From the NCBI GenBank assembly GCA_051294375.1, contig CM119263.1, forward strand, positions 27,034,631-27,098,630: DNA of 64,000 bases, written 5' to 3'. The position numbers were made by a program, and so were the translations under genes. A model generated the notes under the pieces. The model was not told the DNA's origin. It ran no database searches and saw nothing but the letters and a program-made list of their open reading frames with translations. Position 1 is the stretch's first letter; each line of letters starts with the position of its first letter. Below, one piece after another: positions 1 to 64,000 of this stretch. This stretch comes from Paraspadella gotoi. Its lineage: Eukaryota > Animalia > Chaetognatha.

Positions 1-240
1 TTTAATTCATATTTATTTTCAAAAAGAAGTTTAGAGCGCGATCTCAGCAATGAACAGTTATGATCACATATTTCGTTCAAATATTTACCTTTTCTTCTCC
101 AGAAAAATCCTTAACTTCAAAACTCAATTCTCCCGCGACTTCCCTGAAAAGAGTTTGTTAAATCAAGCTAAACAATTGTAATAATTTACACGATAAGCGT
201 ATTTATCCATTAAAGCCTCAAATTCGCGTCTCATCCTAAC

Positions 241-2823
241 CTTCGTTTGTCTTTTGTTCTCTTTTCGTTCGATCGCGAAGTCTCTGCGAAATGACGATCT
301 GAGATTGTAGAGGTCGCGTCGACGCTCGATTCTTTCTCCATCGTTCCTTGTTTGTCTTTTGTCCAAATCTCAACCGTATCCCTCTGTCGGATGTCGACCG
401 AACTATCCGCTTTTCTATTTTGAATGCCGTCGTATTTATCGCGTTCCCTTGTTCGTTTTTCGACGTAATTCGGGTCTTTCGTTTCAGCGTCCGACGTTTC
501 AACATGATCCTTTTTCCGTGGGGCGTCTTTAATACCGCCGCTAGGTTGATCTAGCGTAAAACCGACGCAGTCTTGACGACTATCTCTCTTCTCACGTATC
601 ACGGTGTAGTTGATATCTTCTACTTCACGAACAAATTCTTCGTTATCATTGTGACGAGCGTCGCCCTGTAGCGCTATGGCCCCTTCACCAACCAACGATT
701 CCAAAATGGCGCGACGAACGGGCGTCTTACGGCGAACAGGCGGCGTCTGGCGACGAACCGGCGGCGTCCTACGACGAACTGGCGGCGTCGGTTTTGTCGT
801 TGACGCCGATTCCGAGACGATCGATTCTCTCGACGAAAAATCTTCGTTTTTGATGAGCGTTCGATTCGTCTCGGTAGTAGTCGTCGTCGTCGTTGTGGTA
901 TTCCCAGTCGCCATTGAAACGGCTAACGTCGAGTCGGATGTCTTTTGTTTTCTCTCCGCCGATGTCACTACCGATCCAGTATCGATTAAGCGACAAGTGG
1001 CTTCCGATTCGGTTTTAATCCCGGCTACGCCCAGATTTTCAAGAGTCTCGTCGCCGTCGCCGACATCAAACGTCGCCAACGCTTTCGACGCCGCGGCTGA
1101 CCCTGCCTCCAACGACGCCGTAACAACTTCCGTAGACGAATCGACGGTGCCGTCCTCATCCTCGAAGGATTCCCCGGCGTCATCGACGTCGTCCTCGCGA
1201 AACTGCGGAACGGCGACCATCTGAACTCGCGCTGGCGGCGACAGACGAAGATGGAATTCGATCTTGGAGACGATCTCGGAGCGACGCTCCACGGCCGCCT
1301 CCACCGTCAGCGTCTCCACGGGTTCCGTCACCTCGACGGGGATTCGCTGGAGGAAGTGGAGATGTTAGAATTCCCGATGAGTAGTGAAGTTGGATGTGGT
1401 GGAGATAAAGAAAAACAATCGGATTTTACTATGCATTTTACCATGTATTAAAAATTGTCCCCTTAAATTCTTCCTTATTTCAAAATACATATGACGTGCA
1501 TCTCAAGTTGTTACTGACTCAATAGTAACCGTGTCGAAGAATGAAGTAGGTGACGCACTATAGAGCTGATCATATTATTTTTTACATTTATAATTACTCT
1601 TTATTTATCAGACCACTTAATGTAATCTAAACCAATACTTAAGATGTACATAAGTAAATTTTTTATCTTTCCTACAAATTAATATCATTGATTCGATACC
1701 GACTTGATTAATTTATCATTTAATCTATCCGCTGCCCCGACCTTCTCTTCCTTTCGACCAAACTTTCCGCTTCGCGCCAAAATTGGCGCCATTTTGATTT
1801 CCTCCGTCGGCGTCGAATCTCGCGACGACGACGCCAGCGCCTCTAGCGTCGAAGGCGTCGAGGATCTCCGGACGGACGAAAACTCGATGGACGAGGGCGG
1901 GTCAGTCGAAGGAGGAGCCGGGGCGTGGCGGACGGTTTGGCAGGACGCCATGTTGGAAGGCGGCGATGGAAAGGAGCAGTTGAACCGAGTCGAGGACGAA
2001 CTCGAGCGAGAAGGCGTCGATGGAGAGAGAGACGAGAAAGAATTGGAAAATGTCAAGGGCGAAGTGAAGGATGTCGAGGGCGAAGTGAAGGATGTCGAGG
2101 GCGAAGTCGAGACACGCCCAGAACTCTTCGTTCGCGATCGATTAAGATTTTTATTCGTCGGCGAAAGTTTCGGGAGAGGGACGGACGATGTCGCTTCGAA
2201 CGTGGGAGCGATCGAAGAAGCGATCGAAGGAGCGATCGTAGGAGCGATCGAAGGAGCGATGGAGGGAGCGATTTCGATCCTCTTTTCGTCGTCGTGGTTG
2301 ATGTGATTGTTGTTGTTTGTCAAGACCTTTAAGTCAACCTCCTCGCTTTCTTCTTTCTTTTCTTCTTCTTCATCTTCGGGCAAATCCACGACGCATTCGT
2401 ACACGTACTGACGCCACATTGTTTTTCGGGGGGGGGGAACAGGGTCACGTGATCGATATGATCCTCGTTTTTTTTGCTTTTATATTTTTTTTTGTGATAA
2501 TTTATTCGTTTTTCAACGACGAAAATAATCGTTAGTCGTTCGATCGAGAATCAAATTACATTTCAGAAATGAGAAAAAAAAAATCACTCAGGTGACTATT
2601 TTGAAGTCTAGGTGATTATTTTTTTGGTGATTTTCGAGTGATTTACATTTTCGACTTTGCGAAGATCGATCCCGCTCAGGTTTCGCCTCAAACCAGCCGC
2701 TTATTCGATTCGTTTTTTAAGCCATACGTTAAATTGTTTTTTAAAAATACCTTTTTTTTTTCGTTTTAATGGCCGACAAGTTGTTTCGGTCACTCTCTCG
2801 ATCTCTCTTTTTTACAGATCCTT

Positions 2824-2892
<69 letters not shown>

Positions 2893-5800
2893 TTTAGTGA
2901 TCCCTCCCCCCTTTCCACGCCTAAAATTTAATGAGTCCACCAGTGGCGCGATTGTAAATACAGAAAACAGAAAAAATGAAACAGCGTTATTCAGTTTGTT
3001 TTCGTTATTTTTCGTTTGTTTTTTTTAGTTTTTTTTGGCTTATCTTACTGTTTATAACAATAAAACCTAAAAATAAAAGCCAATAACTCTCTTTCCCCAA
3101 AAACCGAGAACAACCGATTCTCTGTTTCTTTATATTTCTGGTTTTAGTTTTTGACTTTTTTGTTGTTGGTCACTTTTTTTATTTTTTATTTTTATTTATT
3201 TCATTCCATTTTTTTTTAGTTTTGATTCGTTTTTAAAATTTTTTGTTGTGTCATCTTATAAACCAGGTCTCGATTCAAAACGAAAAAAAAAATCTCTTTT
3301 TTCTCTTTCTTTTTTTTGAGATAGAGAGAGAAATAGTTGGGGAAGAGAAGGAGGGGAGAGGAGAACGATACGGAGAAGAAGAAGTCGATTAATTGATAAA
3401 AAGGGTAAGTGGGAAAGAAGGAAGAAAAGGGAAGAGGAAGAGGAAAAAGAAGGGGGGAAGTATGAGGGAGAGATGGAGAGAGGAGTGGCCGTGACAAGGA
3501 AGAACGAACGGGAGAGAGAGAGGGAGAGGGGAGAAGGAGGAGAATGATAGAATTGAAGGAGAGGCGGAGAGGAGAGGAGGGTAGGGGAGAAAGGAAGGGG
3601 AGAGAGTGGAGGAGAGGGGAGAGAGGGGAGGGAGTGGTGAGAAAGGAGGGGAGAGAGTGGAGGGTAGGGGAGAAAGGAAGGGGAGAGAGTGGAAGGAGAG
3701 GGGAGAGAGGGGAGGGAGAGTGAGAAAGGAAGGGGAGAGAGTGGAGGGTAGGGGAGAAAGGAAGGGGAGAGAGTGGAGGAGATGAGAGAAAGGAAGGGGA
3801 GAAATGGAGGAGATGAGAGAAAGGAAGGGGAGAAAGTGGAGGCAGAGGGGAGAAAGGAAGGGGAGAGAGTGGAGGAGAGGGGAGAAAGGAAGGGAGAGAA
3901 TGGAAGAGAGGGGAGAAAGGAAGGAGAGAAAGTGGAGGGAGAGGGGAGAAAGGAAGGGGAGAGAGTGGAGGAGAGGGGAGAAATGAAGGGGAGAGAAATG
4001 GAAGAAGAGGGAGAAAGGAAGGGGAGAGAGTGGAGGGTAGGGGAAGACACATCGTGAAGGTTTAACCAATCGGTCCAGTTAATGTTTGGGTCTGCGAAAA
4101 AGTAGGGTTCGAAGGATATTTGGAACAGAATTTAGGAGACAAATGGAACTTACTTAGAAGTCAGCCCCATAGCAAGTCAGCCCCTCAGCCTGCAGTCCCT
4201 CAGCCCTGCAGACCTTTAGTTCAATTCCTCAATATAAACTTTTTAACTCCAGTTTCCTGGGAAAAAAAATTCTCCTTCATAAAAGTCTGAAGTCGAGAAG
4301 AAACTCGCGAACGACGTAGTAAACACTTCAACTCTTTGACTGGCCTAAGATTAGCCCAAGATTTACGGGAGATTGGCTAGAGATTCGTTTAAGATTGGCC
4401 TCAACTCGAAAATAAGACGAAATACTTTCCAGGAGTCTTAGGTGATGATTCGCATTGATTTTTTAGTATTTAAGTATCAAAGTGTAAAAAGTAAAAACAT
4501 GAAAGAAAAAAAAATAAACTATTACAAAAAATTAAATAAATACCTAAATCCGAACAAACAAATTGTGCTTACTCTTGTTTGTCAATTTAATTTGAAACTA
4601 ACGAGCGCATGATTTGTTTGTTTGTCTGTTTGTCCTTGTCCAATCCACTTGGCGCGTCGAAGAGGTTAATGAAGACAAGTCGGTCCTTGTCGTTCGGGAC
4701 ATAAAACTCGACGGGAAAATTCGACTCAAACGAAATCGAAGTTCATGAATCAACGAAGAAAACAGTTACAGTTAAACCTCCCTATTCGACTGGACCTATT
4801 CGCGATTTGAGACGATTTTTATCCAGATTTTTTGAGGGGAAAAAAACAGTAATATCGAAAACTGAAACACGTAATAATATAAATTAACAGTAAATTTTTG
4901 ACCTAATATTATTTAGCATCATTTCTTCAAATTAAAAGGCGTCACGTTCGTCCATTACATCCCCTCATCGTCCTACATAGCGCGGAATAACATCCGGGGA
5001 AACTGACAAAAAAATCTAAATCGTCCAAAGATGAATCGAGTCGACGAGAAACGAAATCGGACAAAAGACAGAAGAGCATCAATTTCTCCCGGTTTACATT
5101 TTTTTTTACAATCGGGAATTCTCAGTGATCGGTTTGTCTCTGTCGCTTAGTAGCTTTGTAAAAATGGCCTAACTTAATCAATGATTGATTTGTCGGTTTT
5201 GAAAAAATAACAGCGATAATATTTCGTCTCGCAAGGACGTCATCAAGTCAGTTAGAAACGATGCGAGTTAAATTTTCTAAAGATGACAGCCACTAAAAAT
5301 TTTCGGGGATAATTAAAAAAAAAAAACACTTAGAAGCTAATATTTCGACTGACTTTAAGTTAAAATTTAAGTTAAGATTTCGACTCACTTTGTTTTCCTT
5401 TTCGTGATCTTCAATCTTCTCGTCGTCGCCGCATCCTCCTCCTCCTTCTAACCTTTGTTCTTCTTCTCTCCCACCTGCTCCTCCTCCTCCCCCTCCTCCT
5501 CCTCCTCCGCCTCCGCCTCCGCCTCCGCCTCCGCCTCCGCCTCCCAAAAACCATTCCGCCCGGATTTCCTCCATCCTCCGATCTCTCGACGGCGATTGCT
5601 CTTGCTGAAGTTGCTGTGTCAACTGCAGTTGCTGCATTCGCTCCAACTTTTCTTGTCGTAGAAAACGATCCTGAAGTAGTTGCTCCTGTTGCTGCAGCCG
5701 AATTTGCTGCTCCTGGTTTTGTTTACGCAGCGATTGAAGCAACATTTCTTTTTCTTCACGTTCCCCGAATTGATCTCCGTAATCCTCGAGCCGGTCGCGC

Positions 5801-7317
5801 TCTCTTTGAGGGCTGAGGGCGTGCACCCCGCGAGGCACGTCGTCCACGAGTCGGTCACGATCGGGCCTAAAGAGCCCGCGCGGCGCATTGCTCCATTCCA
5901 TTGCCGATTGTTTGGGTCGATCTTCGTCAGTCTCGTCTTTACGTCGTTGTTGTTGTCGTTGTTCGACTGGATCGCCTGGGTATTCCCTGCTGGGGCTGAG
6001 GGCGTGGAGGCCTCGGGGGACATCGTCGACAATCCACTCGGTCAGCACCTGAAGGAAACTTTTAAGGCATTATTGATGAATCGATTAAATTCATCTTTTT
6101 CAATCCTTTTTCCTTTTTTTTCTGAAAATGGTACTACTATGGCAACGGGGGGACATGTGTGATGCCTGGGGTGTGAGGCATTGATCCTCCTTACCCGACC
6201 TGACCTTTGAACTTTGCCTTACCCTTTCAACTCCTACTCCGGTTTTCCTTTCTCTCACTCCTCCAAAGTGAAGTTCTCCCGTCTTGACTGCATCCAGCGC
6301 CATCCCAGTCTGCGTTCGAATCCCGTCGATGGTGGACGGACGTCGCACGACGGTTTCGTCCGTCGTGAAAGCATACCGGGCGTCGCCGGCCCCGGACGAG
6401 CCATTGCGGGACTCCTTGGGCCACAGAGACATGGAAGCCTTTTTAGGAGGTTCACCGGCGCCTGGACTCGAGAGGCGAGAAGAGATCGGGGACTCCGTGG
6501 CGCCGAATGCGCCGATTCCAGCACCGGCGCCGCGTGACGGTTCCAGCAAAGGACTTGGCGAGCGCGCGTCGTCGACGCCGCCTCGAAGATGCTTCGGCAA
6601 GAGAGACTTGGAGAGCCGACGACCCGATTGGCTTCCTGTCGGACTCGAGATTCTGCCCGTCTCTCCCAAAGGACTTGAGATTCTGCACGTCTCTACAAAG
6701 GGACTCGAAACTGTTCCAACATCTCCCGACGGACTGCTGCCTCTTCGTTTTGGCATGGCACGCGACCCCGGTGTCGGATCTGAAACTCCATCAACGGAAG
6801 AGCGCCGCGCGGATTTGTGAACGAAAAGAAGCCGGTTTGGGTCGATGGTTTCGCGATAAAAGGAGTCGACTTCTTCGATGGAAAGTCTCGAGATTGGCGA
6901 CTCTGGAGGATCTCTAAAGTTTGTCGTCGTCTTTGTGGTCGTCATCGTCGTCGTCGTCAATAACAACTCATCCAATCGTCGTTGCGGCGTCTTTAATTCT
7001 TCCTCGTCCTTCGCCCCCGCCGACAACTTTGACGGCGGACTCGACTTGTGATTCTTGCTTCGCTTCGGTAGCGACTTCTTCAGCCACGCGGGCTTCGGCG
7101 GCGGCGTCGGCTTCTCGCCCGACAAAGGCGACGCCGGGGGCGGAGAAGTCGGCTTCTCGAGAGGCTCGTCCATTGGGGTCGAAGAAGAGTCGTGGATGGA
7201 GGAGGATGTCGCGGGAAAGTCGATCCCGGCATCGCTCGTCGAGTCCTGTCGGCGGAAAGACGCCTTCCAGGTGGCGCCGAGGAAGATCGGGCAGCTGGCG
7301 TCGTCGAGGAAGGTGGC

Positions 7318-7403
<86 letters not shown>

Positions 7404-8601
7404 ATTTGAAACTATAAATCCTTGAAAACCTTGAAACCGGTGGTCAACAATCCGAACTCACCTCTCCGCTCCTCAAGATCTCGAATCGCCCTCGCGTCTT
7501 CCTTCGATGGGGTTGGACTCACGACGGAAACTCGATTCGGTTTCAACGCCGGATTCATCGACGGCGCCGTCTCCGTGGCGCCGGCGTCGTCGTTTGATAT
7601 TGCGGCGCAGTTTTCCAAGGTGCCGTCTTCTGCGGCGCTAATGGTTCCAGACTTGTGGGATTTATGTTTGTTGTTGTCGTTGTCGTCGTCTTTGTCGAGA
7701 TGTTCGAAGAGTCGATCGTAAATGGAACTTTTTCGAATCTTTGCTTCGATTCCATCGGAATTAGATTCCATGTTTTGCTTGTCCTTTAATTTTGAAAATG
7801 AGGGACGAGATGGAAAAATAAAGTGAGTTGACAACAGTTTACGATAGTTAAATACACATTTCATTGTGGTTTATTTCAACTGTTATTGAAATAGTTTCGT
7901 CCTTAAGAAGATAAACAGATTAATTAGATTTTAAAAGAAAGCAATACTAGTAAAAGCAATCGCCAGAATCAACCCCAAAACTAACTTTGAACGGGAGGCG
8001 TTTGTGGAATCGTGTCAGGTCTTCTTCCTCTTCGTCTTCGTCGTTGCCACGAGCTACGACGATCGTCGTGAAGTCCGTGGCTGATCTTTGCGGCGAACGA
8101 GGTTCTTCGTCGTAAGAAGACACAAGCGAGGAACTGATCTTTTTTACGTCGTCCTCGTGCGTCGTCGCTGTTGTAGTCGTTGTTGTTGTTCGAGTCTCAT
8201 CTTCGCGGACAACAAAGTTTTCCTGGTCGTCGTTGTGATCGCCATCTTTGATTACGATCTCCGTAGATTCGTCCTCTTCCGTTTCTTCGTCCTCCTCCAA
8301 AATCGTCTCGTGCAGCAAATCCCTGAAAGAAAACAAAACAAAACTTTTTTGGCGACAAAAATAAAAAAAAACAAAAGGACATAGACATACTAAAAAAATG
8401 AATGTGAAATGAGAAAACAAAGAGGGAAGAAACCATTTAGACGCTTGAAAAGACAGTGATTTAAAATTTAAGTATAACCGATGACCGATCGCTTTTCTAT
8501 CGATACGAAACACATCCTTTCTCGATGTGTTTTTAGAAACATAAAATTTCAAAAAGAGAGGCGGCGAGACGTCAGCTGCGAGAGAGAGAGAGAGAGAGGA
8601 G

Positions 8602-8673
<72 letters not shown>

Positions 8674-10487
8674 TAGAGACGTGCCGAGGAGAGAGTCGAA
8701 AGTGCGATGAGATTCAAATATTTGTTTACTTTTTAGGGGGGGGAGATGGGGTCGAGGTTGTTGATTGTGTCGAAATTTAACAGAAAAAAATTATCGGAAA
8801 CGCTGCACTTTTGTTTTTGGCATTTGATTATCTAAAAAAAATAAACTTATTACAAATCTGAACAAAAAAATTTTTTCAATTTTTTAAAAGACAATATAAA
8901 AAATTGAATTTACAACTCTGTTTTTTTTAACCAAATTTCAATTAAGTTAACAAAAAGTTAGACGAATTTTTCGTATAGGAATCTTTAACATCGGCCGCCC
9001 GCGCTTTGTTTACATGATCAAGAAGTTGTGTTTACCTCTCCAATCTCTCGGTAGATATCCTGAGTAGAGGCGTCGCGTAATACGTTATTTCACCGCGAGA
9101 TGGCGCGCCGTGATCCCGAGGCCTAATCACGTGATCGTTATCCAGGCTGGCGGCGTCGATGGTCGGCGGCGGCGTCGTTGGCGGCGTCATCGGCAGATCC
9201 AAATCGGGTTCGTAGTCGTCGTCATCTGATGAGAAAAGAAAAGGAAAAGGAGAGAGTTAATCTGTCTTCGATTTTTTATTTAGGCTTTGACTTTGAATTT
9301 GACCTTGACCTAAAAATTTACCTAGATTTTGGATTCAGTGGAGAGTCTTTGAAGGTTATGAATTATATTTCCGATGACCATAATCATATTATAAATTTAT
9401 TTTCATATTGCTGTTCTGATTTTTACATCGAATAGACAAATGTGCTTGTCATTCTAACCTCAATTTCGTAAAGTTCTGACGTAATTTTTTATAGGAAATA
9501 TATCTGGAAAGAGTATAGCAAAATGTCACATAGATATTGTGTTCTGATCTGAAGAAAAGGAATACATAGTTAACGGCGGGTTACTTCTTTTTGAATAAAT
9601 GAAATAACAATTCGCTTTTATTAAATCGAAAAAAATAAAATTCGGTTAATTTTATAGCAAATTAATTGCTAAATTTGGCGGAAATAAAAAAACTTTCTTG
9701 CAGAAAGTAAAGGCAGGAATTACTTCGACCTGATAACGATTTAATTCGACAACGATTTTAGTTTTAATTAAATATTAAAATTAAAATGGTTGTCCGAATC
9801 TCATAACACAACGAATCGAAAGAATTTTCCAAATTACAAACTGAAAAAATAATATATTCCGGTAACAGGTATGGTGGCCCACCATACCCTTTCAAAATTA
9901 TACACGAAATACGGTAGCTTGTATTTTGAAACTGATATATCCATTATCCAATTTAAAAAAATTATAAAATTACCGTAAATGACGAGTCGAAGATCTTGAC
10001 TTGACATCGCAGCAGTCGAGTTCGTGATGGAAAACTCGGAGTCCATTTCGAAAAAATCAGCGCGCCCTTCCAACCCCGAGTCATCTTCCGACGCTAGAGA
10101 CGATCGCGCCGCGTCCGACGCCATCGCCACCAAATGCGACTCCTTTGACGTCACGCCATCGTCCGGGCGTAGTTCGTTTTCGATCGTGACGTCTTCGATC
10201 GGTTGTGACGCGACGCCAACCGTTTCCGGCGACGCCGTTTTCGTTAGCGGAGCGTCGTGGCTTGATTGCAACGTAGCGTGAAGATCTTCGGACGATTGTG
10301 AAATCGTGAAATCGACTGCCCCGGATGACGTGACGTCGTTTGTTTTTGAGATCTGTACAGATGTCGCTCCGGTGGAGGCCAACTTTTCGTCGATACACGT
10401 GACCTTTATTTTATCGTCGTCACTGTCGTCTTTTTCGTCGTCGTCGTCATTCGCGCGATCGACTTGAGATTCGACGTTGAGATCCAT
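241..10487 (-). CDS. Large multi-exon gene for a low-complexity Ser/Thr/Asp/Glu/Pro-rich protein of unknown function; continues beyond the left edge of the window
   Basis: GT-AG exons with consistent phases: 10487-9974, 9225-9036, 8322-7986, 7783-7438, 7316-6205, 6048-5389, 1346-241. 2419-1700 (ATG-initiated MWRQYVYE...) looks like an alternative first exon. Exons are GC/CpG-rich against AT-rich introns. No globular domain recognised in this part. Confidence 0.7.
3540..4045. repeat. Purine-only minisatellite (unit about 32-33 bp, GGAGAGAGTGGAGGAGAGGGGAGAAAGGAAGG-like)
   Basis: Imperfect tandem copies are directly visible; they explain the Pro/Ser/Leu-rich three-frame ORFs at 3216-4069. Confidence 0.9.
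7321..7399. repeat. (AG)n microsatellite acting as polypyrimidine tract on the minus strand; representative of many (AG)n/(CT)n tracts in the window
   Basis: Perfect AG run immediately beside the minus-strand acceptor at 7317-7318. Similar tracts near 2826, 8580, 17090, 19220, 23040, 23460, 24745, 34285, 34520, 44730, 46450 and 47080. Confidence 0.95.
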
Positions 10488-12256
10488 CCGGACGAAACCA
10501 ACTCGAATCCTTCGAAGTCCAAATAAAAAAAAAAGATTCGCCGACGCCTTCTTTTTATTTTTAGACTCTAATGAAGTTTGGAAATTTTGTTTGTTTGTTT
10601 ATTTACTTGTTTTCGTTCCAATCTCGCAGCAGCAGCAGGAGCAGCAGCGTCAGCGTCAGCATTCGACGTCAACATTTGAGATTCTTCACTGTCGAGAAAG
10701 AACACGTTTTAGATTTAAAGATACACAACGAGAGAGAGAGAGAGTGAGTGAGATAGTGTGTCGAAGAGGGAAGGGAGGGAGAGAAAGAGAAAGACGGGAG
10801 GGTGATAGAGGAAGAGAGAGAGACGAGGAAGAGAGAGAGAGAGAGAGAAGAGAGAGAGAGAAGGAGAGAGATAGAAGAGAGAGATTGGGTTCGGAGGTCC
10901 TCACTAGTGGCATTAAACAGACGTCTACTCGAACCACGCCAAAAAAATAATGTCAGGATGTCAGCATTTAAGGTTAAGGTTTAATGTTAGCGAGTAAAAT
11001 TAAGTTAAGTTCGGTATTAGTTTATAATTCTAAGTAGAATGGATTAAAGTTGAAAGTTTATGGGCTTAAAAAAATCAAAAAGCAGGGTGCCTTTTGGATG
11101 AGAGAGTCAACCTTTTGTTATTATTACAAAGGGTTTTCTCGCCGCTTGTCTATTAATTTTCTTTAGATAAAAAACGCAAGATCAAACTTGTTTAGAGACT
11201 TGATAGAAAGGTTACCAGACTTGACTCAGGAAGACAAGCGGTCATGCCTCTGACCTTTATGATATCAGGGGATAAAATCTGGTTTAAGGCCCTTCTAGGT
11301 CAAGTGCCGCGAGAGAAAAAAAAATTGTTCAATCTAATCATTAAAGATAAACAAATACGTTTTCACAGATCAAATTAGTTTTTTAATAAGTCACTTTGAG
11401 AGAGAATACGGCAAAGTTTGTTTTTGTTTACAACAACAAAGTTTATTTGTGCTTTAAACGGGCATGTATTTCGACTCGTTTTTTCGAGTCTTCATCATCG
11501 CAATGTTAAGTTTAATTTTTTTTTTTCAGCTATGTAATCCTACTATACAGTCCACTGAAAACGTTGTGTGTGCTAAGAGTGAGCTGGCAATAATCTAAAC
11601 CCTCTCAGAAAATCGCCGAAGGAAATTGTTGAAAGCCATTTCGGTGATTAATGAAGAACGGAGAGAGAGCGAGTCTTGTCGGACACGAGAGAGAGCGAGT
11701 CATTTCGGGACACGCGAATCGGTGCCGGGACCGAGTCGCCGACTCACGGAATCCGAAAACTTTTTTTCTGATTGGCCCTTGCCGGAAAATCTGTGAAATA
11801 TGACTTTAATTTTTTATTTCAACAAATGGGCGTAAAAACAATTTGAAAAACCAAGGTGAGAAAATTTAGAACACCGTCCACTTCCAATTATTCTAATATA
11901 TTGCATATTAATATTTATTTTATAATTAATAAAATAATTATAATATTAAAATAATAATGAGAGTCAAATAAATTTGATGAACGTGAAATCAACGGTTTGT
12001 TTTTTGGCTTTTTTCCAGCGAAAATTGCTTTAGTTCAATTAAGTACAAACTAAACTTTAAAATTAATTTAATTCAACTTTAAATTTGGGATTTTGTTTTC
12101 CTTGAATGTCGACGTCCAAGTTGCGCATCCTATAAAAGTCATTAAATGGATTAATTTTAGGAATTTATTAAAATTAAACTTGTAATTCAAATAGGATTAT
12201 TTCATAATCATAACAGTGTGATTTGTTTTTTTTTAATGATTTAATGAAGGTCTCAC

Positions 12257-12881
12257 CTCAGTTGAGACAACACGCCATCTCTAAACGACGCGTAATTCAT
12301 TTTCCCGTCTCTTCGCTTACTCACGCATCGTCTCATTTTTCAAAAAGACGCCAATCGATTCGCGTGGGTAATTCCCTCGTTGTCACAAGAGAACCGGCCC
12401 ATTTCTTTTGGACAATTTCTCAAGACATTTGTCCAGCGTGTCCTTGATGCCCTTCTGTCCAATATCAGACCACGCGATGGATCGCAATCTGATCTCTCCT
12501 TACGCTGGTCATCATCTCGCGATAACATTGACGGATTTAGAATCACATTTGTTGTAGTGCGTAATGCCTTACATTGTCGCAAAGGAGCCATGATTTTTTG
12601 GGACAAAACTTAGACACTTGTCTAAGAGACGGGCTTTATTCCACTCTCTTTGTCCAGACAAACTCCGCGGATGAACGACGCGAAAGATCTCTGCCGCTGG
12701 TTTCTTTTTGCAACGCATTTGCGAATCTCAAATTCGCAATTGCGACTGTTGTGCGTTATGCCTTCGTTATCGCAAACTTGGCGAAATGGATTTCGTTGGG
12801 AACAAAACTTAAAGACATTTCTCCAAAACATCCTTGATTCCGTATCGGAGCCATTTTAAGGCATGGGCAATAAGTGCGTTC
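12257..12881 (-). pseudogene. Exon encoding about 3 tandem Kazal-type protease-inhibitor-like domains, frameshifted (sequencing error or pseudogene)
   Basis: Repeated C..C....VCDNEGITHxxxCxFxxxxC pattern across frames (RQVCDNEGITHNSRNCEFEIRKC; NCPKEMGRFSCDNEGITHANR) resembles the Kazal C-x3-PVCGxDGxTYxNxC motif. Bounded by TCAG acceptor (12882-12883) and GTGAG donor (12255-12256). Confidence 0.65.
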
Positions 12882-14960
12882 CTGACAGATAACAGACAGA
12901 AGTCATCATTACAAATGCATTTATCACAAAGATAATTTTTCAATTTAGTTGTACAATTTTATTTAACTTATTAATGTTAACTTTTGCTCCAAAATTCTTA
13001 CCCAAAAGGAAAAGAAAAAACTAAAAACTCGAACCATTTTTTTAATCCTAAATTTGTTTTAAAAAATTTCAGGGAAAGAAAAAATGTAATCGTTGGCCTG
13101 GAAATATTTAATTGGGATCGACGGAGCACTATGATCTATAAGAAAAGTAATACCGGAAAAAGTAGGTTTTTGTAAAAAAGAAAAAAAGAATGTTTTTCGA
13201 TATTTAAAGCCATGTGGATCACTGTGCGTCCGGTGAGAAAAGAATTCAGGCTTTGATTGTATGGTCGATTGTGATTTTATCGGTGAACAACCGATTTATA
13301 ATGTTTGTCCAAAAACAATCTCGACCCTTGAATTGCAAGCGTGCAACACATTCCTGAACGTGGGCAATACGTAGCAGGGAAAGCTGGAAAACAAAGGTTG
13401 ACTGACTCGAATCATCTTAAGCGCTTAATTGAAAAATTTAAAACAGATTTAACACAAATTAGGACGTTTATTTCTTAACATAATGTAGCAAACATAACAC
13501 CATTAATTCTCTGTTGTAAAACAAAATGAGCGCGTTTCGCGGGTTTTTGGACTTCGGGAGGAATACCCGAAAAAAATGCTGGAGGCGACGCTGGTCGATT
13601 TCGCTCCACAACGTCCGTCGTCGAATAGCCAGCCAAAATCCTTGACATCTTGACTAGAGAATTTGAGTGACCCCTTTAAGGAAATAAAGAACATTTTAAA
13701 TTATAATCAAGTAAAATTAACTGATTGATACTTGATTAGTCCTGACCTGTTGGGATTCCCGGGTCCGAGTAGAACAACGACGGCCACAAGATCAAACAGC
13801 TCGTCGTTATCTGTCGCCTGTTTCGCCAGGCGAATGGAAAACAGCGAAAGCTCGATCAGGGAAAGCCCATGCGGTGGGACAGCTTGGTGTAAGCGTTGAA
13901 AGGTCGTCAAGTATTTTGAAGCGCTTTAAGGTGTAAGGCCAAGATCGGGCAGACTGAAGAGTATAATATAATTTTTTCGATAATGCTAATAAGATAATGA
14001 GTATTTAATACTAACAATTATAAAGAATAAAATAAAGTTTTCCCTTCCTTGATATATAGTAATCATTATACAAATTTAGTAAAAATATGCCTATATTGTA
14101 GTTAAGGTCAAACATAATAGGTGTTTGTCGTTGTGATCGTTGTGTGTGGTTGTGAAATAAAACTGCGCTCACCCCTTTTTGATCCTCATCCTCTTCTGTG
14201 CCTCCTGCTTCGATCGCAAACGTCGCAGTCGTAATTTTTGATCGGAGCAAAAGTCTCTGTGTTGGCGAAGACTCCTCAACGATGTGAGAACAGAGACGAA
14301 TGTCTCACGTCGCACGGGAGAGATCGAGAAAATCTCGTCTTTGCTGGAGACCGTCTCGCAGTTCAAGCAGCGCGTCTCGTCCTAAAGAGTTCCTCTCTGA
14401 AGAGTCGTGAATTGCCGATGACTTGGAGGTTGAAAGAAGAGGCAGCAGCCGCCGCCACCGCCGCCCGCCGCCGAACCTGCACACCGTCGGCCGATTGACG
14501 AATGTGGAGACGTCCAAGTCTTCTTCTCGTCGTGTCGTCGTCGTCGGATTAGCTCCGTCTTGTCAGTCCTTTTCTGCGGACACAAAAGAGTCGGCCATGC
14601 TGTTGACAGAGATAGCTGGTAGTTTCAAGAAACCACTCGTGGGCGTCTTTGCCTGCGTGAAGGTTGTCGAAAGGCGGCCTCCTCCTTCCTCGCGAAACGA
14701 ATTTGCGCAGGTGCGAACGGTACCGAAACCATCGTTTCTTCTGCCGAGGAGATGTTTGTGGAAGAGGTCAGCCCAAAGCGAGAGAGGAGGGTCTCGGTCT
14801 TGCGCTTGGAATGGCGCGTGTTGGAGAACGTCGTCGCGGAATGGTTGGCAGAGTAACAGAGCTTGAAGGACACTGCGAGGAATTGAGAATGAATGGGGAA
14901 GTGAGAGTATAATCTGCAATGTCAATACCAGGAGTAGAAGATGGGGGGGCAGGAATGCAC

Positions 14961-15138
14961 CTGTTTGCAGTAGCATGTGTTGCCCGAAATTAACAAGGCC
15001 AAAGTAAATCCGCAGCTCGGTGGAGGGAATCGGTTTATCCTTGAACGATCTCTTTTTCGAGCGGAGAGGATAAGTTTTGAGTGTGCGATTGTCGCCATGA
15101 TGGCAAGGATCTGACGAAAAACATCCCTCATTAAACAA
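14961..15138 (-). pseudogene. WSC-domain-like exon, frameshifted; probably the same gene as the Kazal exon, with further noisy exons at 13.2-14.9 kb
   Basis: FNEGCFSSDPCHHGDNRTLK in one frame and SCGFTLALLISGNTCYCK in another match the WSC consensus GCxxD..RxL...C...G+x+Ax+xxGxxCYC. GT donor at 14959-14960; lies next to the N gap at 15266. Confidence 0.5.
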
Positions 15139-15265
15139 ATAAAAGTCATTTTGTTGTTGTAAGAGCAGTTTATCGCTCCAGAATACCCATTTTTCAGGAA
15201 ACTTAAGGATGATGCAACGGAATGAATGTTTTTAATTTTAATTTGTTATCAGCTCATTTGAGGCA

Positions 15266-15290
15266 NNNNNNNNNNNNNNNNNNNNNNNNN
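15266..15290. other. Assembly gap (25 N); others at 16011-16035, 29858-29882, 37233-37242, 40499-40523, 44824-44848
   Basis: N runs in the sequence. Confidence 0.99.
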
Positions 15291-15540
15291 GTTTTTTTTT
15301 TATTGTGTATTTTCTAAAATTAAAACTTTTTTCGTCTCGTGATAACCTGATTGGCCAATTATTTTTTTTGAAATCGTCGGTAGTCATTTCGCCAAACTAA
15401 ATCGTCAGAGAACAGTCGTAGTCATAGATGCCTGAACGCGATAAGTATTAAAAAAAACAAAAACAAAAAAAAAACCAAAAAAAAAGTAAAGACAATTCTT
15501 TTTTCGATGAAAGGTTGGAAAACGGTTATGAGAACGAAAT

Positions 15541-15573
15541 TGATGATGATCATGATGATGATGATGATGAAGC

Positions 15574-15646
<73 letters not shown>
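15541..15646. repeat. (GAT)n trinucleotide microsatellite
   Basis: Directly visible; source of the poly-Met ORF 15507-15878. Confidence 0.95.
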
Positions 15647-15647
<1 letters not shown>

Positions 15648-17093
15648 AGGATTATGATTAAAACGAATGTAGATGATGAGATTGTTTATATTTTTAAGCC
15701 CCTCCCTGTTATATTTCGGCTATCTCTTATCAATCTTTTTTTTACTTTAATATCTAATTCAACTAAGCAAATAGCGGATAGGAAATATGTTTTTCATTAC
15801 ATAAATAAAACCCATGAGTATTATAATTTAGCTAGTACAGCTTGCGAAACGACCAATTTGGTTCTGAAAAGAATTTAGAGATCATTCTCATTCTTCAAGT
15901 CTGTTTATTGTGAGTTTGTTGAGAGAGGACTTTCTATTTAATACATTCCTTGAAGTCAAACGATAAATCACTCTCTCTCTCTCTTGCTCTCTCTCTCTCT
16001 CTCTCTCTCTNNNNNNNNNNNNNNNNNNNNNNNNNCGGGAGAGTGAGAGAGAGAGAGAGAGAAGATAGAAGATAGAAGAGAGAAGTGAGAAAGAAAGAGA
16101 GAAGAGAGGAGAGAGAGAGAGAGAGAAGAGGAGAGAGAGAGAGGAGAGAGTAGAGAGGCCGCCAATTGAATGTGAGAAAAGAATATATTTTTTGTTCAAA
16201 AAAGAATTTTCTTACACCTTTTGTTAACATTGTCCAAACGATAAAATTCTAAAGAGAGCGTTGCTCCCAGGAAAAACGGATTTAAAACAAAAGGGCATCG
16301 CCAACACACACAAAATTTCTAAATTATTTATAAACTGTGACGCGATTAATAACAACTGTGGCACATGGTAATCTTAGATTTGTAAATAACAACAAAGTAT
16401 GTAAATTAAATATGTTTTCAAATTTTAATTTTTCAAAGAGAATAGTTATAGACAAAGAAATAGTACACGAGTTACCAAAGACACATCTCTTTTCCGAACT
16501 GATTATCCCAGACCTAACTGCTAACCTACTTATAACCTCCATCGTCTTAAACTTACCCGGAAACTCACTCTAATCGCGCGATCGTCGTCATCGCCGTTTT
16601 ATAGCCTCGATTTCGTCTCACGCGCGGGAAAAATAAAAAAAAAATAAAAAAAACCTTTTGTGCTCAAAGTCGGTTTTTATATCCGCGAAATAAAACAAAC
16701 CATTGAAGAGGGAAGAAATAAAGAAAAAGGCGGCGCTACTGTCGCGGGCGGGGCCGCGGCTCGTCCAACCTCCAGTGCGCGGCGCGGCGCGCGTGCGCGG
16801 CCGGGCCCGGCGGCCCAGCGCCCGGTTTTCTCTTTGGCGGAGAAAAAGGAGGATCAAAATAAAGCGCAGTCTGGGCAGGGGAACAAGGAGGGGAGAGCGG
16901 TGAGAGGAGAAAGGTGCGAGGCTTGGATGGAGAATCAAGACTGCGATCCCCGCGCGTCAAGTAGAATTTCGCCTTTTTCCGAGAATTAAGCAATCGAAGA
17001 AAAATAGTTACAGGAAATACGTTGCCCCGGCCGCGCCGCGGAAAACACGAGCGGACGCGGCACCCTGGCTTTAATCTTCTCTCTCTCCTCCTC

Positions 17094-17153
<60 letters not shown>

Positions 17154-19228
17154 CTCTCTCTCATCTCTTCTCTCTAAACGGCGGGAGGCGGCCTGGCGTT
17201 CGAGTGTTTGTGAACATAGTTCTCTAAATTAATGAAGCCGAGAGCTAGGGGAGTGAGTGGGTGGAAGTGGGAGTGGCGTGAGTGAACGGGAAATAAGTTC
17301 GATCAAGGTTGTTGGACGAGTGGACTGAAAATGTTGACATGTCACGCGTCAGGAAGAAAGTTAGGATGAGAGACTGGTTAAACGTAAGATTGATAAATGG
17401 CGAGAGGAACCATTCAACTAAGGCTAAGGAGAAAGAAAGGGATAATGCATAAATTGTTGGGTTGTTTACGTAAAATTTTTCGCCATTATTAAAAAATTCG
17501 GTTGGCCTAAAAGTTTCACAAAACACAAAGTCATTCCTATATTTTCTGCTCCCTGAGATTCAACGGAATCGTAATTTGCAGTATGACGAAAATGGTCCAA
17601 CTGAAAATAAACTGTTTTGCTTAATAAACGGAATATCTTGTCCGTGACATTGGGATGGCTAGGGTGGGTTAAAGCACATTCAATTCAAAATTGCGACCGT
17701 CGACATAAGAAATTTTAAAAATTGTTCATTTGCTACTACAATTTTTTGTAAAATCATTTTTCGTGACTTTTTAAGAGTGATATTGCATCTCCTTCTTTTA
17801 TTGTTATTACTTCACAGGACAAGTACAGGTATCTTTCTCTCATTCGTCTTACACAAATGCGATTATATCTCGCAAAGCCGAATTCCCCCTCTTCTTTCCC
17901 ACGCCCCCTCCCTCCCCCTGCCTCCTCCCCCATCCCCTCCAATCTCCCTCCCCCTGCCTTCTCTCAATCCGCTCGCTCTCGATCGATTCTCAACGTGTTG
18001 GACAGATTAGCGGCTGAAGACTCGATTCCCATTTTCCCTTCAGACCAGCAAATCTTTTTGAGGACCCAAATTACGCGTAATTTATTCTTTCTAATGGGAA
18101 CCGCGCCTCCCCATGATCGGAACCCGCCGCCCCGCCGTTGGCGCGAGTCCGTAAATTCATTTGCCACTTCGCTTATTTCGGGAGAAGAGAGAAGAGAGGG
18201 GAAGAGAGAGAAGAGAGAGAGGAAGGAAGAGAGAAAGGAGGGAGGAAAGGGAAGAGGAGAAGGAAGACGAGAGGAAGAGAGGAGAAGAGAAGATGGAGAG
18301 ATGAGAGAGAGAGGAGAGAGAGACACCCAGAAGAGAAGAGGAGAGTTTAAAGAATTAAAGCGCTCTCGGCGGGAGATTGGGAGGCATTCATTTCCGAGAA
18401 ATAAGCGATCGTTCTCTTGTTCTCCTCGTCTCGCGATTGTCGTCGTCGTCGTCGTCTTCATCGTCGTCGGCGTCCTCTCCCAAGAATTTTCCCCTGGCGC
18501 GCTCGTCGCCCATCAGCGGCGTCAACTCATCAACCGGCGCTAACGAAGAAATGATTGAATTTCCTTTTTCACCAAGAATGCCGCGTGGAGATGAAGAGGC
18601 GCTCCCCGGCGTCGCCCGGCGTCGAATCGAAGACGATCCGTCAAAATCCGGCGTCGAGAACCTAAATCATAAACGCGACCGAACGTCTTTTGTCGTCGTC
18701 GACGGTGGCGCCGATGGGGGAAATTGCGGCGGCGGCGACAGGAATCGAAATTTTCCCTCCCGTCGAAATAAAAGGGCAATTTGAGAGAATATGGCAGAAG
18801 GGAATTAATGGGTTCTACGAGGAAAAGAGTTAAAAATCTCTCCTTTTCTCCAATTAAAAAAAACATTATCGGTGCGTAAGTGTTTACTCGAATTAGTTCG
18901 TACTCGGTCGAGGGCCTTTTTCTTATTTAAGCGCACTTCAAAGACCGTAATATGATATAACATGTCAGTTTTTAAAAATTAAAAATAAGACTGATGTAAT
19001 CTTAAAATTCTTGCGTATATACATTATTATTTTTTTAGCTTATTTTTTTTCTGAAGTAATTTTGATATTTATCGCTATGCTTTCACAATGTATCTTACAT
19101 TATTATGGCAATTAATACTTAATATCGATGCAAAATTAGCTTTTTAACTTACTAGACAATTTTATTTAAATTTGGGCGGTGAATTGGTTTAATGGAGGGG
19201 TTACTCCCTTCTCGTCTTCTTCTCTCTT

Positions 19229-19297
<69 letters not shown>

Positions 19298-20029
19298 CAA
19301 AAAACCGCGGGCATCTAAACTCTTTTCAATTTAATCTTGACACAAACCATGGAATCGTTAGAGGAAGTTTGCTCCGCGGGATTTCGTGTATGATTTTCAT
19401 GATTCGCCATGAAAAGTCCATTAAATCATTTTTCAAGAACCCATAATCCTTGTGCCGAACGATCGTGAGAGGGTGTGGTGGCTGGTTGCGGAGGAGGGGG
19501 TGAGAGAGCAGAGAGAGAGGAGGACAAGAACGAAGAGAGACGTCGTAGAGGAATGAGTAGCAGTCGGAGACGCCGACGCGTAAGCGACAGGAGAAGAGAC
19601 GGAATTGGACGTGCCGAGCTCCTGAGAAGAGAGAGGGAGAGCAGAGGAGAGACGAGAGAGAGAGAGAGAGAGGATCGAGAGAGCAGAGAGAAAGAGAAAG
19701 AGAGAGAAAGATAGGGAGAGAGAGAGTGTGTAAAAAAAGAGGCTTTCTGGTGAATTAGCTTCCAAAAAATGAAATGCTCTCAAGAAATGGAACTTTTTTT
19801 TATATTTGGATTTCATGTCACAACCGAGATTTAAGAAAACATGGAACCACTCGAGAACAAAACCGGAAATGGGTTTGGAAACTTTGAAGGAGGAGGAAAG
19901 TGAAAAAGGAGGGAAAGGAGAAAAAGGAAGGGGTAGGAAGAATAAGTAGGAAAGTGAAAAGAAAAATAAAGAGCGGGAAAGTTGAAAAACTTAGACTAGA
20001 CCCGAGTGCGAATCGGCGCGCGCGCTCGA

Positions 20030-20120
20030 AGTGAAAAAATCACGTCGCGTAACAATCGAACGCCAATCACAAAATTGGGCAATAAAGTCGTTAATAAAGG
20101 CGCCATTGCGCATGCGCGGG
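20030..20120. promoter_or_regulatory. Candidate CpG-rich core promoter with CCAAT box, YY1-like and NRF-1 motifs
   Basis: CGCCAATCA at 20061-20069, CGCCATT at 20101-20107 and TGCGCATGCGC at 20107-20117 are clustered. The associated transcript was not identified. Confidence 0.4.
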
Positions 20121-21073
20121 GAAACATGAAAGTAAAAGCGAAAGTGAAAATCGCGCTTTTTTGTGTGTGTAAACGAAATGAAAGCGAACCATGATTCAAA
20201 CATGTTGATTGCTTTTTTGTTTTCTTTTTCCTTTTGAAAATCATTTCTTTCTTACCTTACCTCTTTTTTTAGTGATGCATAGTAAACTATCTTTTTTATT
20301 TAAACCCACTATTTAACTTTCCATCTTTAGAGCTCTGCTATCCTCCCAGCACCTCGTCAAGTCCTATCACCTCCTTCCCATATTCCCCTCGAAAAGTGTC
20401 CATTTCTTATCCCCGGGATGCCCCCTTCGGCTCCTCCCACGGGCTTTCCTCGCCTTCGCAGCCGCCTCAGCCGCCGTCGCTGCCACAGCCGCCGCCTCAG
20501 CCGCCGCCGCCGCCTCCGCCTTCGCTTCGACAAAGTTCATTCATCCCCATCACATTTCTTTTAGTCTCCCGCGGATTTGCAGCCTTTTTCCGCGCCCCGC
20601 TGCGGCCTTAAGTGTTCGAGAGAAACTCGCATCATTTTTAATATTTCGCGCCTCTTCGATCCTCTTCTCTTCTTCCGGCCACGCCCCCCTTAAAGCCACG
20701 CCCTCCTCTTGGCACAACCACTTATTTCGTGCCCCTTTTGGACACGACCCATTATAGCCAAGCCCTCTTTCGGCAAAAAGTCGAAACAATTAGAAGGAAA
20801 AGAATACAACGTATTTTTTCAGAGAGAGATAAGAAAAAAGCTAGAATTATATGAAATCTAAAAAAAAAAATAATTTACCGCGTGTTTTGTAATTAAATAA
20901 ATCAAATCAATGGAAAAGGGTTATGTTAACAAATTATTCAAAATTGACAGAAGCAATTTTATTATTTATTATTTATTATTCGATTGATTTCCGCTTTAAA
21001 GTCAGAGCAACCGACTTTATATACAATTATAATTATTAAATGTACAGATTGATAATAAATAATTAAATAAAAA

Positions 21074-23049
21074 TCAACTGGACTGCGACGGCGCTTCGAT
21101 GATTATGTCGGGAATCCTGTCCAACGACAGCGCCGAGTGCGGCGGCGTCGTTGTCGTCGGCGTCGTGGGTGGCGTTTGAGTCGGCGGCGTCGATGACTTT
21201 CTCAAACTCTGACCTCTCGGCTTCGGTTTCACTGGAGGAGGAAGAATCAGATCGAGAAAGTGACGTTTGTGGTTTAGAATGAAGAGGGGAACGCTGATGG
21301 AGACGCCGACGCCATTTCCGGTTCCACTTCCGGTTTCACTTCCGGCGCCGTGGATCTCGTTGAGGGTCGGCACGAATTCCTCGTGATCCTTCTTTAGGCA
21401 GTTGGCGATGCGGAGGATCGTCTTCCCGTCGCAGTCCTTGAGGAAGTTGACGACGTGAGGGTGGAAGCCGTGACTGCAATGAAGACATTTGTCGTCATCA
21501 ATTTTTAATAAGTTTACACAATTTTTAAAAAATTATATATAAATTTGTCCTTATAAAATAACTTCTTTAGCTGTTTTTTTTCTCTTTCTTTTTTATCGAC
21601 AGCTTGACGCGAAGCCGGGTCACTCTTAATGTTTAGGGTTGCTTCTTTGTGACGTAGTCGTCGTTCGTCGTCGTCGTCGTCCGTCACGCTGTTTCATATA
21701 TAAAAACTACTACGCTTTTATAGTTTGGCTGTGACTTACCGTTTTTTTTAAAAATAAAAATTATTATGAATTATGATAAAGTTTTACAAAAGTGTGCGAT
21801 CATAGTAAAGTTAAAAATTTAGATATGGATTTCATCTTAAATAGCTGTGATTTTCATATTACATTTGGATTTAAGTATTTTTTGTTTGAATTTCCACTTC
21901 ATTATGATTTACTGCAATATGCAAATGAGATTAAAATTACTCCTTATAATATCCAAATTAGTATATAGAAATGCTTTTAATCTAATTTACATATTGCAGT
22001 ATATAATATTGAAGATGAAATTCAAAAAAATTTTGTTTTTAAATTTTAATAAAAATCGGGAACTCAAAGGATTTTTTTTAATGAGAAGCTATATCTAATT
22101 TAATACAATATAAATTAAATCTTTTACAAGCTGCGATTGGAAAAAATTGAGAATAAATTTCCAATTGTAAACAATTGTATACATATTTTTGCCTTTATTT
22201 TATTTCTTTAAATTATATAATAGAATTTTCTTCCTGATATTGTGCAGTTGCTGCTTTTTCTGAACCCTTAACAAACGAGTTCAGGTTCTGCAGTGACTGT
22301 TCAGCTGGCTTCCAGCTTTCTCTTTCTTCTGTCTCTTTGTCTCTCTTTTTCTCTTTCTGTCTCTCTCTCTTTCTTCTTTCTGTCTCTCTCACTCTGTACG
22401 ATCGTTCGTTTTTTGAAAAATTCTGATTATTTTTTTCCTTCTCAAAACTTTTATTATCGCCATTTATTCCGCGCTTTTTTTTTTCAATACAAAAATCCCA
22501 AATTTACATCGAGATATAATAGAAAGAAATTTCGGTTTTTCTTTTTCTTTCTCTCTCTCTCATTCTCTCTCTCTCTCTCTCTCTCTCCTCTCTCTTATTA
22601 TTTTTTAAAAAAAAATGAAGAATAACTTATTAATGATATGCATTATCACATAATAAATCAGCTTAATGTGACCTATATTATATATGCAGCACTTTCGCCG
22701 AATAATATAATTGCATGCATCACATTGATAAAAAAAAAAATTGTTTTTATTTATTATTTGCAACTTTGACCGGTTGGCCCACTATGCAAAATTATATCTA
22801 AATAGGAGTTGATAGAGAGTGATATATTCAAATTAAACCATTAACTTTTTTTTGTTATTCTTGTAATTTTACTATTATTAAATTATAAATATTTTTAGTG
22901 TATATATTTAATAATTTTTAACTTTTTTTTTTTAAATAATAATTATTTGAGTTGTGATAGACTATTTATAAATTAATTAAAATGCAAATATTAAATTTGA
23001 CTAGGTCTGGTTTCTTCCTAAAAAAAGAACAATCTTTTTTTTCTCTCTA

Positions 23050-23114
<65 letters not shown>

Positions 23115-23488
23115 TTTTTTTTCCTTTCTTAAAAACTTGTTATTATCGCCATTATTCCGAGCATTTTTCGTGGATTTTTCCTTCTAAAAAACTTTTATTA
23201 TCGCCATTTATTATTTTATCTCCAATACAAAATTCCCAAAATACAATAACTTACTTAACCTAGATTTCGTGGTCGTTGCGGAGCAACAAGTAAACAATGT
23301 CGAGGAACATGACCTAATAACGCGTTACGTGTATAAAAAAAAATCAACATAGACCCCAATCTTCACGACGCCCGTTGCGAGGCAACGGATAACCGATATA
23401 AACGAGAAGTGACCTAATAAATGCGTCTCGTTTGGTGGGAAAACTCTCTCTCTCTTTCTCTCTTTCTCACTCTCCCTCCCTCTTTTCT

Positions 23489-23540
<52 letters not shown>

Positions 23541-23757
23541 CTCTCTTCCCTCTCTCTCTCTCTCTCTCTCTCTTTTTTCCTTCTAAAACTTATTATTATC
23601 GCCATTTATCCGCGCTTTTTTTCTCAATACAAAATCACAAATTTACATCCGAGATTTTCGTGGATTTTTTTTTAAAAATTCTGATTATTCTTTATATAAA
23701 CGAGAGAGACTAATAATGCGTTTCGTTGCGGGAAAACTGTCCGCCTCTCTCTCTCTC

Positions 23758-23788
<31 letters not shown>

Positions 23789-24768
23789 CTCCTCTCTACT
23801 CTCTTCTCCTTCTCTCTCTTTCACTCATACACGCATTTGTTTGTTTTATTTACGATGAATGATTAAGCGCGTCAATGAATCACTATCATCGCATCAATGA
23901 ATGACTATCATCTTCAATGAATGATTATCATCATATCAATTGAAATGACTATCATCGCATCAATCATTTATTAATCATCACATCAGTCATTTTGTTATCA
24001 TCGCATCATAATTATTTGGTATTCATCGCCGTCAAATATTTGTTATCATCGCATCAATTTGGTTATCATCGCACAATATTGGTTTACTATCGAAAGCGGC
24101 TCGATCTTTATGCTTTTAAGATTTTTTTTGTATGTTCTTCTTTTCTTTTTCTCCGTCTTTATTTCTTTCTCGCAAGCAGGCTTGTTTATTTGCTTGCTGT
24201 TGTCTTTAATTTTCTTTTAATCTCTTTATTTTCTTTTCTTTTTCTTTCTCTCGAGTATATTGTTATTTCCTTCGATTCTTATCTTCCCTTCCATCACCTG
24301 GTCATCCATTCAACGACCGTCCCCTTGCTCCATCTCTCCGCCATCTTCTGTTTTGTCCCGCAGCGCCGCCAGCCGTTTCGTCGGTGCCGCCGTCGACGCG
24401 GCCGCCACCGCTGAACGATCCCGCAGATCTCCGGCGCCCGTCTCTCGGCCTCCATCAGGTCGCCGATCTCCATGGGGCTTTGGGAGGAGGTTCGGCCGAG
24501 TGATTCTGGACGAAGTTGTTGACCCAACCCTCGATCCGGATGTTGCGGTCGGAGTTTATGAGGAGAGATGTGCTTCTTGTTGCTCAAAGCGAAGTGGAGG
24601 AAACTGCGAAGTTCGGTTGTGGTGAACCTAGTGAAACGAGGAGAACCTCCATATGCATTACTGTATTAATTTATTACATGTATTTATGCATTCATATTTT
24701 TACCCAAGTCCTATAAAATAATATAAAATCGATTACAATTAGTTTTCTCTCTCTCTCTCTCCTCTCTC

Positions 24769-24853
<85 letters not shown>

Positions 24854-27800
24854 CTTGTTCCGAAACGCTCCGATGAAGAGATTAGCGTCGCGAAATCTTC
24901 CTTGCAACTTCGTCGTAGCTGAACACTGTCTCACGGCGATACATCAGGTCCACGGATCGTCCCCTGCTGGCGAGCCGGTCGCTGAGAAACATGGCGGTCG
25001 GTAAGGAATGCTCCTCTGAGAAGATGACCGCCTCCAGTTTGGGCGTGACCAAGCGTAGAAGGTGGAGGGTGTCCTCTTCGGTCATGGGATTCTCTTCAAA
25101 GTCGAACCTGTGGAGAATAGAAACATAGAGGACGATGACATTCATTAAATCAAAGCACTGGCGGACTAATATTGACTGTAAGGTTGGTCAAGAAGACAAT
25201 GTCGAATTGGCAATAATGACAAGATGACAATTGCTATGACAATCAGAATAACACTGTGAAAAAGCTCCAACACATTAATTAATTAGTTTAATTTAATATT
25301 ATTTTAATTTATCACTTCATGAAACATTTTAATTAATGTTTACTTAATTACTTAGTTTTACCTTTCGTCAATATGTTTGGTTACTTCAGCTCCATAATCA
25401 AATTCAGCCATAATGGTTACGTAAGTCGCCCTGTTATTATCCAAATTCAAACCTGCCCAACTCCGATTGATTTGAAGGCTGAAAGAAAGTGTTGTTGGAT
25501 CTCCTTGAAGGCCCGATTCGTGGAGACTTCTTTGTTGGCGCCATGATGGTGGCGAGGAGGTATTCCTTCTCCTCCTCCATCTCCCTCAACACCTCCGTCC
25601 ACACTTTCCACCGGTTCTTGTCAGGTGTTTCAACCCACAGAGTCGTCTGGTTGCTCTCCTCAGTCCCTTCCAGAACGAACATCAGGTTAGACTGATCCTC
25701 AAGCCTGTAGACCAACTTTTTGTCAAAAACAACGTGCTTGACCTCCAGCGGAGCCGAGTTGGCGATCACATCGAGGCCCAGGTTGTCCGCGTCGAACAAC
25801 TCGCAAAATACGAGAGCGTGTTGAAAGACGAACCCTTTCATCTTTGTCCGCAGTTTGTCGAGCTGTTGCTTAATGTCCCCGACGGATTTGTCCGACTCGC
25901 TGACCCACAAGTCGTCCCGATGTCTGATTTCACCCCAACTTTCCTTCTTTTCAGTGATGTTCTTCACGTGCATAAACATGTTGACGAAATCGGGAATCTC
26001 CTGCGCAATCCCCAGCAACTCGTCGAGTTTGGCCACCGCCTGATGCTCTTGAAGGTTCATAGTGGATTTGCGGATGTTTTCAATGAACATCTTGTAATGC
26101 ATCAAACGCTTCCAAGGCAAATCGATGCACAAATGCAACTCGGTTACGTTGAGCCCCGGATTTTCGGCCTCCAACTCTTTCCTCATCCTCTCGTAAATGC
26201 CGAGATTGTCCTGCACCTTCTGCGAAGCTTCGGTGCACTTGAGGACGTATTTTTTGTAAGCGTTCTTCATAACTTGTTTTGTGTTGGTGAACACTTTCAA
26301 CAGTTCAGTGGCGACGGGCAAAAAATAGGTATTCTGCCGATGCTCGTAACACCAGCGGATCACGGGATTGATGTTGTCCCTGTGCAAGGTGAGGATGGGC
26401 GTGGTAAGATCGATCACGTCCAGGATGAGCTTGGCAGAAGTGTCCGGGCCACTCTTCAAATTCATAGCGACTTCCGCCTAGGCGTGAAAAAAACGGTTAA
26501 TTTTAAAAATTTTGATTATCGGTTAAAATGCTAAAATTTAACCGGTTAACCGTTAAAATCGGTTAATTTTCCAACTATCATTATAATGATAAAATTAAGT
26601 AATAAAAAATATTTTTTATTTTCCATATTGTATTTTGACTTTCTTTTTTGCTATTTAAAATAGTTTAGAGATGAAACGAAAAATTCGTTGTAATAGCAAT
26701 TTTTATTTTTATTATTGTACATGTTTCGACTCTTAGTGTTACGAGTCTTCATCAGAAGATAAAAATTGCTATTACAACGAATTTTTCGTTTCATCTCTAA
26801 ATTATTTTCCATAAAAATTAATTAAAATAAAAAATTATAATAACAAAAATCAAAACAAAACATAAAAAAATCAACTAATGTTGGAGGTGGTAAAGTTAGT
26901 TAAGTAGAACTAACTTTTTAAAATTAAAATTGTCTGTTCCTTGTTATTTTAAAGAGGGAGATTTATTTGCTCTTTTTATGCCAAATGTTTGCTCTCTTCA
27001 ATGAGACAATAAGAGAGAAAAAGAAAAAGAGAAAAAAAGTGAAAGAGAGAGAGAGAAAGAGAGAATGTTTGATTACATGTTAAGGTCAGTTAGATTGAGA
27101 AAGGGAAATTAAAAGGAAATTGAAATTCAGTTAGTACAATAAAATTCATTTAGGCAATGTAAATAAGTAAGCAGTGATTAAAATTTGAAACTACGAAAGT
27201 AATAAATAACTACATTGTTAAATAATAAATATTGAAATAAATAAAAGTTAAGCTGAAAATGTAAAGTTGATAGTTTATATTTTTTTAATATGGTAAAATT
27301 ATAAGAAGAAAAAAAAGCTCTCTCTCTCTCTCTCTTATTATCATATATTGTAAAATTATACAAACCAAATTTGCACTGAAGAAGGCTAACAACCTTGCTG
27401 AAACATATTTTTTTTATTTAAAACGAATTCATAGTTTGAAATTAAAAATTATTTTTAACTTTTAATACTCACATCTATAATCTAAAATAGGGGAGAAAAG
27501 TTTTGAGAAATAGTTGACAGCCTTGCAAAGAAAAACCATAGTACTTAAAAGTTTAATTTAGTAAATTTTAAATTAACCGGTTAATTTTACCAAATTTTAC
27601 CAATTTTACCAAATTAACCGTTCGGTTAAAATTATTTTTAATCGGTGATTAACGGGTAACCGTTATTCAGTTAAGACGCCTACTTCCGCCTCCATGTTGC
27701 GTATCTCCTCCACTTTTGGTTTGTATTTCTCAACGACGTTAGCCATGTCATTTACATACTTCCCCTCTTTCTCAAACAGTTCCTCCACCGACTTTTGCCG

Positions 27801-29835
27801 TCTGAAACGGTTCTTCTCTATCTCGTTCATCATGTTCGACTGGAGAGCAAAGTCTTCAAACATCTCTGTCTTCCCCATTTGAAAGAGGATGAGCCGCTCG
27901 AGCTTCTTGACCTTCTCGTCGACGAAGACATCGGCCAAGGGTCCCTCCTTCAACTTCATCCAATTGGGATCCTCGAAGATTTTCACGATTTCCTGTTTGG
28001 TCTTTTCCTCGAAGGTCATCTTGATAAGCCCGTTGAGAGCCAGGCAGACGGTCTCCGCGTTGACTTCGGATTTCTTCAAAATCTTCTCATATATTCCGTG
28101 AACGTTTTGAGCGGCGAGGAAGGGAACGTTCTCCTTGACGACGGCGATGCGATTGACGCATCCCATGGCCGCTTGGAGTTTCTCCGTCTCTCCGTCGTCG
28201 TCAAACTTGTTCATCAAACCTATGAGCTGTTTCAGGATGATCGTCTCCGCGGACAAACCCTTGCAGCCGAAATCCAGCATCTCTTGCGGCTTCAACAGGA
28301 GGTAGATCCGAATCAACTTGATGGCGACGACGACGTTCTTGGAGAGCATGCCTCCGCCGACGACGATCTTTTTGACGACGGAGAGAAAGTTTGAGTTGTA
28401 CTGGATGAAAGACTTGATCCTCTCTCTCTTCGGACAAGTGACCAGAATGTGGATGCAGTCGACGAGCTTTTCCGCCAATAGACTCGCGTCGATCCTCAAG
28501 ACTTTTGACGCGCGACACGCCGCCGAGAGAAGCGCGAACTTTTCTTGATCGACGAAGTTGTTGGAGCACGGGACAAGCTTTCCGCAAACCGTCATCAGCA
28601 GAAGCGGCAGCGATTGCAGCAGTGAGTGGAAATGAAATTTGGAGAAGTTGGCGAGATCGTCGGAGGAATCCATTTCGACATCGGACTCCCGGGACAGAAC
28701 GACATCCCTATGAGATGAAGGAAATTCCAAAAATTGTCAATCATTTATTAATTAACACTGATGTCAAATTAAGGCAAGGTTTCTTGCTTATCGTCGAAAA
28801 CTATCTATAGATTGCTTATAATCATGCTAACCTCAAAAACATAGAGTGCTCCAAGCTTTGGTTAAAGACGCACATAACTTTCTTCAACGTCCTCAGGTCA
28901 TTCTCCAGCGTCTTCTGGTCACTTCGACCGAGACAAGAGGAGAATAGATGTCGCGTCCATCGCGAAAGGAATTTAGGAAATGAGCATCGAATGAGGAGTT
29001 TGGCCACGACGTTCCAGTTCACGCGCGATGAGAACTGAGGTTTTGTCACGGCAAATTTGGCGAATTAGAAATAATTGATTTTATACCGCGTTTGAAGCTC
29101 TAATGAACTAGTGAACTAATGAACTCGTGATGAACTAATGATGCGGTATATTTTCGTTTTAAATACTCCACAAAACAATCCGCAGAAATCTTTTCTCTTT
29201 GATAAGTTCCTTATCTTCTCAAAAAATAACCACACTCGGCTCAAATTAAACTTATATGGTGGACTAAAATCCACCAACTGTTCATCAGCGGCCATTGGTG
29301 CCGGAGGCAAGTCATTCGCCTCCCAACCCAAAGGTCCGGGGTTCTAGCCCGGTGGTCGCTTAGCAGTTAAGAGGGACGGGGCGCTAAACCCGCCTGTAAC
29401 ATGGTGCTACAGCCTGATCCGAAGCTCAGGGACTGCTTATATTGAACGGTTCTGTCACTAACACTAACACTAACACTAACTACTTTTGTAGTCAAACCAA
29501 GGCACCTGCTCTGCATCTCCCAGCCCCGACCCATACCTCGCATCTCTCTTTCCAACCAGCATCATCCACCAGTAACACTTTCTCACCCCAACTGGACTTC
29601 CCACCTGCATCTCCGCCATCTTCCTCTCCAAATCCGCCTTCGGGATGTAAACGTCGTCTTCTTCGTCGGACTCGGCCGTCGTGGTCACGGCGAAGAGTCT
29701 GTCGTACAGATTTTCCAAGATGTCGGCCAAATGTTGGTCGAGGGAGACGACATCAGTAGGGTGCGCCTCCAATCGGGCCACGAACTTTCCCACCGCCTCT
29801 TTGAGGCCTTCGCCCAGGCTGATCAAGTCGGCCAT
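21074..29835 (-). CDS. Multidomain protein: ARM-like repeats + RhoGEF DH-PH + divergent TIR-like domain + SAM domain
   Basis: Exons 29835-29605, 29034-28832, 28707-27684, 26477-25453, 25107-~24854, 24627-24298, 21473-21074; phases are consistent except around the indel-containing TIR exons. DH: RQKSVEELFEKEGKYVNDM and LCIDLPWKRLMHYKMFIENI. PH: WGEIRHRDDL...GFVFQHALVFC...KVWTEVLREM. ARM-like: ALNGLIKMTFEEKTKQEI. TIR-like: AVIFSEEHSLPTAMFLSDRLASRGRSVDL. SAM: RWSKGTVVEWMTSHGFHPHVVNFLKDCDGKTILRI. Confidence 0.75.
21590..21690 (-). mobile_element. 3' end of a DINE-1/Helentron-like non-autonomous element
   Basis: On the minus strand: (GAC)n microsatellite, then a GC-rich stem-loop GACCCGGCTTCGCGTCAAGCTGTC, then an A-run. 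Same layout as 56830-57002. Confidence 0.4.
22430..23670. repeat. Three dispersed copies of a roughly 80-bp unit interleaved with (CT)n tracts, intronic
   Basis: TTATTATCGCCATTTATxCCGCGCTTTTTTT...CAATACAAAA..CAAATTTACATC recurs near 22450, 23140-23240 and 23590. Confidence 0.7.
23870..24075. repeat. Degenerate minisatellite, unit about 20-22 bp (TCAATGAATGACTATCATCGCA-like)
   Basis: Tandem units directly visible. Confidence 0.75.
26479..27682. mobile_element. Non-autonomous hAT-like DNA transposon forming a predicted spliceosomal intron (intron 27683-26478 on the minus strand)
   Basis: 8-bp TSD CTTCCGCC at 26471-26478 and 27683-27690. TIRs TAGGCGT...ACGCCTA; the left end TAGGCGTGAAAA resembles the Ac terminus. 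Dense AACCG/CGGTT subterminal repeats at both ends. Deleting the element and one TSD copy fuses the two ORFs in frame (MEAEVAMNLK). Confidence 0.85.
26717..26755 (-). ncRNA. Minimal type I hammerhead ribozyme core (Penelope-like), inside a 43-bp perfect inverted repeat (26664-26706 / 26759-26801)
   Basis: Minus strand reads CTGATGA-A-GACTC-GTAACACTAA-GAGTC-GAAAC-ATGTA: intact CUGAUGA and GAAA boxes, 5-bp stem II and palindromic ACATGT stem III. The closing pairs of stem I are imperfect. Confidence 0.6.
29274..29480 (+). mobile_element. tRNA-derived SINE (Gly-CCC-like head), in intron 1 of the RhoGEF/TIR gene
   Basis: Head 29288-29360 has acceptor stem GCGGCCA/TGGTCGC, A-box-like TGGTGCCGGAGG, B-box-like GGTTCTAGCCC and loop CTCCCAA, but a broken anticodon stem. 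It is followed by a conserved body and an (ACACTA)n tail. Second copy at 53640-53797. Confidence 0.8.
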
Positions 29836-29887
29836 GTTGTTTTCTTTTGTTTTTTGTNNNNNNNNNNNNNNNNNNNNNNNNNCTTAA

Positions 29888-30286
29888 CGCAGTAGGCCAT
29901 ATTTTATACTAAGTACTGAAACCAATAATGTTAAAAAATTTCAAAACAATTTTTTTATTAAGATTTTTTTTCAGTTTGGATTCGTCATAAAAAGTGATAA
30001 AAAAGAAATATACTTCTTTTTTTTTGAAAAAATTCCTTCATTAAGTAGGTCAAAAAATTAGAAAAAAGTTATATTTTAAGCTGAAAAATTAACTTTTTAT
30101 ATATTTAATTATAGTTTTTAAATTTTTAAGCCCACTTAATGAAAGAATTTTTTAAAAATGATTTATATTTTCTTTTTATCAAACTTTTGAACAAGGAATT
30201 CAAATCTGCAACCAAAATTAAGAAAGCCTATTTTGAAATTTTTTCGATTTTATAAGGATATATATATAATAATACAGCCTACTGCG
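29888..30286. mobile_element. AT-rich palindromic MITE
   Basis: Terminal inverted repeat CGCAGTAGGC / GCCTACTGCG, internal inverted similarity (AAAAATTCCTTCATTAAGTAGG vs CCCACTTAATGAAAGAATTTTT) and TTAA on the left flank. Confidence 0.6.
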
Positions 30287-31104
30287 AAAATTAAAAAACA
30301 TAAATATTTTTTTTTACAAATTAAATGTTCACTGATGGTATGTTGTTTCATATTTGACTTTTATAAGGAATATTCGTATTGTAACTTTCACTTTACGCCT
30401 TAATATACATCTTTTCTTACCAAAAATAACAATAATTTTTTACTAAAAATACATTTCAAACATTTGAACTAATCCGCTACTACCATACTAACTTTATCGA
30501 CTAATAAATGATGGACAACTCTGGACAATTACATGGTAAGCTGATTCTATGAATTTGTACTACTCCATACAAATATTACTCGTTTTATTTAATAAAAAGT
30601 ATTGATTTGTACTTGGAAGTTCTATTAAACAAATAATTTATTGCATCTTCAACAATAATTTATGATTCCATCTTTAGGATTAAATAAAGAGGAGAGCAAA
30701 AAATTCGTAATGTAATACTTCTACCCCTCGCTGGTTTTCAATGTTAAAGTCAAAGAAAAAAAAAAAAATTTTTTTTATATAAATTGACAAAGGGGCGAAT
30801 AATAAACTAAAAAACAATCTTGTGCTTGATGACCACGATGATTTACGTTGACCACACAGGACTGCCGCATTGATTCTGAAAGTTTATTGAAAAATTAAAA
30901 ACAAAATCACTTTTATTAAAATATTATGGCGATTTAAAAAATTTTTACCAGATTGAAAAAAGTAATTCTGAAGGATCTGAGACTCGCTGATCGCAGTGTT
31001 GCTGCCCTCGTACTAAGCGCCGCTTGTATTGCTTTGTCGATGATGAAAGAGATTCATTTTATTTAAAATGCGGGTTTATTTAACTTTCGCCGAAAAATGA
31101 GTTT

Positions 31105-32470
31105 AGGCGTTAAGGGTGGTTAGCGGGTTAATTATGGTAATAATTTTAAATTTTTTTTTAATAAAATATCTTTAAAATGGTTTTTCAAAAGACCTAAAAC
31201 CCAGGTTTGGGCGAAAGTAAAATTTTACCAAAATACCAAAAACTACACCTTCTCCACTACCTCTGCCGTGAATCCGCCGCCTACACCCTGTATTCGTGCG
31301 GATCCTGCCGCCACCATATGGAAAGGATCCGCTACCCCACAGGGAAGGAGCTGCTGCTGCGAAAGCAGGGGCTCCCTTGCCGCCGCTACAGGGGCTAACG
31401 TAACCTTCCGCCGGAGCCCGTTGCAGGGAAGTATCTACCACCGCCGAAGGGAAGAGATCTCCGCCGCCATCGCTGCCGCCCGCCGTATGGGGACATCCGC
31501 ATCAGTGTGGACACGTGGTCGCCGTAGGGAAGGATCCTCCAACACGCCCACCAACACGCCACCCGCCGAAGGGAAGGGGATTTTCTTTTCTCCCAAATTA
31601 TAGTCTGAAATTTTCAAAATGTCAAAAGCCGCTGATAACATTCGAAACAGAATCGAAGACTATCATAACTTATTCCAAAAATTTCATTTAGATAGGAACC
31701 AAACATTCTTTATTAGGATTAATATTATCATTAAGATATTATCTGTAATAGATAATTTCTTAAACTCAATGGTGAAAGAAAATTTGAATGTGGAGACGAG
31801 AGAGACCAAGTAAACGAAAGGTTCTGAGGTTAACAAAATGAATGAATATAATCTTCAGGAAGCAAACCAAGAGAAAAAAAATTTTAAACATTACAATTTT
31901 AAATTAGTATAAAGGAGATAATAATCATCAGAATTCACTTGTAATATTTTGATAAATTGCTGACGTTTGTAACGACTTGACTCTCCGCCGGCCTTCGCCC
32001 AAGTTGGAACCCGTCCTCGCGTCGAGGACCCGTCTTCGCGTCAAGACCCTCCTCGCGTCTGAGACCCGTTGAACTTTCAACATCCAGGCTTCATGTGTTC
32101 TGACCTAAAGTTTATCCTCAAATATCCCATTTTTATTTGTCATCATACAAAAATAAAACTAATTTCTATAAAATCATCTTAATAATTATAATAATTAAAT
32201 AAATTCCTTATATGAGATTAAAATCTCGTGAGCATATCAACTAAAGATTTGCCCTATTAGCAATAAATTTGTACAAGAAAAAAAATTGATTAAATTTTAC
32301 TTCGCCGACCGCGGTTTTTGGCGGGTTTTGAAAAAATCTTACCTTAAAAATACTTATATTTTAACAAAAATTTTAAAATATTTACCTTAATTACCCTAAC
32401 CCTAAACCCTCTTAACCCTAAACTACCCTAACCCTAAACCACACCCCTAAAACTACCCTTAACCCTAACC
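31105..32470. mobile_element. Foldback-like element with long (about 140 bp) imperfect TIRs ending in telomere-like TTAGGG variants
   Basis: The reverse complement of about 31105-31235 aligns by eye with about 32290-32420. (CCCTAA)-like repeats at 32390-32470. Related end fragments at about 61100-61185 and 62290-62395. Confidence 0.55.
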
Positions 32471-34284
32471 CCCTTCCTTATGACTATGATATCAATAATT
32501 TTCTCTTGTCTCGTCAACGAACAATTACTTAAGACTTTGTAGTCATTAGCTAATCTTTATTTTTATAATTTTAAAGGGAATGTTTGGCAAAAACAGTAAG
32601 AAACAAAAATGATGAAAATTTTGAGAAAAAAAATTTTTGGATTAATTGATATTATTCTTATTATGACGTAAAGTTATTTTTTTCGTTATGGCTTGAAAAG
32701 ATAGGCCTAAACCCAACAGAATTCGGAGATCAGTGCATGACCTCTGTATATTTATATTGGACTTATACAGTAAATACCGCCAAAAATAAAAAAAATTCAG
32801 AAGGGGGAATTAGACTAAACACCGTGTTTTATTTCATTATTTTTTAGCGAAATCTTTATGGATTTTCTTTGTTTCGGCTTGCGTTGGATAGCCCAAAACA
32901 CTGCAGTTTTTCAGAAATCAATCCATGCGTTTTGTAATATTTACTGCGCTACTGGTTTGGGCAAAAAATTGCTAGAACCAAAATTATTACAGAAACCAGC
33001 TTCGTTCTTTCGGATTTTTTTTCTAATGCGCGGAACTACATATCCATTGGCTCCCATCTGTGATCGTGATAACTAAAATTCAAAATACAAAATTAAATAT
33101 TCAGAAATGAAAAAAATATATGATATCTAAATAAAAACCCTATTCAAGTACATAAAAATTATTAAAAATTCATCACGGAAAAACGGACCGCTGATGCAGG
33201 TAATTTAGGTAAACCCAAAAATACAAAATTGTCAAAGATAAAAATGCCTTATGCCGATATATTGGTTTTTCTATAATACTTAAAAATGCATATTAATTTA
33301 AACTATTTGCGTTTTTCTGGAAAAAGAAAGGAAAGACAGCCAATTTAATAAATCCGAAGAAAAAGCAATTGTCAAAATGTAGAGTGATGATGATTTTGTC
33401 ATAAAGTTAGATTGTCGAGACATGAAATTTATTATTTGGTTAAATTCTCTTTCCAAAAGAAGCCATTACGAATGAAAACCCAGAGGGAAATAAATCCGAT
33501 CATTGTCGCCAGTTATCATTTACGAAGCGATTTGCTCACAAAAGATCGCGAGCCACCAGCCATGACATGAGGCTTCCCGAGCCGTGCGACGCGCCAACAA
33601 AGAAACCTAATACGCCCAGCAAATTCAATACGGCGCCGACGAGCATAAACAAAGAAATCTTAGCGGATTTAATTGAGGAAAAAACATTGATTTGGATTTA
33701 GTCTTTGATTAAATATTAATTGTTTAAATTTTTTTTCCGCGCTCCCCCTAAAAAGGAAACTTCAAACACCCATCTAACTGCTGCATAAACTCTGAAATCC
33801 TCTATCTCTAGGCACGAGGGTATAAAATAACGACTGAATAAACTAGTTTATTGATTGCCTTAAATGAAGCAAGCAAGCTTGCAAGAATTTACGGATGTCA
33901 TTATATCGAATTGAAGCCAAGACAGTGTCTATCATTTATCTTGCTATCCCATATTTACCTTTTGTTGTAATTAAGAGATACGACAGTAGGGAAAAGAAAG
34001 ACATTTAAAAAAAGGCACAAACCAGTCCTCTTTAATTGCACTAAATATTAAAATGTCAAAAGATTTGCTCGCCCGCTTCCCCCCCAGTTGTCATTCCAAA
34101 CCCTACGCTTTCAAATATGCCATATTACACACTTGTATTGCGTCTTGACTATAACTTTTGTGAAACTATTTTTTTAACGGAAATCGAGCGAAAATCTGAT
34201 TATTCCCTCGAGACCCGAACTCGTCTTCCTCGCTAATTTTAACCAATCCAATATTTCCGTTTCTTTTTTACAGTCGTCTTCAGA

Positions 34285-34356
<72 letters not shown>

Positions 34357-34519
34357 TCTCTCTCTTCTCTTCTCTCATTCCCTCGGAAATAAACAACGTC
34401 CTGGAGCTTATTATAATCGAAGTTATATAGCTCCGCCTCTGCAAAGGAGAAGACAAAATCATGAAGGACTAAAGGCGACTGCGAGAGACTCGTTAATCAA
34501 GACTCACTTATTATCGTCG

Positions 34520-34623
<104 letters not shown>

Positions 34624-34849
34624 TCTCTCTCTCTCGCTCGCTCGCAGGCTTTGCCTTGTCTCTTTTTCCAAAAACAATAAATAACACATCAATATAAGCA
34701 GAGATTATTAATTTATTTTCATAATCAGTGGAATAAAAGTTATTAAATTAATTCAAACCTCCTTCATTTCTCCACCTCATTCTCCTCCTACTTCTTTCCT
34801 TTCTCTATCTCTCTCTCTATTCGTCTTCCCACCTTTCCTCACTCCCTCT

Positions 34850-35419
34850 CTATCTCTTGCACGGCTCTTTGAAGTTTCCAAAGTTGAGCCTCATCTGTTC
34901 GAAAAAGAGAAAAGTGAGAATCGTTTGTGGCAGGAGCCTGATCCATGCGGGCAGCAACCCCTTGTAGAACGCCAAGGGTCCCGACGTCTTGAGGGTGTTG
35001 AGAAAGACGTGGAGCACCCCGTTCTGCCCGACGGGGGCGTTCAACACTCTCGTCTTCATCACGTCCAAGGGTTGCGACAGAATGGCGGCGGCCGTGCCCG
35101 CCAGGCAGGAGGAGGTCAAGTGGGTCGCCAGTCCGTCCTTTTGAATCATGGGCATCACGAGGGACATCTTGAAGATATCGTAGAGGCCCACCTGGCGGAA
35201 AGGTTGGTAGATAAGAGAGTTATGTCAACTTTTGATTGGTTTTTTGTTCTTTTTTTGTTTTGTTGTTTTTATGTTTTTTTTCGCTCTTTTTCATTTTCTT
35301 TTTTCTTTTGTTGTTTGCCCTCTTTCTTTCTTTACCTCCTACTATTTCTTTCTTTCTTTTTTTCTTTCTATCTTTCTTTCTTTTTTTCTTTCTTTTTATC
35401 TCCCTTTCTTTCTTTCTAC

Positions 35420-35454
<35 letters not shown>

Positions 35455-36912
35455 TTTATTTCTATCTTTCTTTCTATCTCCCTTTCTTTCTTTCTTTCTT
35501 TCTTTCTTCCTCCCTTTCCCCTCTCTCGCCTGTCCCACAGTGACGACGGTGGCCCTGGACATGCAGATCGTGGCTCCGCTAAAAAGTCCTTTTGGAATTC
35601 CTTCTTTGGGTAAGACTTGATAAGTCCTCGAAACGTGTTTGTAATTCCGTCTTTGAGCTTAGGGGAATTTATTTATAGATTATAAATGGAACATGATGAG
35701 GCGACTTTACCACGGTCTCTCTCTAAACCCTTCCTCTCTCCTTCTTCTCCGAGCCGGTTAATCCACACGGTCACTTTGCCCAGCTTTGGCAATGACCTTA
35801 GACTGACCGGACACAGCAACGGGAACGATAAGACCGTAAGTCAAGTTGGTCCGGGCGATGATAAAAGTGGATCAGGAGAGAGCTCGTCTCATTCTTTTCT
35901 ACTTCTCTTACATCGTCACAATTCTTCACCTTCACCTTACTTTTATTATTACTATTTCGTCTTCTCCAATGAGCTATGTGATTTAATAATAAATAAAGGA
36001 GTTAAATAATTGATTGATTGAGGTTCAGTGTTGTTTGGTTGATTTTTTATTGAATACAAGACGCCGGAATTTAAATTTGAGTTGTTAATCCCCCAAAATA
36101 TTCAATCAATTCCATTCCGGGATTCGCTAATTTATTGTAAAATTTTTCCATTGTTTAACCAGACACACCCGGTTCCACCCTCATATCGTCCTGCATCCGC
36201 ACATTGATCTTCCCGCCAGGCGTCGCCACAAATTCCGCCGCAGCAGCCGGCGAAGGCGGAGGTGGGCCACCTTCTGAAGGATGGTCATATCCGCGGCGTC
36301 GCAAGCCGCGCCCGACGCCATGATACCGTAGATGGCGAACCGCATCGTGGAGTAGGTTCCCTAGGGAGGTAGAAGGGGGGATTGAGGTGGTTTGGGGGTG
36401 GTGGTGGTGGTGGAGGTGGTGGTGGAGGTGGTGGAGATGGTAGAGTGGGGTAGGCAGTTTAACGAATTAAAATGTTAGACGAACATGATAATTGATAAAC
36501 TAATAGTTTCATTTTTTTAAATTTATTTTAGTAGTTATTTATTATACTTATAATATTATATTATTCTATTTTTCTTTGCTTTATCTCAATTATTTTTTAC
36601 TTTTCATTTAAATCTATGTAGATGGCGCGATGGCGTCATCCAACGTGACTAATTTTTATCGGAGGTTGTGGTTTCTACTTCACGACAAGGTGGCAGGTGC
36701 ACCCCCACATGCACCTGACGAAACAAGGAGGCCGAGAGTCCGTTGTAGAGACCCAAAGGTCCATTCCTCTCGACGACCCGCTTCCCCAGCGCCACCATCC
36801 CCAGCTTGGGTCGATCCTGCTGCGTCTGCAGATGTACCTTGACCAGATCGAGCGGATGAGTGAAGCAGGCCGCGCCCATCGACGCCAAGCCTCCCATCCA
36901 CCACTTGGCCAC
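34850..36912 (-). CDS. SLC25A10: Mitochondrial dicarboxylate carrier (SLC25A10/DIC-like)
   Basis: Exons 36912-36715 (KWWMGGLASMGAACFTHPLDLVKVHLQTQ...LYNGLSASLFRQ), 36360-36169 (TYSTMRFAIY...NVRMQDD), 35657-35530 (RRNYKHV...SRATVVTVGQ), 35191-34850 (QPLDVMKTR...FYKGLLPAWIRLLPQTILTFLFFEQMR). The middle exons carry a few indels. The short ATG exon is cut off by the 37233 gap but is seen near 40595-40606 and 44070-44081. Confidence 0.9.
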
Positions 36913-37242
36913 CTGGCGGAAAATGAGAGAGAAACAAAGGGCAGAGCAAAGAGAAAATTGTATAAGGTAAAAATTAAGGTGGTCAATCTAACAGTTCTTA
37001 AACATAGGTTTGATAAATTTACTATTTCGGATCAAATGGCAATACCAATATCATTTATGAATACAATGGTGTGGATTTCCATGGTGTTTTGTCGCTCACT
37101 TTATATAAACAAAAAGTTAGGGTCAAAAAAGATAAGCTTATTAATCATTAATCATCCGTGACGTGTGTTTTTTTTTAAGCTTACATCTGACTCGGGTCTT
37201 AACATTTATGATATTCTCATAAAGGACTCGCCNNNNNNNNNN

Positions 37243-40200
37243 ACAATTCTTCACCTTCACCTTACTTTTATTATTACTATTTTTCGTCTTCTCCAATGAG
37301 CTATGTGATTTAATAATAATAAAGGAGTAAAATAATTGATTGATTGAGTCAGTGATTGTTTGGTTGATTTTGTTATTGAATACAAGACGCCGGAATTTAA
37401 ATTTGAGTTGTTAATCCCCCAAAATATTCATCAATTCCATTCCGGGATTCGCTAATTTATTGTAAAATTTATCCATTGTTTAACCAGACACACCCGGTTC
37501 CACCCTCATATCGTCCTGCATCCGCACATTGATCTTCCCGCCAGGCGTCGCCACAAATCCGCCGCAGCAGCCGGCGAAGGCGGAGGTGGCCACCTTCTGA
37601 AGGATGGTCATATCCGCGGCGTCGCAAGCCGCGCCCGACGCCATGATACCGTAGATGGCGAACCGCATCTCTCTCTCTCTAATCCTCTCTCTCTCGGGCT
37701 CGGGCTCGCGGCTCGGTCTCGCTGTCGGCCTTCGCGGCTTTGTCATTGTCCTCGTTTTTTCCCAAAAACAATAAATAACACATCAATATAAGCAGGGATA
37801 TTAATTTATTTTTAATGAATCAGTGGATAAAAGTTATTAAATTTAATTCAAACTCCTTCATTCTCCCACCTCTTCCTCTTCCTACTTCTTTGCCTTCTCT
37901 ATCTCTGCTCTCTATTCGTCTTCCCACCTGTTCCTCACATCCCTCTCTATCTCTTGCAAACGGCTTTTGGTAAGTTTCCAAAGTTTTGAGCTCATCTGTT
38001 CGAAAAAAGAGAAAAGTGAGAATCGTTTGTGGCGGAGCCTGATCCATTGCGGGCAGCAAGACCCCTTGAGAAACGCCAAGGGTCCCGACGTCTTGGGGTG
38101 TTGAGAAAGAAGTGGAGCACGCCCGTCTGCCAGACGGGGGCGGTTCAACACTCTCGTCTTCATCAACGTCCAAGGTTGGCGACAGAATGGCGGCGGCCGT
38201 GGCCCGCCAAGGCAGGAGGAGGTTCAAGTGGGGTCGCCCAGTCGTCTTTTGAATCATGGGCACACCGAGGGAAACATCTTGAAGATATCGTAGAGGCCCA
38301 CTCTGGCGGAAGTTGGTAGATAAGAGAGTTATGTCAACCTTTGATTGGTTTTTTGTTCTTTTGTTTGTTTTTTTTGTTGTTGTTGTTTTTTTTATGTTTT
38401 TTTTCGGCTCTTTTTCATTTTCTTTTCTTTATTTTGTTGTTTGTCCCTGCATGTCTTTCTTTACTTACTTCCTACTATTTCTTTTTCTTTCTTTTTTTCT
38501 AGTTTTCCTTTCCTTTTTTTTCGTTTCTTTTTTATCTCCCTTTTTCTTTTTTCTATCTTTCTTTTTTCTTCTTTCTTTCTTGTTCTTTCTTTCTTTCTTT
38601 CTGTGCTTTCTTCTGTTTCTTTCCTTTTTTCTTCTTCCTCCTTCCCTCTCTCGCTCTGTCCCACAGTGACGACCACGGTGGCCCTCTGGACAGATGCAGA
38701 TGCGTGGCTCCGTCGCTAAAAAGTCTCCTTTGGGAAAAATTCCTTCTTGGTAAGATTGAATGAGTCCAGTCGAAAACGTGTTTGTAATCCGTCTTATAGA
38801 GCTTAGGGGAGGAATTTATTTAATAGATATAAATGGAACTATGATGAGGCGACTTACAACAGGTTCTCATCGTCTCTAAACCCTTCCCTCGTCTCACTTC
38901 TTTTCTCGGAGGCCGGTTTTAATCAACTACGGTCACTTGGCCCTAGCTTTGGGCTAATGACGTTAGCTGACCATGACGCGACACAGCAACAGGGAACAGA
39001 ATAAAGACTCTTAAAAGTACCAAGTTGGTCCGGGCTGATGAATTTAAAAAGCTGATGTCAGGAGAGAGCTCGTCTCATTCTTTTCTGCACTTCTCTTACA
39101 TTCGTCATCAATCTTTACACCTTCACCTTACTTTTAATTATTACTATTTGTCGTTTCTTCTCAATAGCTAATGTGATTTTAAATAATAACAAGGAGTAAA
39201 ATAATATGATTTGATTGAGTCATGATTGTTTGGTTTGATTCTTTTTTATTGAATACAAGACGTCCCGGAATTTAAATATTGAGAGTTGTTAATCCCCAAA
39301 ATATTCATCATTCATTCCGGATTCGGCTTAATTTATTGTAAATTTTATATTCCTCATTGGTTTTAACACAGACACACCCGGTTCCACCCTCATATCGTCC
39401 TGGCAATCCGCACATTGATCTGCCCGGCCAGGCGGGCTCCCGCGCACAAATGCCGCCGCAGCAGCGCGGCGAAGGCGGAGGTGGCCCACCTTCTGATAGG
39501 ATGTCATATCCGCGGTCGTGGCAACGCGCGCTCCGTAGTCGCATGATAACGCGTAGATGGCGAAGCCGCATGGTGGAGTAAGGTTTCCCTAGGGAGGTTA
39601 GAAGGGGGGATTGAGGTGGTTGCGGGCTGGGGTGGTGGGGTGGCGTGGTGGGTGGTGGTGGGGTGTGTTTAGATGGTAGTAGTGGGGTAGGCGAGTTTAA
39701 AACTTGAATAAAAATGTTAAGTAACGAAACATGATTAATGGTGATAACACTAATAGTTTCATTTTTTTTAAATTTATTTTGTTAGTAGTTTATTTTATTA
39801 TACTTATAATATTTTATATTATTCCTATTTTCTTTGCTTTATCTCAATTAATTTTTTACTTTTCATTTAAATCTATGTAGATGGCGCGATGGCGTCATCC
39901 AACGTTCCACCTAATTTTTATCGGAGGTTGTGGTTTCTACTTCACACGACAAGGTGGCAGGTGCACCCCACATGCACTGAACGAACACATAGGAGGCCGA
40001 GAGTCCGTAGTAGAGACCCCAAGAGGTCCATTCCTCTCGACGACCTCCGCTTTCCCAGCGCAACCATCCCCAGCTTGGTCGATCCCTGGCTGCGTCTGCA
40101 GTATGTACCTTGACCAGAACGAGCGGATGAGTGAGCAGGGCGCGCCATAGAACGCCAAGCCTGCCCAATCCACGCACTTGGCCACCTTGGCGAAAATGAG

Positions 40201-41250
40201 AGAGAACAAGGGCAGAGCAAAAGAGAAAATTGTATAAAGGTAATAATTAAGGTGGTAATCTAACAGTTTCTTAGACGATATGGTTTGATAATTTACTATT
40301 CGGGAATCAAATGGCATACCAATAGTCATTTATGATACAAATGGTGTGGGATGTCCATGGTGTTTTGTCGCTCACTTTATATAAAAGAAAGTTAGGGTCA
40401 AAAAAGATAAGCCTTTATAATCTTATCATCCGTGAGTGTGTTTTTTTTAAGCTTAACATCTGATCGGGTCTTAACATTTTGATAATTCTCATGAAAGGNN
40501 NNNNNNNNNNNNNNNNNNNNNNNCATAAAGGACTCGCCTAAATAGTTCGAATAAACAGTTTTTCGTCTAAAAAAAAACAGAAATGACTGACCCTTGGTCG
40601 CCCATCTCCGTCGCTCAAGCTTAGACTCCAGAATCCAGTGATGGAAAGATCCATGACGTCAACTCCCTCGTCAACCGACGAACACCTCCGACTCGCGACT
40701 CAAATATTTTCCTTTTGATTTTCTCTTCAAAATCGATCCAGCGTCGCCGCGCATCCTCGTCGATCTTCGGCCTTCCAATCCGTTGGAATCCGCTTGGAAA
40801 GTTGAACGGAAAGGCGGCGTTCTAAGGACATTTTGTTTTGGCGGGAAAATTTTTGAGGGGGAAAATAAAACAATTAATGGGTAAAACTGGCGATTAGGAA
40901 TTATTGTGGGATGGGTGAGGACCATGCGTCAAAAATAAAATTTGAGATTATATTTATTATGGTTTATTCTTAATAAAAAAAAATATAACCTGTCTTTAGC
41001 TTCTTCTTGAATAGCCGAATTCTTTCTTCTGTTATTAACTTTCTCTAAGTTTTATAAATGTGATTAAAATTGTCCTAATATAAAATCAATAATAAATAAC
41101 ATTTTTTAACTCTCGAGAATCGCCCGCGCTACTTTAAAAATTTTGAAACGAACGTTGAAAGTTTAAATTCCATTTCTGGAATTCCCCTTCCCCTCAATTA
41201 AATCGGCCATTTCAGATCTGGAATTAAGTGGCACGGGGAAAGAGGAGAGA

Positions 41251-41287
<37 letters not shown>

Positions 41288-44200
41288 CTCTCTCTCTAAT
41301 CCTCTCTCTCTCGGGCTCGGGCTCGCGGCTCGGTCTCGCTGTCGGCCTTCGCGGCTTTGTCATTGTCCTCGTTTTTTCCCAAAAACAATAAATAACACAT
41401 CAATATAAGCAGGGATATTAATTTATTTTTAATGAATCAGTGGATAAAAGTTATTAAATTTAATTCAAACTCCTTCATTCTCCCACCTCTTCCTCTTCCT
41501 ACTTCTTTGCCTTCTCTATCTCTGCTCTCTATTCGTCTTCCCACCTGTTCCTCACATCCCTCTCTATCTCTTGCAAACGGCTTTTGGTAAGTTTCCAAAG
41601 TTTTGAGCTCATCTGTTCGAAAAAAGAGAAAAGTGAGAATCGTTTGTGGCGGAGCCTGATCCATTGCGGGCAGCAAGACCCCTTGAGAAACGCCAAGGGT
41701 CCCGACGTCTTGGGGTGTTGAGAAAGAAGTGGAGCACGCCCGTCTGCCAGACGGGGGCGGTTCAACACTCTCGTCTTCATCAACGTCCAAGGTTGGCGAC
41801 AGAATGGCGGCGGCCGTGGCCCGCCAAGGCAGGAGGAGGTTCAAGTGGGGTCGCCCAGTCGTCTTTTGAATCATGGGCACACCGAGGGAAACATCTTGAA
41901 GATATCGTAGAGGCCCACTCTGGCGGAAGTTGGTAGATAAGAGAGTTATGTCAACCTTTGATTGGTTTTTTGTTCTTTTGTTTGTTTTTTTTGTTGTTGT
42001 TGTTTTTTTTATGTTTTTTTTCGGCTCTTTTTCATTTTCTTTTCTTTATTTTGTTGTTTGTCCCTGCATGTCTTTCTTTACTTACTTCCTACTATTTCTT
42101 TTTCTTTCTTTTTTTCTAGTTTTCCTTTCCTTTTTTTTCGTTTCTTTTTTATCTCCCTTTTTCTTTTTTCTATCTTTCTTTTTTCTTCTTTCTTTCTTGT
42201 TCTTTCTTTCTTTCTTTCTTTTTCTTCTGTTTTCTTATCTTTTTTCTTTTCTTCCTCCTTCCCCTCTCTCGCTCTGTCCCACAGTGATACGACGGTGGCC
42301 CCTGGACATGCAGATTCGTGGCTCCGCCTAAAAAAGTCCTCTTGGAATTCCTTCTTTGGTAAAGACGTTGATGAGTCCATCGAAAACGTGTTTGTAATCC
42401 GTCTTTGAGCTTAGGGGAAATTTATTTATACGATTATAAATGGAACATGATGAGGCGACTTACAACAGGTTCTCCTCTCTCTAAACCCTTCCTCTCTCCT
42501 CTTTCTCCGAGCCGGTTTAATCCACACGGTCACTTGCCCTAGCTTTGGCTAATGACTTTAAGACACTGACCGGACAGCAGCAACGGGAACGATAAGACTT
42601 AAGTAAAGTTGGTCCGGGCGATGATAAAAGCTGATCTCAGGAGAGAGCTCGTCTCATTCTTTCTACTTCTCTTACATCAGTCATCAATCTTCACCTTCAC
42701 CTTACTTTTATTATTACTATTTTCGTTTCTCGCAATGAGCTATGTGATTTAATAATAAAAGGAGTAAAATAATCTGATTGATCTGAGTCTGATTGTTTGG
42801 GAGAATGTAGATTCTTTTAATTGAATACAAGACGTCCGGAATTTAAATTTGAGTTGTTATCCCCCAAGATATTCATCAATTGCATTCACGGTTCGCTAAT
42901 TTTATTGTACAATTTTTCCATTGTTTAAGCCAGACAGCAACCCGGTTCCACCTCATATCGTCTGGGCACCGCACATTGAATCTGCCCAGCCCAGGCGTCG
43001 CCACAAATCCGCCGCAGCAGCGCGGCGAAGGCGGAGGTGGCCACCTTCTGAGGATGTCATGATCCGCGGCCGTCGCAACGCGCGCCCGACCGCGCATGAT
43101 ACCGTAGATGGCGAACCGCATGGTGGAGGTAGGTTCCCTAGGGAGGTAGAAGAGGCGGGATTGAGTGGTTTGGGGGTGGTGGTGGTGGAGTGGTGGAGAT
43201 GGTAGAGTGGGGTAGGCAGTTTAACGAATTAAAATGTTAAGACGAACATGATTAATTGATAAACTAAAGTTTCATTTTTTTTAAATTTATTTTAGTAGTT
43301 ATTTATTATATTATAATATTTATATTATTATATTTTTCCCTTTGCTTTATCTCAATTAATTTTTTACTTTTCATTTAAATCTATGTAGAGTGGCGCGATT
43401 GGCGTCATCCAACGTTCGACTAATTTTTATCGGAGGTTGTGGTTTCTACTTCATCGAAACAAGGTGGCAGGTGCACCCCACATGCACCTGACGAACACAT
43501 AGGAGGCCGAGAGGTCCGTAGTAGAGACCGCCAAGGTCCATTCCTCTTCGACGGACCCCGCTTTCACCAGCGCCCACCATCCCCAGCTTGGTCGGATCCT
43601 GCTGCGTCTGCAGATGTACCTTGACCAGAATCGAGCCGGATGAGGAGCAGGCCGCCATAGACGCGCAAGCCTCCAACACGCATTGGCCACCTTGGCGAAA
43701 CATGAGAGAGAAACAAGGGCAGAGCAAAGAGAAAATTGTATAAAGGTGAATAATTAAGGTGGTCAATCTAACAGTTTCTTAGACATATGGTTGTAATTTA
43801 CTATTTCCGGAATCAAATGGCAATACCAACATCATTTATGATACAATGGTGTGGATGTTCCATTGGTGTTTTGTCGCTCACTTTATATAAAAAAAAGTTA
43901 GGGTCAAAAAAGATAAGCCTTATTAATCATTATCATCCGTGACGTGTGTTTTTTTTTAAGCTTAACATCTGACTCGGGTCTTAACATTTATGATAATTCT
44001 CATAAAGGCTCGCCTAAATAGTTCGAATAAACAGTTTTTTTGTCTAAAAAAAACAGAAATGACTGACCCTTGGTCGCCCATCTCCGTGCTCAAAGCTTAG
44101 ACTCCAGAATCCAGTGATGGAAGATCCATGACGTCACTCCCTCGTCAGACCGACGAACACCTCCGACTCGCGACTCAAATATTTTCCCTTTTGATTTTCT

Positions 44201-44728
44201 CTTTCAAAAGCGATCCCAGCGTCGCCGCGCATCCTCGTCGATCTTCGGCCTTCCAATCCGTTGGAATCCGCTTGGAAAGTTGTGAACGGAAAGGCGGCGT
44301 TCTAAGGACATTTTGTTTTGGCGGGAAAATTTTTGAGGGGAAAATAAAACAATTAATGGGTAAAATGGCGATTAGGAATTATTGTGGGATGGTGTGAGGA
44401 CCATGCGTCAAAAATAAAATTTGAGATATATTTATTATGGTTTATTCTTAATAAAAAAATAAAATATAACCGTCTTTAGCTTCTTCTTGAATAGCCGAAT
44501 TCTTTCTTCTGTTATTAACTTTCTCTAAGTTTTATAATGTGATTAAAATTGTCCTAATATATAAATTCAATAATAAATAACATTTTTTTAACTCTCGAGA
44601 AATCGCCGCGCCTACTTTAAAATTTTGAAACGACGTTGAAAGTTTAATTCCATTTCTGAATTCCCCTTCCCCTCAATATAATGGCCATTTCAGATCTGGA
44701 ATTAAGTGGCACGGGGAAAGAGGAGAGA

Positions 44729-44783
<55 letters not shown>

Positions 44784-44823
44784 AGAGAGGGAGAGAGAGA
44801 GAGAGAGTGAGAGATGAGAGCGA
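37243..44823 (-). other. Noisy repeated copies of the dicarboxylate-carrier locus (two near-full copies plus a partial one); probable assembly artefact
   Basis: Introns and flanks are duplicated along with the exons, with insertion-biased indels. About 37670-38600 appears identical, including its frameshifts, to about 41285-42220. The block is bounded by N gaps and junctions fall in (CT)n tracts. Confidence 0.8.
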
Positions 44824-44929
44824 NNNNNNNNNNNNNNNNNNNNNNNNNCAGAGAAGAGAGATGAGACAGAGATGATGACCGAGAAATATGAGTGGAGAAG
44901 AGATAAGAGAGAGAAGAGAAAGAGACGAG

Positions 44930-46430
44930 AGGAGAGAGGGAGCGATTCGTTATCGGGCGTTTATCCTTCTGGCGAATTCGTCTGCGGGGAGCGGAACCAT
45001 TTCCCGTCTCATACAACTCGTTTGATTTCCATTTATGCGCTTTAAGAGTGAGTAATATTCTCATGAATCCTTTCGAATTGCGTCACCGGCGCCCATCGAC
45101 CGGCGCTTCTCTCTCCCCCCCCATCGCCCCATTTTGATCTCTATCACGGCGCGCTCCTTATTCCTTCCAGGGAGGGAGGGGAGGTCGACGGTTAAGAGTG
45201 GAGACGATATCGCCCGAGTTAAGAAAGAAAAACTCGTCAATGTCAATACAGTATGTACATTGTACAAATATATGTTATTTACATCTATATATAACAACTT
45301 ATATTTATATAAATGAATGATAAATAACCTTGGTTTGCACAACAATTTAAATCCGTGAGAAGAAAAGTTGGACGAACCATTATTATATTAAGGTTAAAAT
45401 AGGATTTGTTCTTTTTCTATTCTCTGCTCTAATAGGAAATCTTTTCGATAATCGCGCTAATCGCCGCTTCCCCTGTCCCCTAATTCGTCTTCTTCCCCTC
45501 TCCCCTCCTCCTCCTCCTCTCCAACGTCACTCGTTCCTTCGCTTCTTCGCTTTCAGTTTGAGATTCACGCTCGATTGCCGCACGTTTCCGGAGCCGAAGC
45601 CGCAGCCCGAACAACCGCAGTCGGAAGCCGGCGGCCACCGCGGCGCGACGCCTAGCGGCCGCGATCGCGCATTTGCGTGCGCGGAGAGAGAGGGAGCGAT
45701 TCGTTATCGGGCGTTTATCCCTTCTGGCGAATTCGTCTGCGGGGAGCGGAACCCATTTCCCGTCTCATTACAACTCGTTTGATTTCCATTTATGCGCTTA
45801 AGAGTGATAATATTCTCATGAATCCTTCGAATTGCGTCACCGCCCCTCGACCGGCGCTTCTCTCTCCCCCCCCCATCGCCCCCATTTTGATCTCTATCAC
45901 GGCGCGCTCCTTATTCCTTCCCAGGGAGGGAGGGGAGGTCGACGGTTAAGAGTGGAGACGATATCGCCCGAGTTAAGAAAGAAAACCGTCAATGTCAATA
46001 CAGTATGTACATTGTACAAATATATGTTATTTACATCTATATTATAACAACTTATATTTATTAAATGAATGATAAATACCTTGGTTTGCACAACAATTAA
46101 ATCCGTGAGAGAAAAGTTGGACGAACCATTAATTATATTTAAGTTAAAAGAGGATTTGTTCTTTTTCTATTTCTGCTCTAATAGGAAATCTTTTTCGATA
46201 ATCGCGCTAATCGCCGCTTCCCCTGTCCCCTATTCGTCTTCTTCCCCCTCTTCCTCCTCCTCCTCCTCCAACGTCACTCGTTCGCTTCTTCGCTTTCAGT
46301 TTCGAGATTCACGCTCGATTGCCGCACGTTTCCGGAGCCGGAAGCCCGCAGCCCGAAGCCGCAGTCGAGAGCCGCGGCCAGCGCGCGACGCTAGCGGCCG
46401 CGATCGCCGCATTTTCTGCGCCGTCGTAAT
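44930..46430. repeat. Tandem duplication of about 750 bp (44930-45680 vs 45685-46430) differing by scattered single-base indels
   Basis: Direct comparison; lies next to the 44824 gap and is likely a gap-fill duplication. Confidence 0.8.
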
Positions 46431-46450
46431 CACTTTCCTGGCGTGCGCCA

Positions 46451-46513
<63 letters not shown>

Positions 46514-47139
46514 GCCACGTGCGCGCGCCGCGGAAAAAGATTCGCTGCAACACGTGGGGTCTTAATGTCTTTCCGACGCGGCGCGCGACGACGGCCGGCG
46601 AATCGCGCGAAATTGAGGGGGGGGGGGAACGGAATCTTTCCCCTCTTGTCTCGTAACGCCGGCTGCGGATCTTGAAAAGATTGACCAATCAGAAACGAGA
46701 GACTTCGGATAATTGACCAATAGTTGCCAGGTAGCGGCCGCTTGGCCGTCGAAAACGATATTGAAAGGACAAATCGCCGCAGAGAAATTCGTAAACGTGA
46801 GGGGATGATGTCGTTTGAGCGAAAAGTCTCGACCTGTCTCCGTGGCTGCTCTTGGTTAAGAGCGTAGGAGGCGTGGTCAGTTGTTATTTGCGCGTTCCAG
46901 GGTAATTCGATCGTAATTTTCAAGGGGGGATGCATATGTAAAATTCTAGTGAAAGGTAAGAAGAGGAATTGTTGTTGTCGTTAAAGTGCATAATTTTTTT
47001 AAAGTAATCATTTAATTCTACTACTTACTACACGACAGCAACCACTACAACAACAACTACAGACAACAAGGGATTAAACGAAGAGAGAGAAGAGAGAGTA
47101 GAGAGAGATGAGAGGAGAGAGATAGATAGATAGATTAGA

Positions 47140-47251
<112 letters not shown>

Positions 47252-47269
47252 ATGTATGTATGTATTGAA

Positions 47270-48790
47270 TGTATAAAACAGATACGGCCTTGGGGCACGC
47301 CTAAATGGCGGCCTATACAGCCTTTTAAGTAAAGTACAGTTTTAAATTATGGATGTTTAAAATACAATTCAAGATTTTGAAAATAACTTTTCAAACAAAA
47401 AAACGAATAACTTTCAAAACCAAAAAACGATAAAATTGGTAATAGATGAATGCAAAAAAATAAAAAGTTAAAAAGAAGAATGTGTTAGTGGCAATAACAA
47501 CCATAAAACTCTATAACAGCATTGGTTTGAACTTCTTATGCTTCCGTCTCTAGCAAAATGTTGAGTGGAGATTTGTGAGATTTGGGATTTTTTTAGATCT
47601 AGTTCGTTCTAAAATTGGTTTGAGAGGAATTGTTTTTCACAAATATCCTTTAATCTTTTTTTACGCTTTTGAAATAATTAAGACTGTTATTTTCAAAGTA
47701 GGTATAGCCTGCAGCGTCATAGACTAGTTTTGGCTGATGTGTTGGATTTGGAGTCGTAAAAGGTTCTGAGAGGCACGCAAAATGGAGCTTTGCAACTTTG
47801 TTGTGGAACTTGATAGTGCCTGACATGGTGAGCCAGACATGCTCGAGTAGTCAAATATTGAAGAACAGAGACTATTGTACGCACCTGAAACACGGTTTTG
47901 AAATTGTGCTTTTTTTATTTTTGACAAGTTTATTGATTTGTCAAAAATATTTTTGTTTTAGCTTTGTCCACAAGCTGGTGCGAGTAAACTGTTGTCCAAT
48001 TAGTTTCTCATCCAGAAGTCATTCCTAGTAGAGTAGAAGTTCTTTACGTAGTTGACTATTTTTTCATCTCTTAAGTAGAGTCAAATTTCTCTTTTTGGTG
48101 TCATTGGGCTTGCTGAAAATAGTTGTGCGGACCTGAGTTTGGCCCGGAGAAAGCTGGAGTTGCCATGTTTCGCACCACGTGAATGAATTTTTATGAAGAA
48201 GCAGGACTGTAGTTTACTTTGAGCTCTTTTTATTGTTTTTCCTTTTGCCCAAAACTGAGGTATCATTGCATATTTTGGCACCCTTGCTGATTAACCGTGT
48301 TGCGTTGGTAAGGTCATCTACATAGAATGTAAAGAGGTAAGGGCTTATTATGGCCGCCTCTAGTTGGTGGCTCCTTTCTGCCAAAATACCGTTCTTCTGA
48401 ACTGAGATCCCCTTCAGTGCATTCATTTTCTCGTTTTTTAGATATTGAAAGACGATTTCTCAACAGATATTTCGGTGATATCCGCAGCATTTGAACATTT
48501 AGTATTATAGGCCGTTCGCTCCACATTGAATTGAATGCCAACTGAGAAAATCTGGGCTAGCAGCCACTGTACCTTTCTTTCTCTGAGCTTGAGCTTAATA
48601 TCTTCAAACAAGTCTGACCACGTTTTTCTATGAGCACCTCTTCCTTTAATATAGGGCAGATTGAAGTGGGTCCATCGATTGCAGTTATTTTAGTTTGATT
48701 AACCTAAACTCAATTTTTATACATCTTTCTAGAGTTTCCAACAACTGAAATTTAAACTTATTGGTCTGATAACTTTTTAACATCATGTTG
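47270..48790 (-). mobile_element. Decayed, 5'-truncated non-LTR retrotransposon (LINE reverse transcriptase fragment)
   Basis: AFNSMWSE (cf. AFDxVW) and AIISPYLFTFYVDDL (cf. GSxLSPxLFxxYxxDL) lie in shifted frames. A simple-repeat (TACA)n tail is at about 47252-47265. Confidence 0.75.
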
Positions 48791-49157
48791 GATCCTTCCC
48801 CGACTTATGAAGCAGAGAGAGAGAGAGAGAGAGAGAGAGCGCAAAGATCTTCTCTGCTTAACTTTCAGGGGAGAGAAGAGAGGGGGGGAAAATCAGGACG
48901 ATGGAATTAAGGGAATAATAAAAGGATGAAAAGCGGAGAAAGACGAAACAGAGATTGAGGGATCGATCGATATTTTTTTTCCCATTTGTCCCTCGGAAAT
49001 GGGAATGTTGTCGTTGTTGTCGTCGTCTGCATTCTCTTCACGAACAAGGCGATAGTCGTGAGAAAATTAAAGGGTTAAGAAGTCATCGATATAAAAACAT
49101 CTAGGGAATAGGGAGATGGTGGTCATCTTCATTTACGTACGTATAATAATAATACTA

Positions 49158-49205
<48 letters not shown>

Positions 49206-49731
49206 TATTATTATTTAGTTATCACTGATTTAGCTGTAGAAGGCTGAGAATAAAACAGTTTCGATTTCTATTTTTATATTTAGATAAAAATAAATAATAC
49301 AAACACATTGTTTTTTCAGTAAGAGCAAAGAAGAATCGAACCTTTTTTTTTAGATTTCTTCTTTCGCTTTTCTCCTTTTTTCCTCTTTTTTTACCAGACG
49401 CCTTTTTCGTCGCGACGTCGTTTGCGGTGCCGCTATCACGGTCGTCGTCGTCGTCACCGTCGTCGTCGTCGCCGCGCCCCGTTTAAAAAGCCGCGCGAAC
49501 TTTTCCCCGTCTTCCGTCTCACGCTTTTTCTTCCCTCGCTCGCGGGACCGCGACTAAATCTAGAAGCTGGAAACGTTCAGTCGGTTATCAGTTTGTCAAA
49601 ACTATATCAGCGCCATAAAGACATAATTTTTATTTTGGATTGCATATAACCTGATCGATTTTCATCTCGGCACCTTACGTTATCGGTTATCCTCTTTCGT
49701 CGCCGAAAAGGGCACCGCTCGCCGAGTTGCC

Positions 49732-51993
49732 ATGGCGACGGAGGCGTTCCATTCTGCGTTCCAACTCTTCGCCCGCCACTCGACGCTTCTCCCACTCGAT
49801 CTCTCTCCATCCACTTTTCACAAAAACTACTTTCCCCTTTGGGATCCGGGCGTCGGAGGGACGAATCAGGGTAATAATGAAATTATCATTTTTATTATTA
49901 TTATTAACGCATTATAAGTACGTTGATAGATCAGAGACGAGTCTTTTTTATGAAGTGAATTAATTGTACTAATTTTAAAATGTAATTTAGCCATTTTTAA
50001 GAAAAAAAAGTTGTCTCTCTTGCTTTTATTCTTTGAACTTTTTGAATTAAGTAATCGCATTTGAATAGATTTAATGTTATGTCAAAATAAATTGTTTCAT
50101 CTTCAGTCTCGACGGAATCGTCTCGTCGACGGAAATCCTTCTTCGTCGAGGACATCCTCGATCTCCGCGGCGGCGACGTCGACGTCGCCTGGAAACTCTC
50201 GTCTTCTTCTTCGTCGTCCTCGTCGTCGCGTCTGGAAGCCGCAGCCAAACCCTCGCTCTTTCGTCCCTTTCACGGGTTCCCCTTCGCCGACACCTCCGCC
50301 GCCGTCGCCGCTGCCACCGTCAAACCGCCGGACGCTTTTCCGCTCGACTTTGGCCGACGCCGAGACCCGCCGCAGTTTCCGCCGCATCCTGCCCTCGCCG
50401 CCGCCGCCGCTGCAGCAACGGCGCATCGTCCGCCGGTCTTCCCTCCTTCTCCCCACCACCTCCTCGCCCACAGTCTTTCATCGGCGACTTCAGGCGCCTC
50501 GATTTGGTCGTCGACGCTGCGTCCGTCTTCGGAGGTCGACGACGACGACTGCCTCATCGATCCCGGAGACTCGGAGTTTGAGATTAGAGACTCGGGTGAG
50601 AATTGGGTTTGCCGGTTTGGTGCCAAGGTTTAACGTACACTACAGAATATATTATTTAAGTTTAACAAGTTAAAAACAGACAGACAGAGATTAAGACAGA
50701 GAATAAATAATTTGAAAGAAAAGGAACATAACTTAAAGACCGCACGTTACCGTTGTGGGTTTGTTATAGTTGATATAGACTGAGGAAGAGATGGGAAAGA
50801 GAAAGATATTAGACTATATACAAGTTTGATCGCCAAACGCCCAAAATTTGTTTTTTGGAATTCAACTTTAAAAATAATTCAGATCTTGAAGTCGTTGAAT
50901 GGGCCGATTGAAAGTTACGCTTTAGGTTGAACTAGATAAGAATTTCGTGAGGTTCTTGATTATAAAATTAGAAAATAAATATACGACTGATATTTCGAAC
51001 CTTCCAGACAAACCCCTCGATTCTCACCCAAATGCAATAAAACTCCGCGACAAAGATTCGGACAAACCCAGTTCCTCCTCCTCCTCATCTTCTTCAAAGA
51101 CCCTCGGAGGTCAAGGGTCATCCACGACGGAGAACAAGAAGAAGAAATCGCGAACGACTTTCACCGGACATCAGATCTTCGAACTGGAGAAGCAGTTCGA
51201 ACTCAAGAAGTATCTCTCGTCGTCGGAACGGTCCGAGATCGCGCTACACCTCAAAGTCACCGAGACGCAGGTATTTTTTTTTTTTTTTGTGGAACTTGGA
51301 AAATTTGTGAAAGAATGGAACGAAAAAAAAACAGGTTTTGACTTCGAAAGGAATGACTGTGTTGTTACCAATCAATCACACTACTATGCACGACCGACTG
51401 GCCCGAAAGAGTGAAAGGTTATTGTAACTTAGGCCTGTGGTCGGTCGCCTCAATGGTTTTTAGTTCGCCGCGAGTACTGGCGAATAAAAGACGGAATTCC
51501 GATGTCATAAATACACAGACTAATGTAATGTCGCGTCATGTCATGTCATGTCACGAGAAATACACGTGAAAATAAAGGCACTGCGGCACAACACATTGGA
51601 TGAACCGATTTTGTTTAAACAGATTTTTATGTTGTTTTCCTCATTGTCAATGAATATTGCAAAATTACAGTCAATATGTGACCAAGGAATAATCGTTTAT
51701 TCCGCTAGTTTAAAATCGTTATTTATAATTGTTTACTATTATTATATGCTCATTTGTTTTCTTCTCTCTCCTTGCAACGAAGGTAAAAATCTGGTTTCAA
51801 AATCGACGAACGAAATGGAAGAAACAAGAGAACATCAGTAACGCCGAAGCGGCCGAGTTTCGCATCGGCGGCGAGAAGCACGCCGACTCCGCCAGCCGAC
51901 AGAACGCCGCCGGCGCCGCGAACGCCGCCGCCATCAAGAACTTGGCGGAGATGAGGCGGGGATCAACATCGTTGGGTCGGCTCCACGCCGCGG
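49732..51993 (+). CDS. NK7: NK7-class (NKL, ANTP) homeobox transcription factor
   Basis: Exons 49732-49870, 50107-50595 (eh1/TN motif SFFVEDIL; one apparent frameshift near the C-run at about 50450), 51008-51270 and 51783-51993. Homeodomain [44 protein letters not shown]|[15 protein letters not shown], followed by the NK7-type extension [11 protein letters not shown] further 3' exon is likely. Confidence 0.9.
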
Positions 51994-52588
51994 GTAAGGG
52001 ACGACCTTTTATGATCAATTTTACTATTATAATTATAATTATTTCAATTCTATAAACATTATTCGCTATATTTTTTCTGTATGATTAATAACTCATTCAA
52101 AAAACTCAAAAAGAAAAAAAATGACTTTGAACTGCGACTACCGGAAGAAGATGAACCGAAGTATAAAACCGACCATATAACCTTTTTCTTAGACCGAGTT
52201 TATTTTTAGCCTTCTTGCCTTCTTGGTCTTGCTCATATCCGTTTCATTTTTTCTTAAATCCTTTATAGTTACGAACGAAAAACTTCTTCATTTCAACCAC
52301 ACTCCTGGACGAGGTGCCATCCATTTTCCATTCGAACGTCAGGCAAGGCATATATTGTTATTGTTTTTCTTTCCATTTTTTCGATATTCTACCGAGAAAA
52401 CGAGTAAATTTTCTTATGACTCAGCATCAAGTTCATGAACACGCGATCATGGGTCCGCAAGAACTCTTATGAGAAATTATATAACTAATTAAAGATCCAG
52501 TTGATTTGACTAAAACTCAAAACTCAAAACAGTTCATTGGAAAAAGTCGTATTGATTGATGAAGCAATATGTATTAAAAAAGTTATAT

Positions 52589-52843
52589 TATGGCAACAGC
52601 CGGGTTGCCTGTGATACCCATTGGGATGGGGCATCTCACTGTTGGCTTTGGGGGCTTCCGACCCTCAGTGACGCCTCCAGTCACTGGCGCGGTTACCCTA
52701 GGACGGTCTCGCTTTGCCAACGCAGAGGGAAGTCGTTAGGACTGTGGATGGAACACTACACTTGGGATGGTGTGTTCCCCCTCTGAGCCAATGGATTTGG
52801 CTGAAGGATGGTGGACGTGAGGCGGTGTGAATATACCGCCACA
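52589..52843. mobile_element. Probable solo LTR (Gypsy-like)
   Basis: 255-bp GC-rich block in AT-rich DNA, ends TATGGC...GCCACA (TG..CA with one change), flanked by a 4-bp ATAT duplication (52585-52588, 52844-52847). Confidence 0.5.
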
Positions 52844-53303
52844 ATATATATTTTTTATGTACAGAGACAAATCGAAATGATCAACATTTAAATCTAAATT
52901 TATATATCAGATTCAAAAAATACGATTTTACTAAGTGATCTTAACCCATAACAGGTGATTTATTCAACTCTTTCTGTTAAGTCTAAATTAAGCATAAATT
53001 ACTTCATAAAAAAATTTTCTAAACTGAAAGTACTTGTATTTATTGATGCTCTATGTCCAGAAGTCCTCACTTAAGTCAGCATAAATAATAAATATAGCAT
53101 GAAATAAAAAATAAAAATATTTCTTTGTTGAAAATGATAAATGAAAAATAATAATTTATAATTTTTTACGTACTTAGCTTTTAAATAGTTTAAAAAATCG
53201 TAAACAAATAAATTTTTAATTTTAAAAAATGACAAGGAATGTAAAAAACACACAACATTTACCCCCCCAAAAATACTGTATTTAAATTTCTCGCCGCAAT
53301 TTT

Positions 53304-54884
53304 CTAATACCACTTCTCTTGAGACTGCGACGACAGATCCTTGACCAGTATGAGGCCCATATAGCTAATCTTAAGCGAGACTAGCTTGTCTCCACCGCAC
53401 TGTTCCGAATCCAAGTAAACCATCTTGAGCACCGTCCCGGCTCGCAACATCTGTACGAAGCCGAGATAACATGGGCGAAATCCTGGCATGTCCTTCATTT
53501 CGCGATCGTCCACACACTTGTGGGAGTCGAGAGGATCCGCACCGAAGCGGAGCTCGTACGCGCACCGAGAACCGCGCCCGTACAAGTGGTACTGAAAGAG
53601 AGTGAAAGATGAAAGATAAAAATTTTTGACTAAAATTCCCCAACCGTTCATCAGCGGCCATTGGCGCAGGAGAAAAGTCATTCGCCTCTCAACCCAAAGG
53701 TCCGGGGTTTTAGCCTCGCAGTTAAGAGGGACGGGGCGATTAACCCGCCTGTAACACGTTCTTACAGCCTGATCCGAAGCTCAGGGACTGCTTATATATT
53801 GATATATATATACTATTTATATAGTATATAACTAACTCATAACAATTATTTCTGTCTCTTCAGTTAGTTAATTTAGTGGACGGGGTACTCGTAGTAAGCT
53901 ACAAATTTTGATTATATATATTGGATTATATATTATAACCTAATGTGTTTATAGTTTTTTATTACATTTCTTACCAACGAATAGGCCCAGTAGATGGCGT
54001 CACGCTTGACGAGAATCCCTTCCCCAACTTGTTCGAAGACATCGCTGTGAACGTCCTTCAGCCAGAAGGGGCGTTGCCAATCTTTGAAGGTCGTGTTCAC
54101 GACAGACAAATCTGTTGCAGGTTTTACAATCCTGTTGTTTCTCACGTACTTGACTCCAGAAATATTCACAGGGTTGAATTCTAGACCCTCGAGCTGAAAG
54201 TGGCCAACTGAGGAAGATGAAAAAAAGCGATAATTAAAACAGTTTTCAGCAGCATGAAAACTCATCGAATTTCTCTCCGTAACAACTAATCCCCAAATAT
54301 AAGATTATCATATGAATTGAGACCTCGGTTTCTTATGTTTTCCTCATATGTGATTTTTTTAATTTTGAAACATTAATTTTTTTATTATAAGTTTTGTCTT
54401 TAATTTATTGAATAATTAAGTTCGATAAATTACCTTGTGACGGGACCGGTGAGTGGCTGCGCCCTTTGCGTCTTTTCGGACCTGAATGAAAAAATATAAA
54501 ACGGTTTCCTTAGAAAATTTCAAAAAACAGAAGAATTATGAGCAAAGTGAGCTACGAAAATAGATTTAATTCAAAGGAAAAGAATCGTATATAATAATTA
54601 TTACGTCAACAATGAGACTCACCGTCGTTTAATTCCAAAGACTCGTCACTGGAGTTTCGCAAATCGCGAAGCCCGAGATGGGTCAACTTTGTCACCTCGG
54701 TCTCTGTCAAGATGCCACCAACGACCAAGCAAGCGAGAAAGGTCAGGCCGACCAATGCCATGGTTGAAGGGACGTGCCGACATGGCGTTGCTTGGCGAAG
54801 CGTCAAGCTTCGAACGTTTGACTCGTCGTCGTCCATTGCTTTTTCTGAACACAGAGGATTAATTTCCAGGTTGATGGCGGACAT
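53304..54884 (-). CDS. TNF-superfamily ligand (eiger/EDA-like), type II membrane protein
   Basis: Exons 54884-54623 (hydrophobic MALVGLTFLACLVVGGILT), 54481-54434 (basic KRRKGR, furin-like), 54207-53975 (VGHFQL...W...ILVKRDAIYWAYSL) and 53591-53304 (CYLGFVQMLRAGTVLKM...SYMGLILV). All phases are consistent. Confidence 0.8.
53640..53797 (+). mobile_element. Second copy of the tRNA-derived SINE, in the last intron of the TNF-like gene
   Basis: Colinear with 29274-29441 (TTCATCAGCGGCCATTGG...CAGCCTGATCCGAAGCTCAGGGACTGCTTATA). Confidence 0.85.
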
Positions 54885-55741
54885 ATTATTTATTTATAAA
54901 TTTCAAATTTTTTTACGTAAACTTTGTAAAGTTTTCTGCGTTCGCTTTCGTGCCAGATTGAACTCCATCGTCCGCTCATTCTCCATTTATAGTCATATTC
55001 TAGAAATAAACCGAGTTGTGCCGTTATTTACCCAGGAGGAAGTTTCCGTCGTTGGCACCATAATGACGCCATCGGTACAGAAAAGTTATTTTTGCGCTTC
55101 GGGATGACAAATATAGTTTTCTTGGAACTTCACCCTTACGGATGCGTAATTTTACCTTTATTTTGAGATTGCGACGTACTTGTTATGGCGAGACAAGCGG
55201 TCGAAGCGTTGGGTGCAGGTCGGCGGGCAGACCCCGCGGATACTTAAAAGTTAAAACACGTATAGGTTTATCACTTAATGTCTGGTTTTTTCTAACCATC
55301 CTTTCAGAAAACAGTATACGGTCTTCTTATCGCATCATTGATTATATTTACCGTATTGATGATAGATGAGGTTATAAGTTATAACTGCCATATTGGCGAC
55401 AATGATGGACTGGCTAAACCGAATTTTCTTTCTCTCCGGATATTTTACGTACAAGATAACGGTGTTAAAACCGTTAATCACTTAATGCTCCCCTGGCCTA
55501 TCCTATAACACCATAAAAGAACAAGTTTGAGCAAACAATGTCGGATCTGCCCACGATAATTAAGCGGTAATAAGCTAATCCGATGATAAATCATGGTAAT
55601 ATTTTCTGGCTTTCTATTTGTTATCTTAACAGATTATAACAAATTGTAACATAATAAATCATAACAGACTTCTTAATAAATATTTGTAAAAATATATAAA
55701 TCAATTGATCTATCAATCATTACCAGTAGCTGCGCCAATAC

Positions 55742-56300
55742 CAACTTGCATAATTTGATAATTTTGCAAAATTTGGTCAACTTGCATAATTTGACCAACT
55801 TGCATAATTTGACCAACTTGCATAATTGGACCAAGTTGCATAATTTAATCACGTTGTATTATTTGGTCAACTGTCATAATTTGGTCAACTGGCATAATTT
55901 GGTCAACTGGCATAATTTGGTCAACTGGTATAATTTGGTCAACTGGCATAATTTGGTCAACTGGCATAATTTGGTCAACTGGCATAATTTGGTCAACTAG
56001 CATAATTTGCTCAACCGGCATAATTTGCTCAACTGGCATAATTTGCTCAACTGGCATAATTTAATCAGGCTGCATTATTTGGTCAACTGGCATAACTTGG
56101 TCAACTGGCATAATTTGTTCAACTGACATAATTTGCTCAACTGGCTTAATTTGCTTAACTGGCATAATTTGCTCAACTGGCATATTTTGGTCAACCGGCT
56201 TAATTTGCTCAATTGGCATAATTTGCTCAACAGGCATAATTTAGTCAACTTGCAGAATTTGGTCACTTGAATAAAGTGGTCAACTGGCATAATTTGGTCA
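55742..56300. repeat. 18-bp minisatellite (CAACTGGCATAATTTGGT)n
   Basis: About 30 tandem units; explains the HNLVNW / MPVDQI / QLSKLC repeat ORFs. Confidence 0.95.
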
Positions 56301-56329
56301 ATCAATCAATCAATAAATCAGAGAGAGAG

Positions 56330-57002
56330 GGAAACTTTTAAAAATTCAAATAAATGTGTCTTTTGGTTTTCTAATTTAAACTCTTTTCCACTCCTACGAT
56401 TCCATCAAAAATTTATATCCCGCTTAATCACATACTTTCCTACCCATATACAAAATTTCATTTCAATTTATTTATCCAATTTTTAATCAATATAATAATT
56501 ATGAGTAAAAATACTTCAAGTAAATATGACTTTTGTTTTTTCCATTTCAACTTATTTCCACTCGCGCGATTCCATCGAAACTTTATATCCAGCTTAATCA
56601 CACACTTTCCTTCGCTCATACAAAATTTTAAGTCAATTGCCCCATCTACTCATGAATAATTGGCGTTCAAATAATGAAATATATTTTTTTGTTTTTTCCA
56701 TTTAAACCCATTTCCACTCGGACGATTCCATTGGAACTTTATATCCACCTCAATCACACACTTCCCTATCCACACACACAATTTCATTCCAATCCATCCA
56801 TCCAATCACAAGTAATTGGAGCATAATGCTAAGGGGGACGGACAGACGGACGGACAGACACCATTTTTTTTGCATAATTTATCATAATTTGATGTTCTGA
56901 CATGTTCTAAGTTAATGACTGACAAGATTAGGGGAGTGGACAGACGGACCGACAAAGTGAATTATAGAGTCGGTATCTGCGATAAGTAGATCCGACTAAA
57001 AA
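56330..57002 (+). mobile_element. DINE-1/Helentron-associated (HINE)-like element with internal tandem repeats
   Basis: Three units of about 165-170 bp (TTTCCACTC..CGATTCCAT..AA.TTTATATCC..TTAATCACA), (GACG/GACA)n microsatellite at 56836-56860 and 56938-56953, terminal hairpin GTCGGTATCTGC-GATAA-GTAGATCCGAC followed by TAAAA. The element may include the 18-bp array. Confidence 0.6.
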
Positions 57003-57958
57003 TATAATCACTTAAATTTTAAAAAGGCTTTTTTTTTACAGACAAGAAAGCTCATATATGTTGCAATAAAAAAAATACACAAACTATTTCAACACAATGT
57101 GTCATTGACTCATTGTTTAACAGATAAAAGATGAATTAACATTTTTTTCCATGACGTATTTGCCCATTTTTAAAAGATATCTTTCAAACACTAATGTTTT
57201 GTTCGGAATTTTGTAGCAAAAATTGTTCAAAAATAACTCTTGCTGACAGCTGCTGACCTAATATACGTGAGTAGTCTCATTTAAAAGCAGTCGGAGACAA
57301 ACCAACCAGACAATCACCTCTCACTTAGACTTAGATTAACTTAGACTCAGTCATCTTCACTTGTATTTCACTTGCTAGTCTTTCACTCCTTCTTTCTAAC
57401 TTTTATGTCTTTAACAAGGAACATTAAGCTAAAAATAGTACTTGAAACGCGAGAGATAATGTTTTCATATTTTTATTTACATTACAATCATTTTAAAAAA
57501 ACATAAAAACCATAAAAAAGAATTATGTAAATAAAGTCTAGTAAAAATAAAAATGTAATTTTTACTAATTATTTCTTCATTTGTCTTTATAAAAAATTTT
57601 AAAAATTATTAAAAAAAACAATAAGGCGAATTAGCTGAGACCTGAGCTAATTCGCCACAACAATAAAATAGTAAATATAGCGGCAAATGGTGAAAAGTAA
57701 GATGTACGTAATAATAAATACGTATAAGTACTAAGTACTAAGTATTAAGTAGTCTTGATGCAACGTGACTCTTCGAGAGTACAAACTGAAATGTTCCCCA
57801 TTTTATGAGTAAACATACAAACATACATCTGATAAAGTATTTTTATAAAGTTCTTTTAAAAATTTTCAGAATGGTCTATCCTTCAATCAATAGAATGTTA
57901 CCAATTATATATATATATATTTTTTTTAAAGGAAACCTTACGCAACAAATCTTTTTAA

Positions 57959-58820
57959 GGGGACCAAGTGACCAGGGGGGCTAGAAGCCTGAAAGCAAGT
58001 TTGACCCTTTAACTATAAGCTATTTCTGATTATATGATTCTTTTTTTCTATAATCATTTGGGGAAAGTAGTTTAAAAATTCGATATAATCAGCTAGCTTA
58101 ATTTTCTTTAAAAAATTCGGTAAGAAGAAAATCTTTTTCAAATTTAAAATTTTTTTTTTAAAAAAAAGGGTAAGATCTAATTTAAAAAGATTTTCAGCTT
58201 TTATTACAAAATTATAACAAAAAAAAATCGGAATGAATCAAAATTTAAGGTATACGACTGATTTTATTTAAACTTCTTTTAAAGGATTCTGTTAATTGGA
58301 TAAAAATAAACCCTTAGAAGTAATATAAATATAAAAAGAAGAAAAGGTTCTGTACTTTTGCTAAATTTTAATTATTATAATTAGGAATAAATATAATTTA
58401 ATAATACATTTAAGAATAAGAATAGAATATAGATAAAGATAAGAATAAGAATAAGATAAATTTAGGTTTGATTTTCTGCTTTGAAGTGAATATTAAAATA
58501 AAAAAATATTAGTCTTATAAAGCCTTTGTCAATGAGGCTTAAACCTAAAATTATAGCTTTGTACAATAAAAACGAAAAATTTGGAATTTAGTAAAAAATA
58601 CTTTCGAATACAAAAATGAAATAATAGATCATATACATATTTAGGTGGGATCAACTAAATTTTTTTTTCATAATTATTAAATTTTTGTTTCCGCTACAAT
58701 AAGAGATAGGAATTTTTTAGCCATTTTCCCGTGCAAAGAAAAATTAATGACTATCACCATTCAAATTCCTTTGATGTTAGACCCTTAAGCTTATGATATC
58801 ATTTTTATCACTGGGTCCCC
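57959..58820. mobile_element. TTAA-targeting MITE (Kolobok-like)
   Basis: TTAA|GGGGACCAAGTGA ... TCACTGGGTCCCC|TTAA: 13-bp TIR with one mismatch and a TTAA duplication; AT-rich non-coding interior. Confidence 0.75.
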
Positions 58821-59006
58821 TTAAACGATTCCCGACTCGCTAAAACGCAAAAAAAAATGACAAAAAAGTATCGTTAGATTAGAAGAAGAAGAAGAAAAAG
58901 AAGAAGAATAGAAAAAATAAAGCAAGGCATTCCATGGAAATTTCACGATTTTTCCTATTTGGCAAAAAAATCCCTATTTATGACACTGCCATATTCTAAT
59001 CGCCTA

Positions 59007-60060
59007 CTATCCGAATCGCCCTCCGGCGGCGAACAACTTCGCATCTACGAGCCCAAGGACGTTCTGCTGGTTGAAAGCCAGAAGGTTCGCTCCGCATTCG
59101 TCCCTAACGAAGTGGACCAGCCTGATTCGTGTTCCGGCCATCAAAAGTCGTAAAAAGCCGAGATGGCACGACCTGGCCTTGGGTTTGTCGGCTGGACGCC
59201 ATAGTCGATCATCCGCGCACTTGACGGAGTCTTCTACGTCGCCGATTTTGATGTTGATCGCGTAGACGCAGCTAGATCCGGCTGCGTAGAAAGTGTACTG
59301 AGGAGAGGACAAAAAATAATAATATAATAACAAGTACGAGTAGTAAACCATAAAATAAATGGCAGTGAAAAAGTTTGGGATTTAAATCTCTCATCGGAGG
59401 CTACCACCGTCTCACAAACCCAAATGTACATATATTTTCTTTCTTTCTTTCTTATGTCACATACGGTGATTCTAAGAACGCTTTAAATAATGAAGATCAT
59501 TTTTGTTATCATAATCATATTATATTCACATTAAAAGAGTCAGTCAAAGCAAACGAGGTGCCGCTGACCGGAAAACGCCAATCCTCACCTTTGAATAAAT
59601 CCAATAGACGCCCGTTTGTCCCACGACGATAGCGCCGTCGTCCTCGAGACGTATTGCGCCCTCATCGAGCCAGAACGGTACTCGCCAGTCGGCGATAGTT
59701 ACGCGATTCGGTGCGGAGACGTTTGTCAACGCAGGCGGTCGGCTGCGAGAGCATTCGAATTCGCCGAGCGCCGCTTTCACGTAAAAGACCCCGTGGACGT
59801 CGCGACATCTCGTCAAGTCGTCACCCACTAGGTGGATCAGAGAATCTGAGAAGCGGGAAAGAGATGAAGACGCGCTCATGATTTGATTTTGAACATTGTA
59901 AATAATATTAATTAAATAAATATGAGCAGTAAATAGAAAATCGAAATTTTTTAAATTCTAAATTTGACTCACTTGTCGGGACCGTCTTTGTCCCTGTTTC
60001 CCAGTCGCTCTTCGCAAACGCGACGACCTCATGTTGCAGAATAGCTAAGATTGCAAACAT
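59007..60060 (-). CDS. Second TNF-superfamily ligand, tandem paralogue
   Basis: Exons ~60060-59973, 59845-59589 (LIHLVG...DWRVPFWL...IVVGQTGVYWIYSK) and 59297-59007 (SCHLGFLRLLMAGTRIRL...NVLGLV). It has the same phase-0 intron after YS[L/K] as the first copy. The 5' end is uncertain. Confidence 0.75.
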
Positions 60061-62030
60061 CCAAGCCCAAGACACATTGAATATTGTATTCCATACCCGA
60101 TTAAAAAATTTGGAGAACATTTTTTCGTTTTCGTCGAAAAAATTGAACACTTTTGTTTCTCCTTTGCAAAAAAAGTGATCAACAGGTTTCGGTTTTTATC
60201 CATTTTTTTTTTTTTATAGTCCTTGGGGTCAGGGTTTTTTCCCCGCATTAAGTTTCCTTAGCTCAAAATTTGCAATCACTGATGATTGATGAATTGCGAT
60301 ATAGCTTTGAAAAATTCTATAAAATATAGTGGAATAACATCATGATCATAATAAAGATCAAGTATGATTCAGTTAAAAAAAGTAAATAATAATAATAATA
60401 AATTAATAATAATAATAATAATAGCTTAGCAGTTTTCTAATATCGCGTGTCTTCATCATCGCGTGTTCAAGTTGGTAACATTGAAGGAGAGCCTTACAAA
60501 ACAGTTGATTCGAATAGGTGGATAACTAATCCTGATGAGAATGATTCAACGTTTGGAAGATAGTCAGGTCAAAGCTGGAAATAACCTTTTTCTCCCCGGA
60601 GATTTTTTTCTAAAAATAGTAAGTTGTTTGACTCGCAAAACCCGGAAGTCGAATGTTTTTTAAAACAAAATATGGGTATTCAGGCGGAAGCGGTTTAAAA
60701 CTTAAAAACTATCCACGATAGATATGGTTAGTATACACTGCGGCGCAGAAAAAAGAAGCCACTTTTTTCACACCGAAATAAACCTTGCTAGATGGTTGAA
60801 TTTTACAAAGTTTATTGAAATATGAAGCGATTTGCCTAAGTCCCATTAAAATCAAGAAAAGCGTTCAAAAGTTATAGGACATCAAACTCGATTGGTACAA
60901 AATATCTGAAGTGTAAAAAATTAATAGAAATAAAAAAGAAACTATGATTGTTTTTATTATAAAATATTTATAATATAAAATTAGTTGAACAAATTCAGTA
61001 TTGAATATCTGTAGGGACAGGTATAAACCATTTTTAACCTCAATCAAATCGAAAAAAGTGAGGAAACTCTGGAAAAATAAGGTTACCTTCCAAACTTTTT
61101 TTCAAAAACTACTTAAAAATACTTATTTAAAAAAAAATTATTACCTAATTACCTTAATACTAAACCCTTTTAACCCTAACCACTAAGGCGGGCCAAAATT
61201 GATCACTTTATATCATTAAGAGTTCTGTAATATAAAATTCATTCGTCCATCATATACTTAACCAATATTTACTATAACTTTTTTAACTAGTGAAGCATTT
61301 AAATAATTATCAATGTATAATTTGCATAGGCAATGAAAACCTTTTTTTGTAAAAATTTTTAAATTAATAATAACAAGTAAATGACACTTATCTATTTTTT
61401 AATATCAAATCAATGTACTATTAAGAAGAGTTAAATTCTCGCCCGCCCTAATAGGCAATGAGTGATATAATTTTTTTTTATTTTTCAGGAAAACGCCTAA
61501 AACCGGGATTCTTATAACAAACCTGAAAAGGATGGCAAAGAAGTTCTGCCCAAGACAATCAGACAGAATCACTTTTACAGTTTAATCATTACCTCTCAAT
61601 AATTTGTGTCAAACTGTCAAAGAGATAATAATTAGCCATCAGACCCGAATCGTTTCAAACGTTTATTTCGATAATGCATTACTTACGAGGCTGTTAGTTT
61701 TAAATATTTTTTGAGTAGCGAGGGCAGTATTTGTTACAAAGTCTTATATTTATTTATTCCCGATTTAATTATTTATGACGTAGAGTAAAAAGATAAATAA
61801 GAAATTCTAAGCTTCAGTTCTCATTCACAAGTGTTGTACAGTAATTTTAAGACTTCGGGTGCTCATACAATTAAAATGGTAGGTAACTTTACTATTCGAC
61901 GGCCGCAAGCAACCTAAGCTACTGCCGGTCGATGCTTTTTTAATCTATTGAATTTTGTTTTCCTTCTAGCGTCGAGTTTGTTTGCGAAATAATATACATT
62001 TTTTGCGCAGTAATACAAATTTTTGTTAAG

Positions 62031-62235
62031 TTTTATTAAAAAATATAAATTTCAGACATGTTTCGGCTTCAATGTTAGCCTTCATGAGCGCAAGAACGAA
62101 TTGACTCATGAAACAAATATTTTCACAAACCCTCTCTCTCTCTCTCTTTCTTCAAACTTCAAATTCGATTTTGCGCTGATAAAAGCTTACATTGAAGCCG
62201 AAACATGTCCAAAATTTATATTTTTTAATAAAAAA
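62031..62235. repeat. Inverted pair of degenerate Penelope-type hammerhead motifs
   Basis: Plus arm 62176-62209 CTGATAA-AAGCT-TACATTGA-AGCC-GAAACATGTC. Minus arm 62055-62088 CTCATGA-AGGCT-AACATTGA-AGCC-GAAACATGTC. The arms form an inverted repeat of about 70 bp. Confidence 0.65.
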
Positions 62236-64000
62236 GTCATTTTCTACCACAAACAAATAACGTAACGAAATGAAAGAAAAAACAATATTTTTGTTATATT
62301 TTTTTAAAGGTTAGCAATTAGGTTAAGAGTGGTTAGGGATTAGGGGTGATTAGGGTTAAGGGTGGTTAGGGATTAAGGGTAGTTAGTGTTAGGGCAGATT
62401 TCAAAATGAAATTTGTAATAAAATATTTTTTTACCTTTACTAGGGAAAGAATCATAAAATTATTGAAAGATGATGATGATGATCAGTTTTTTTTAATTTT
62501 TATTGAAAAAATGTAAGAATTTTTAAAAGATATAATTATATTTCTTGTTTAACCTTTTATGCTTTATCAGAATCCATAAAAAAAATTTAAGATTTCAAAC
62601 TTGACGAAAAACAGTTTATATTTCATCAACGATTTTTTTTTTGACAATTTTAAAGTCGTACATGTCGTACAAATAAAAATCGTTGTTAATGAAATAAAAA
62701 CTGTTTTTCCTATATACCAAACACCGATAAGAAAGGTTTACAACAAAGATTTCAAACAATTTTTTTTATTTATAATATAAAATTTTAATGAGGCTCGTAC
62801 CCTCAGAAGAAAAAGTTTTTGACAAAATTTCTATACTTCGCTCATAATAAGCGGAAAAAAAAAAATCACCGACCGCAAATGTAAAAATTAGCTAAAATGG
62901 CCTTTCCCCGATCAAATAGGACTACAATTTCAGTCAAGCCTTCCGATTTCGCAGGATTAAAGCCCCTCCTAACCGGACCCAACCCCCCTAAAAGTTGAGG
63001 TAAAACAACTCGGCGGCAATAAAAGGCGCGCGGTTCTCCATCTCAAGCGGAATTGCTTTATTTCCTCGGAATTGCCGTATCGCGGCCATTGCGTTGCCAT
63101 AGCCACGCTGATTTTAAGTCTTTAAATGGGAAAATCGGGGTCAGGAAGGGGAAGCGGCCGACGCGCGGCCGGCGCAGGACCTCACGAAAAAAACGGCGAT
63201 AAAACGTCGCTTTATTCCCGCGCGGGCGCCGGCCGTCCCGAAGGGACCTCCCGCCCCGTCCGCCGGACGATTTATGCACTATCGAAATCGCTAAAGGTAA
63301 GGCGATCCGCGCGAGGTAAAAAAAAAAAGAACAATTCTTTTTCGGCGGTCGAATGTTTGTGACAAAATGTCTTTTCCGTTTTCCCCAGGCGATTGTCGTT
63401 AAGCGGTTTTATGCGGGACATTCGGGACGGGTGGGGAAGGCGGGAGCCGGGCTGGGGCCCTGCAGGAGGGCCAACGCATGTGCCAACCCGACTTTCTTTC
63501 GGTCCATGGATTCGTTTTAGCGGATCCAACAAAAAAAATCTAAAAAGATTTTTTTTTCTTCTTGGCTTTTGCGACTAAGGGCCGTTTCAACCCTTGACAC
63601 CTCGTGGCGGCAAAGTTCGGCCGGGCAGCCAAATGAGCTAAACAAAAAGCCAATTTCCAAGAAATTTTGCGGTGGCCGGCGGGGCCGCGCGACCCTGCCT
63701 CCAAGAACATTTCGCCCAATATTTTCGCGTTATTACTCAGTTTTATTTTTCGCCGTTTTGTGGCGGTTAGGAAATACTTAACCGTTTCTCAGCAGCTAGC
63801 TCACTTTACGGGTAGACTTATGCCGTTTCATTATATATAAAGAAAAACACGAGATATTATTAGTATTTGTAGTAAGTACACCTTTTATAAAATACAACAA
63901 TAACCCAAAAAAAATTAACAACAAACAGGGATTATAAAAAATATATTCTCCGCTTCTGCCCTCTGAGGAGGCAAGCGATCATCAATTCTTGTAAAAGAAA

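What the first reader, a model, noticed from the sequence alone, without database searches (positions are those of the whole stretch)
26471..27690. hAT-like transposon that builds its own frame-preserving intron (candidate Introner) inside a RhoGEF DH exon
Seen: a 1204-bp element with TIRs TAGGCGT/ACGCCTA and an 8-bp TSD (GGCGGAAG on the coding strand) splits one coding exon. The last G of the upstream TSD plus the TIR gives the donor GAA|GTAGGC (27683). The far TIR plus the first G of the downstream TSD gives TTTTTTTCACGCCTAG| (26478), with its own pyrimidine tract. Splicing leaves 8-2=6 extra nt, so M-E-A-E-V-A-M becomes M-E-A-E-A-E-V-A-M in frame. The flanking ~1-kb exons are both free of stops and frameshifts. 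Established: 8-bp TSDs and subterminal repeats typify hAT elements, and TIR-element Introners are known from algae such as Aureococcus and Micromonas. Inference: because both TIRs start TA, any G-N6-G target would yield a clean GT-AG intron in either orientation, so this family could be an intron-generating system in this animal lineage.
Basis: partly seen in the sequence, partly recalled or inferred. Interest (0 to 1): 0.88.

Follow-up and report, generated by a model that had tools for sequence, protein, structure and literature searches.

The report
Transposon turned into a working intron
A 1.2-kb piece of likely jumping DNA sits in the middle of a protein-coding exon of an animal gene, and assembled public transcripts lack exactly that piece, so it is most likely spliced out as a newly gained intron that adds two amino acids; whether its relatives do the same in other genes is untested.

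Summary
Both splice sites straddle the borders (G|T…A|G). Contigs in 3 of 4 public runs laid leave the exon at 26477 and continue in the upstream exon. That is the predicted splice, with 6 extra bases, not the empty site. One contig also skips the next GT-AG intron, so it is mRNA-like. Two of the three runs look like one data set. Related copies share one end exactly at 26479 and are 89-94% alike. So this is most likely a hAT-type transposon that became an intron. Left open: a DNA excision footprint would read the same; no empty allele was seen; no genome was held to test the family as an Introner. hAT Introners, border-spanning splice sites and added codons are already in print. The scan noted two similar cases on other DNA, neither shown spliced. 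Verdict: a clean, transcript-supported new member of a known kind.

The parts
26479..27682 (-). non-autonomous hAT-like DNA element, 1204 nt, 24% GC, no long ORF (longest 79 codons)
26478..27683 (-). new intron, 1206 nt, GT..AG, phase 0; each splice dinucleotide is one target-duplication base plus one element base
27683..27690 (-). upstream copy of the 8-nt target duplication; its last G is the G of the donor
26471..26478 (-). downstream copy of the 8-nt target duplication; its first G is the G of the acceptor AG
27676..27682 (-). terminal inverted repeat, end A (7 nt); supplies donor positions +2 to +8
26479..26485 (+). terminal inverted repeat, end B (7 nt); related copies in other loci start at exactly this place
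   Evidence: X1 record 4, X5 record 13 = X6 record 21, X9 record 26
27573..27662 (.). subterminal TAACCG/CGGTTA repeats, end A (5 copies)
26494..26566 (.). subterminal TAACCG/CGGTTA repeats, end B (6 copies); the last one gives a branch-point-like TTAAC about 19 nt before the acceptor, followed by a T run (role inferred)
26666..26799 (.). nested 134-nt hairpin element (MITE-like) with ends TAGAGATGAAA, arms 49 of 50 alike, flanked by 8-mers that match at 6 of 8; very high summed depth in the DNA run
27684..28707 (-). upstream half of the split exon (1024 nt): armadillo-like region (weak lead only) and start of the DH domain (from alignment to P0002)
25453..26477 (-). downstream half of the split exon (1025 nt): RhoGEF (DH) domain, Pfam E=1.2e-6, then a probable PH region (by alignment to P0002)
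25108..25452 (-). ordinary 345-nt GT-AG intron, skipped in X9 record 25 and retained at low depth in X5/X6; internal control that these contigs come from spliced RNA
24882..25107 (-). next coding exon, in frame, to a stop at 24884-24882

Best explanation
A non-autonomous, likely hAT-type DNA transposon landed in a coding exon at an 8-nt site that begins and ends with G, and it is most likely removed by the ordinary spliceosome as a new intron, because transcript-like contigs join the two exon halves exactly at the GT and AG formed across its borders. How it works: insertion duplicated the site (shown). Both element ends begin TA, so G+T makes the donor and A+G makes the acceptor (shown). The element's own end B carries a T run and a branch-point-like TTAAC inside its subterminal repeat (sequence shown, role inferred). 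Splicing removes 1204+2 nt and leaves 7+7 of the 16 duplicated bases, a net gain of 6 nt, two residues, in frame (shown in contigs). The two residues fall in the length-variable linker after the first DH helix, so they are probably harmless (inferred from two distant homologues). That let the allele persist long enough to drift from its family (inferred). The family looks like an ordinary dispersed transposon with a built-in chance (about 7% of coding sites are G-N6-G) of making such an intron when it hits an exon.
For: (window 24990-26800; 4 of 9 holder runs laid): X6, X5 and X9 each have a contig that leaves the reference behind 26477 with 30 letters identical to window 27684-27713, the predicted spliced continuation; the empty site would leave at 26479 with other letters. 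X9 record 25 is one 3063-nt contig that covers 25450-26477, carries 1053 further letters upstream (the upstream exon is 1024) and skips the 345-nt GT-AG intron downstream. In X9 two listed records account for all depth at the junction (19.7 expected, 18.9 seen). Canonical GT and AG, 15 of 20 pyrimidines and no other AG within 52 nt upstream. Transposon hallmarks. Family: 7 listed records (X5/X6 twins counted once) match end B at 89-94%, three of them starting at exactly 26479; summed depth over end B in the DNA run is about 30-70 times the single-copy exon (a rough proxy, the tool warns it is no copy number). Linker span is 46 residues here, 44 for the empty site, 57 in P0001 and 35 in P0002. 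149 of 2270 coding 8-mers of this gene are G-N6-G and 148 of them would take the 6 nt without a stop.
Against: No run is on record as RNA; RNA nature is inferred from the second skipped intron. Only the acceptor side was laid, so the donor is read from the loose letters and end A of the family was not examined. No sample was shown to hold both the element in its DNA and the joined form in its RNA; no displayed X1 record spans the junction. Only 24 of 114 loose-end rows and 32 of 690 piece rows were shown, and contigs drop rare variants, so an empty or footprint allele is not excluded. The pre-insertion state is reconstructed, not observed. The inverted repeat is only 7 nt and no transposase was found.
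Confidence: 0.87

Rival explanations
1. The +6 form is a DNA excision footprint, not a splice product: the element jumped out in some lineages, losing the innermost base of each repeat, and the element-bearing allele in this assembly is a broken or poorly spliced one.
For: hAT excision often leaves most of both repeats, with in-frame +6 revertants (recalled for Ac/Ds, not from a call). The footprint and the splice product would be the same letters. One search does not pair DNA and RNA of one animal. An earlier scan note on another genome (e1-7683199, unchecked) describes a similar exon insertion that turned out polymorphic.
Against: The footprint would have to fall by chance exactly on a canonical GT and AG with a pyrimidine tract. 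The element copy has drifted: it carries the minority letter at 3 places of end B (26514, 26570, 26595 in X1) and a nested element with decayed flanks, which is hard to square with a long-lived null allele in an otherwise intact 757-codon frame. In X5/X6 the exon contig breaks at 26477 just as it breaks at the partly retained neighbour intron, as expected if unspliced RNA runs into the element (inference; an empty allele would also break there).
Confidence: 0.07
2. The family is a true Introner of this animal: it prefers GC-rich, G-bounded sites, which in an AT-rich genome are mostly exons, and has made introns in many genes. This extends the best explanation and does not exclude it.
For: The only two other flanks visible (table 7) resemble this target: the 8 letters beside end B match it at 5 of 8 and 6 of 8 in the better orientation, which 5.4% and 1.0% of window 8-mers do. 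One of the two is G-N6-G (9.6% of window 8-mers in either orientation). A third record (X1 record 3) aligns 6 nt into the flank. End B carries acceptor signals of its own.
Against: Two flanks, noticed after the fact, one side only, duplication assumed. One flank is AT-rich and its 8-mer is G-N6-C, which gives no GT donor. No second copy in the 64-kb window. The family is tens of copies by a rough proxy, so a 7% rule yields few introns. The flipped orientation has a poorer acceptor.
Confidence: 0.22
3. An old intron stood here and the transposon-like ends are coincidence or a later insertion into it.
For: No close orthologue was found to show the empty site; repeat-plus-inverted-end pairs arise by chance in AT-rich DNA.
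Against: Removing the element and one repeat leaves a continuous frame with no room for an intron. The mRNA keeps a tandem 6-nt scar. Related copies end at exactly 26479. Subterminal repeats sit at both ends only.
Confidence: 0.03

Closest known systems
hAT-classified Introner families in Gozashti et al. 2025 (PMC12130899, Dataset S2 rows read: Fusarium oxysporum fam2 '8bp TSD, TA/TA termini', gt..ag; Panicum virgatum fam14; tunicate Styela clava fam1, 8-nt TSD, 'co-opt both'; Polarella fam9; Pelagomonas fam2)
   Same: Non-autonomous TIR element with 8-nt duplication spliced as a spliceosomal intron; TA-starting ends (Fusarium row); splice sites drawn from the target; one animal example.
   Different: Those are families of 4 or more introns in unrelated genes; here one intron is shown. 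The Styela row has 4 of 6 non-canonical donors, this one is canonical with a junction seen in contigs. Whether any listed family has this exact G|T..A|G, +6 geometry could not be read from the table.
Polarella glacialis introner-like classes (bioRxiv 10.1101/2020.10.14.339549, passages read)
   Same: Splice sites that span the element/duplication border (classes 9, 12); 8-nt duplication classes that work in both orientations with a bias to one (6, 8, 10, 3).
   Different: Dinoflagellate, thousands of copies, relaxed GC/GA donors; the simple 8-nt classes take a whole splice site from the duplication and carry the other.
Aureococcus and Florenciella Introners (Gozashti et al. 2022, PMC9860276, passages read)
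   Same: 8-nt duplication with codons added to the protein (Aureococcus, +12 nt); both sites recruited wholly or partly from the target (Florenciella and 'complex cases').
   Different: Here +6 nt and each dinucleotide is half element, half target. That paper found Introners in only two animal groups among 835 animal and land-plant genomes.
Maize Ac/Ds (hAT founder; PMC3260210, passages read; Ds-as-intron papers seen as titles in its reference list only)
   Same: 8-bp duplication, short inverted ends starting (C/T)AG, hexamer repeats in the terminal 200 bp, non-autonomous derivatives with unrelated interiors, Ds spliced from exons. The nested element's end differs from the Ac end at 1 of 11 letters.
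   Different: Plant mutant alleles; Ds splicing is usually imprecise or partial (recalled). The inverted repeat here is 7 nt, not 11.

Membership tests
hAT superfamily (non-autonomous) | 8-bp target site duplication | tested here: met
   perfect 8-nt repeat; definition in PMC3260210 and PMC10368747 passages
hAT superfamily (non-autonomous) | short terminal inverted repeats starting (C/T)AG | tested here: met
   7 nt, starting TAG; shorter than the 11 nt of Ac
hAT superfamily (non-autonomous) | short subterminal repeats clustered, asymmetrically, in both ends | tested here: met
   5 and 6 copies in the terminal 150 nt, 0 inside
hAT superfamily (non-autonomous) | dispersed copies sharing the terminus | tested here: met
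   end B only: related records at 89-94%, three starting at 26479; end A not examined
hAT superfamily (non-autonomous) | other copies also flanked by 8-bp duplications | not testable with these tools
   only one flank of two other copies was shown
hAT superfamily (non-autonomous) | an autonomous partner encoding a hAT transposase with the same ends | not testable with these tools
   no ORF over 79 codons in the element; no genome held
Introner | element inserted in an exon and removed by splicing with the frame kept | tested here: met
   junction in contigs of 3 of 4 runs, one of which skips a second intron; footprint rival not excluded
Introner | at least 4 similar introns in genes of different paralogy groups (PMC12130899 Methods passage) | not testable with these tools
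   no genome; no second copy in the window; metagenome scans gave nothing related
Introner | empty orthologous site in a relative or another individual | tested here: inconclusive
   no empty-site row among 24 of 114 loose-end rows shown; no close orthologue; the two other organisms listed hold next to none of the words
DH (RhoGEF) domain protein, host gene | Pfam RhoGEF above the curated cut-off | tested here: met
   29.3 bits against 27.6 for the downstream half alone; 4 of 5 representative hits align over the DH-PH region

The most novel reading that the evidence does not exclude
This animal carries an active-until-recently hAT Introner whose ends are pre-built half splice sites: TA termini complete GT and AG at any G-N6-G target, the transposase-binding repeat doubles as a branch point, and a taste for GC-rich GG(C/T)G-type sites steers copies into exons of an AT-rich genome, each time adding exactly two codons. 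That would be a transcript-supported, canonical Introner in animals, where almost none are known, with a testable rule for where introns are gained.
Probability: 0.22. Interest if true: 0.75.

Novelty: new member of a known kind. Interest (0 to 1): 0.52.

Why it matters
How animals gain new introns is a long-standing question, and cases with the mechanism still readable are scarce: the 2022 survey found Introners in only two animal groups, and the one animal hAT row seen in the 2025 table is mostly non-canonical. Here the target duplication, both element ends, the family and the spliced junction are all visible at one site, and the mRNA keeps a 6-nt scar. It gives a simple, countable rule (TA ends + G-N6-G target = GT-AG intron, +2 codons) that can be checked in any genome with TA-ended hAT elements, and it speaks to the open point raised in PMC3443670 (passage read) of whether some transposons are predisposed to be spliced by their ends and target choice. 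As a single event it confirms known theory; it would be a larger result only if the family has done this many times.

Tried and rejected
No whole genome is held, so no copy census. No RNA holder was listed on record. Metagenome scans: exact end-B pattern 0 hits; looser pattern 3 hits, chance matches without the rest of the element. Protein searches for orthologues: none for either exon half; five weak representatives, the closest 38% over 91 residues, of unknown genomic or transcript origin, so no evidence on intron position. No solved-structure hit for the DH half. ESM Atlas gave only sub-0.9 armadillo-like leads for the upstream half. Rfam hits in the element are hairpin miRNA models far below their cut-offs, explained by the nested hairpin. 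Alternative splice pairs: a GC donor at 27689 with the same acceptor would restore the empty-site mRNA exactly, and GT 27677 would add 12 nt (the translations printed are in a wrong frame, one search corrects them); neither appears among the rows shown. An RNA read that looks like the empty site would therefore be ambiguous. I dropped an estimate of splicing efficiency from contig depths: the 40.7 continuing at the junction in X6 may sum spliced and unspliced paths. My first exon joins were off by a few bases and were corrected. The lineage was not placed beyond 'animal, probably invertebrate' (NK7-like label recalled). Papers not held: Huff 2016, Giroux 1994, Dennis 1988. Literature searches; none showed this locus or family, but the library lacks most subscription papers, the bioRxiv supplement of the Polarella study is closed, and the 2022 supplement was cut when stored, so the exact geometry may be in print.

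Full report
Observation. On the minus strand a 1204-nt element (27682..26479) is flanked by GGCGGAAG on both sides. Its ends are inverted for 7 nt. It is 24% GC between exon halves of 50-51% GC. The hexamer TAACCG or its complement occurs 5 times near end A, 6 times near end B, never in the interior and 0.27 times per kb elsewhere. A repeat-plus-inverted-end pair alone is weak in AT-rich DNA (6 in the window), but one with a GC-rich 8-mer arose in 1 of 20 shuffles, and this one marks the block's edges. The element holds no ORF over 79 codons.

Host gene. The downstream half scores as RhoGEF above Pfam's cut-off and aligns to DH-PH proteins at 26-32%. The upstream half has only weak armadillo-like leads. 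With the element spliced and the next intron (25452..25108) removed, the frame is open for 757 codons from 28706. No close orthologue is in the collections searched. The window is from an animal, probably an invertebrate (homeodomain and carrier genes; the NK7-like label is recalled).

The splice test. Eleven runs were listed, nine holding the stretch, none on record as RNA. I laid four of them on 24990-26800, the acceptor side. A spliced form should leave the reference behind 26477 with the letters of 27684 onward; an empty site should leave at 26479 with other letters. X6, X5 and X9 each show the first. X9 record 25 is a single 3063-nt contig: 1053 letters upstream of the junction (the upstream exon is 1024), then 26477-25450, then a jump over the 345-nt GT-AG intron. 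It is therefore mRNA-like whatever its label. In X9 the listed records explain all depth at the junction. X5 and X6 share contig lengths and depths and are probably one data set, so there are at most two independent sets. X1 covers the neighbour intron at full depth, as DNA should; none of its displayed records spans the junction. No empty-site row is among the 24 of 114 loose-end rows shown, which is not proof of absence.

The family. Seven listed records match end B at 89-94%; three start at exactly 26479, which fixes the terminus independently. Summed depth over end B in X1 is about 30-70 times that of the exon, a rough sign of tens of copies. This copy carries the minority letter at three places, so the insertion is not brand new. 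A 134-nt hairpin element with ends close to the Ac end is nested at 26666-26799, with flanks alike at 6 of 8 and far higher depth. Two other flanks were visible. Their last 8 letters match this target at 5 of 8 and 6 of 8, which 5.4% and 1.0% of window 8-mers do; one is G-N6-G. This is a hint of target preference from two post-hoc cases, not a result.

Mechanism. Shown: duplication of a G-bounded 8-mer; TA at both element ends; GT and AG formed across the borders; a joined form with 7+7 bases kept, +6 nt, phase 0. Inferred: that the spliceosome makes the joined form; that the T run and the TTAAC 19 nt before the acceptor serve as pyrimidine tract and branch point; that the two residues are tolerated because the linker after the first DH helix spans 35 to 57 residues in two homologues against 44 or 46 here. 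About 6.6% of this gene's coding 8-mers are G-N6-G and 148 of 149 would accept the 6 nt without a stop. Orientation matters: flipped, the 3' end has a poorer tract and two AGs 8 and 13 nt upstream. A GC donor inside the upstream repeat would restore the original mRNA exactly but is not among the rows shown.

Rivals. The serious one is an excision footprint: loss of the innermost base of each repeat gives the same letters in DNA (hAT footprint behaviour recalled). I could not pair DNA and RNA from one animal. I give it 0.07, because it needs chance agreement with canonical splice signals and long survival of a null allele. An ancient intron is nearly excluded by the anatomy (0.03). The genome-wide Introner reading (0.22) is an untested extension.

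Known systems. Read: PMC12130899, parts 1-2 of 7, passages, and the rows of supplementary file 8 (the family table) that hold 'hAT', 'tunicates' or 'Aureococcus'; passages of PMC9860276 and rows of its cut supplement, PMC11282704, PMC3443670, PMC10368747, PMC3260210 and bioRxiv 10.1101/2020.10.14.339549. hAT Introners are listed in plants, fungi, dinoflagellates, pelagophytes and one tunicate, including a Fusarium family with 8-bp duplication and TA/TA ends. Border-spanning splice sites, two-orientation 8-nt classes and added codons are described. So the element works like an Introner. It meets the testable structural marks of a non-autonomous hAT. Membership of the Introner class, which needs four or more introns in unrelated genes, could not be tested. 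Two earlier scan notes on other genomes describe similar exon insertions; I did not check them.

Verdict. Observation confirmed. Single intron gain by a hAT-like element, supported by transcript-like contigs: 0.87. New member of a known kind, interest 0.52; 0.75 if a census shows a family of such introns.

Noticed in passing
window 26666-26799: Nested 134-nt hairpin element whose end differs from the maize Ac end at 1 of 11 letters; summed depth several hundred to a thousand times single copy in the DNA run, and abundant in the RNA-like runs. It also has TA ends, so the same G-N6-G rule could apply to this much larger family.
   Followed up: partly
window 25108-25452: The neighbouring 345-nt intron has the same 6 letters (CAGGTT) across both its borders ('both' = 6), a proto-splice-site repeat; it is partly retained in X5/X6 (depth 7 against 41).
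   Followed up: no
window 26332-26437: In DNA run X1 the exon contig breaks at 26361 and the next piece has depth 143 against 225, as if a second allele or copy branches off here; the other branch was not among the rows shown.
   Followed up: no
X1 records 3 and 4 (aligned to window 26473-26574): Two related copies have about half the single-copy depth (131 and 103 against 225), a weak hint that some insertions of the family are heterozygous.
   Followed up: no
window 34700-44000: A mitochondrial carrier gene (Pfam Mito_carr) appears in three tandem copies; the second and third are 84-87% alike to the first with many small gaps and lie among N gaps. Likely uncorrected long-read duplicates, or decayed copies.
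   Followed up: partly
window 50926-52055: Homeobox gene split by an intron inside the homeodomain; looks NK7-like (label recalled, not from a call).
   Followed up: no
window 53304-55107 and 59007-59957: Two similar multi-exon genes on the minus strand; one exon has a weak TNF-family hit (E=0.011, below cut-off). Possible tandem TNF-like ligands.
   Followed up: no
window 32390-32470: Short tract of degenerate TTAGGG-like repeats inside AT-rich DNA, possibly part of another mobile element.
   Followed up: no
window 29476-29856: Open frame on the minus strand just after an N gap, upstream of the RhoGEF-like gene, with a possible donor near 29603; may be a first exon or a separate small gene.
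   Followed up: no
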